DNA of 64,000 bases, taken from Octopus sinensis. Its lineage: Eukaryota. The stretch lies in contig NC_043004.1 of NCBI RefSeq assembly GCF_006345805.1, positions 85,188,001-85,252,000 on the forward strand, given 5' to 3'. The translations under genes and the position numbers were made by a program. Under the pieces are notes generated by a model. The model had not been told where the DNA came from. It did not search any database and was given only the letters and a program-made list of their open reading frames with translations. Positions 1-64,000 of the stretch are shown here, piece after piece (the first letter of the stretch is position 1; every line of letters starts with the position of its first letter).

Positions 1-2501
1 TGGATCGCCTGACCATCGGGACGCATCCTTTCCACAAGAAGCGGAAGAGAATGCGTTCTAGTTTGGTGATGGTAGCTTCGGGACAAGGTACGACGGTCAG
101 GCGGTAGTAGATGATTGACGCGATGTACGTGTTCGCCACCTCCGCCCGACCTTTTAGGGACAGCTTTCTCTCGGCTCATTGCCGGGCGAGAGTGACCACC
201 CTACTCGTTATCTCGTTCCAGTTCTTCTCCATTTGGAGGCCCGGACCGAGCCAGACTCCGAGCAACTCAACCGGGCCGTCTGTCCAGCGTCCCACGACGG
301 AGGTACTGGTGGACGGCATGGGCTTGCTTCTCCAGGTGCCGAGCCGCAGGCCCACTGACTTTTCCCGGTTGATTTTTGCTCCTGTCACCGCTTTTTAGTC
401 TTTCAGTGTCTCGCCGACGAGCTCGATGTGCTCGTGGCTTGACACTATGACGGTGACGTCGTCCGCGTATGCAGACACGCTCGTCCCGCATCCCAATTCT
501 CGCGGGATGCCCCTCAGAGTCGCCAGCTTCCGCAGTAGTGGCTCAAGAGTCAATACGTACAGAAGCGCCGAGAGGGGGCATCGCTGACGGACCGAACGTG
601 CAATGCCGAAAGTTCTTGATAGATGTTTATTCACGCGAATTACCGAACGGATGCCTCTGTACAAGGCAGCTATCCAGCCGCGGAAGACGGGACCGAAACC
701 AGCCACTCTCATGACTGCCTCCAAGTATCGATGGTCTACCCTATCGAAGGTTTTCGATTGATCCAAGTTGATCAGGGCCGCACCCATGCCAGGTTCCTTA
801 ACTACTCTGTCTATGATGTAACGGATCAGATGGAGGTTGTCATGGATGCTCCGGCCCGGCACGGCGCACGTTTGTGCGTTGTCGATCAGTTTCTCGATGA
901 CAAGCGCCAACCTCTTGGCTAACACCTTTGTCAAAATTTTCAGGTCTGCATTGAGCAGAGTGATTAGTCTAAAGTTATTCATAATTTTCCCCATGTTTGG
1001 ATCTTTCTTCAGCAGCGTTACGGCTCCTCGACTCACAAAACCGGGTATGCTCCCGTTTTGCTGCCAGTTGCAGTATACCGCTGCCAAGACGTCTCCAAAC
1101 AAGTCTGGCATTCAGTTGTAAAACTCGTAGGGCAGACCATCCAAACCCGGCGATTTGTCTCTCGAGCATTCTGCCATCGCGTCCCGCACATCCGCCGCCG
1201 TGATGGCACTTTCACAGCACTCTGCCTCTCTTGCCAAGAGTCGTGGTAGGCTGTGCAGGAAGGCACTGAAGTCCACCCTGCGTTCACGCTCGCCACTCGT
1301 CCCGTACAGTCGGGCAAAGTGCCGCTGAAATGTCTCGCACATCTTGCTGGGCTCGAGCAATTCGCGCCCTTGTTCATCTACCAGGGACCGAATGGTGACT
1401 TTGTTGCTCTGCTGCGCCTACGCCACCCGGGCCTCCCTCGCGGCTCCAACACTTTCCATCCTTAGAGCACGCATCCTAGCCCTGACAGCACACCCTTCGT
1501 GTTTGGCGTTGAAGTGTTGGTCAAGGGCCAACCTCGCCGCTAAAACGTCGGATGTGATGCCGTTTCTTATTGCCTCTTCTAACTTCTTAACTAACTCACT
1601 CTCTACTCTATTTCTATCTACGGCTAGTGCCTTGCTATATCTAATTGCTTCCGCTTTTACTGCTCTCTTGAGGGCGAACCACCATTTGTTGTTGACAATG
1701 GCTCCTGCTAAAGCCCTTTTTAATAACGTGTTGATTCTCTCTCTGAAAACCTGTCTGGACGGGAAAGATGCGTTCAGTTTCCAGTGTCTTATCTAATGTT
1801 AGCGTACACGTCACGAATTTGTGATCCGTGTAGCTGACTGTGTGGAATTGTGGACATCCTAAGTTATCCCTGTCTACTGTCCTACACAGTATCCTATCTA
1901 GATACGACCTCGACGACCCACTGCGGTTGTTCCATGTCCACGTTGGTGCATTTGTGTGGTCGAGTCGGTACCTGTCAGACAGTTGGAATCGTCTGAGCAG
2001 GTGTCTGAGGCATTTGCATCCCCTTCTGTTTTTGTCTCTCCCCACATAGTCTAGATGCGTGTCCAAGGTAGCATTCCAATCCCCCACTAAAAGTAAAGGA
2101 CGAGACGTTCCCATGAATACTTCTAGACGTCGAAAGAAATCCGGCCGACCTGTTAAAGGCGGTGCGTAGACTGATACGAGTCGAAAAGCGCAGCCATTGC
2201 TGCCGTCGACATCCAGAACGACCAGTCTACCCTCCGGGTCTACGAATATCGTCTTGACTTCGAGAACCAGGCTATTGTGAAAAATTACGGCGGTGCCACT
2301 ACCGCCCATCCTCGGCAGACAGGGAGCAAAATAAATGTTAAACTGTCCGCCAAAGATGGACTTTAGGGCCCGTGGCTCGTGGAGTCTGGTCTCACTTATG
2401 GCTATGATTCCCAAATCGTGTGACTTGATGTCATTTAGGAGGTATCCTTATTTCCAAGGAGACCCCAAGCCACGCGCATTCACACAATCAATCTTGACCA
2501 T
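1..2501 (-). pseudogene. ORF2 (APE endonuclease + reverse transcriptase) of Tx1-like copy 1, disrupted
   Basis: ATG at 2501 (MVKIDCVNARGLGSPWK*GYLL). APE motifs AISETRL, LLVGDWNA, SYLDRI, TDHKFV. RT motifs KSPGLDGLPYEFY, ITLLNADLKILTKVLAKRL, DQSKTFDRVDH, SAYADDVT. Confidence 0.9.
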
Positions 2502-2884
2502 GATTCTGTTGGGGTGTGTGCTTTAAAACACAAAAGGGAAGGTACAGAGAGTTACTTACTTGTGTCGAAAGTTTTGGCTTCCTCGTACTTTGATGTGTCT
2601 TGGAGGAGGTTTTTATAGAGTTTTTATGAAAGGTATTTTTGGAACCCCCAACCGCATTTGGAAAGAGGCCTTTGAGTGTGTGGTGTTGTGTTTGTGTGAT
2701 GTGTAGTATTTTGATGTGTTTGGGTGGTGTAGTGCGTGGATGTTTGTTAGTTTTGAAGTCATCTTCACAGATGTTTGTGTGGGCTGTGATGTACTCCATT
2801 AGTTTGGAGTCTTTGGTGTCTATCGCTGATAGCATTGTGCATGCTTTTGTGGTGTTGGTGCTTGTATGGTTGTGTATGGAGCTT

Positions 2885-4014
2885 TCAGGGTTCAGGTATC
2901 TCCCTGCTTTGGTTGCGTTTTCTTTGTTTTTTTAATCTTTTTCTTTTACCCCCGGTGGCTATTTGCCATTCTGTCGAACTTTCATCGTTAGATGAAAAGT
3001 CTGACGAATCAGCAGGAGGCAAGGGTAAAGCATCTCGGTCTGTTTGTGCTGTTTTAGATATTGTTGTGGTGTGCAGCGGGGTGCTGGGGGGGTTTGGTGT
3101 GGTGGTTGTCTCTCCTACATCCTTGGTGCTTGTCTTCTTCGTTGTTGTTCTCGGTGTTGGAATTAGTTTAGTTGTTGTTGGTGGTGATGACTCTGTTCCT
3201 GGCGCAGGTGGTGGTGTTGTTTGGTTGGGTTGGTCCGTTCTTTGTTGCTTTTCATGCATTTCTGCATATAGCTTCTTGATTAGCCGTCCATACTGTGGTG
3301 CGGGCAATAATGCTGACTTTTGTGGTTTTTCCTGTGGCTGTTGTTGTTGTTGTTGTTTCGCGGCAGATTTGCACTCCTTTTTGAGGTGTGTTTCACTGCC
3401 GCATGTATAGCAGCGTGGCCTTCTGCCCTCGACTACTACATACAACTTGCGGCCATCCGCAAGATGTACGTGGGTGGGAATTTTGTTAATGTCGTCTTGG
3501 CTTATGTGGAAGAGAATCTCCATTCTCTTTCCCACCCAGTCCTTGTGTTTCGAAACAGTGATATCCAGGATGTTTATGTCCTCCATTTCGACGCATATGG
3601 CGGATGTTATCCATAGTGTGGTTGTTATTTGCGGGACATTATTGATAATGACCTTTGTCACCTTCTGGCCAAAGTAACTGGGTGTCATTGTTAGCTCATC
3701 TGAATGAAGAGTTAGCGTTGAGAATTGCTTTGCCAACTCTTCATTCTGAAAAACCACCTGTACGTGGGCAAACTTGTTCGACCAAGTCACATACTCCTTG
3801 TATCCCCAGATGGGTGTAGGCACTTTTCTATTTTGTCCGTGCTTGCTTTTTCTGGAGTTTTAATTGTGTTGTTTGTTATTTTATAAATAATAGTTTTCTT
3901 TTTTTCCTCATTCACTATGTGTTTTGGTATATGTAATTGTATTTTGCCGTTTTCTTTGGTGATTAGGGTTCTGGAGTCTTTTATCTGCTGTGCAGTAAAC
4001 GATACTCTTGTCAT
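2885..4014 (-). pseudogene. ORF1 (gag-like nucleic-acid-binding protein) of Tx1-like copy 1, frameshifted near 3825
   Basis: ORFs 3787-4014 and 2885-3823 join. Zinc knuckle EGRRPRCYTCGSETHLKKEC (CX2CX4HX4C) is followed by a Q/T/P-rich low-complexity tail. Confidence 0.8.
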
Positions 4015-4844
4015 TTTTTCTTTTATCGCCTCGGCGAAGTTTGTTGTTGTTTTGTTATTGTTGTTACTGCTGGTGGTGTTGGTGTTGATGGCAGGGGTGT
4101 GGGTTGTGGGTATATTAGGTTTGTGGTTGCTGATTATGCAACTAGCAAGGGGTGGAAAATTGTCTGCGTAATTTGCTCCTGCATTAGCGCAAAATTCGGC
4201 ACCTCGTTTGATGGTCGCGGTTATTTTTTTCTAACCTTCATTTGTTGGTGATGGAGGGAACAGTGGCTGAAGGGAATTGCTGTTGTTGTTGTTATTGTCG
4301 TTCTTGGTGACGGCGGTGGTATTAGTAGCAAGGGAGGCATTGACGGCACGGTCTTTGGTGGCGGTGATGGTGATGTTGGTATAGTTATTGTTGTTGGTAG
4401 TGGTGTCGTTAGCAGAGATAGCAGTTGTAGTAGCAGAAGCTGCCATGGTAGTGGTGTCGGTTTTGATGGTGGAATCATTGGTGGCGGTGACGTTGCTTGG
4501 CCTTGCGACCTTTGTTTTGTATTTGTTGCTGTTGTCAATGCTGATGGTGGTGTAAGTAGTGTTTACACAGTCAAGTTCAGCGCATGCTGACAGGGCAACC
4601 TGTTTTTTTTATTTTGGCGTCACGCTTCAGTTGCGCCTCAGCCTCGTAGTGACTAGTAGCCATTTTTGAAAATTAAATGGCTAAAATACAACACGAGGTC
4701 TACGAGAATTTTTAAAATTTTGCCCACAAAGGGCAAAATTTTGTGTAGATATTAGTAAAGGTTTGCAAAATATTTGACAATAAACACTTTTGAACGTACA
4801 AAATGACCAACTTACTCGGAGCCCATTTGACTTGTATCTGTCTG

Positions 4845-4950
4845 TCCAGAGAGATAGATAAATAAATAGATAGATAGATAGATAGATGAATGGATGGATC
4901 GATCGATGGATGGGTAGATCAATCGATAGTTAGACAGCAGGCACGCAAAC

Positions 4951-5044
<94 letters not shown>

Positions 5045-5045
5045 T
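4845..5045. repeat. (GATA)n microsatellite, partly degenerate
   Basis: Direct reading. Confidence 0.95.
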
Positions 5046-5757
5046 CATATATATTAGCGGATATACGAACTTGCGTGTTATAGGTGGTTTGAGATTTTGT
5101 GAGCTTAGGTAATTTAAATAAATATATTTGAATGAATATTGTTTCTGATTTCTTTTCAAGAGCAATAAATATCTCTCCTCATCTAGATTTAATATATATA
5201 TCCTCTTTATCTATATTTACTAAAGAAAATTTCCGAATTTACAATTGTTTTATCATAATACTTTCATTATTTTCTATCCATTATATATTTTTATCTCCTG
5301 TTTTATTACTTCATTATATTTTCATTGTTTTATTTGATCAATCATTAGAATATAAGTACAAATAAATAAAACTCCTGTCTCAGTTTTAAGATATATCTTT
5401 ACGAAACAAGCTGTTAATATTTGCATTATTTATGATTCAGAATGAAATTCATCAATCACTAGAGAAAATACCAGTAAGTCACACATATACAATATACACA
5501 CGTTTAAACAAACACAAAGACACACGGTAACATACGCATGATAGACTCTCTCAAAGAATAATATACACATATACGTAGAGCTATCTCTCTCTTTCTCACG
5601 CTCCCCTCTCTAACTCTCTCTTTCTCTATGTATATGTAAGTAGACACACACGCACACATATTTATTGATATATGGCCTTTGCACAATACATATGTATTTA
5701 TATATATATATATATTCACATACATATGTACATATACATATGTATATACATATATGC

Positions 5758-5801
<44 letters not shown>

Positions 5802-6299
5802 TTTGTGATATATATGCGTGTGTGTTCGTGTTCGTGCGTGTGTCTCTGTGTCTCTGTCTACTCGCATTATGATAGAAGAAATTAACTGTCGTTTCATTGT
5901 TTGTTTCACTTTGATGATATCCGTTACAGTGCAGCGTCCCTGGCGATGACTTTCACCGAGTTAGCACATTGTACTTCACAACACATCAGGTTCTCATTTC
6001 TGTCCTTTAGTTTCTATCATTTATCTCCTTGAAACCCTGTATGTTGATGCCGTTTTCGGACATTTGGCACTATATAATGTCTCCTCATTCTAGTGTTTCG
6101 GTATCTTTGAAAGCCCAAGGTAGTTACACGCCCTTCCAGAATTATACAGACTTATATTACTGCCGGTCTTTCCCAGCAGCTTTTCACGGAGTATAGTCTA
6201 AACATTTTCAGCCTTACCCAGTAGTTGACCTCGTATACTGAGTCAATGAAGCCTGTGGATTGCCATTACTTTCCCACTGTGTGATGACAATATTGTTTG

Positions 6300-6595
6300 T
6301 TCCTTCTCGAGCCACGCTTAGCTCATAAGGGCCGGTTTCCCGGTTTCCTTGGCGTATAGGTTCCTCACCTTGACGGGACGCGGTCCGTCGCAGGTGGGCT
6401 GCAAGATGCAGGAGAAAAGAGTGAGGGAAAGTTGTGGCTAAAGAGTTAGCAGAAGTTCGCCATTACTTTCTGCCGGAGCCGCGTGGAGCTTAGGTGTTTC
6501 GCACATAAACACACACATCGCCCAATCTCAGATTCGAACCCGCGATCCTTCGACCCCGAGTCCGCTGCTCTAACCACTAAGCTAAGTGCCTCCAC
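6300..6595 (-). mobile_element. tRNA-derived SINE, group B
   Basis: Minus-strand head GTGGAGGCACTTAGCTTAGTGGTTAGAGCAGCGGACTCGGGGTCGAAGGATCGCGGGTTCGAATC has A- and B-boxes; body shared with 34995-35319 and 38895-39184. Confidence 0.75.
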
Positions 6596-6830
6596 GATGA
6601 CATTATTAGAGAGCAGTAATCAGAGCTGCTGGGGACTAAAGTGATCCAGAAAACGATGTTGTGTTCCTGTTCTTCTGTTCTGAAAGTTCTGTGGATCCAT
6701 CCTTTCAGCCGCATGTATTTTATTACCAACTTCGTTATATGTACCTGGAAAATGCTTCACTACTCAGCTAAATACATATCTACATTCATACACACTCACA
6801 CACACATACACACATACACATACACACATA

Positions 6831-6885
<55 letters not shown>

Positions 6886-7257
6886 CATACATACGTGCAT
6901 ACATATATACAGACATACATACATAAATACATACATACATACATAACAATCGTGAGAATCTAGGTTTCTCAAAACTAGAAAGGATAAAGTTGATTGGAAG
7001 ACCACAAATCCAAGCCATCACTAGAACTGTAAAAATCCGTTTAACATTTAAGTATCTTTGAGCATATCTAGATATGCAAATATATGCATGCAAATACATA
7101 GATAAAAGAAGCTACAAATCTGCCCACATACGTATATACCTAGAAAAATACTTTGTCGGTATTCTTGAAATTCTAATGAAGGAGTCTTGGATTTAGATTA
7201 AAAAGCACCTCTTCCTCTATTGGCAAAAAAATCGAAATGCAACTAAATAACGACATA

Positions 7258-7280
7258 GATAGATAGAAATGGAGACAGAC

Positions 7281-7372
<92 letters not shown>
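7258..7372. repeat. (GATA)n microsatellite
   Basis: Direct reading. Confidence 0.95.
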
Positions 7373-7373
<1 letters not shown>

Positions 7374-7499
7374 CCTTTCTTTATCAGCCACACAGATGCT
7401 AACACAGAGGGGACAAAATACAATGTAGTGCTTTTCTTTTCGAAAGAAGAAAACACATATTTAATAGAAAATACACAACCATCAAAAAGGATCGTTTAT

Positions 7500-10400
7500 C
7501 ACAGAACACAGCAAAAAACGTAAAAAAAAAATGATTAGGTTATCCGTGGAAAGAAAAACCTACGAAAAAGACTACGGTAACCTCAGGCAGGGTGAGGAAA
7601 AACACTTCAGTGCCAAGTGCACTCTCTCTCTTCGATTTACAGGATCATGCTCAAAGTGGTTTCGTCATGCACGGGTACCATATTTGCTACATTAACCCAT
7701 GTTTTATTGAATTTTCATGAGACAAAATCTGCCCCTCTATTCTCAGTTTCCTTTTCAAATGGTACTTGAAAAAGTTGATGATCGATTGACCAGAGAGGAA
7801 AGTGTTTGTCTATAAAACTTTCGGCCGAGTCCACCACACACTTTCTTTCACCATGGCCACCAGTACGATGAAAACTGCTTTGCCTTCCCTGTTAAGGTGG
7901 TGGAGAAATTTTCACGATAGACTCGGCCGACAACAGAATTCATCCCACACGTGACAGCTGACGTTCGGCATAAGTCCATAGGTCCGAAATGGTTGGAAAC
8001 TGCACAACTTCGTGTAAAAAGGTTTTCGTCGCTCTGACCGCATCTCGGGCAAGTCGTTTCGGTGTGTCTTGAACCGTACCTGTAATGCTTATCCCGAACG
8101 GGAAATGCTTGCCGATAGCGCTGCCAGGTCTGGTGATTGCCCATAGGTCCCGGCCCGAAACTTGTCCTGAACAGGCAGGTCAGGTGTTCCTCGTCGACGC
8201 CCAGATTCTCTCCGAGAACGTCGTCGCACCTTCTCTCCACTAATCCTCTACAGAAAGCCTTTGTGGATCTTGTATAGAACGCTTTTGAAGTCGCCTAATT
8301 TCGGTCCTGGATGGCAGAGTTGCTTGAGAGCAACGCGACACAGGCGGTGCCATTCGCCTAGTCTTGGTCTCTGTTTGGTATATATCTATCACAAACAGCG
8401 ACCACACCTGTCTCTAAAAGGCCGGAGACGTCGCAGTCTCAGCGCATGTCTGCGCATCTTCAACCACGGCATGCCCAGCCCTCCCTTTCGCGGGTGTTGA
8501 CAGCAAATGGATCACCATCGGAACGCTTCTCTTCCACAACAAGCGGAAGAGTATGCGTTCCAGTTTGGTGAAGCTAGCGACAGAACAAGGCACCGCAGTC
8601 AGACGGTAATCGATGATGAATGTGATATACGCGTTCGCCACCTCTGCTCAACCTTTTAGGGATAGCTTCCTCTCGGCCCATTGCTGTTTGAGAGTGGCCA
8701 CCCTACTTGCTATCTCGTCCCAGGTCTTCTCCATTTGTATGTCCGAAACGAACCAGGCCCAAGCAAATTCACCGGTCCGTCGGTCCAGCGTCCCACGTTG
8801 GAGACGCTGTTGGACGGCATGGGCTTGCTTCCCCAGGTGCCGAACCGCAAGCCCACTGACTTTTCCCGGTTAATTTTCGCTCCCGTCTCCGCTTCATATT
8901 CTTTTAGTGTCTCGCCGACGAGGTCGATATGCTTGTGTCTTGACACTATCGTGGGGACACTGCCCATATATACTGAGAGGCTCTTCCCACATCTCAGTTT
9001 TCGCGGGATGCCCTTCAGCGTCGTCAACTTCCGTAGTAGTGGCTCTAGAGTCAATACGTACAGAAACGACGAGAGGGGGCATACTTGATGGGTGATGTTT
9101 ACTGGTTTCGACACATGACCATTTACGCGAACTACCGAGGGGATACCGCTGTATAAGGTAGCGATCCAACCGTAGAACACAGGACCGCAACCAGCCGCAC
9201 TAAGGACAGCCTCCAAGTATCGGTGGTCTTCCCTGTCAAAATTTTTCCATTCATCCAACATGTTCAGCGCCCCACCCATGCTAAGTTCCTTAACTATCCT
9301 GTCTATATTGTAGTGCATAGATGCTCCTGCCCGGAACGGCGCATGTTTGCGCCTTGTCGTACAGTTTCTCGATGACTAGCGTCAACATCTCGGCTAACAC
9401 CTTGGCCAAAATATTAAAACCTGCGATGAGCAGAGTGATGGGTTAGGGTTATCTATGACATTCTTCTTGTTTGGATCGTTTTCTAGCAGTGCTACTGCCC
9501 CTTGCTTCGCAGAAACGGGGCTACTCCCGTTTTACTGCCATTTGCAGTAGACCGCTGTCAAGACGCCTTCACACAAGTCTGGCATATGACAATATAGTTC
9601 GTAGGGTATACCATCCATGCCTGGCGACTTGTCTCCCTCGCAGCATGCCATCGCATTCTGTACGTCCAAGGCTGTGATGGGTTTTGCACAACAATCCGCC
9701 ACTCTTCTTGAGAGTCGTGACAAGCCATGCAGGCAGGCACTAAAATCCATCCTGCGTTCTGACCCACCAGTTGTCCCGAACAGTCGAGCAAAGTGTTGTT
9801 TAAATGCCTTACACATCGTTTCGGGCTCGAGTAATTCGCGCCCTTATTCATCTCTCAGAAACCTAATGGTGGATTTGTTTCCTCGTTGCGCCTCCGGCAC
9901 TTGGGCCTCTCGGGCGGCTCCAACTCTTTCGTTTCTCAGAGCGCACATCCTAGTTCTGACAACGCATCATTCGTGTTTGGTGTTGAAGTGTTGGTCGAGG
10001 GCTAACCTCGTCGCCAATACGTTGGACCCGATGCCAGTTCTAAGTGACTTTTCTAATTTCTTTATTAGTTCTCCCTCTATTCTATTTCGGCCTAACCGAT
10101 TCTGCTGTAATTGCTCTTTTTACGGCATGCCACCGTCTATTGTTGACGACAGTACCCGTCAATTCTCTCTTAACTAATATGCTAATGCGGTCCCTGAAAG
10201 CTTAGCATGCCGTGAACGATGCGTTCAGCTTCCAGTAAATGGGACCCTGCCTATGGCTCTTAACTAAGTCAAGTGTACAAATCATAAATTTGTGGTCTGT
10301 GCAGCTGACTATATGGAATTGCGGACAAACTCCACTATCCTTATCCACTATCCTACAGTATACTGTATCTAAATACGATCTGGACGAACCGATGCGGTTT

Positions 10401-12169
10401 CTCCATGTCCTCATTGACACACTCGGGTGATCCACTAGGAACCTTTCAAAGAATTGGAAACGTCTGCGCAGGCATTTGAGGCATTTACATCCCCTCCTAT
10501 TACTATCTGTGCCCCGTAGTCTCGATGTGTGTCCAAGGTAGCGTTCCAACCACCCACTAAAAGTAAAGGTCGAGACGTTCCAAGGAAAACCTCTAGACGT
10601 CGAAAGAAACCTTGCCGACTTGTTAAGGGCGATGCATAAACTGTTATCTGCCAAAAAGCACACCTATTACTGCTATCGACATCTAAGTCAACCAACCTAC
10701 CTTGTAGGTCAAGGAAAATTGTCTTTACCTTGAGGTCCAGATTCTTCCGAAGAAGTACCGCGGTGCCACCTCCACCGATTCTCGGCAGACACGGAGAAAC
10801 ATAAATGTTGAAATGTCCGCCGAACATGTGCTGGAGTGTGTAGAATCTGGTCTCACTGATGGTTATGATATGCACATTCTGTGACTTGATGTCAGTTAAC
10901 AAGTAGCCTTGTTTCCAAGGCGACCCCAAGTCACGTATATTTATACAACCTATTCTGCGCATGTTCCTATCGAAAGTTGTGTTTTACACCAAAAGGGAAA
11001 ACGAAAGAAAATGAGAGAGAGAGAGAGTCACTTACTGTCTGAAATTTGTTTGTCCTTCATATTACAGAATTTTCCCAGACGTTATTTGCAGTTTTTTACA
11101 AAGGTATTTTTGAAATCTCTCCTCCTGCATCCAGGTAGAGAGATTTCAGTGCATTGTGTCTGTTCTGTGTTATATATAAGATTTTAATGTGTTGTGCGTG
11201 GCTGTTGTGTGTGGGTAATAATTTGTTTTGGTATAGTTTACTCTTATGTTGGTGTTTGACCTAATGTATTCCATTAGGTTTGGACTGTTAGTGCTTATAG
11301 CTTGTCGACATTGTGGGGCCATTTGATGTTTGTATGTTTGTGTTAATGCTTCTGCGGGTGTTTTGGTTTCGGGAGTGGTAAACCTCCATGTTTTGTTGGT
11401 TTGCTTGTCTATTTTTATTCACTTTTCTCCTCATCCCTCCCGGCCACTTGCCAATCCTCTGTGTCGTTTTTCTCTGAGGACATGTCTGAGGAATCAGAAA
11501 TTGGGGTCTATTTCTGAGTGTGCTGATTTTGTTGTTGGTGTTCGTGCTAGTTGGTGACAGTTGGGATGTGGTGTATGGGTTTTGGGGGTGGGGTATGAGT
11601 CCTTTTGTTTTTCTCTTTTTCCTTTACAGTTGTTGTTCTTCTTGATCATGTTGTCTTTGTTTTTCCTGTTGTTGTTGCTGTACTAATGGCAATTGATTTT
11701 TAGGTGTGATTTGCTACCACAAACTATGCAATGTGTCTTTCTACCTTCGACGCCACATGCAAATTTGGACCGTCTGCCAGTTTTGTAAGAAGTCGAATCA
11801 TTTCAATACTGACTAATCCAATTTTGTTAGTCCAGGACAGCGATTTCCAAAGTGTGGATTAACTCCTCGATATCATAAAATATGTCAGACACAAGCCATT
11901 TTATTTGCATCTCATGGGCATATCTTTGACTTTTATTTTTGTGACTCTACGACCAAGATATGAAGGGATCATCATTAGGTTCTCGTATTCAAAAGGCGTT
12001 GTGTTGAGATCTATAGCTCGTTCTCCACTGTCGAATCTAGCTTCGATCGTGGCAATTTTTTTTTCCCTCTGGTGATGTATTTTTTAAAAGCCCATATAGG
12101 CCTTAAACATTTTATCCTGTTTCTTGGGAGGTAGTTATAATATGTTCATCTTTCTTCAACATTGTCCTG

Positions 12170-12170
<1 letters not shown>
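7500..12170 (-). mobile_element. L1/Tx1-clade LINE copy 2, heavily decayed, truncated within ORF1; 3' end approximate
   Basis: APE start at 10962 (MRRIGCINIRDLGSPWKQGYLL), RT fragments (KSPGMDGIPYELY; YVLTLEPLLRKL), ORF1 remnant at ~11.1-12.17 kb with knuckle EGRKTHCIVCGSKSHLKINC. Colinear with copy 1. Confidence 0.85.
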
Positions 12171-13553
<1,383 letters not shown>

Positions 13554-13704
13554 CCTGTTGTTTCATCGCACATGGTATCTGATAACCGTTTAGGACTTTT
13601 CAAATGCACGCTATGAATTTATTTCACATATTTAACAGATGATATTAAATAATATAATCATTTATGTACATACGTATATATCCATATATGTACACAATAT
13701 ACAA

Positions 13705-13754
<50 letters not shown>

Positions 13755-14479
13755 TCCGAATGACCAATCATACCACTTACACCTATTCGTTTCGATCACC
13801 AGCGAACTTAACCACTCATATCCTCTCTTTATTTATATATGTGTGTATGTGTGTGTGTATAAACATTCTTCTCTCTTTCTGTATAGTAATGGAAGATATT
13901 CGTGGCAAATGCCGTGCCCCCTAATGGGGCCTCACCAGTATCCTCTACGTTGCATACAGAACGTCTTAACCACACGGTGATATGATGGTACGCTTAAAAT
14001 ATTTTTTAATAAAACACTCGCTGAAAGTCGAATAAACAAATCATAAAATAAAATATCTTTTATATTCTACTTTTAGAAATTGGCATAAATGCTTTTAATA
14101 TTGCTTCCATTTTTTCAGAATTTATTTTTAAAGAGATTTCAATATTATTTCACTTAGATGAATAAAACGTAAGAGCCAAAAATATAAAAATGAAAATAAA
14201 GAACCGTATTGGGAAAATGTTAAATGAATAAATATAATATAAAAGAAAATATGATGATATATTGTTGAGGCGATGTTCTTTGTAAACAAACGATATGGTT
14301 TTCTTTGAAAGGTTATTGATAATTCAGGGTTCAAATGTCGGAATTAATGGTGGATGGGCTTGAAATGTTTTCTAAAGGAGGATATTACAATGAGTGAGCG
14401 TTTTGTTGATATTTTGATTGCGAATGCAAAGTTGACATCACAATAAAAGTTGTGAAATATACGAATTCTTAATAATATT

Positions 14480-14572
14480 ATTGTTGTTTGAGTTAACATC
14501 ATTGTTATTATTATCAATATTATTATCATTGTCATTATTATTTTTATTCTCCTTCTTCTTATTATTATTATA

Positions 14573-14610
<38 letters not shown>

Positions 14611-14623
14611 GTTATATTATTAT

Positions 14624-14654
<31 letters not shown>

Positions 14655-14700
14655 TTTATCATTATTATTATTTTTATTATTATTATTACATTTTACTATT
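14480..14700. repeat. (ATT)n-rich microsatellite
   Basis: Direct reading. Confidence 0.9.
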
Positions 14701-14883
14701 AATAATGGCGCTGTCATTAATATTTTTCATAGTATTATTACTATTATACTTGTTCTTCGTGTTGCTACTGTTGATATTACAATTAGTGATATTATTGAAT
14801 TGCCTTTTCAACTAAAGAAGCGAACGTAATGAGGTAATCATGATCAAACAAAAGGAAACAAACGCGAATCATATACACACACC

Positions 14884-14922
<39 letters not shown>

Positions 14923-15929
14923 AGTATATGTAAATATAATGAACATCCATATAAGTGTGTGTGACTGTGTCAATGTCCCTATGTTACATGTATGTATGTA
15001 TGCATGCTTTATGTATGTGTGTATGTATGTATGTATAACTGTAAGGAGATAATCTCACTTTGCACTTGCTGAACGAAACTAGCTAACACAACATAAACAA
15101 AATACCGAAGCAGTAAATGAACTGGAGAATAATTTTCTCCAAATTATATAAAACAAAAGAATGAATGTTGCAGTATTAATGCAAAATATACATAAAATTA
15201 ATTAAATCGTATCTTGAAAGAACTTCATATTATTTCATATCTTTGTTTTAGAAAACGCAGGGATAATATAAATATATATATAGGATGTCGAAAGAAAAAC
15301 ATAGTCTATCGAAATGTGTGCAAACAGAAGTTTAACACGTTTATACTGAGAAGCTCACAATTACTAGTTAATGTGTTTTACCAGAACACAATCCGTCTTA
15401 GCAACAACGTTTAATACTATACTACTGAAAGGAAGGGAAAAAAATCGATAGTTCTTAAAATGATTTATACGCAATGATTATTACTGCAGCTATAATCACG
15501 ATGCTATCAAACGTTTCTGATTAAGGATAGGCTTTTCAACAGCACCGATTTTCTTGCATCATCTGACTTTTCACCTGAACCCTATGCAGACGATGAAAGC
15601 TGGAGTATATCCGAAGTTTAGAAATATATGCAAAGCTCATGTATGATGGAGAACTAACTACTGTTTGCTGGTTTCTTATTGTAATGTATTCCCAAATATT
15701 CGTTGAAGAAATGCATAGTTGGGAAAGTCTGTGTGTGTAAAGGAACAGGGGAATCGATTGAAATGATACTAGAAGAAACCTGTAATTGACTATTTCGTAA
15801 CAGAATGTATTGAATACAAAACGAGACACAGATGGATTGGAATTCGGCAGGAAATTATATACGGCTTTGTTACATTGTTACACTTCAACAAAAAAATTTG
15901 CATCAACTAGTACTAAAACAGCCATGTCA

Positions 15930-16197
15930 TGAACTACTACTACGATGCTACTACTATGGTACTACTGCTACTACCACCACCACCACTACTACTACTATTA
16001 CTACTACTATTAAGAAGAAGAATAAGGAGAATGAGAAGAAAAAGAAGGAGAAGAAGAAGAAGAAGAAGAAGAAGAAAAACAACAACAACAACAACAATAT
16101 CAACAACAGCAACAAGATGACGATGAGGAAGAAGAAGAAGAAAAATAAGAAGAATGAGAAGGAGGAGGAGGGGAAAAGAAGAAGAAGAAGAAGGATG
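15930..16197. repeat. Compound (CTA)n/(AAG)n/(AAC)n microsatellite
   Basis: Direct reading; explains the poly-K/R/F ORFs. Confidence 0.9.
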
Positions 16198-17447
16198 TTT
16201 TCTTTATTAAACAGTAAGGCTTCGCATAAAAATTCTGGGGGCGATATCGGGCATATCGGGCAAGCCCCGCTGACAGCACTTCCTTGCCAGAAGAATTTCT
16301 CCAGAACTGGCAATGCTCTACCTCTGTAGCGCTGCCAGACCAAGGATTTCTAGAAATTATCGATAGACCCCCGACCCGAAATTCCTCTGGAACATACCAG
16401 CCAGTTGATTTCCGCTGACACCCGAAATCGTTCAAACGATTGTGTCTGCTAGATAACGGTCTCTTTTAGAAACACAAGGCCAGCAGTTTCTTCTGTCACG
16501 TGTTAGCTGGCTACTTCGTCCTCAGTGCTTGGCTAGTGCTTCATTTTACAGAGATAAATTACAGCTCACCTCAGCAGAGTGTGGACTCGAAACTGAAAGT
16601 TTCACTCGAACACTGCATGGTCTTTAGCCAGACAATCAATCCGTTCTACCACAAAGAAGTTCATTGAATAATTACTTATAATATAGAATGAATGCGTCAA
16701 ATTTTAGTGCGAATGTTTATTGGTTCATATTTTACTAACCCCGGATTTATTAAGTCCCTATTGAACCCCTGCTGTTCTATAACTCACAACGAACTGAACT
16801 AGAACAAATACTGCCAAACATTTTGTCCAGCAATTTTTTGAACCCAGTTTACTATTATTATTAAGGATAATATACTACGTCTTATGAACTACGAAATAAA
16901 AATATGTAGTACAAACAGGCTTCTGAGACAAGGCGTTGGAGAGAATGTCTCAAACAAAGCGGAAATATTTTGTGTTATGCCATTCAATGCCTACACATAC
17001 ACAACGCAATATCACTTGATGTTGTTATCAATGACTACCAGGAGTGTAAGTGTTACATAATGGAATTATCGCTTGCACTAGATGATAATGTTTCTCTCAA
17101 TATAACGTAAAAGAATGTACCGAGATATAAATTTGGAGGGTTAGCGATAACGATAACGTTTCAGCGGAAAGCATTAAAAATCCATACTGCCATTGATAGT
17201 TTAGAAATGAGGTGATTGAAATTTGTAACGATGTATTCGTCCTACGTGCAGCTGTATCAGTCAGCTAAGGAGGAATTGACCGTACTTTTCTTGTGGTTAA
17301 CTAATTTCTTATAACTGTAACTACCGTAGCACCTAGTGATATGAAAATAAAAGTTGTTTTTTTAATTAAAAAGAAACGACTTTGTACATTCAGGTGATTT
17401 TGATGTCGTTCCTGTTGCTTTCGGCTTTTCAGTTACTCTCTCTTTTT

Positions 17448-17834
17448 TTTTACTCTTTTACTTGTTTCAGTCATTTGACAGCGGCCATGCTGGAGCACCG
17501 CCTTTAATCGAGCAACTCGAGCCCGGGACTTATTTTTTTGTAAGCCCAGTACTTATTCTATCGGTCTATTTTGCCGAACCGCTAAGAAACGGGGACATAA
17601 ACAACACACCAGCATCGGTTGTCAAGCAATGCTAGGGAGACAAACACAGACATACAAACCACACGCACACACATACATATAAATACATATATACGACGGG
17701 CTTCTTTCAGTTTCCGTCTACCAAATCCACTCACAAGGCTTTGGTCGACCCGAGGCTATAGTAGAAGACACTTGGCCAAAGTGCCACGCAGTGGGACTGA
17801 CCCCGGAACCATGTGGTTGGTTAGCAAGCTACTT
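17448..17834 (-). mobile_element. tRNA-derived SINE, group A: body and tail, interrupted in its head by the 15.9-kb insertion
   Basis: Same sequence as the intact copies at 46296-47185 and 59935-60372. Stops at GTTAGCAAGCTACTT; the missing head resumes at 33706-33742. Confidence 0.9.
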
Positions 17835-18008
17835 TATTTCAAAACATTTGCCATAAAGGCAGTACACAGATTAAGTTAGATTTGCGGGCTGGACGAGGAC
17901 ATTAATGAGGTGAATGATAATGAAAGAAAGATGATAAGGATGGGAGAAGACAAAAAGCGCCCGCCGACTTTCGATTCTCTAAAACATTGTTCATTTTAAA
18001 GATAAACA

Positions 18009-21000
18009 CAAAACGAGGTATTAAACCTCTTACAATTTTTCCAATTTTTGGACTTAGCAGTCCATTATTAATAAAAATACAAAACGAGGTATTAAGCCTC
18101 TTACAATTTTTCAATTTTTGGACTTAGCAGTCCATTATTAATAAAAATACAAAACGAGGTATTAAGCCTCTTACAATTTTTCAATTTTTGGACTTAGCAG
18201 TCCATTATTAATAAGAATACAAAACGAGGTATTAAACCTCTTACAATTTTTCAATTTTTGGACTTAGCAGTCCACTATTAATAAAAATACAAAACGAGGT
18301 ATTAAACCTCTTACAATTTTTCCAATTTTTGGACTTAGCAGTCCATTATTAATAAAAATACAAAACGAGGTATTAAGCCTCTTACAATTTTTCAATTTTT
18401 GGACTTAGCAGTCCATTATTAATAAAAATACAAAACGAGGTATTAAACCTCTTACAATTTTTCCAATTTTTGGACTTAGCAGTCCATTATTGATAAAAAT
18501 ACAAAACGAGGTATTAAGCCTCTTACAATTTTTCAATTTTTGGACTTAGCAGTCCATTATTAATAAAAATACAAAACGAGGTATTAAACCTCTTACAATT
18601 TTTCCAATTTTTGGACTTAGCAGTCCATTATTAATAGAAATACAAAACGAGGTATTAAGCCTCTTACAATTTTTCAACTTTTGGACTTAGCAGTCCATTA
18701 TTAATAAAAATACAAAACGAGGTATTAAACCTCTTACAATTTTTCCAATTTTTGGACTTAGCAGTCCATTATAAAATAAAAATACAAAACGAGGTATTAA
18801 ACCTCTTACAATTTTACCAATTTTTGGACTTAGCAGTCCATTATTAATAAAAATACAAAACGAGGTATTAAACCTCTTACAATTTTTCCAATTTTTGGAC
18901 TTAGCAGTCCATTATTAATAAAAATACAAAACGAGGTATTAAACCTCTTACAATTTTTACAATTTTTAGACTTAGCAGTCAATTATTAATAAAAATACAA
19001 AACGAGGTATTAAGCCTCTTACAATTTTTCAATTTTTGGACTTAGCAGTCCATTATTAATAAAAATACAAAACGAGGTATTAAACCTCTTACAATTTTTC
19101 CAATTTTTGGACTTAGCAGTCCATTATTAATAAAAATACAAAACGAGGTATTAAGCCTCTTACAATTTTTCAATTTTTGGACTTAGCAGTCCATTATTAA
19201 TAAAAATACAAAACGAGGTATTAAACCTCTTACAATTTTTCCAATTTTTGGACTTAGCAGTCCATTATTAATAGGAATACAAAACGAGGTATTAAGCCTC
19301 TTACAATTTTTCAACTTTTGGACTTAGCAGTCCATTATTAATAAAAATACAAAACGAGGTATTAAACCTTTTACAATTTTTCCAATTTTTGGACTTAGCA
19401 GTCCATTATTAATAAAAATACAAAACGAGGTATTAAGCCTCTTACAATTTTTCAATTTTTGGACTTAGCAGTCCATTATTAATAAAAATACAAAACGAGG
19501 TATTAAACCTCTTACAATTTTACCAATTTTTGGACTTAGCAGTCCATTATTAATAAAAATACAAAACGAGGTATTAAACCTCTTACAATTTTTCCAATTT
19601 TTGGACTTAGCAGTCCATTATTAATAAAAATACAAAACGAGGTATTAAACCTCTTACAATTTTTCCAATTTTTGGACTTAGCAGTCCATTATTAATAAAA
19701 ATACAAAACGAGGTATTAAACCTCTTACAATTTTTCCAATTTTTGGACTTAGCAGTCCATTATTAATAGGAATACAAAACGAGGTATTAAGCCTCTTACA
19801 ATTTTTCAACTTTTGGACTTAGCAGTCCATTATTAATAAAAATACAAAACGAGGTATTAAACCTCTTACAATTTTTCCAATTTTTGGACTTAGCAGTCCA
19901 TTATTAAAAAAATACAAAACGAGGTATTAAGCCTCTTACAATTTTTCAATTTTGGACTTAGCAGTCCATTATTAATAAAAATACAAAACGAGGTATTAAA
20001 CCTCTTACAATTTTACCAATTTTTGGACTTAGCAGTCCATTATTAATAAAAATACAAAACGAGGTATTAAACCTCTTACAATTTTTCAATTTTTGGACTT
20101 AGCAGTCCATTATTAATAAAAATACAAAACGAGGTATTAAACCTCTTACAATTTTACCAATTTTTGGACTTAGCAGTCCATTATTAATAAAAATACAAAA
20201 CGAGGTATTAAACCTCTTACAATTTTTCAATTTTTGGACTTAGCAGTCCATTATTAATAAAAATACAAAACGAGGTATTAAACCTCTTACAATTTTTCAA
20301 TTTTGGACTTAGCAGTCCATTATTAATAAAAATACAAAACGAGGTATTAAACCTCTTACAATTTTTCAATTTTTGGACTTAGCAGTCCATTATTAATAAA
20401 AATACAAAACGAGGTATTAAACCTCTTACAATTTTTCAATTTTTGGACTTAGCAGTCCATTATTAATAAAAATACAAAACGAGGTATTAAGCCTCTTACA
20501 ATTTTTCAATTTTTGGACTTAGCAGTCCATTATTAATAAAAATACAAAACGAGGTATTAAGCCTCTTACAATTTTTCAATTTTTGGACTTAGCAGTCCAT
20601 TATTAATAAAAATACAAAAACGAGGTATTAAACCTCTTACAATTTTTCCAATTTTTGGACTTAGCAGTCCATTATTAATAAAAATACAAAACGAGGTATT
20701 AAACTTCTTACAATTTTTCAATTTTTGACTTAGCAGTCCATTATTAATAAAAATACAAAACGAGGTATTAAACCTCTTACAATTTTTCCAATTTTTGGAC
20801 TTAGCAGTCCATTATTAATAAAAATACAAAACGAGGTATTTAACCTCTTACAATCTTTCCAATTTTTGGACTTAGCAGTCCATTATTAATAAAAATACAA
20901 AACGAGGTATTAAACCTCTTACAATTTTTCAATTTTTGGACTTAGCAGTCCATTATTAATAAAAATACAAAACGAGGTATTAAACCTCTTACAATTTTTC

Positions 21001-24000
21001 AATTTTTGGACTTAGCAGTCCATTATTAATAAAAATACAAAACGAGGTATTAAACCTCTTACAATTTTTCCAATTTTTGGACTTAGCAGTCCATTATAAA
21101 ATAAAAATACAAAACGAGGTATTAAACCTCTTACAATTTTTCCAATTTTTGGACTTAGCAGTCCATTATTAATAAAAATACAAAACGAGGTATTAAGCCT
21201 CTTACAATTTTTCAATTTTTGGACTTAGCAGTCCATTATTAATAAAAATACAAAACGAGGTATTAAACCTCTTACAATTTTTCAATTTTTGGACTTAGCA
21301 GTCCATTATTAATAAAAATACAAAACGAGGTATTAAACCTCTTACAATTTTTCCAATTTTTGGACTTAGCAGTCCATTATTAATAAAAATAAACCTCTTA
21401 CAATTTTTCAATTTTTGGACTTAGCAGTCCATTATTAATAAAAATACAAAACGAGGTATTAAACCTCTTACAATTTTTCCAATTTTTGGACTTAGCAGTC
21501 CATTATTAATAAAAATACAAAACGAGGTATTAAACCTCTTACAATTTTTCCAATTTTTGGACTTAGCAGTCCATTATTAATAAAAATACAAAACGAGGTA
21601 TTAAACCTCTTACAATTTTTCCAATTTTTGGACTTAGCAGTCCATTATTAATAGGAATACAAAACGAGGTATTAAGCCTCTTACAATTTTTCAACTTTTG
21701 GACTTAGCAGTCCATTATTAATAAAAATACAAAACGAGGTATTAAACCTCTTACAATTTTTCCAATTTTTGGACTTAGCAGTCCATTATTAATAAAAATA
21801 CAAAACGAGGTATTAAGCCTCTTACAATTTTTCAATTTTTGGACTTAGCAGTCCATTATTAATAAAAATACAAAACGAGGTATTAAACCTCTTACAATTT
21901 TACCAATTTTTGGACTTAGCAGTCCATTATTAATAAAAATACAAAACGAGGTATTAAACCTCTTACAATTTTTCAATTTTTCGACTTAGCAGTCCATTAT
22001 TAATAAAAATACAAAACGAGGTATTAAACCTCTTACAATTTTTCAATTTTTGGACTTAGCAGTCCATTATTAATAAAAATACAAAACGAGGTATTAAACC
22101 TCTTACAATTTTTCAATTTTGGACTTAGCAGTCCATTATTAATAAAAATACAAAACGAGGTATTAAACCTCTTACAATTTTTCAATTTTTGGACTTAGCA
22201 GTCCATTATTAATAAAAATACAAAACGAGGTATTAAGCCTCTTACATTTTTCAATTTTTGGACTTAGCAGTCCATTATTAATAAAAATACAAAACGAGGT
22301 ATTAAGCCTCTTACAATTTTTCAATTTTTGGACTTAGCAGTCCATTATAATAAAAATACAAAAACGAGGTATTAAACCTCTTACAATTTTTCCAATTTTT
22401 GGACTTAGCAGTCCATTATTAATAAAAATACAAAACGAGGTATTAAACTTCTTACAATTTTTCAATTTTTGGACTTAGCAGTCCATTATTAATAAAAATA
22501 CAAAACGAGGTATTTAACCTCTTACAATCTTTCCAATTTTTGGACTTAGCAGTCCATTATTAATAAAAATACAAAACGAGGTATTAAACCTCTTACAATT
22601 TTTCAATTTTTGGACTTAGCAGTCCATTATTAATAAAAATACAAAACGAGGTATTAAACCTCTTACAATTTTTCAATTTTTGGACTTAGCAGTCCATTAT
22701 TAATAAAAATAAACCTCTTACAATTTTTCAATTTTTGGACTTAGCAGTCCATTATTAATAAAAATACAAAACGAGGTATTAAACCTCTTACAATTTTTCC
22801 AATTTTTGGACTTAGCAGTCCATTATTAATAAAAATACAAAACGAGGTATTAAGCCTCTTACAATTTTTCAATTTTTGGACTTAGCAGTCCATTATTAAT
22901 AAAAATACAAAAACGAGGTATTAAACCTCTTACAATTTTTCCAATTTTTGGACTTAGCAGTCCATTATTAATAAAAATACAAAACGAGGTATTAAACCTC
23001 TTACAATTTTTCAATTTTTGGACTTAGCAGTCCATTATTAATAGAAATACAAAAACGAGGTATTAAACCTCTTACAATTTTTCCAATTTTTGGACTTAGC
23101 AGTCCATTATTAATAAAAATACAAAACGAGGTATTAAACTCTTACAATTTTTCAATTTTTGGACTTAGCAGTCCATTATTAATAAAAATACAAAACGATG
23201 TATTAAGCCTCTTACAAATTTTCATTTTTGGACTTAGCAGTCCATTATTAATAAAAATACAAAACGAGGTATTAAACCTCTTACAATTTTTCCAATTTTT
23301 GGACTTAGCAGTCCATTATAATAAAAATACAAAACGAGGTATTAAACCTCTTACAATTTTTCCATTTTTGGACTTAGCAGTCCATTATTAATAAAAATAC
23401 AAAACGAGGTATTAAGCCTCTTACAATTTTTCAATTTTTGGACTTAGCAGTCCATTATTATAAAAAATACAAAACGAGGTATTAAACCTCTTACAATTTT
23501 TCCAATTTTTGGACTTAGCAGTCCATTATTAATAAAAATACAAAACGAGGTATTAAACCTCTTACAATTTTTCAATATTTGGACTTAGCAGTCCATTATT
23601 AATAAAAATACAAAACGAGGTATTAAGCCTCTTACAACTTTTCAATTTTTGGACTTAGCAGTCCATTATTAATAAAAATACAAAACGAGGTATTAAGCCT
23701 CTTACAATTTTTCAATTTTTGGACTTAGCAGTCCATTATTAATAAAAATACAAAACGAGGTATTAACCTCTTACAATTTTTCCAATTTTTGGACTTAGCA
23801 GTCCATTATTAATAGGAATACAAAAACGAGGTATTAAGCCTCTTACAATTTTTCAATTTTGGACTTAGCAGTCCATTATTAATAAAAATACAAAACGAGG
23901 TATTAAACCTCTTACAATTTTTCAATTTTTGGACTTAGCAGTCCATTATTAATAAAAATACAAAACGAGGTATTAAGCCTCTTACAATTTTTCAATTTTT

Positions 24001-27000
24001 GGACTTAGCAGTCCATTATTAATAAAAATACAAAACGAGGTATTAAACCTCTTACAATTTTACCAATTTTTGGACTTAGCAGTCCATTATTAATAAAAAT
24101 ACAAAACGAGGTATTAAACCTCTTACAATTTTTCAATTTTTGGACTTAGCAGTCCATTATTAATAAAAATACAAAACGAGGTATTAAACCTCTTACAATT
24201 TTACCAATTTTTGGACTTAGCAGTCCATTATTAATAAAAATACAAAACGAGGTATTAAACCTCTTACAATTTTTCAATTTTTGGACTTAGCAGTCCATTA
24301 TTAATAAAAATACAAAACGAGGTATTAAACCTCTTACAATTTTTCAATTTTTGGACTTAGCAGTCCATTATTAATAAAAATACAAAACGAGGTATTAAAC
24401 CTCATACAATTTTTCAATTTTTGGACTTAGCAGTCCATTATTAATAAAAATACAAAACGAGGTATTAAACCTCTTACAATTTTTCAATTTTTGGACTTAG
24501 CAGTCCATATTATAATAAATACAAAACGAGGTATTAAGCCTCTTACAATTTTTCAATTTTTGGACTTAGCAGTCCATTATTAATAAAAATACAAAACGAG
24601 GTATTAAGCCTCTTACAATTTTTCAATTTTTGGACTTAGCAGTCCATTATTAATAAAAATACAAAAACGAGGTATTAAACCTCTTACAATTTTACCAATT
24701 TTTGGACTTAGCAGTCCATTATTAATAAAAATACAAAACGAGGTATTAAACTTCTTACAATTTTTCAATTTTTGGACTTAGCAGTCCATTATTAATAAAA
24801 ATACAAAACGAGGTATTAAACCTCTTACAATTTTTCCAATTTTTGGACTTAGCAGTCCATTATTAATAAAAATACAAAACGAGGTATTTAACCTCTTACA
24901 ATCTTTCCAATTTTTGGACTTAGCAGTCCATTATTAATAAAAATACAAAACGAGGTATTAAACCTCTTACAATTTTTCAATTTTTGGACTTAGCAGTCCA
25001 TTATTAATAAAAATACAAAACGAGGTATTAAACCTCTTACAATTTTTCAATTTTGGACTTAGCAGTCCATTATTAATAAAAATACAAAACGAGGTATTAA
25101 ACCTCTTACAATTTTTCCAATTTTGGACTTAGCAGTCCATTATAAAATAAAAATACAAAACGAGGTATTAAACCTCTTACAATTTTTCCAATTTTTGGAC
25201 TTAGCAGTCCATTATTAATAAAAATACAAAACGAGGTATTAAGCCTCTTACAATCTTTCCAATTTTTGGACTTAGCAGTCCATTATTAATAAAAATACAA
25301 AACGAGGTATTAAACTTCTTACAATTTTTCAATTTTTGGACTTAGCAGTCCATTATTAATAAAAATACAAAACGAGGTATTTAACCTCTTACAATCTTTC
25401 CAATTTTTGGACTTAGCAGTCCATTATTAATAAAAATACAAAACGAGGTATTAAACCTCTTACAATTTTTCAATTTTTGGACTTAGCAGTCCATTATTAA
25501 TAAAAATACAAAACGAGGTATTAAACCTCTTACAATTTTTCAATTTTTGGACTTAGCAGTCCATTATTAATAAAAATAAACCTCTTACAATTTTTCAATT
25601 TTTGGACTTAGCAGTCCATTATTAATAAAAATACAAAACGAGGTATTAAACCTCTTACAATTTTTCCAATTTTTGGACTTAGCAGTCCATTATTAATAAA
25701 AATACAAAACGAGGTATTAAGCCTCTTACAATTTTTCAATTTTGGACTTAGCAGTCCATTATTAATAAAAATACAAAAACGAGGTATTAAACCTCTTACA
25801 ATTTTTCCAATTTTTGGACTTAGCAGTCCATTATTAATAAAAATACAAAACGAGGTATTAAACCTCTTACAATTTTTCAATTTTTGGACTTAGCAGTCCA
25901 TTATTAATAGAAATACAAAAACGAGGTATTAAACCTCTTACAATTTTTCCAATTTTTGGACTTAGCAGTCCATTATTAATAAAAATACAAAACGAGGTAT
26001 TAAACCTCTTACAATTTTTCAATTTTTGGACTTAGCAGTCCATTATTAATAAAAATACAAAACGATGTATTAAGCCTCTTACAAATTTTCAATTTTTGGA
26101 CTTAGCAGTCCATTATTAATAAAAATACAAAACGAGGTATTAAACCTCTTACAATTTTTCCAATTTTTGGACTTAGCAGTCCATTATTAATAAAAATACA
26201 AAACGAGGTATTAAACCTCTTACAATTTTTCCAATTTTTGGACTTAGCAGTCCATTATTAATAAAAATACAAAACGAGGTATTAAGCCTCTTACAATTTT
26301 TCAATTTTTGGACTTAGCAGTCCATTATTAATAAAAATACAAAACGAGGTATTAAACCTCTTACAATTTTTCCAATTTTTGGACTTAGCAGTCCATTATT
26401 AATAAAAATACAAAACGAGGTATTAAACCTCTTACAATTTTTCAATATTTGGACTTAGCAGTCCATTATTAATAAAAATACAAAACGAGGTATTAAGCCT
26501 CTTACAACTTTTCAATTTTTGGACTTAGCAGTCCATTATTAATAAAAATACAAAACGAGGTATTAAGCCTCTTACAATTTTTCAATTTTTGGACTTAGCA
26601 GTCCATTATTAATAAAAATACAAAACGAGGTATTAAACCTCTTACAATTTTTCCAATTTTTGGACTTAGCAGTCCATTATTAATAGGAATACAAAACGAG
26701 GTATTAAGCCTCTTACAATTTTTCAACTTTTGGACTTAGCAGTCCATTATAATAAAAATACAAAACGAGGTATTAAACCTCTTACAATTTTTCCAATTTT
26801 GGACTTAGCAGTCCATTATTAATAAAAATACAAAACGAGGTATTAAGCCTCTTACAATTTTTCAATTTTTGGACTTAGCAGTCCATTATTAATAAAAATA
26901 CAAAACGAGGTATTAAACCTCTTACAATTTTACCAATTTTTGGACTTAGCAGTCCATTATTAATAAAAATACAAAACGAGGTATTAAACCTCTTACAATT

Positions 27001-30000
27001 TTTCAATTTTGGACTTAGCAGTCCATTATTAATAAAAATACAAAACGAGGTATTAAACCTCTTACAATTTTACCAATTTTTGGACTTAGCAGTCCATTAT
27101 TAATAAAATACAAAACGAGGTATTAAACCTCTTACAATTTTCAATTTTTGGACTTAGCAGTCCATTATTAATAAAAATACAAAACGAGGTATTAAACCTC
27201 TTACAATTTTTCAATTTTTGGACTTAGCAGTCCATTATTAATAAAATACAAAACGAGGTATTAAACCTCATACAATTTTTCAATTTTTGGACTTAGCAGT
27301 CCATTATTAATAAAAATACAAAACGAGGTATTAAACCTCTTACAATTTTTCAATTTTGGACTTAGCAGTCCATTATTAATAAAAATACAAAACGAGGTAT
27401 TAAGCCTCTTACAATTTTTCAATTTTTGGACTTAGCAGTCCATTATTATAAAAATACAAAACGAGGTATTAAGCCTCTTACAATTTTCAATTTTTGGACT
27501 TAGCAGTCCATTATTAATAAAAATACAAAAACGAGGTATTAAACCTCTTACAATTTTACCAATTTTTGGACTTAGCAGTCCATTATTAATAAAAATACAA
27601 AACGAGGTATTAAACTTCTTACAATTTTTCAATTTTTGGACTTAGCAGTCCATTATTAATAAAAATACAAAACGAGGTATTAAACCTCTTACAATTTTTC
27701 CAATTTTTGGACTTAGCAGTCCATTATTAATAAAAATACAAAACGAGGTATTTAACCTCTTACAATCTTTCCAATTTTTGGACTTAGCAGTCCATTATTA
27801 ATAAAAATACAAAACGAGGTATTAAACCTCTTACAATTTTTCAATTTTTGGACTTAGCAGTCCATTATTAATAAAAATACAAAACGAGGTATTAAACCTC
27901 TTACAATTTTTCAATTTTTGGACTTAGCAGTCCATTATAATAAAAAATACAAAACGAGGTATTAAACCTCTTACAATTTTTCCAATTTTGGACTTAGCAG
28001 TCCATTATAAAAAAAAATACAAAACGAGGTATTAAACCTCTTACAATTTTTCCAATTTTTGGACTTAGCAGTCCATTATTAATAAAAATACAAAACGAGG
28101 TATTAAGCCTCTTACAATTTTTCAATTTTTGGACTTAGCAGTCCATTATTAATAAAAATACAAAACGAGGTATTAAACCTCTTACAATCTTTCCAATTTT
28201 TGGACTTAGCAGTCCATTATTAATAAAAATACAAAACGAGGTATTAAACCTCTTACAATTTTTCAATTTTTGGACTTAGCAGTCCATTATTAATAAAAAT
28301 ACAAAACGAGGTATTAAACCTCTTACAATTTTTCAATTTTTGGACTTAGCAGTCCATTATTAATAAAAATACAAAACGAGGTATTAAACCTCTTACAATT
28401 TTTCCAATTTTTGGACTTAGCAGTCCATTATAAAATAAAAATACAAAACGAGGTATTAAACCTCTTACAATTTTTCCAATTTTTGGACTTAGCAGTCCAT
28501 TATTAATAAAAATACAAAACGAGGTATTAAGCCTCTTACAATTTTTCAATTTTTGGACTTAGCAGTCCATTATTAATAAAAATACAAAACGAGGTATTAA
28601 ACCTCTTACAATTTTTCAATTTTTGGACTTAGCAGTCATTATTAATAAAAATACAAAACGAGGTATTAAACCTCTTACAATTTTTCCAATTTTTGGACTT
28701 AGCAGTCCATTATTAATAAAAATAAACCTCTTGCAATTTTTCAATTTTGGACTTAGCAGTCCATTATTAATAAAAATACAAAACGAGGTATTAAACCTCT
28801 TACAATTTTTCCAATTTTATGACTTAGCAGTCCATTATTAATAAAAATACAAAACGAGGTATTAAACCTCTTACAATTTTTCCAATTTTTGGACTTAGCA
28901 GTCCATTATTAATAAAAATACAAAACGAGGTATTAAACCTCTTACAATTTTTCCAATTTTTGGACTTAGCAGTCCATTATTAATAGGAATACAAAAACGA
29001 GGTATTTAGCCTCTTACAATTTTTCAACTTTTGGACTTAGCAGTCCATTATTAATAAAAATACAAAACGAGGTATTAAACCTCTTACAATTTTTCCAATT
29101 TTTGGACTTAGCAGTCCATTATTAATAAAAATACAAAACGAGGTATTAAGCCTCTTACAATTTTTCAATTTTTGGACTTAGCAGTCCATTATTAATAAAA
29201 ATACAAAACGAGGTATTAAACCTCTTACAATTTTACCAATTTTTGGACTTAGCAGTCCATTATTAATAAAAATACAAAACGAGGTATTAAACCTCTTACA
29301 ATTTTTCAATTTTTGGACTTAGCAGTCCATTATTAATAAAAATACAAAACGAGGTATTAAACCTCTTACAATTTTTCAATTTTTGGACTTAGCAGTCCAT
29401 TATTAATAAAAATACAAAACGAGGTATTAAACCTCTTACAATTTTTCAATTTTTGGACTTAGCAGTCCATTATTAATAAAAATACAAAACGAGGTATTAA
29501 ACCTCTTACAATTTTTCAATTTTTGGACTTAGCAGTCCATTATTAATAAAATACAAAACGAGGTATTAAGCCTCTTACAATTTTTCAATTTTTGGACTTA
29601 GCAGTCCATTATTAATAAAAATACAAAACGAGGTATTAAGCCTCTTACAATTTTTCAATTTTTGGACTTAGCAGTCCATTATTAATAAAAATACAAAAAC
29701 GAGGTATTAAACCTCTTACAATTTTTCCAATTTTTGGACTTAGCAGTCCATTATTAATAAAAATACAAAACGAGGTATTAAACTTCTTACAATTTTTCAA
29801 TTTTTGGACTTAGCAGTCCATTATTAATAAAAATACAAAACGAGGTATTTAACCTCTTACAATCTTTCCAATTTTTGGACTTAGCAGTCCATTATTAATA
29901 AAATACAAAACGAGGTATTAAACCTCTTACAATTTTTCAATTTTTGGACTTAGCAGTCCATTATTAATAAAATACAAAACGAGGTATTAAACCTCTTACA

Positions 30001-31780
30001 ATTTTTCAATTTTTGGACTTAGCAGTCCATTATTAATAAAAATAAACCTCTTACAATTTTTCAATTTTTGGACTTAGCAGTCCATTATTAATAAAATACA
30101 AAAACGAGGTATTAAACGTCTTACAATTTTTCCAATTTTTGGACTTAGCAGTCCATTATTAATAAAAATACAAAACGAGGTATTAAGCCTCTTACAATTT
30201 TTCAATTTTTGGACTTAGCAGTCCATTATTAATAAAAATACAAAACGAGGTATTAAACCTCTTACAATTTTTCCAATTTTTGGACTTAGCAGTCCATTAT
30301 TAATAAAAAAACAAAACGAGGTATTAAACCTCTTACAATTTTTCAATTTTTGGACTTAGCAGTCCATTATTAATAGAAATACAAAACGAGGTATTAAACC
30401 TCTTACAATTTTTCCAATTTTTGGACTTAGCAGTCCATTATTAATAAAAATACAAAACGAGGTATTAAACCTCTTACAATTTTTCAATTTTTGGACTTAG
30501 CAGTCCATTATTAATAAAAATACAAAACGATGTATTAAGCCTCTTACAAATTTTCAATTTTTGGACTTAGCAGTCCATTATTAATAAAAATACAAAACGA
30601 GGTATTAAACCTCTTACAATTTTTCCAATTTTTGGACTTAGCAGTCCATTATTAATAAAAATACAAAACGAGGTATTAAACCTCTTACAATTTTTCCAAT
30701 TTTTGGACTTAGCAGTCCATTATTAATAAAAATACAAAACGAGGTATTAAGCCTCTTACAACTTTTCAATTTTTGGACTTAGCAGTCCATTATTAATAAA
30801 AAAACAAAACGAGGTATTAAACCTCTTACAATTTTTCCAATTTTTGGACTTAGCAGTCCATTATTAATAAAAATACAAAACGAGGTATTAAACCTCTTAC
30901 AATTTTTCAATATTTGGACTTAGCAGTCCATTATTAATAAAAATACAAAACGAGGTATTAAACCTCTTACAATTTTTCAATTTTTGGACTTAGCAGTCCA
31001 TTATTAATAGAAATACAAAACGAGGTATTAAACCTCTTACAATTTTTCCAATTTTTGGACTTAGCAGTCCATTATTAATAAAAATACAAAACGAGGTATT
31101 AAACCTCTTACAATTTTTCAATTTTTGGACTTAGCAGTCCATTATTAATAAAAATACAAAACGATGTATTAAGCCTCTTACAAATTTTCAATTTTTGGAC
31201 TTAGCAGTCCATTATAATAAAAAATACAAAACGAGGTATTAACCTCTTACAATTTTTCCATTTTTGGACTAGCAGTCCATTATTAATAAAAATACAAAAC
31301 GAGGTATTAAACCTCTTACAATTTTTCCAATTTTTGGACTTAGCAGTCCATTATTAATAAAAATACAAAACGAGGTATTAAGCCTCTTACAACTTTTCAA
31401 TTTTTGGACTTAGCAGTCCATTATTAATAAAAATACAAAACGAGGTATTAAACCTCTTACAATTTTTCCAATTTTTGGACTTAGCAGTCCATTATTAATA
31501 AAAATACAAAACGAGGTATTAAACCTCTTACAATTTTTCAATATTTGGACTTAGCAGTCCATTATTAATAAAAATACAAAACGAGGTATTAAGCCTCTTA
31601 CAACTTTTCAATTTTTGGACTTAGCAGTCCATTATTAATAAAAATACAAAACGAGGTATTAAGCCTCTTACAATTTTTCAATTTTTGGACTTAGCAGTCC
31701 ATTATTAATAAAAATGCAAAACGAGGTATTAAGCCTCTTACAATTTTTCAATTTTTGGACTTAGCAGTCCATTATTAATA
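18009..31780. repeat. Satellite, 70-71-bp unit, about 195 copies
   Basis: Unit CAAAACGAGGTATTAA(A/G)CCTCTTACAATTTTT(C)CAATTTTTGGACTTAGCAGTCCATTATTAATAAAAATA; copy number is 13772 bp divided by ~70.5. Confidence 0.98.
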
Positions 31781-31795
31781 CTAACAGTTCAATAA

Positions 31796-33033
31796 TTACA
31801 TATCGTCCTCGAAATAGCTTGTGCCCGCGCCCTCCACCATCAACCACGCCTCCCTCAGAACGTAATCAAGTTCCGAGTTCGCGTCGCCCGGGACCAAGCT
31901 ATAATCTTCATTGAGCTCCTTTAGCCCAAGCGTCACGTCGAACGCCACGGCCTCCACAGCTACCTGCGGAGGCCATTCGGGGTCCTGTGTGAAGGCTAAA
32001 GGTGCTCCCTTGTGGTGCTCTTCCATCATTTTTTTTCAATTTCTCCTCCTCTATAGAAGAGGACCAATACGTTCAGTTCTTTCGTTGGCGGCACAGTTCC
32101 CGCCATCGGTATTCCTTCTCTTGTCGGTGGCACAACCCCAACCGACGTAGTTCCGGGACATTCCGGTGCTACACTGACAGCCGGTAATTGTCGTTTTTCT
32201 TCCTCTTTTTCTTTTTTTTCCCTTTTCAACTGAGGGAGGGTGCGTCTCCTCCGTGGCTGGAAGATTCGCCTTCCTCTCCTCATCCCTATTATCCTTTGGT
32301 GAGCACCCATTGTTGCTCACCTTCCTCTTTCGGCCTCTGTTTGAGGAGTCCTCTGCTTTCTCGGCCGTTATCGTTCCCTCTTCTAGAGGGGTTTTACTTA
32401 ACTGTTCCGGGATCCTATTTTGTTCCCGAGGACAGTTCTTCTTTATGTGGCCAGACTCCAACCACCGATGACACTTAGTGGGGCGACCCTCAAGCATCAC
32501 CGGGTATCTGCACCCGGCCATTTTCAAAAAACCTGGAAGAACCAGATTGCCTGATTGGGTCCACAGGGCCAAAATTGCTTTTGACCCAACCCAAGCAGCC
32601 GCAGGAAGAACTTTTACATTAAGGAGCTTAGTTTCGCTGCCACCCAGACCCCGGCGGATAGTCTCCTCTATCCACTCGGGTTCTATGTCGGGTGGCAGCC
32701 CGCAAATCCAAGCTTTCATCAATTTCTTTTTTTTGTACGTGGGCAGGAATAAGATTTCCTTACCCTCCAGGGGTTGCTAGCAAATTTGCAAGCCTCTTCA
32801 GGGGTGTCAAATAGCAACCACACCGTTGCATATTTGACACCCCTGGAAATGAATTTAATTGTTGGCAAATACTCTTCCAACTCCTTTTCAATTGCCGTCT
32901 TTTCGAATAGGGCGATGGTGTCGAGTGCCTTGGAGTAGGTTCTCAACACCACCGTCCTATCTTCACGGTCTTTTAACCACTTTTTAGGCGGTATGATTTC
33001 CCATTCCAAAATTTTGTTATTTTTCATTGCCAT
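31796..33033 (-). pseudogene. ORF1 (gag-like) of the ORF2-less element, in four overlapping frames
   Basis: Segments align by eye with ORF1 of copies 1 and 2 (LPTYKKKKLMKAWICGLP vs TPSYFGQKVTKVIINNVP). Degenerate knuckle EGRPTKCHRWLESGHIKKNC (second Cys replaced by Trp). Stop at 31796. Confidence 0.75.
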
Positions 33034-33683
33034 GTTTTTTTTTAAATATATTCAAATTAAACTCAAAAAGCAAGAAGAAAAAAGTTCAAAAGTCCAAATA
33101 AAATTTGATAGATTTTTGAAAAAACAAAAAGGAGAAAGCACAACAGAAGGGAAGAAATCAACGGAAAGTCGCAATAAAGAAAAAAAACAAAAGGGGGAGT
33201 TAAATGAAGTTCAAAAAAAGTTAATAAACAGAAAAAACACAGCCAAAATATTCTGGCCTTGCGGTACTCCCGGCCTGGGTTGAACCTGGAACGCCGCAGC
33301 TGCAACACAACCTCCACAAAAATGGGTCCGAAAGGTAATACAATAGTGGCTTATTTTTATAATTTTCTTGCGAAGTACTCTGACAAGAGAATAAGTTCAA
33401 CAAACCCAAACACAGCACTGGCTACCGCCAACGGTAATTTTATCGGTAACTGTATTGAATTCCGAGGATACGCCCCTCCACTGTTTTTTTTTTTTTTCAA
33501 TAAACACAAAAATGGCAGCCGCCGAGAGCAGGCGAAATTGTCTCATAATAATTGGCACGCAATAAATTATGCCCAACTCACAATAAACAAAATCACTTAC
33601 CTCGACAACTTTCCGTTTTTGGTCTTTTTTCTTTAATTGGACGGAGCTGGTTGACTCGCGTCCACTCTGGCTGAACAGGAAGC

Positions 33684-33689
33684 AACTGA
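33684..33689 (-). promoter_or_regulatory. Possible Inr-like TCAGTT near the 5' end of the element (internal Pol II promoter)
   Basis: Minus strand begins ACACATGCGCAGTTAGTCAGTTGC; a short motif at a plausible position, function inferred only. Confidence 0.3.
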
Positions 33690-33705
33690 CTAACTGCGCA
33701 TGTGT

Positions 33706-33742
33706 GTTAGCAAGCTATTTACCACACAGCCACTCCTGCGCC
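33706..33742 (-). mobile_element. Head (A-box part) of the interrupted group A SINE
   Basis: TTTACCACACAGCCACTCCTGCGCC matches the end of the intact copy (47160-47185). Confidence 0.85.
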
Positions 33743-34034
33743 GTTTAAAATTATTTCTTGTCTTTGTCGTTACTGTTGTATTAGTTGTAGTTGAATATTT
33801 ATAAAAAAACGTTTTTTCTCCATCGTTGTTGTATACTGCATGAGTAATGTGGGTATATTTCGAGTCAACACACACACACACACATATATTTATGTATATA
33901 TAGGAAAATGTCCTGTTGAAAATGCACGTAAATGTTTAAAATAAATTATATTTACATATATACCATACTAGTTTCAACTATATTTTTTGTTTAACAATGG
34001 TAAAAGTGTAAAATTAGAAAAAATATAGTTATAA

Positions 34035-34097
34035 GTTTCAATGTTGACAATTCAAAATGTTTCAATGTTGACAAACTAAAATGTTTCAATGTTGATA
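34035..34097. repeat. 24-bp tandem repeat, ~2.6 copies
   Basis: GTTTCAATGTTGACAA(TTC/ACT)AAAAT at 34035, 34059, 34083. Confidence 0.7.
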
Positions 34098-34809
34098 AAA
34101 TACCATGTTCAAAACAGAAGGTGTAAGTTTGAAATTAAAACTGTATATCAATTTGCTAGAATGTACAAGGTTCATTAATATCAGTGGCGGTCGACCAGTC
34201 GTACTGAAATAAAAAAAGTGTGGAAACACCACTCCCTCTTTTGCCTATATATATATATATACGTTGCTAAATTATTCTGGAATAAGTTCGACACGTGGCC
34301 AGCAAAATTTTCAAAAGTCTGAGACAGCCAGGTTGCTATTGTCACCACGGTGTTTATGGCTCCGTTTTACTTCAGTCAACGTGGAAAAGAATTGCGTAGC
34401 CGTATACTGGTTTCCTTTTAACACACCCATTCCCGAGTTTACCTTAAAAGATAATACAAAATATATTCTCAGACTGCTTCGGAGTCATCAATAGAATGTA
34501 AACTTAAACTGTACTTTTACAAATGAACAGTGAATTTGAATAGGAGGTTAAAAATAATTAAGTACATAGGCCTAACGCTACAAAAACGCTAGTTAAGGTT
34601 ACTTGACTAAATCGACCGCAATTCTTGATTGAGCTTCGGAAAGATTCCTTATTTGCAAGTTCTCTCAGACACAGTTGTTGCGATGGTTTCCTAGATGTAT
34701 GAATAAAGTATTCTCGCCAGGGGATATCTTATATGATATTAACTCAATTTATTTAATTATCTAACGTATAATATTAAGTTTCAAATTTTGCTACAAGTTT
34801 AGCTATCTG

Positions 34810-34973
34810 AGGGGAAGGTTACGTCCATTACATCAACCCAGTACTCAACTGGTACTTATGTTATCGGCCGCAAATTTTGACCTCAACATAATTTGCACTC
34901 GGAACATTAAGACGACCAAAATCCCGCTCAGCATTTTGTCCGGTATGCTAACGATTCTTTCAGCTCACCGCCT
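34810..34973 (-). mobile_element. Degenerate SINE, group C
   Basis: Resembles 52370-52540 (CCCAGTAC..AACTGGTACTTA; GCTAACG..CAGCTC.CCGCCT). Confidence 0.55.
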
Positions 34974-34994
34974 TTGCCTTATGTGTAATATTAA

Positions 34995-35319
34995 TTGGAT
35001 GGAAGCACTCCGTCGGTTACGACGACGAGGGTTCCGGTTGATCCGATCAACGGAACAGCCTACTCGTGAAATTAACGTGTAAGTGGCTGAGCACTCCACA
35101 GACACGTGCACCATTAACGTAGCTCTCGGGGATATTCAGCGTGACACAGAGAGTGACAAGGCCGGTCCTTTGAAATACAGGTACAACAGAAACAGGAAGT
35201 AAGAGTGAGAGAAAGTTGTGGTGAAAGAGTACTGCAGGGATCACCACCATCCCCTGCCGGAGCCTCGTGTAGCTTTAGGTGTTTTCGCTCGATAAACACT
35301 CACAACGCCCGGTATGGGA
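34995..35319 (-). mobile_element. SINE, group B body with a different tail; head missing
   Basis: Shares GGAGCCTCGTG.AGCTTTAGGTGTTTTCGCTC.ATAAACACTCA with 38895-39184. Confidence 0.65.
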
Positions 35320-36830
35320 TTAATATTAATTACATAAATCATGAGTCTATCAGGCATTTAATTTTATTCTATAGTTTAAATTCAGATTTACTAGCAAATA
35401 TTTAAATGTTGAGTGTATAATAATTCATGCCTTCGATTTCGTTTCTTTGTAAAAATAAATAGCGTGGTTTAAAAGCAATGATTTCGGTGTTACACAATAT
35501 TATAAATGATAATGATAATCATTGAGATGATGACAACGATGAGAAGGAGAAAGTGGAATGGGAAGAGTGGTACCAGGAGGATAAATAAATATTTTCTTTA
35601 CACACATGAGAAATTATTCCCTGTAAAATGCAATAAAGTGCAGAGTGCCTTGTCGTTCGCTGTTGCTAGTTCAATGAAGTTTCAAGATTTTTGAAGCTTA
35701 CTAAAGCTATAAAATGATCCTTATTCCCCTATTCGTAACGATGGCTGTCACTTCTTATAGGGTAAATTCTATGGGCATGATGTATAGCTTGTATATCAGT
35801 TATCGTATAAACCATATTACATTGCAAATAAATACGCATTTATTTTTTGTTTTACTTTTCATCTATTATTCCCTGCTCAATTCTGGCAAATTTTGCTTCG
35901 TATCTCTGTGTTGTTTATGATACATACATGTATCATGTTCCCAAATGTGGGAACATTGACGTAGCTTAATAAATTTATGTTACCATATATGTATCATCAG
36001 GTTAAATTAATAGCTTGTTTCAAATTCTATTTTACTGAGATTTGACGTAAACATAAAGTGTATAGATTTACTAGTAGCCTCGCATTTAGGGATTCCACAT
36101 GCTTCTGTTCGGAAGATATAATCCGATAGTGACAAATGCTCTACGTATTTCATGAAGGAAGAATATTAGATATGTAAGAGTTAGTACCTAAACTTTGTAA
36201 ACAGAAGGAAAACTTAAAATGCAGAAACATCAGATATACGATTAAGAAATCTCTTATATGGGAACATTGTTAGGGGAATTGCGATGGAATAAACTCCAAA
36301 GGACAGAAACATAGCCGGCATACTTAGCAACTTCCGAAAATAGATTTTATTAACCAGTACAACATTCTAAAAGTCAAATTCTCTGATTTTGGAGTGGCGA
36401 AAATAGTGAAGAAACATGCAAATTTAAGCATGAGAACTGCATTGGAAATTTTAAACTAAATAGTGGAACGTGGATCGAGAATGAGGTAGGAGAGCATAGA
36501 TTGTCTTGTGGTCCATAGTTAGGCGATTTACTATAAAAACTGGAATCTCGCCAGAGACTGTTTTGACTTTCATCCTTACAGTATCGATAAAAATGTATCT
36601 TGTCGTGAAGAATATCAATTTACAATCAATTCTATCCGCGACCGAATATCATATCGCTTTGAAACATTTAATAGAAGAATCATAAATAATTGTAATCGCG
36701 ACAATAGTTTGATACTTAATCAGTAATATATGTGTATATTTACAGCAAATGCAAAATATAAGTTAGTCCTAGATCGCACAACGTTGCTGAAGGTCAGTAA
36801 TAGTCTTCCTCGGTTGGCCTTCACACATAT

Positions 36831-36861
<31 letters not shown>

Positions 36862-37028
36862 TATTTATTATTTAATTTAACACGACGCATCCATTTCCAA
36901 ATAAGTTTATCTTCACCTTTTTGATCTGACACTCTATACTGCTTTTTATCCTCCGCCCTTCTCTAATTCCCTTATTCTTACCCTCCCTCCTTACCATTTT
37001 CTATCTGTTTCTCTCTCTTCTTTTTTGT

Positions 37029-37088
<60 letters not shown>

Positions 37089-37596
37089 TTGCTCGCAGGT
37101 GACCATCGTCCGTCTTTGTTTTCCTCATGTGACCATCTTTCTTTTCCTGAACTTTTAAACGAGCGGTCGTGTTTTTCTCTAACTCTTCTATCTTTTCTCT
37201 TTTCAAAAAAAGAAGAAAAAAGATATTCTCTCAGTGTTCATTATTTTCTTCTAGTTCTGGTGCAACGAGCCTCCACGTTTGTTTTCGTTCGGTTTCCTTG
37301 TAGGTCTGTCTCTAAGGTCATTTTTTGTTCCCAAAATTGACCGTCCATAAAATCTAAATTTATTTTAGAATTTATGGAAGCGATTGTCTTTGCAAACTCA
37401 TTATTCTAGTTGAATGCTCAAAATGAGGAGTACATAGGCAGCTGACAACTGATGAAGGGTCATTTCTCACGGTCAACTTGTACTGTTTTCCATTACTTTT
37501 TTCTCGTTGTTGACGTATTTCACTCGTTTTGCCTCGTTTGTTTACGTATATCAAATTATTTACACCGTTGATGAAGTACTGTACCCGTATATGCAC

Positions 37597-37632
<36 letters not shown>

Positions 37633-37776
37633 CATAAATGAGAGCAAAGGAAAAAAAAATTCAGTGTCAAATATGCCGAAAAATTGGACATATTGCCCAT
37701 TAACCATATAATTTTTTTAACAATACGCACGCTACTCGAAAAAAGGCTGACAGAAGTTTCTAAAAAATTGAATTAT

Positions 37777-37834
37777 TACCATATCGGACCGATTTCAGAG
37801 TTAGCTACTAAGAGCCCTCTCTTCGTCAGTGATA
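37777..37834 (-). ncRNA. Candidate minimal type-I hammerhead ribozyme
   Basis: Minus: TATCA-CTGACGA-AGAG(18 nt)CTCT-GAAA-TCGG T CCGA-T-A-TGGTA. Complete core, with stems I, II and III pairing; AUA cleavage triplet. Confidence 0.55.
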
Positions 37835-38163
37835 CATGTGGCAAAAGAAATAAATGAGATACTTACTCATACCCATGCAAGAAGCAAATACTAAGTCATA
37901 GGCACAACTAAGTACCCCAAATACATCCAAAATAGAAATACTCCAGCCCATTCGAGGCACGTGCGATTTTAACTGAGGCTCTCACAGAGTGAGTTAGTTA
38001 GTCCGGAAGTGAACGCTTAAATTTATATCAAATGTGAGGATAAAATTCTTTTCGAAAAAAAAATATTTTCTCGAAAAAAATTTTATCAATGGCCAGCATA
38101 TTAAAAAATACCTTTAACGGTTAAATTTATAAACAATTCATAAATGAGGGCAAATTTAACCGT

Positions 38164-38197
<34 letters not shown>

Positions 38198-38229
38198 ATA
38201 TATATATATTATGTGTATGAATAAGTATG

Positions 38230-38232
38230 TAT

Positions 38233-38287
<55 letters not shown>

Positions 38288-38322
38288 TATAGATAGATAG
38301 ATAGATAGATAGATTGATAGAT
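38230..38322. repeat. (GATA)n microsatellite
   Basis: Direct reading. Confidence 0.9.
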
Positions 38323-38836
38323 AACATGACAAATCTTTATACAAACGTCCCTGTTTATTTCTGCCACCCGTCACAAAACACTGCACGATGAGCTGAGCCC
38401 AATGACAAACACATCCTGCAGCTTATATACGAATATGTTTCACAATTTTGACATTCACGTCCTTTAGCATTTCGTAGATCCCACTAGTGCGTCCATCTTG
38501 GAAACACATCCACTCTCACACCATGTTCTCACTCTTATAATAAATATGTAAACTCTACAGGCGTTTCCATGCGCCCCAAATACACACTGGTTGCTTTCTA
38601 GTAGGCTGGTCTCATTACAAATCTGCTTTTCCACTACATTTGATTTAATAATGAAACAAACAAACCAAATTTACACATATGAATGTATATATATAATGAA
38701 TATTTATATATATATATATATATATAATGAATATTTATATATATATATGCGTGTCTGTGTGTTGTGTATGTGTGTATGTGTGTGTATACATACATATATG
38801 TTTGTGTCTTTATATATACATATATAAATATATATA

Positions 38837-38894
<58 letters not shown>

Positions 38895-38899
<5 letters not shown>

Positions 38900-39184
38900 C
38901 GTGACCGACCAGGCTATCAGATGTTGCTACACGTCACGGGTCACAATGCGCTTCGCATTGTTTTAGCCTTCAAATGACTCCACTCCGCTGGCCAACACAA
39001 GAAAGAGTGACAGAAAACTGTGGAGAAAGGGTACGGCAGGGAGCGCCACCCGCACCCCTGACGGAGCCTCGTGGAGCTTTAGGTGTTTTCGCTCAATAAA
39101 CACTCATACCGCCCGGTCTGGCAATCGAAACTGCGATCCTACAACCGCGAGGCCGCTGCCCTAACCACTGGGCCATTGCGCCCC
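38895..39184 (-). mobile_element. tRNA-derived SINE, group B, third tail type
   Basis: Head GGGGCGCAATGGCCCAGTGGTTAGGGCAGCGGCCTCGCGGTTGTAGGATCGCAGTTTCGATTGCC; flanked by (TA)n. Confidence 0.75.
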
Positions 39185-39198
39185 CATATTTATATATA

Positions 39199-39287
<89 letters not shown>

Positions 39288-39317
39288 ATATATATTATAT
39301 ATATATATATATATATA

Positions 39318-39359
<42 letters not shown>

Positions 39360-39772
39360 ATATGCACTGTACAAACACTCAGATAATTGGATAGATAGGC
39401 ACCAGACAAGAAGAACGTGCGAAGGACCTCGGGAAATTTCGGAAATTAGGACACTAAATTTCATAATGCCGTAAAGCGATCTCATCGATTCTGACTGCAG
39501 CATTTGTTACATTGATGCTTCTGAGACGTGAGATAAATGCAACTCCAAGCAATGAGTTTTAAATTCTGTAACAACTCTTTTGAAGACGAATGATGGGAGC
39601 AGATCTAATAATTTCACATCTGCTGCTAACTTTCTATATTTGAAATCAAATATTTATTTCTTTGTCTATTTTGGTCCTTGCACACTGAAATACACCGCAT
39701 GCATAGTTACCTACTTATAGGCTCACACACATACATGGATGTGTATGTGTGTTTGTGTGTGTTTCTGAGTGT

Positions 39773-39827
<55 letters not shown>

Positions 39828-40109
39828 TGACTGTGCATGTATTTTCGAAAGTACCTGTAGACAAATATACGCGTATCTGTAAATTCACATGCTATAGACA
39901 ATGGACAGATAACAGTTCAACAGTCAACCATGCCTATTAGACATAAGCTATATTAAGGAGAGTGTGAACGGATATCGTATTGAATTATATATGCGGAGAT
40001 TCCTAATAATATATGAATATGTACGTATATCTATATATACATATACATGCACAGGTATATCTATTATCTATTTCTATCTATCTATATATACATATATATA
40101 TATATATAT

Positions 40110-42973
40110 ATCAAGCCCTATGCATAGCACTTGTGGAAACTCACCTCAACCTTGATATAGAGGGCGCAGAAGTACACATACCAAACTATGCCATACTGCG
40201 AACAGACAGAAGGGAAAGGAGCCATGGTGGAGTTGCTGTATACATCCGAGCTGACCTCACACCCCAGGTCTTGATGACATACTCAAATTCGGTATGTGAC
40301 ACCTTAATTGTATACATAAGACAACATAATATAGTCATATGCAATACATATTGCCCACCGGATGCCCCAAATCACATAGGCAAGTTTGAAGATTGCCTCA
40401 CAAGAATTAAAGAAATCCTCATGAATCTGGAACATCACATGACCATATTTCTTATGGGTGATTTCAACTTCCCCAACGTCAAATGGACCGAAGGTCACAT
40501 ACTCTCAGGAATGAATCATTGCAAGCAAGTACAGGTGGAGTTCCTGCTCAACCTCACCAATGCCTTATTCATGGAGCAAGTTGTACTCAAGCCAACTAGG
40601 GCGAATAACATTCTGGATCTCTGCTTCACGAACAATATGGACATCATTCATGATGTGAAAGTGACACCGACATCAGTTTCGGATCACAACATAATAGAGC
40701 TGTCTATGTTTTGGCCGAAAGTGACCAGAGACATACAGCCTAAATGAAGCACCCGAAATCTCTCCAATCTGAACTTCCACAAAGCAGATTGGAAATCGAT
40801 TCAAAAAGAGATCCTCAGAGAGGACTGGCCGGAATGTCTCTCCACACCAGACATTGACATGAAACTAGAATGTTTCATGTCTTCTGTGCAAGCCGTATGC
40901 CAGAAATATGTCCCAGAACACAAGGCCAAAACAAATAGGAGCAGGATTCCAAGAGACAGGAAGATCCTCATGAGACGACGGACGAAGGTTGCAAATCGTA
41001 TCAACCAACGTCCCAAAAGTAGCGAAACGTCCCGCCTAAAAACAACACTGCAACAATCCTATGTGAAGGAGAAAGCAGACAAAGAAGCCTGGGTTATCAA
41101 AGACATTAAATCAAACCCAAAGGCCTTCTTTCATTACGCAAAAGAAACAGTCTCAGTGCACTACAAGATAGGACCCCTCCTCCAAAAGGATGGCTCCCTC
41201 ACAGACAGTCCAACTATGATCAGTGAGATGCTAAATGGCCAGTTCAAAAGTGTCTTTACCACCCCGTTGGAACACAGACAAGTGAACGAACCAGTGGACT
41301 TCTTTTCCGCCTCACCTATAACCAGCGAGGCGGTTACAATAGAATGTATTGACATTAGCGAAAAAGATGTCCTACTAACCATAGATGAAGTGGATACAAA
41401 CTCAGCTGCTGGTCCAGACTGTTTCCCAGCCATCCTCCTCAAAGCGTGTAAGCATGCCCTGGCAAAACCCATCAAGATTCTCTTCCAGAGCTTTCTTGCG
41501 AATGGCAAACTGCCAAGCAAGCTGAAGGAGGGAATAATATGCCCAATACATAAAGGGGGGAGTAGAGCAGATGCCAAAAACTATAGGTCTATCTCTCTGA
41601 CTTCACATATCAGCAAAGTCATGGAAAGGATAGTCAGAAAAAAACTAATCGCATTCCTTGAGGAAAATAACTTGCTGAGTAATACCCAGCATGGTTTTCG
41701 ACCAGGTAAGAGCTGCCTGACCCAGCTCTTACAGCAGTATGACTGGGTGTTGAGGCAGTTACTCAACAAATCAAATGTGGACGTAATCTACCTTGATTTT
41801 GCAAAAGCCTTTGACAAGGTGGATCATGGTATGATATGCCACAAACTACGTGACCTCGGCATAGCTGGAAAACTTGGAGTGTGGTTGCATGACTTCCTGA
41901 AAGATAGGAGTCAGGCAGTAGTGGTTAATGGAGGCACCTCTATGAACACACAAATAGTGAGCGGTGTTCCACAGGGCACTGTCTTTGGACCACTGCTTTT
42001 TATAGTGGCCCTCTCAGATATGCCCTCAAATGCCCGGATGGCCACTCTGGCCAGCTACGCAGACGATACGAAAGTCTCGCAGAAAATACAGAACCCCAGC
42101 GATGTTGCACACCTGCAGCAGGAGTTGGACTCAATCTACAGATGGGCTGAGGATAATAATATGCAGTTTAATGCTGAAAAATTCCAGGCCCTGCGCTACC
42201 AGCATCCAAAACTGAATATTAAACTTACAGGATACACTGGTCCACAGGGAATTTCAATCCCAGAGCCTAAGTCTGTGAGGGACCTGGGTATCGACATGAG
42301 TGATGATACCTCTTTCCAAGTGCACATTACCAGGATGGCGACAAAGTGCAGACGACTGGCTGGGTGGATTCTAAGAACATTCAGAACCAGAGATAAGGAA
42401 ACCATGATGGTCCTCTGGCGGACATTCGTCCTCAGTCGCCTGGATTACTGCTCACAGCTATGGTCACCCACCAGTGTAAAATTAACAGCAGACCTTGAAG
42501 CAATCCAGAGAAGATTCACAAAGAAGATCGTCTCTTTGCAACAGCTCAGCTACTGGGAAAGGCTGAAACAGCTAAGACTCTACTCCCTGGAGAGAAGACG
42601 GGAGAGGTATGCAGTAATATATGTCTGGAAGATCCTTGAAGGAATTGTGCCAAATTTTGGCATTGTAAGCTACACCAATGCTAGAACGGGACGACACTGC
42701 ATAGTGCCAAAGATCCCAGCAATGCCATCACGCTTCAGGACCAGCTTCTGCAACAGCCTGGGTTTCAAGGGCCCACAGCTTTTTAATATTCTCCCAAAGA
42801 GTCTGAGGAACTTGCACAAAGTAGATGTAGCGGTTTTTAAATCAAAGCTGGACATCTTCCTGTCAAGAGTCCTAGATGAACCTACCTCACGGCAAGAGGT
42901 GCAAATGAGAGTAGCTGTATCAAACTCCATTCTTCACCAAGTGCCACATAACAGACGAGGTTCGTCGCAATAA
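40110..42973 (+). pseudogene. APE endonuclease-reverse transcriptase of the CR1-like LINE, with a single in-frame TGA at 40745-40747
   Basis: APE: ETHL, GGVAVY, MGDFNFP, NILDLCFTN, SDHNII. RT: QHGFRPGKSCLTQL, YLDFAKAFDKVDH, SGVPQGTVFGPLLF, YADDTK. ORFs 40013-40747 and 40859-42973 share a frame; the intervening codons read STRNLSNLNFHKADW. Confidence 0.9.
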
Positions 42974-43039
42974 CAGTGTAGCACAAAACGGCGGTGCATC
43001 AGCATGGCCGCAGCTCTGAGCTGAAACTAAAAAAAAAAA
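40110..43039 (+). mobile_element. CR1-like LINE, 5'-truncated within the endonuclease, with 3' tail and poly(A)
   Basis: APE and RT in one frame; stop at 42971-42973; short 3' UTR, then A-run 43029-43039; lies between (TA)n tracts. Confidence 0.9.
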
Positions 43040-43045
43040 TTTTTT

Positions 43046-43077
<32 letters not shown>

Positions 43078-43084
43078 ATGAATT

Positions 43085-43085
43085 C

Positions 43086-43124
<39 letters not shown>

Positions 43125-43125
43125 C

Positions 43126-43191
<66 letters not shown>

Positions 43192-43192
43192 G

Positions 43193-43262
<70 letters not shown>
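43085..43262. repeat. (GATA)n microsatellite
   Basis: Direct reading. Confidence 0.95.
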
Positions 43263-43481
43263 CTTAAAATAACTAATATGAGTAAAATTCATCCTTACTT
43301 TAAATTATTTTGATGCTGAATATAAATTTTTTCTTTCTATCAATGTTTGTTTGTTACTGGATATTTGTGACTTATACAAAGAATGTTCTTTTCAAATGAT
43401 TGTCCTATCATATCCGATATATCTGAAATATTTGGTTATATCGAAATCAGATATGTTTACTGACTTTGTAACAAATTCATA

Positions 43482-44170
43482 CGAGGTGGTATCAAAACAT
43501 TCCCGGACTATTTTGTAGCACGCCAGCTGTTGTGTGCGCAGTGAGACCTGCATGAGGCAGGGTACCGTGTGACATCACTGTGTTTTTGTGATCACATGTA
43601 TGCTGATTACATGTATGCTGTAGTCTGAGATTTTGTCATGGGCAGGCAGTTGCAACAGAGAAATTTTACGTCAAACTTTGGAACTCTTTTACAGAGATGT
43701 TGATCATATTTCGGCAAGCTCACGGAGACGAGGCAATAGGTCGTTCGCAATGCTTCGAGTGGCATATTCGCTTCGAAAGCGAAAGAACATCTTTCGAAGA
43801 CGATGATCAATTTCGAAGAACTTGTAGGAGTGTCACACCTGCAAACGTGGAGAAATTCATCTGCTTGTGCATGAAGGTCGTCGGAGGACAATCAACGACA
43901 TTGCTGATGATGTTGGTCTGTTGTATGGGTCGTTGAAGTTAATTTTAACGCCCGGATTATCCACAAAGACCATTAGCCTTCTCACTCATGAGTTTCTCTG
44001 CAAAAATAAACATGGTGTCTCTTGTGCTACCACCGTATTCGCCAGATTTTGCCCCTACGGATTTCCAGCTCTTCTCCAAGATGAGAATACAACTCAAAGC
44101 TCACTGTTTTCTCTCCGCTGTCGAGATCGAAAGTGAACTGTAGTAGGTTCTCGCCTTGCTGACGGAAAAC
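43482..44170 (+). mobile_element. Internally deleted mariner-family DNA transposon relic
   Basis: Starts TA|CGAGGTGGTATCAAAACATTCCCGGAC; HTH-like FRQAHGDEAIGRSQCFEWHIRF; C-terminal LPPYSPDFAPTDF (YSPDLAP motif); most of the catalytic core is missing. Confidence 0.75.
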
Positions 44171-44189
44171 GATCATCGCACATCATAAC

Positions 44190-44770
44190 AGATCATCACA
44201 GATCCTCTTCCATGATTAACAGTAGGAAGAAGGCAGCCTGGGTCAAAGCCTTCGTTGGCTGTCTCCACACGTATACTCGGTCGGTGGTCGGAAATAAGGT
44301 AAAGGATGACTCGTCCGAGAAAATAACATTTTTCCACTGCTCAAGGGACCAATTCTGTAGGATTTTACTCCACTCTAAACGCTTTGCAACTTTTGTTTTT
44401 GAAAGTAGTGGTTTTCTAATTGCAGCTCTCCCGGGAAATCCGACTTTGTGCATCTCCCGGTGAACAATTTTTTGCAGACACAGGGTTCTCGAGTTGATAA
44501 TTAAGCTCAGTAGTAATTTTGGGAGCTGTACTTTTGTGATCCTTTCTAACAATTCGCAAAAGATTACGACGGACCCTACCTGAAATTTTTGGTTTTCTGC
44601 CGGAATTTTGTTTCGACGAGGAGGTTTTTCCCTCTTTCTGAAAGGCTCTCATTACTTTCGAGACAGTACTTCTTGATACAACAAACAATTTAGCTGTTTT
44701 CGTTACGCTAGCACCAGCCATTCGGGCACAAACAATTTGACCTCTGTTATCTGAAAAAGAGCAGTAAACT
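44190..44770 (-). mobile_element. Tc1-family transposase fragment (HTH domains and first catalytic Asp)
   Basis: VSRSTVSKVMRAF..SGRKPK; frameshifted continuation RAAIRKPLL..WKNVIFSDESSF..VWR. Confidence 0.8.
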
Positions 44771-44904
44771 TAGCAAAACATACGAAGCAACACTAATAAT
44801 AAATTAAAAAAAGCATAAAGCTAAACAAGCTTTTGACAGTTTCATAGATATTTCAAAATTATGATGCTATGATGCTAGGTGTTTCCATTATTGTGTCTTG
44901 CCTG

Positions 44905-45365
<461 letters not shown>

Positions 45366-45498
45366 ATCAAAAAATAAGCAACAAGAATGAATCTTTTTGA
45401 TTATAATCACCCCGCATATTTTTATGGGTAGCACCATAAAAAATTCTGGTGCATCTAAATTAAGTAACATATTCATTTAAATCTAAATTGTTGCTGAA

Positions 45499-45556
<58 letters not shown>

Positions 45557-46295
45557 ACATAGCAGTAAGACACTCGATACTATTGCCTTCTCGAAAAGAA
45601 AGGAAATCATTATTTTTAATTCTATTTGTGGAGATCTAACTACAAATTATCAACACCTATATCATTATAATTATAAAGCCTTCTACTGGCACCAATTAAA
45701 TTACAAATTCACATTCGTAAACAAGAACGTTCTGCTCTTTTATTGAAATTCTAGTTAATGCCAGCTTCATAATTTTTCAATAAATATCACTGTTGTTATT
45801 GCCTGAAGAGCAAATATTCGTATATTATTCAGAACCATCCATCATCATATTTCCTATTTGGTTAATATATTTGTAGTAGATCGGACATTACTTCAAAGAA
45901 CTCTATCACTTTAAATTCATGTCGACCAATCCTATGTCAATAACAATATTACACATGATAAGAGTTCTATTAATTTTCTATCTAAGTAGATAAAATAATC
46001 TTCTATCAATATTGAATTATTTCGCCAAGACAAACAATGCAATTTTATACAGATAGATGTTAACGATTGTATCCGATCACAATCTTTAAAGTAGATATTA
46101 TATCGAACGTATAAAATGAAGTATCAACGTAATCCCTCTGCATTGGCGGGCCTGATTGCAATAATGTAACTATACGTGCTTCCTCTATTTCAGTTAAATG
46201 CATCATTTGTAGCAGCGTCAATGTGTGGAAGGACACTGTTGAGAAAAAAAAATCCCCGTCTTTAATATATTATTTTTGCTTAATATGAAAATATA

Positions 46296-47185
46296 TACTC
46301 TTTACTCTTTTACTTGTTTCAGTCATTTGACTGTGGCCATGCTGGAGCACCGACTTTAGTCGAGCAAATCGAAGCCAGGACTTTCTCTTTGTAAGCCTAG
46401 TACTTATTATACCGGTTGCTTTTGCCGAACCGATAAGTTACAGTGACGTAAACACAGCAGTATCGGTTGTCAAGTGACGTTGGTGGGGAACAAACGATGA
46501 CACACAAACATATACACACACATATATACGCCGATCTTCTTTCAGTTTCCGTCTACCAAATCCACTCACAAGGCTTTGGTCGGCCCGAAGCTATAGTAGA
46601 AGTTACAGTGACGTAAACACAGCAGCATCAGTTGTAAAGTGATGTTGGAGGGGGACAAACACTGACACACAAACATATACACACACATATATTCGACGGG
46701 CTTCTTTCAGTCTCCGTCTACCAAATCCACTCACAATGCCTTGGTCGGCCCGAAGCTGTAGTAGAAGTTACAGTGACGTAAACACAGCAGCATCGGTTGT
46801 AAAGTGATGTTGGTGGGGGACAAACACTGACACACAAACATATACACACACATATATTCGACGGGCTTCTTTCAGTCTCCGTCTACCAAATCCACTCACA
46901 GGGCTTTGGTCGACCCGAAGCTATAGTAGAAGTTACAGTGACGTAAACACAGCAGCATCAGTTGTAAAGTGATGTTGGTGGGGGACAAACACTGACACAC
47001 AAACATATACACACACATATATTCGACGGGCTTCTTTCAGTCTCCGTCTACCAAATCCACTCACAATTCCTAGGTCGGCCCGAAAATATAGTAGAAGACA
47101 CTTGCCAAGATGCCACGCAGTGGGACTGAACACGGAACCATGTGGTTGGTAAGCAAGCTACTTACCACACAGCCACTCCTACGCC
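46296..47185 (-). mobile_element. Group A SINE with its 165-bp body repeated four times in tandem
   Basis: GTTACAGTGACGTAAACAC recurs at 46437, 46602, 46767, 46932; one head (A/B boxes, 47100-47185) and one tail. Confidence 0.9.
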
Positions 47186-48219
47186 TACTCTGTTCAAAAC
47201 TTACATCAACAATAATACACTAAATATTACAACTACTATTAATAATTTCGCGATTCGATGCTCTATACATGCTCTGGAACCTTCTCTTCATAACGAGCGA
47301 TTAAACGTTGTTAGAGCGTTGTCAAACAGGAGTACTGCATAGACGCAAAGTCGATTTATCATCGCTAATATGCAGTTGTGAGCGAGTATTTCGTATAGAA
47401 TTCCATGCAAATATGTAAGCAACATTTCAGTGGAATCTGCTGAGGTGTTCACCGGAGTCGACGAAAGGCAGTCTTTGGGTCGCAATTCTTAGATAAATAA
47501 TTTGCAGCGAATCAAAATGCAAGGTGAACTATACAGCGGAAGACAAATTTCAAGAAATGCGATACCCTAAATTTTGGTGGTGATATGATGGTTGGCATGC
47601 TCTAAAGCGTATTTCGAAACTATACATTTTCTTATTGTCTTAACAGCTGTTTATTGAAACTTGCCTCAAGCTGAGAAGAAGATAAGTCACGTAACCTAAT
47701 TACTGAAATCTCTGACGATTGCTTGTAGGCCCAACGTCGCATATAAGAATACCAACCAAATCGTAAGGTAGTCTCGATATTGTGGTTTAGTGTCCAGATC
47801 CCGAATCGAGAGTATTCTGTTATAAATGATCTTTGGTGTTATGAAGTATTCGAAATGCACCATTGAATTTTCTTTGAGCGGTAAATGTTTACATATACCA
47901 AATATTTTTTGATTTACTGTGGAAGCTTTGATATAATACCAATCCGACAAATAGCGCAGCAACAAGGAAAACAGACCTTAGTGCTGTAGTGGCATTATAC
48001 ATGTATTTAAAAGCTTTACAAAATTTAGTGAAACATGTGTGTGCGTTTTTGTATGTGCGTAAGTATAAGTTTGTATATGAGTATGCATTTCACAGCACTA
48101 TGAAGAAATTACAGAAAATATGACGAACAAAGTATGAAATCAAGCACTTCGGATAATTAATTTCAGGATTCTGGAAATGTATTTATATCATACATAGTTA
48201 TAAAAGCTAATTATGAGTG

Positions 48220-48252
<33 letters not shown>

Positions 48253-48644
48253 GAGATATGCTTTAAATGTTACAAAATTTGCTGTCATTCAGTGCTTCTT
48301 ACGTTATTGATGTTCTGAATAATTAGAGAGCAATTTGAAACGTTCATACTTTAATATATAGGTTTGAATATTGCGAGAATCTACCTTCTTTCTAATCATA
48401 GGAATATTTCGAATATATGAAATCACTGCATAAATGAAAGCAGATGAGAAGCCTTCAATAAATTTTAATAAGCATTTGCTCCACACACACATACACACAC
48501 ACACACACAGATATATATGTAACTGTATGCGTGTGCATTATATATATAAATTCAGCAAAATTTAGATTCAAATGAATATAGTACTTAAGTTAGATGCACC
48601 ACAATTTTGTATGGTGTTATCCATATAAATTCATGAGGTGATTA

Positions 48645-49914
48645 TGAGGGGCGTTCAATAAGTAATGCCCCTGACCCACTTCCCATAGCAGTAGAGCAAC
48701 GAAACTTGGCACAGTTATTAGTCTTTTTCTACATAGGAACCACCCAGAGTTACGCATTTCTTCCATTGTTTGATGCAGCTCTGGAGACTGTTTTTATAGA
48801 AGACCCCACCTTGCACCTCCAACCTGAACGTGACTTCAGAAATCAAGGCTGTATCATCTGGGAAACGCTTTCCTTTCAAAAACAACTTCATGACTGGGAA
48901 GAGGTGAAAATCAGAGGGTGCAAGGTCAGGAAAGTAAGGGGATGGGGGAGGAGTTCATAGTCATACGCCTGTGCTTCTGATCTGGCGACAAGCGAGTTGT
49001 GGACCGGAGCGTTGTCCTGCAGGAGGAGGATGCCTTTGCTGATCTTGCCCCGCCTCTTAATTTCTTCAAAAGTGAAGCATAATAGGCTCCTGCAATTGTG
49101 GTACCCTTTGCCAGGAAATCTGTCATCACTACTCCGTCCTGGTCACAGAAGACTGTGAACATGACCTTGCCAGCGGAGGGCTGCACCCTTGCCTTCTTTG
49201 GAGGGGGTGAGTCACGGTGCTTCCACTGCATTGACTGGGCTTTGGGCTCTGGATCATCGTGATGGACCCAGGTTTCATCCTGTGTAATCAGTCTTTTTAA
49301 AAATTTTGACTCATCTTCTTGGCACAACTCCAAATTCACCCTCGAGCACTCGACGCGTTCTTGCTTCTGGAAAGGCGTGAGCAACCTGGGAATCCATCTG
49401 GCAGACACCTTTTGCATATGCAAATGGTCATGAATGATAGATTCCACAGACCCGGTACTAATCTTGACCTCATGGGCTATTTGGCGAATAATTATGCGTC
49501 GATCTTCCAAAATGGCAGCCGCAACTTGACGGACAGGTGCCTCATCAATGGCAGAAGGGGCGACCAGATCTGGGAGCTGTTTCCACAGAGTTCTGACCAT
49601 GTTTGAATTCACGATGCGCGCGATTTACAAGGTCATATGATGGGGCATCATCACCATCAGTTACTTTCATTTCATCAAAAGTCTCCGTGGTGTGCGTCCT
49701 TTCAAATACAAAAACCGGATCACTGCTCGACACTCAACAGGATCCATTTCACACTTGACTCGGTTCAAACACTTGTAAATCAGAAACCACAATTAATCCA
49801 GAGCTGTAATTTGCCACTTACTCTATAGCAATAGACATGATTGCAAATGCAAAATTTCAGCTAGATCAAACAACTGCAAATGGGTCAGAGGCATTACTTA
49901 TTGAACGTCCCTCG
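48645..49914 (-). mobile_element. Full-length (1270 bp) mariner-family transposon, transposase frameshifted
   Basis: TA TSDs at 48643-44 and 49915-16; 34-bp TIRs, 31/34 identical. Motifs RSGRP, VSARWIPRLL, ITQDETW, QDNAPVH, PHPPYFPDLAPSDF across three frames. Confidence 0.92.
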
Positions 49915-50486
49915 TATAATCAAAATAAGCAATACGAATATCTCCGGTAATTTGGTACGATCGTTTGATGCTACATCATTTTATTGTATATTGTAAGTAT
50001 TACAACAGTTTTAAAATATTGAGCAATCATCAGCCATTTATAGAGGTTTTCCATTAATACATAATTTCCATATTAATTGATAACATTATAGAGAAGGTAG
50101 ATATATAGACAAAGATGTCGATGTGAATTTTAAGAACATTAAGGTAGTAGAGTTTAAAAAAAAACGTTTAAACAATCATTTTTCCTCCTTTAGGCTTAAA
50201 GATAAGGCAGGTTGCACAACATGGGTTAGTAAGATTTGGCAACTGAAAAGGAATAATATAGAATTTATCCTGAAATGGGATATAGTAAGAAAAGCACGTG
50301 TGTCTGTGTGTGTGCAAATGCAATATGTGACAATAATTCCGTAGCCATGATAAATTCGGAGTTTTTTCATGGCTACCGAATAATTGTCACATATTACATT
50401 TACAGATAAATTCTTCTATTTATATAATATCGAGGTCTCTTTTATTCATTTGTCGTTCTTACCCTTTTCTATCAATATATATATAT

Positions 50487-50630
50487 ACAACGGGTCTCTT
50501 TCTGTTCCGCTTACTATATTCACTCACAAGGGTTTGGTTCGGCCCGGAGCTACGGTGGAAGACACTTGACCAAGTTGTCACGCAGTGGGACTAAAACGGA
50601 ACCATGGGTTGGGAAGCACCTTCTTGCCAC
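50487..50630 (-). mobile_element. Degenerate group A SINE, 5' half
   Basis: CACTCACAAGG..GGAAGACACTTG.CCAAG..CACGCAGTGGGACT matches the intact copies. Confidence 0.6.
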
Positions 50631-50668
50631 ATTATGTATATTATATATATATATATAATATATATATA

Positions 50669-50846
50669 TATATAATATTAATTAGAGACAAAACCACTAT
50701 TTTGCAAAACAAACAAGGAAAGACTTAATCAATACATAAAATTTTAATAAAAAGTAAAAAAATTTTATTAAAATTTTATGTATTGATTAAGTCTTTCCTT
50801 GTTTGTTTTGCAAAATAGTGGTTTTGTCTCTAATTAATATTATATA
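50669..50846. repeat. Perfect inverted repeat, 84-bp arms with a 10-nt spacer
   Basis: 50669-50752 is the reverse complement of 50763-50846. Confidence 0.9.
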
Positions 50847-51791
50847 ATATTTTACTATAAAATTGGATTTAATCCTAAATCTGATTTTTTCCCTGTAAAT
50901 TTGGATTTATTCCCTAATATTTATTATATATATATATATATTAATTTCCCTGCATGAGCAGGAAGGGTGCTATCACACCACTACGCAACTGATTTTACCC
51001 CAACAGCGTTAGTTTTGGCGGTACATGATAATGGTGGATGCTTTTTGAATGCACCTCGTATATATTTGTGTGCATGCATGTACATATAATTATCATTTCC
51101 AACAAAAGTCATCGTTTTTTTTCTTTCTTATTTACTCTATCTTTGATTGTCAACTGGAATATTTACCCTACTGCTTATAGTGTTTCCTTTTCCAGCTAGG
51201 AAATATCTATTCACTTGTCAATATGGCAAGTAACATTTCTTGCGTAATAAATCTAATTCAAACCGAATCTGGCGGTGGAAATTCCATCTCCGCCAATACA
51301 AACACATAATTTAGTCGCTCCTTAGAGAGAAAAAATATAGCTTACATAATGTTTCCCTTCCTTCTTTTAATTCGTGCCCAAGATGTATAGGTAAGGATTC
51401 ATCTTCCATAACATACTTGTATTGCATTAACTGTAGGAAAAGATAACAAAATACCTACCAATATTTTGCATGTATATAGAAACTATATTTTCATTGTTAT
51501 ATGATTACGCGTTGTGCTTTTAACTCTAAGAATTGAAGGTGGATATAAAATATCACCCCTCTCACCTCCTTCACTCTCTCCCTCTCTCTCACATATTTTA
51601 CACGATGTCGAAAAAAACACAGATTTCTCATTTTTATTATTGCCTTACACTATGCTGTATACAAACATTGTTTGATACACCCATAATCATATATACATGC
51701 ACATAAACGCACATACATATTTTTATACATACGTACAAAAAGTGTGTGTAAGCATTTAGAATTTATAAAATATTCTCCGGTATATATAATT

Positions 51792-52540
51792 TTCTACTCT
51801 AAGCACAAGGCCTGAAATTTTAGAGGAAGGAGCAGTCGATTAAATCGACCCCAGTACACAACTGGTACTTAATTTATCGACCCCGAAAGAATAAAAATCA
51901 AAGCCGACCTCGGCGGAATATGAACTCAGAACATAAAAGACAGACGAAATACCCACAAGGGGCTAAACACAGAGAGGACAAGAAAGAACAGACAAACGCA
52001 TTAAGTCGATTATATCGACCCCAGTGCGTAACTGGTACTTATTTAATCGACCCCGAAAGGATGAAAGGCAAAGTCGACCTCGGCCGTATTTTAACTCAGA
52101 ACGTAACGGCAGACGAAATACCTATTTCTTTACCTACACAAGGGCCTAAATACAGAGACGACAAACAAGGACAGACAAACAGATTAAGTCGATTATATCG
52201 ACCCCAGTACGTAACTGGTTCTTAATTTATCAACCCCGAAAGGACGAAAGGCAAAGTCGACCTCGGCGGAATTTAAACTCAGAACGTAGCGGCAGACGAA
52301 ATACCTATTTCTTTACTACCCACAAGGTGCTAAACACAGAGGGGACAAACAAGGACAGACAGACGGATTAAGTCGATTACATAGACCCCAGTGCGTAACT
52401 GGTACTTAATTTATCGACCCCGAAAGGATGGAAGGCAAAGTCGACCTTGGCGGAATTTGAACTCAGAACACGAAGACAGACGAAATACCGCTCGGCATTT
52501 CGCCCGGCGTGCTAACGTTTCTGCCAGCTCGCCACCTTAG
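51792..52540 (-). mobile_element. Group C SINE with four tandem body copies
   Basis: GTCGATTA at 51835, 52005, 52188, 52372 (spacing 170, 183, 184); a single tRNA-like head at ~52480-52540. Confidence 0.85.
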
Positions 52541-53004
52541 ACCCCATTATATCTAGCTAACATTATGTACATGCTACGTGCATATATGAAATTCATGATG
52601 ACTGTCTATAAGATTGTCGGTACTGACCCCTAAAACATGTCTCCGTATCGACGCTAATGAAATAGAGGAACAGAGCTTTGTATTTACGTATCTGACATAT
52701 GTAAAAGTACATTTCCTCCGCTAATGATATTCTGTCACGTCGAAATATACACTTGTGTGGAGTAATATCACATTTATCTTGATATTAATGAAATTTCTTC
52801 CTAGCGTTTTGAGAGTGCATCCTTCTTTATATATATAGAAATCCATCTTATAGATACACACATACACACACATTCATACAGATAGATGGATAGATAGATA
52901 GATAGATAGTAGTTAGAAATATGCATAGGAAAATATGTTATCTCTTATAAAAAAGGATTTGTCTATATCATTAAATCAAGTTATTTAAATAGCTACATAC
53001 ACAC

Positions 53005-53010
53005 ACGTAC

Positions 53011-53045
<35 letters not shown>

Positions 53046-53115
53046 TATATATATATATAGTATATATATATATTATAATATATATATATATATAATATAT
53101 ATATAATTATGTATA

Positions 53116-53153
<38 letters not shown>

Positions 53154-53165
53154 TATATATATATC

Positions 53166-53199
<34 letters not shown>

Positions 53200-53220
53200 G
53201 TATATATATATATTATATAT

Positions 53221-53251
<31 letters not shown>

Positions 53252-53278
53252 CATATGTATATATACATACACACACAC

Positions 53279-53315
<37 letters not shown>
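53005..53315. repeat. Degenerate (TA)n tract
   Basis: Direct reading. Confidence 0.9.
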
Positions 53316-55794
53316 TCAATGCTCTGACGTGTTGATTAACAAGAAGGCAAATTTGGCCCCAGTGGAATATAAAATATTTTACACAACGAATAACAGAAAT
53401 TACTTTTGCAGCTGATGAATAATCTTTGCTAATTTAAATACAGCGTCTTTTTATTTTATTATTATTCTTTTTTCATCGAATTATTTGGGAAGAATTTAAG
53501 TACTGGCGACAGTACTTGTAATGAAGGAACTTGTTCTGATCACCATAATCATTTTAATTTTCAGTGAAATATCTTTATAAAATAAATCTTAAAAAGTAAC
53601 AATTTAAACACCGATCTAGCGTTCTAAATATCACAGAAATATGAAAAAGAAATCAAGAAAAATAGAAAAAGTATATTTGATGCATAACCGTAAAATATTC
53701 CTCGTCCCTATGTGGTGAATGATTATTTTTTTTCTTTCCTTTTCACATTAAATCGCTTTACAGAAACGACATATAGGCACGTTCCGGAATTTCTGATGTG
53801 AATTAACTTCCTCCGAGCAAAATTATATACATGGACGTTATAGTATACCAATGAAAAGAGCTCATGAATATTTCTGTCTAAGGGACAACAGCAGTAGAAG
53901 CGAAAATGTTATCATGCTAGAGAGAAAAGATTGGTTCTAACAGGTTTACTCAACTGACAAGATATTTCCGGATACAGAAAAAATAAGGGAGAAAATGATA
54001 ATGAAGGTAAGAAGAAGCAGAAGGGAAGATGAACATCTTAGATCTTACTTTTCTCCTAATGAAAATAATTTTAAAAGATTACATGTTTCCTAGAGAAAGT
54101 TCTTTTGCTATCTGATGGAATATGTCATTTGACATCATTAATGTGATATAACGTACAGAGATCGTCACGCTTCACTTGATACGAACTCAGTAAATTCAGT
54201 TGAGTGCCAATGTACCGAATCTTGTTTATGAACATGTAGGCAGCACTAAGGAATATGCAATAGCGTGTTTATTGTTGTTGTTCTTGTTCTTGTTCAGATT
54301 TAGCTCACAATTGGCTCCTATTAAATAACATTATGATCAAACCGTGTGATCGTTCTACCCTTTTTGTTGTAGAATGTAAAGTATAATGTGGACTATATTA
54401 TTCGATATGTCATCCAACTTCTTAAGATGATATTCTTTCATCATTCGACGGCAATTTACATGTCGTTTCTAACCGGATTCTTTACCATATAAACGCCCAA
54501 GTTTCACAGTTAAAGTAGTGTTTTAATAATTAGCCCGGTGTCAGGTATGAATCAGTAGCCCCAGTTTCATTGTTCTGGTAGTCCACGCATAACATATGTT
54601 AAGACGTAATTAGATAGTGACATTTTGTATTCAACAATCTAGGCTGTATGCCAGCCAAATATACTTCTAAATATGTGTGAAAAAAAGTGTGATGACATGG
54701 TCATATCTGGAACGCTTTCAATTGTTGTTTACCTGATTTGTGATGACGTGCATTAACTTCTAAGAAACATGTTAAATTTGAGGGATGTCTGCCTTGTGTT
54801 TGCTCTAAGCCGTGTTTCAAGGATACGATGCACATTGGTACTGATATAGAATAGGACGTGGTTCGTGAAAAACAAATGCTTTACTAACAGAGTTCTACCA
54901 TGAAGTTATCTAATTTATGGTGACAGCATATTTTTGGAGACATATCTGTAAGGTAATATCAGTTTATAAGCCAGTCGAAACAAATCGGTTAGACAATAAT
55001 TGAAAGCATTCCATACGATCACACGTTTATTCACTCGTATGTAAAAGTGCTTTTTGCGTTGTCCTTCGATAACGTAGCTAGAAGCTTATCATTCGTTGGA
55101 GATCTGATTGCTCATTCTAGCGGTATGGGCGACAATGTTGCTATTTCTTCTGTTTTGTCTACTATAAACTTTACTCAAACTTTCAGGTTATTTTAATTCG
55201 ACAATTACTAAATCAAGATAAGAATAAATATCATTCAACGTGTCAATTTAGAATGATTATATATGAGTTTGAGATCTGACTACGTATCGGAATCTATTCT
55301 AACATTTACATTCCTCTAAATTATCCAAACACTAAAACCCGCATATTTTGATTTTCACGGAGATTTGTCTGTGTCTATACTAACGAGAGGTTTCGCGTAT
55401 TGTATTATATCTCTTTTATTGTGAAATTTGAGTTGAAGTATGTTTGCCTGGTATACAGCATAGCCTGCTGAATACGAAATGTCACTATGTAAATACGTCT
55501 TAACATGAGCCAGTAAAACGGTGTCGTGTAAGAAATACATGTTATGTATATTTATGTTACCAATATAATCAACGTTGGCCGAATTAAACCAGACTTTTAG
55601 AAATTATATAATGGTCATTTATAAAAATCTGAGCCTATTGATGCGGGGAAGATAAAAAATTATAGTAAAGTGATTGGTCTCATGAATCGCTTAATACGCA
55701 GAATTCCTCAAAGATTAAATATAACCACAGCTAAATATCCACTAATTATGAACTCCAAATAAAATATGTAATATATAGGAACTAATACATTAAA

Positions 55795-55975
55795 AATGCG
55801 GTGATTTGGCAGAACAGTAAGCGTCGCGCACAAAATGCTTGGTGTCTAGTACTTCTGAGTTCAAATCTCCCGTGGTGACTTTTCATTTTATCCTTAGGGA
55901 TCGATCAAATCGACGTGTCGTCCCCAAAAATTTGCTGACCTTGGCCCCTACAACTGACCAGCCTCACGTGCAATG
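55795..55975 (+). mobile_element. Highly degenerate group C SINE
   Basis: GGCAGAA..TTCTGAGTTCAAAT..GACTTT..ATCCTT..ATCGAC..CCCAAAAATTT..CCTTG resembles 60861-61070. Confidence 0.45.
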
Positions 55976-56021
55976 GAATTTTGTAATTTCTGTCCCTTGC
56001 AATAGAAATGAATTAAGCATA

Positions 56022-56064
<43 letters not shown>

Positions 56065-56687
56065 GATTGTTAACTCACTAGGTCTATATCATATCTTTGA
56101 GATTGCCTCTTACAAGTAATTCTTCCTCGTATAAAAGCACGAACTGTATTATATCAGAGATCGTGAGACGCACAGCACGAAAGATATCGTATCAGTGAGG
56201 TATTATTCTTAAAGAAAATCCTTATCGTGATAATACATCGCTGCACAAATAATATTATATCAGTGAGATGTGCTTGTTCAAGATAATTTTTCTTATTGTA
56301 TCAACGCCACATCGCAGCAGGAATATTTTTTTTTTCTTTCTGCCACGACATATAAATGCTAGCAACTGACATAGGGCAAGAAAGTGAAAAAGAAAACATG
56401 ATTTTCTACAACGTAGCTATACAAGGAAGAACAAGAATCGTGATTTTTTTTATTCTTCCAAAAAAGTAAGATTCAATTACGAACTTCGTCAGAAATAGAA
56501 CTGTATTGTATATTCTAGCAATATTGAATATACGTAAAATTAGAGAAAGCTAACTTTTCAGAGGAGTATAAACGTAGATTATCATAGTAACTAAAAGTAT
56601 AACTTCACTGGATATATGAGCGTGCATATATCTTTGTGTGTATGTGTCTCTTTGCATCCATGTATTACCATATTGAGATAGATCATA

Positions 56688-56905
56688 CGAGGAGGTGCTG
56701 GAATGTTTCTGGCTTAAGTAAGAGAAAATACACGAGGATCAGTTAATTATGATTTTATTCAACTTATTCCATTCTCAGATTCACACATATTTATTGCAGC
56801 GTTTCTTCAGTTTTCCTAAGCCCCGTAAAAGGTCTCGGTAGTTTGGGCTTCCAACGAGGCCTTTCGTGATAATCTTAAAACCGGGAACTTTTCAGCGCTC
56901 CCTCA
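56688..56905. mobile_element. Mariner-type MITE, ~220 bp
   Basis: Degenerate TIRs TA|CGAGGAGGTGCTGGAATGTTTCTGG and CCGGGAACTTTTCAGCGCTCCCTC; begins like the other mariner ends (TACGAGG). Confidence 0.55.
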
Positions 56906-56924
56906 AATGATTTTTATCTTCTGC

Positions 56925-57257
56925 TTGTTTCAGTCATTACACAGTGCCCTGGCTGGTATAATTTTAGTATTAAAATATAGTCGAAACAAAAATAAACAGA
57001 GGAATGAAAACTAAAACAACGGTTTTCAAGCGGTGTAGGTTGAGAAACAGAGGTAAACAAGAACAATGTGCACACAAACATACACGAATATGTTTGTGTC
57101 GTACGGGCTACTTCCACTTTCGACGAAATTCGCTCACAAACATCAGGTTGGGTCGAAAATATAGTAGAAGACGCTTGCCCAAGGTGTCACTCCTAGGAAG
57201 TGAATATAGAATGATGAGGTTAGCAAACATCTTACCTCACGGCTACACCTGCGCCTA
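56925..57257 (-). mobile_element. Degenerate group A SINE
   Basis: CTTGTTTCAGTCAT tail and AGTAGAAGAC.CTTGCCCAAGGTG..CTGCGCC head remnants. Confidence 0.55.
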
Positions 57258-57431
57258 TATATATATAAATATATACCGGAGTAAACACATAAATGTGAAA
57301 CAAGGTGTAAAAAAGAGTACTCAAATACTAGTGGTAGAGTAATATATATACATGCGTGTGTGTGTGTGTGCTTGTGAGAGGCGTTTGAGGAGTGTGTTGC
57401 GTGTGCATGTATAAGTATATATATATAATAT

Positions 57432-57475
<44 letters not shown>

Positions 57476-57520
57476 TATGTGCGTGTATGTTTGTGTGTTA
57501 TATATGTATATATGTATATA

Positions 57521-57571
<51 letters not shown>

Positions 57572-57597
57572 ATATATTATATATATATATATATATA

Positions 57598-57765
57598 TAC
57601 TAGCAGTATCACCCGGTGTTGCTCAGGTTTGTTTCGACCCTTTAGAAATGGAATTTTGAAAAGTAAAATATTTGGATTATGCCGCTTGTTATTCTCTTTA
57701 AGTGAACATTTTTCTTGTTGAAATACACGGAAAAATGGCGACACAGCAGTCAAAAAATCGTAGAA
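57598..57765 (+). mobile_element. Possible Helitron-like non-autonomous element end
   Basis: Starts ACTAGCAGTATCACCCGGTGTTGCTCAGG, recalling the ACTAG plus subterminal-hairpin ends of invertebrate non-autonomous Helitrons; from memory only. Confidence 0.35.
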
Positions 57766-58017
57766 CGAAGTGTGGAATGAAAGAATAAGCGTGGAAAGAA
57801 TAGATTAAGAAAGAATAGATTTCGATAAACATATACTTACATATAAGGGGCCAAAGTGTACGTACGCCGATATGTATATATATATATAGTGAGAGAGAGA
57901 GAGAGAGAGAGAGAGTGAGAGACAGACAGACAGACAGACAGATACAGACAGACAGACAGATAGACAGGCACAGACAGATACAGACAGAGTGACAGACAGA
58001 TAGATAGATAGATAGAC

Positions 58018-58063
<46 letters not shown>

Positions 58064-59934
58064 GTATTCTCTCTATGTTACCTTATATTTCAAAGCAACT
58101 TTAAATTAAACTGAAACATTTCTCAATAGTTTTTACCAAAGTACGTCTTTAGTAAACTTTTACAAGAAAGATAAGTGATAGTGATACGAAATATAGTTGT
58201 TCGTGTATATATGTGTACAAATGTATGAAAGTGATTGTAATCAGGAGACATTATATGACTGTTTTTAACAATCATTCAAAAGAATTAATGGAATTGATCT
58301 TTTGTAGGTTCTAGAGATATATTTACGTACTTTGCGAAGTCATAGATTTCATATGGAAACCGTAGCGAAGTGAATAACAGATGTTTCGATCGTGTATATG
58401 CAGAATTTCATTGCTTATATACAAATGAAATATAACCATGATCAGCTAATGAATTATCCGCGAACAGATATTAAATGAAAATGTTTTTGTGTAGGTTTAT
58501 ATACTTTTGAGTACATTCTGTAAAAGCAAGCCATACAGAGCACAATCCCACATTTTATCTGATTGTATTACAAGAATGTATTATCATTGTGGAAACAAAA
58601 CACACAATACACTTCAGAATTTTAAGACCTTTTCAGTTCAAACATTTCCCTGGGGGTAAATTAACTTACAGTAACATATTTATAGTTAAATGTTAAACTC
58701 AACACTATTATAATTGACCAGACATACATCTTTTGATGTTACTTGTTTGTACACCTATATCTCAGACATGATTTTATAATCTTATATTTCTACCAGTATC
58801 GAAATAAAGTAAGATTGAGACAGTATATTCATAATGACAGTGAATACAAATAGCAATCGCAAAATAAACATAAAATTCGATATTATTATTATTCAGAGAC
58901 TTATAATGAACAAAAGCTAAACAGGCGATGAAATATCGCTATTGGATTTTTTAATAAATCAAACTCAAACATGAAGAACTAAAATCACATATACAATAAC
59001 CAATAAAAACAGTTATCCAATTGTCGAGGAAATAATAAACAAAACACTTTACATAAACCAACATAAAGAAGTCAATAATAGTGTCATGTGTTTTCATTTA
59101 TACAACCCTGATCACATGAGAAATCCTGCCTGTCCAACACAACTCTATACGATAGAGAGGTAGAAATTTATTTCCTGCCAAGGGGAATTTATTTTAACCA
59201 GGTAAACTAGCACTTCTTTCCTGCTGTTTGCATAGAATGAATAATTAATGACGCGTTGCATAAGAAACGTGTGTGTTTATGTGTGTGTGGGTGGGTGGGT
59301 CTCGTATCTTCATCGAATATATATTACATTGTCAGGTTCCGATTTACCATTCTCTATATTGTTTGTTTTCTTATTGGATATCGATATAGTAATCTCCGCT
59401 CCCATTATACACAATGCATTAAATTTTTAATAAAAATTCTCTGCTACAAAGTGATCATTGAGGCTCGACGCCGAAATGACTATACCTTGTATTCATGACC
59501 AGATTTCCTTAACACGAAATAGGTGAGTAGGTGTAGGTAAATCAGAATAAATTGAAGAAGATGAATGTTACATATCATTTAGGAATCACATGTTTCTGCC
59601 TGAGTGTTAAATGAGTGCATTTGTGCATGTGATTGCAAAATATATTTTGTGAGTTGGAAACTGGCAGAGTGAAGATGAATAACACAATGTTTTGCGATGT
59701 TTAGCTACGCGCCGTTGTTTTCTGCCTTCCAATCACGCTAATTCTTACATTGCCTCCCTAAACTCTTTTCCTTTCGAAAAAGTATGTACCTGTAGAGAAG
59801 TCTTCCGGGACCTTACACACTGAGTTCCAATCCACCGAGTTCCGTTGTGTGAGTTATCGTTACAGCGTGGATAAAATAAGTATCAGTGATGCAACAGACC
59901 GGCTGATCTTCCCTCAAATTGCAGACAGTGACTT

Positions 59935-60170
59935 TTTTACTCTTTTACTCGTTTACTTGTTTCAATGATTTGACTGCGACCATGCTGGAGGACCGCCTTT
60001 AATCGAGCAAATCAAGCCCAGAACTTATTCTTTGTAAGCCTAGTACTGATTCTATAAATCTCTTTTGCCGAAACGCTTAGTTACAGGGACGTAAACACAC
60101 CAACATCGGTTGTCAAGCGATGTTGGGGGGACAAACAGAGACACACAAACATATACACATACATACATAT

Positions 60171-60215
<45 letters not shown>

Positions 60216-60372
60216 GATCTGCTTCTTTCAGTTTCCGTCTACCAAATCCATTCAGAAGGCTTTGACAGCCCGAGGCTATAGAAGACACTTGCCCAAGTTG
60301 GCACGCAGTAGAACTGAACTAGGAACCATGTGGTTGGTAAGCAAGCAATTTACCACCCAGCCTCTCCTGCAC
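59935..60372 (-). mobile_element. Group A SINE, complete single copy
   Basis: Colinear with 17448-17834 plus 33706-33742. Confidence 0.85.
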
Positions 60373-60384
60373 TTTTATGAATAT

Positions 60385-61490
60385 ATATTAATTTAAAATT
60401 TCGCCACAAGACCACCAATTTCGGGGTGGGTCGATTAAATATGCCCCAGAAGGCATCAAGCTGACACACGTTACGACGCCGGGCGAAATTATTATTGCTA
60501 TTACGTCTGCGGCTATAATCTGATTTCAAATTCCGCTGAGGGCAATTTTGCTTTTGATTACTTCGGGGGTCGATGAAATAGGTACCAGTTACGCACTGAG
60601 GTTCATGTGATCGACTATCCTCTCCCCCCCAATTTTTTTATGTCTTGTGCCTACAGTAGAAATAATAACATAGGACCTAGATTTCAACTGGTATTTATTC
60701 CATTGATCCCTAAAGAATGAAAGGCAAATACAACTTCGTGTTTCTTGCACTCAGAACGCAAAAGTGGACGAAATGCTGTTAATCACTTTTACCGGCGTGC
60801 TATAAAGATTTTGCCTGCTCAACACCTTCAGACAATATTAGAAACAATATTATAAAAAGTAAAGCGCTGTGCTGGCAGAAATGTTAGCACAACGTGCAAG
60901 GTGCTTAGGGGTATCTCGTCAGTCTTTATGTTCTGAGTTTAAATTCCACCGAGGTCGACTTTGCCTTTCATCCTTTCGGGGTCGATAAATTAAGTACCAG
61001 TTGCGTAGTGGGGTCCAACTAATCGACTGGCCACCTCCCAAAACATTTCGGGCCTTGTGCCTACAGTAGATACGAATATTAGAAACAATATTACAAAAAA
61101 TGTAAGGCGGCGTGAGGGTAGAAACATTAGCACGCCGAGCGAAATGCTTAGCGGTATTTCGTCTGTCATTACGTTCTGAGTTCAAATTCCGCCGATATTG
61201 ACTTTGCCTTTCATCTTTACGGGGTCGATGAATTAAGTACCAGTTACGCACTGGGGTCGATATGATCGACTTAATCCGTCAGTCTGTCCTTGTTTGTCTC
61301 CTCTGTGTTTAGCCCCTCGTGGGTAGTAAAGAAATAGGTATTTCGTCTGTCTTTACGTTCTGAGTTCAAATACCGCCGAGGTCGACTTTGCCTTTCGGAG
61401 TTGATAAAATAAGTACCGGTTGCATACTGGATCGAACTAATCGGATGGCCCCTCCACAAAAATTTCGGGCCTTGTGCCTAGAGTAGAAAA
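60385..61490. mobile_element. Cluster of about five group C SINE copies or fragments; best copies 60861-61070 (+) and 61105-61490 (+, dimeric)
   Basis: Head AGGCGGCG..AGAAACATTAGCACGCCG.GCGAAATGCTTAGCGGTATTTCG, B-box GAGTTCAAAT, body GAGGTCGACTTTGCCTTTCATCCTTTCGGGGTCGATAAATTAAGTACCAG. Confidence 0.8.
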
Positions 61491-62594
61491 TAATATTACA
61501 GTTTTGTTTAAGTTGAATTAGTTCGTTAAAAGGACAGAGGAATGCTTGTATGCATTTAGTTGAATCCATTTATGTTTTCAGTTCGAATCACCATAATGTC
61601 GAGTTAAACTGTTATAATTCTTTTCCGATAAAAATGTATCGATTATGTTAAGAATATGATATGATCGGCATCACCCCCATTCCCTACCATGGCTGCACAA
61701 TACTGTGACTTTATGTACATGTAATAATAAAATATTGTTTTACAACTCTATTGATAGAAATATTCATAAAGAGCCGCTGAATTTTTTAAATACCATTTCA
61801 ATACTTTGTTTTATATATTTTATTTTCATGTTTTCCTTCAGTACTTACTTACGCTGTTTAACTTTTACGGTACATATATATATCTATATTTCGGATTATT
61901 AAGCTGATTTATAGCAAATATTTAAGTCAGTGATAGTGCATTGGGATTATATTTTAGTATCTCTGTTCCAATTCACAAAGACTTTTACGCACATTCACAC
62001 ACTTCCTTCCACATAAACATACGCACTCACGTCCGCTTGCACACGCAGCAATCTTGAAAACAAACGCACAAACACACCTATAGGCACGCACCATCGCATT
62101 CATTTTCGTATAAACATTTACACGAAACACACAATCACGTTTCCAGTCATCTAGACATTTAGCGATATCTATAAATGACAACAGTGGCAAAAAGAGCAAC
62201 GACAACAACAGCAACAACAACAACAGAATAGCTAAGACTAGTAAGGGAATAAGTCACGTTAAGATAATTTATTGCACAAATTCTATTTTCGTAAAAGTTG
62301 TTTTATTGAAAAAGCTCACAGTATATATATTTTCTCATGAGAAAAGGCTTTCTTTCTAGCTTGGAGTTTGGGTGGTTATTCATTCTTTAAATAATTCTGT
62401 TTTAGAAATGTCAAGAAAAAGAAATTTTAAAATATTTTATTGTATATTTATTATCTTTCTATTTTTTTTATTATTTATATTACATCTTTTTTTCTTTTTT
62501 TAAAGACTTTTGAAAGATTTTTCCTTTGATTCAATTTGATTTTAGCTATTGTTCTTCGTTAGTTTTTGTATTTCTTTTTTGGTTCTCTTTTATT

Positions 62595-63116
62595 TTTAAC
62601 CATTTATCGTCATCATCGTCGATTTCAATACTCATCTTCATCTTCATCATCATCATCATCATCATTATCGCCACCACCTCTGAGACTTGCATCCCCAGTA
62701 CCATTACCACCAATATCATCATTATCAGCAGCAGCATCACCGCCACCATCATCACTAAGATCATCAACACCATCATCATCGGTACCGTCATCATCATCGC
62801 CATCATCCTCATCATCATCATCATCGCCACCTCCTCTGACACTATCACTACCAACATCATCATTATCAGCAGCATCACCACCACCATCATTATCATGAAC
62901 ATCATCCTCATCATCATTACCGTCATCATCATCGTCATGATTATCATCATCATCGCTGACGTCATCGTCATCTTTATCGTCACCATCGCGACCACCTCTG
63001 TCACTCACACTCGAGTACCACAACCATCACCAACATCATCATTATCATCAGCAGGAGAAGGAGCAGCAGCATCACCACAGCCATCATCACTACCATCATT
63101 ACCGCTGCTGTCATCG

Positions 63117-63180
<64 letters not shown>

Positions 63181-63195
63181 TATCATCATCATTGT
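62595..63195. repeat. Degenerate (CAT)n-based trinucleotide region
   Basis: Direct reading; explains the poly-S/I/H/M/D ORFs. Confidence 0.85.
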
Positions 63196-63731
63196 CTTGT
63201 TCCTCTCTCCTCCGCTTCCTTTTTCTTACTATTGTAATGTTTTCTATTAGTATCATTTTTAGCAACACCAGAAGCAGCAGCAGATGCAACAGAAACTGCA
63301 GCAGTACATGTAATAGATGCAGCACCAGTTGCAGCAGCAGCAGCAGTAGCTGTTGTAGCTGTCGTGTTAGTCGTCTTATTTTATCGCGTGATTTAACTGC
63401 ACAATCATGCATATCCTTTTGAGAATTGAGTACGTTTCTTCGTTTTCATCTCATATTTTTCTGCTGCATTAAATCTATTAATTCCACTCAATACGACCTC
63501 AATTTCTAACTCTCGTTGCTTTTGTTATTAAATATTGAATCAGCCTTTATGAAGCAATGTAAATGATGAGACGTGTTCCAACTGCATCTACTACTTTGAA
63601 CTCATTATAAGCACATCATCTAATACCGCTATCACATTTTAGCCAAAAATGTTTACCACACAGGATGGCTCATTAGTTTGGCCCTTCTCCATAGAAGCGT
63701 ATACAGTATGCTCAAAAATGCCATCTCCTTA

Positions 63732-64000
63732 CAATACGGCCTCCCGCTATTTTCGACACAGTATGGCTTCCCGATAACTTCAAGACAATATCGCCCCCTG
63801 CTAACTTTCAGGCAGTATGGCTTCCCGCTTGCTTCGAGAAAATATAACCTTCCGCTAACTTTAACAAAATATAATCTCCCGCTAACTTCGTGACAATATG
63901 GCCACCCACTAACTTCAAGACGACATGCCTTCCTTCTTACTTCGAGACGATATCGTCTTCCGCTAACTTTGAGACAGTATGGCTTCCCGCTTGCTTCGAG
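63732..64000. repeat. 27-bp minisatellite, 10 diverged units, continues past the window edge
   Basis: Consensus about CAATATGGCTTCCCGCTAACTTCGAGA, with a constant 27-bp period. Confidence 0.9.

What the first reader, a model, noticed from the sequence alone, without database searches (positions are those of the whole stretch)
17820..33720. ORF1-only L1/Tx1-like retroelement with a 13.8-kb satellite inside it, bracketed by one target-site duplication
Seen: a group A SINE is cut at GTTAGCAAGCTACTT (17820-17834) and resumes 15.9 kb later after GTTAGCAAGCTATTT (33706-33720), a 14/15 match. Between them, on the minus strand, lie a ~670-nt leader, a gag-like ORF1, then 15 bp after its stop the satellite, ~175 bp unique sequence and AATAAA at the junction. 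No endonuclease or RT is present. Established: TSD plus a 3' poly(A) signal marks target-primed retrotransposition, and ORF1-only L1 derivatives (HAL1) and gag-only HeT-A are mobilised in trans. Inference: a non-autonomous Tx1-type family in an invertebrate that has seeded, or carries, a large satellite. Whether it moved with the array or the array grew afterwards cannot be told from one copy.
Basis: partly seen in the sequence, partly recalled or inferred. Interest (0 to 1): 0.88.

Follow-up and report, generated by a model that had tools for sequence, protein, structure and literature searches.

The report
Dead ORF1-only retroelement holding a satellite
An octopus SINE was split by one 15.9-kb insertion, a decayed LINE-derived element that has only the RNA-binding ORF1 gene and a 13.8-kb tandem array in its tail; this is a tidy but fairly ordinary example of a mobile element seeding satellite DNA.

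Summary
A SINE is split at 17834/33721. Both sides carry the same 15 SINE bases (14/15 identical), and intact SINE copies in the window read straight across the break. The 15,871 bp between them hold, on the minus strand, a 672-nt leader, an ORF1 remnant, a 14-nt spacer, about 196 units of a 70/71-bp repeat (18004-31781) and 169 nt of unique 3' sequence. There is no endonuclease or reverse transcriptase.

ORF1 is not open. It has three frameshifts and a mutated zinc knuckle. By fold and homology it is a type I LINE ORF1p: two RRM-like domains followed by a CCHC knuckle. That type occurs in many LINE clades, so the "L1/Tx1" label is not established.

Two relatives in Octopus sinensis (73-77% nucleotide identity) have the leader and ORF1 but no ORF2, no satellite and no match to the 3' end. 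The array is therefore private to this copy as far as could be seen. It also contains 2.9-kb and 7.3-kb internal block duplications, which points to growth at the DNA level.

One thing remains unexplained. All three copies start right after about base 37 of the SINE head, yet only the window copy has the rest of the SINE downstream. No genome-wide copy census was possible.

The parts
33721..33760 (-). 5' head of the target SINE upstream of the duplication (SINE sense is the minus strand: GGCGCAGGAGTGGCTGTGTGGT)
   Evidence: Aligns to the heads of intact SINE copies. Sense is inferred from box A/B-like motifs at this end and an A-rich short-repeat tail at the 17440 end. ARAGORN and Rfam do not call a tRNA.
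33706..33720 (.). Target-site duplication, 5' copy (GTTAGCAAGCTATTT on the plus strand)
   Evidence: Occupies the same 15 SINE columns as 17820-17834 and matches it 14/15.
33034..33705 (-). 672-nt leader (5' UTR). It starts ACACATGCGCAG..., with a GCGCATGCG-like motif conserved in all three copies and a GTAAGT about 120 nt in.
   Evidence: From 33325 downstream it aligns with L002 at 77% identity.
31796..33033 (-). ORF1 remnant: two RRM-like domains, a decayed CCHC knuckle, a basic/acidic linker and a conserved C-terminal part. Three frameshifts.
   Evidence: 60% amino-acid identity to O. sinensis LOC115225585. 24% identity, E 4e-9, to the ORF1 of an EN+RT LINE at about 200-3823 in this window. 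AlphaFold2 model plus Foldseek give a tandem-RRM fold. The family profile hits CCHC nucleocapsid knuckles.
31782..31795 (-). 14-nt spacer between the ORF1 stop and the array. Together with the stop codon it loosely resembles the adjacent start of a unit (17 of about 22 bases).
   Evidence: Direct reading. Not significant in a shuffle test.
18004..31781 (-). Satellite array, about 196 units of 70/71 bp (13.8 kb). Each unit has two short hairpins.
   Evidence: Unit-variant autocorrelation peaks at 41 and 105 units. Unit fold -9.5 kcal/mol, z -3.6.
17835..18003 (-). Unique 3' end of the element (169 nt). It ends ...GGCAAATGTTTTGAAATA with no poly(A) tail.
   Evidence: No other match in the window, L001 or L002.
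17820..17834 (.). Target-site duplication, 3' copy (GTTAGCAAGCTACTT on the plus strand)
17440..17819 (-). Remainder of the target SINE: B-box-like motif, body with an internal microsatellite, and an A-rich tail.
   Evidence: Aligns to 59943-60346 and 46301-47163 at 77-80% identity.

Best explanation
This is a dead copy of a non-autonomous, ORF1-only derivative of a cephalopod LINE.

Its RNA (leader, ORF1, short 3' UTR) was reverse-transcribed at a staggered nick in a SINE, between SINE bases 22/23 and 37/38. The enzyme must have come from an autonomous LINE acting in trans. The staggered nick produced the 15-bp target duplication. This step is shown by the anatomy; the mechanism itself is inferred.

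A stretch of about 70 bp in the 3' UTR, between the ORF1 stop and the last 169 nt, then grew into a 13.8-kb array by slippage and unequal exchange at the DNA level. Most or all of this growth followed insertion. This step is inferred.

ORF1 has since decayed. The array has no demonstrated function.
For: - The target duplication maps to the same 15 SINE columns, and intact SINEs read through the break. A 15-bp duplication with no terminal inverted or long terminal repeats fits target-primed reverse transcription by an APE-type LINE. The pre-insertion site reads GGT|AAGTAG (direct reading).
- ORF1 is a LINE ORF1p. It is homologous to the ORF1 of an EN+RT LINE in the same window (E 4e-9; EN and RT domains). 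It has a tandem-RRM fold followed by a CCHC knuckle. 47 distant relatives were found; of the ten looked up, six carry names and all six are Octopus.
- No EN or RT lies in the bracket or downstream of ORF1 in the two O. sinensis copies.
- Both O. sinensis copies lack the array and the 3' unique part.
- The array contains multi-unit block duplications. 22% of units are identical at shifts of 41 units (2.87 kb) and 105 units (7.33 kb), against a mean of 7.9%. There are runs of 5-6 identical units at those shifts. Such blocks can only form in an array that is already kilobases long, by DNA-level exchange.
- Precedents exist: ORF1-only HAL1 (PMC5753468), trans-mobilised SVA with an internal VNTR (PMC3287187) and retrotransposon-derived satellites (PMC7004042).
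Against: - There is no poly(A) or A-rich tail, and no 3' end shared with any LINE in the window. The partner LINE and the basis of trans-recognition are unknown.
- Only this one copy has a demonstrable target duplication and a 3' end. The relatives are 23-27% diverged, so a closer subfamily with repeats cannot be excluded.
- The flanks of the array are not significantly unit-like, so the proto-unit is not proven to be native 3' UTR.
- Block duplications could have arisen in a progenitor locus before a very long RNA was copied.
- Assembly correctness could not be checked.
Confidence: 0.7

Rival explanations
1. The link to the SINE is not accidental. Either the family homes to one position in the SINE head through a target-specific partner LINE, as Tx1-type elements do. 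Or the first roughly 37 bases of the SINE have become the family's own 5' end, through 5' transduction from a master copy sitting in a SINE or through a template jump onto SINE RNA. This extends the best explanation and does not replace it.
For: All three copies begin within 1-3 nt of the same SINE position and in the SINE's orientation: window GCTAAC|ACACATGCG, L001 GCTTCC|TGTGCATGCG, L002 GCTTCC|ACTGCGCATG. L001 and L002 have the complete head from SINE base 1 but no SINE remainder downstream. They share a missing A (GCTT-CC) and a C at head position 9, which hints at common descent. Each mechanism has a precedent in Tx1-Mar and SINEU (PMC4494074).
Against: There are only three copies. The 3' ends of L001 and L002 are lost or unrecognised and no target duplication was found for them, so homing with later 3' loss cannot be told from a captured head. 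The shared head substitutions are within what chance allows (about 0.2 expected). The window copy has a normal target duplication, so on its own it needs no special mechanism.
Confidence: 0.6
2. The element was retrotransposed with a long array already inside it. On this view the satellite is a family feature carried in the RNA.
For: The array lies wholly inside the target duplication and upstream of a unique 3' end. The array edges are sharp.
Against: Two relatives have no trace of the unit. A 15.9-kb cDNA would be unusually long. Kilobase-scale block duplications indicate DNA-level growth.
Confidence: 0.12
3. Two events: an ORF1-only element inserted first, and the array arrived later inside its 3' UTR with a second mobile element or by capture.
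For: The array flanks show no significant similarity to the unit. The 3' UTR of L002 does not align with the unit.
Against: No second target duplication, terminal repeats or foreign coding sequence flank the array (direct reading). The array starts and ends at nearly the same phase of the unit, with ATAA-type microhomology, as expected for local tandem duplication.
Confidence: 0.08
4. The copies are processed retrocopies of a host gene that was itself domesticated from a LINE ORF1, as L1TD1 was in mammals. On this view they are not a transposon family.
For: The leader has a conserved GCGCATGCG promoter-like motif and a GTAAGT donor-like site in all three copies. One copy is annotated as a gene (LOC115225585). 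Few copies were detectable in protein databases.
Against: All three reading frames are damaged or truncated and the knuckle is lost in two. The donor-like site is retained, so the copies are unspliced. There is no poly(A) tail. The nearest relatives are LINE ORF1s that sit next to EN and RT.
Confidence: 0.07
5. Assembly artefact: the array length or one junction is a mis-join.
For: Long homogeneous arrays are prone to error. Two of the ORF1 frameshifts sit in A8-A9 runs, which is typical of long-read errors.
Against: Both junctions are unique sequence, and the two SINE halves fit each other exactly with a duplication. A chance mis-join would not produce that. The unit variants form an ordered, non-random pattern.
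Confidence: 0.05

Closest known systems
HAL1 (half-L1) of mammals
   Same: A non-autonomous LINE derivative that keeps a 5' UTR and ORF1 only and must borrow ORF2p in trans. HAL1 arose independently several times (PMC5753468).
   Different: HAL1 has the L1 type II ORF1 (coiled coil, RRM, CTD) and a poly(A) tail. Here the ORF1 is type I (two RRMs plus CCHC), there is no poly(A) tail, the host is a cephalopod, and this copy has a large internal array.
SVA (SINE-VNTR-Alu) composite retroelements of hominids
   Same: A non-autonomous composite element inside a target duplication, with an internal VNTR lying between unique modules. It is mobilised in trans by a LINE (PMC3287187).
   Different: SVA is non-coding and ends in poly(A), and its VNTR is a feature of the whole family. 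Here an ORF1 is present, and the two known relatives show no array.
Tx1-Mar LINEs and SINEU of crocodilians
   Same: An example of a LINE and its dependants preferring one site inside another transposon. SINEU also shows 5' extensions gained by template jump or 5' transduction from a master copy lying in the target element (PMC4494074). This matches the recurring SINE-head junction seen here.
   Different: No RT is available to show Tx1 ancestry. The target here is a SINE head. Target preference is not demonstrated: three copies, with only one intact on both sides.
HeT-A of Drosophila
   Same: A gag-only non-LTR element that depends on RT supplied in trans.
   Different: HeT-A is telomere-specific, forms head-to-tail element arrays and has a host function. 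Here there is one interstitial insertion with an internal 70-bp array. (From general knowledge, not tested.)
Satellites born from tandem repeats inside retrotransposons
   Same: A short internal segment of a retroelement amplified into a long array (PMC7004042, PMC6947457).
   Different: Those cases are mostly UTRs of plant LTR elements, with arrays spread over many loci. Here the element is LINE-derived and only one locus is known.

Membership tests
Non-LTR (target-primed) retrotransposon insertion | Target-site duplication of variable length (about 7-20 bp) flanking the whole insert | tested here: met
   A 15-bp duplication, 14/15 identical, maps to the same SINE columns. The empty site is reconstructed from intact SINE copies.
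Non-LTR (target-primed) retrotransposon insertion | Defined 3' end with a poly(A), A-rich or short-repeat tail | tested here: not met
   The element ends ...TTTTGAAATA directly at the duplication with no tail. AATAAA straddles the junction. Many non-L1 clades lack poly(A), so this does not exclude the mechanism.
Non-LTR (target-primed) retrotransposon insertion | No LTRs or terminal inverted repeats | tested here: met
   The termini ACACATGCGC... and ...TTTTGAAATA are unrelated. A self-BLAST of the end pieces finds only themselves.
Autonomous LINE | ORF2 with endonuclease and reverse transcriptase | tested here: not met
   No EN or RT similarity in 17835-33705, nor downstream of ORF1 in L001 or L002.
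Type I LINE ORF1p (Khazina and Weichenrieder classes, as given in PMC4120745) | [quoted passage not shown] | tested here: met
   AlphaFold2 model of the O. sinensis homologue has pLDDT above 85 over residues 10-190. The best Foldseek hits are tandem-RRM proteins. The family profile hits nucleocapsid CCHC knuckles at the next position (Pfam zf-CCHC in relatives). The knuckle is intact in L002 and decayed in the window and in P0001.
L1-type (type II) ORF1p / Transposase_22 | Coiled coil plus a single RRM plus a CTD (Pfam PF02994) | tested here: not met
   No PF02994 match for the window pieces, P0001 or nine relatives. The model shows two RRM-like domains and no long coiled coil.
Tx1 group of the L1 clade | RT and APE fall within the Tx1 group in phylogeny | not testable with these tools
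   The element has no RT or APE. The distantly related LINE in the window matches human L1 ORF2p at only 4e-19, against 1e-13 for R2, which does not resolve the clade.
Tx1 group of the L1 clade | Insertion at one specific target sequence in most copies | tested here: inconclusive
   3 of 3 copies abut about base 37 of the SINE head. Only the window copy has the downstream SINE half.
HAL1-like ORF1-only non-autonomous family | Multiple dispersed copies with ORF1 but no ORF2, sharing 5' and 3' ends, each with its own target duplication | tested here: inconclusive
   Three non-orthologous copies lack ORF2. The 5' ends are shared. The 3' end and target duplication are seen only in the window. No genome-wide search was possible.
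Satellite DNA | Long head-to-tail array of a fixed unit with higher-order structure | tested here: met
   196 units, 95% matches, 70/71-bp alternation, and block repeats at 41 and 105 units.
Satellite DNA | The same unit present at many loci or in large genomic amounts | not testable with these tools
   The unit is absent from the rest of the window and from L001 and L002. The DNA collections on hand hold no cephalopod genomes, and the unit was absent from them.

The most novel reading that the evidence does not exclude
Cephalopods may carry a family of ORF1-only retroelements tied to the genome's abundant SINE. Either the family homes to one position in the SINE head, or it has taken the first roughly 37 bases of the SINE as its own 5' end. 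Its 3' UTR would be a recurrent seed of satellite arrays. That would make it a LINE-SINE-satellite hybrid comparable in concept to SVA, but protein-coding.
Probability: 0.2. Interest if true: 0.6.

Novelty: new member of a known kind. Interest (0 to 1): 0.38.

Why it matters
The locus shows, within a single target duplication, a retroelement 3' UTR turning into a 13.8-kb satellite. It gives a datable, bracketed example of satellite birth in a cephalopod genome, where repeats are abundant but satellites and non-autonomous LINE derivatives are little described. It also shows that ORF1-only "half-LINEs" are not confined to mammalian L1. If the recurring junction with the SINE head proves general, it would document either a SINE-targeting retrotransposition machinery or capture of a SINE head by a protein-coding retroelement. 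As it stands, the element is dead and the array has no demonstrated function.

Tried and rejected
- More family copies through protein searches. The full read-through found only two O. sinensis proteins. The C-terminal 141 aa and the N-terminal 104 aa found nothing. An exhaustive HMMER search with P0001 found 47 relatives, all at 35% identity or less except P0002, so these are other ORF1 families.
- Species or locus identification by exact look-up of the window's 704-aa RT ORF: not on record.
- The satellite 24-mer in the metagenome and prokaryote genome collections: 0 hits, as expected, because these hold no cephalopod genomes.
- Orthology between the window locus and L001 or L002: rejected. 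Only dispersed repeats are shared.
- Target duplications for L001 and L002: only chance-level matches, best 11/15 at L002 17908.
- Homology of the L002 3' region to the satellite or the 169-nt tail: local alignment score 20 against a shuffle mean of 20.8.
- Array flanks as degenerate units: z -0.1 and 0.5.
- BLAST self-comparison of the array for block structure was uninformative, because every shift gives about 96%. It was replaced by unit-variant autocorrelation.
- A tRNA call for the SINE head by ARAGORN and Rfam: none. The SINE's sense therefore rests on box-like motifs and the A-rich tail.
- A DNA transposon, Helitron or LTR element was considered and rejected: no terminal repeats, and a 15-bp duplication.
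- Literature searches for an octopus satellite or an ORF1-only cephalopod element found none. The octopus LINE paper describes single-ORF RTE elements only.
Full report
**1. What is in the sequence**

The window is cephalopod DNA. Its SINE copies are 92% identical to copies in Octopus sinensis loci, and the only close protein relatives are from O. sinensis.

At 17834/33721 a SINE is interrupted. The left piece (17440-17834) and the right piece (33706 to about 33760) both align to intact SINE copies at 59935-60400 and 46940-47215. The two pieces overlap on exactly 15 columns, GTTAGCAAGCTACTT and GTTAGCAAGCTATTT. The intact copies run straight through the break. This is a genuine 15-bp target-site duplication around a 15,871-bp insert (17835-33705).

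The SINE's sense strand is the minus strand. This is inferred from box A/B-like motifs at the 33760 end and an A-rich, short-repeat tail at the 17440 end. ARAGORN and Rfam do not call a tRNA. The insert therefore lies in the same orientation as the SINE, and its 5' junction falls after SINE base 37.

**2. Anatomy of the insert (minus strand)**

- Leader, 33705-33034, 672 nt.
- ORF1 remnant, 33033-31796.
- Spacer, 14 nt.
- Satellite, 31781-18004.
- Unique tail, 18003-17835, 169 nt, ending ...TTTTGAAATA.

The satellite has a period of 70 (141 as a dimer) with 95% matches. There are 195-196 units and none elsewhere in the window. No EN or RT similarity exists in the bracket.

I do not count it as evidence.

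**3. ORF1**

ORF1 is not open. Guided by the O. sinensis homologue P0001 and by L002, the reading path changes frame three times:
- near 32780;
- within the A-rich stretch 32234-32310;
- in the A9 run at 32031-32039.

The knuckle reads CHRW..H....C, where L002 has CYRCLESGHIKKNC. The two shifts in homopolymer runs could be assembly errors. The first shift and the Cys-to-Trp change probably are not.

Pfam finds nothing in the pieces. Other evidence identifies the protein:
- It is 24% identical (E 4e-9) to the ORF1 of a separate LINE at about 200-3823, which has EN and RT.
- An exhaustive HMMER search with P0001 gives 47 distant relatives. Of the ten looked up, six carry names and all six are Octopus; five of the nine scanned show a CCHC-type zinc knuckle, three of them above Pfam's cut-off.
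- A profile of these relatives matches retroviral-type CCHC nucleocapsid knuckles in the PDB.
- An AlphaFold2 model (mean pLDDT 77.6, above 85 for residues 10-190) is best matched by tandem-RRM proteins: SFPQ/NONO/PSPC1 and hnRNP A1 UP1.

Two RRMs directly upstream of a CCHC knuckle define the type I LINE ORF1p. That type is reported from the I, Jockey, R1, Tad1, plant L1 and L2 clades and does not track clade (PMC4120745). "LINE ORF1" is therefore supported and "L1/Tx1" is not established. There is no Transposase_22 signature, and there is no RT to place on a tree. The RT of the distantly related LINE in the window does not resolve the clade either.

**4. Relatives**

Two O. sinensis loci carry the same lineage.
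- L001 (P0001, LOC115225585) is 73% identical in nucleotides over ORF1. Homology is lost about 130 nt after a premature stop.
- L002 is 77% identical, from the leader position equivalent to window 33325 through to the ORF1 stop. Its ORF is also broken.

The loci are not orthologous to the window. Neither has EN or RT downstream of ORF1. Neither has any 70-bp repeat. Neither has similarity to the 169-nt tail.

The ORF1-only state is therefore shared by three independent copies, which makes this a HAL1-like situation (PMC5753468). The array and the tail are seen only in the window.

**5. The array**

Unit variants are not randomly ordered. The fraction of identical units peaks at shifts of 41 units (2.87 kb) and 105 units (7.33 kb), at 22% against a mean of 7.9%. 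There are runs of 5-6 identical consecutive units at these shifts. The array thus grew partly by duplication of kilobase blocks, which is a DNA-level process.

Taken with the array-less relatives and the improbability of a 15.9-kb cDNA, I judge in-situ expansion of a 3' UTR segment after insertion to be the likeliest history, at about 0.7.

The proto-unit is not proven to be native. The flanks are not significantly unit-like. The 22 nt around the ORF1 stop do resemble the adjacent start of a unit (17 of about 22), and the array begins and ends at nearly the same unit phase.

Each unit contains two short palindromes, GGACT-TAGC-AGTCC and GAGGT-ATTAA-ACCTC. As single-stranded DNA the unit folds at -9.5 kcal/mol, z -3.6.

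**6. An unexplained extra**

In all three copies the element starts within 1-3 nt of the same SINE position, in SINE orientation, directly followed by a GCGCATGCG-like motif. L001 and L002 have the SINE head from its first base, but no SINE remainder anywhere downstream.

Three readings are possible:
- the family homes to this site and the two copies lost their 3' parts;
- the head became part of the transposed unit, through 5' transduction from a master copy sitting in a SINE (the window copy has exactly that structure);
- the head was added by a template jump onto SINE RNA.

All three mechanisms are documented for Tx1-Mar and SINEU in crocodilians (PMC4494074). Three copies cannot decide between them. 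The shared GCTT-CC junction and one shared head substitution in L001 and L002 hint weakly at common descent.

**7. Verdict**

It is unproven on clade, wrong to lean on the AATAAA, and probably wrong that the family carries the satellite.

The locus is a new cephalopod example of two known phenomena: half-LINEs and the birth of a satellite inside a retroelement. It also carries one real loose end, the SINE-head junction. A genome-wide census, which these tools could not provide, is the decisive missing step.

Noticed in passing
L001:9451-9487 and L002:15702-15738, compared with window 33706-33760: Both O. sinensis relatives of the element begin directly after the first roughly 37 bases of the same SINE, in the same orientation, and have no SINE remainder downstream. 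This suggests either site preference or capture of the SINE head as a 5' end.
   Followed up: partly
window 46435-47097: A 165-bp tandem repeat of 4 copies (93% matches) made from the body of the same SINE family. It is a second, smaller case in this window of a mobile element turning into a tandem array.
   Followed up: no
window about 200-3823 (-) and 8713-12100 (-): Two related LINE copies with a type I-like ORF1 (CCHC knuckle), an APE endonuclease and an RT, 51-64% identical to each other in protein. Their ORF1 is the nearest ORF1 with an adjacent EN and RT to the ORF1 studied here (24% identity).
   Followed up: partly
window 40013-42973 (+), tail 43086-43262: A different LINE with an EN ORF and an open 704-aa RT ORF, followed by an (AGAT)44 microsatellite. 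It may be a young copy with a microsatellite tail. The exact protein is not on record in the public collection.
   Followed up: partly
window 48926-49612 (-): Fragment of a mariner-type transposase (Pfam Transposase_1, E 1.7e-16).
   Followed up: no
window 18004-31781 (each unit): Every 70-bp unit contains two short palindromes, GGACT-TAGC-AGTCC and GAGGT-ATTAA-ACCTC. The unit folds better than all 200 shuffles (z -3.6). This is dyad symmetry of the kind often noted in satellites.
   Followed up: partly
window 51950-52489 and 63731-64000: Two further tandem repeats: a 183-bp unit in 2.9 copies, and a 27/54/108-bp repeat of about 70% identity that runs off the end of the window.
   Followed up: no
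L002:10001-36638 (gene model P0002): The annotated O. sinensis protein 'K02A2.6-like' is a chimeric gene model. It joins the N-terminus of this ORF1 (85% identical to the window copy) to an integrase (rve) fragment from an unrelated element about 20 kb away.
   Followed up: no
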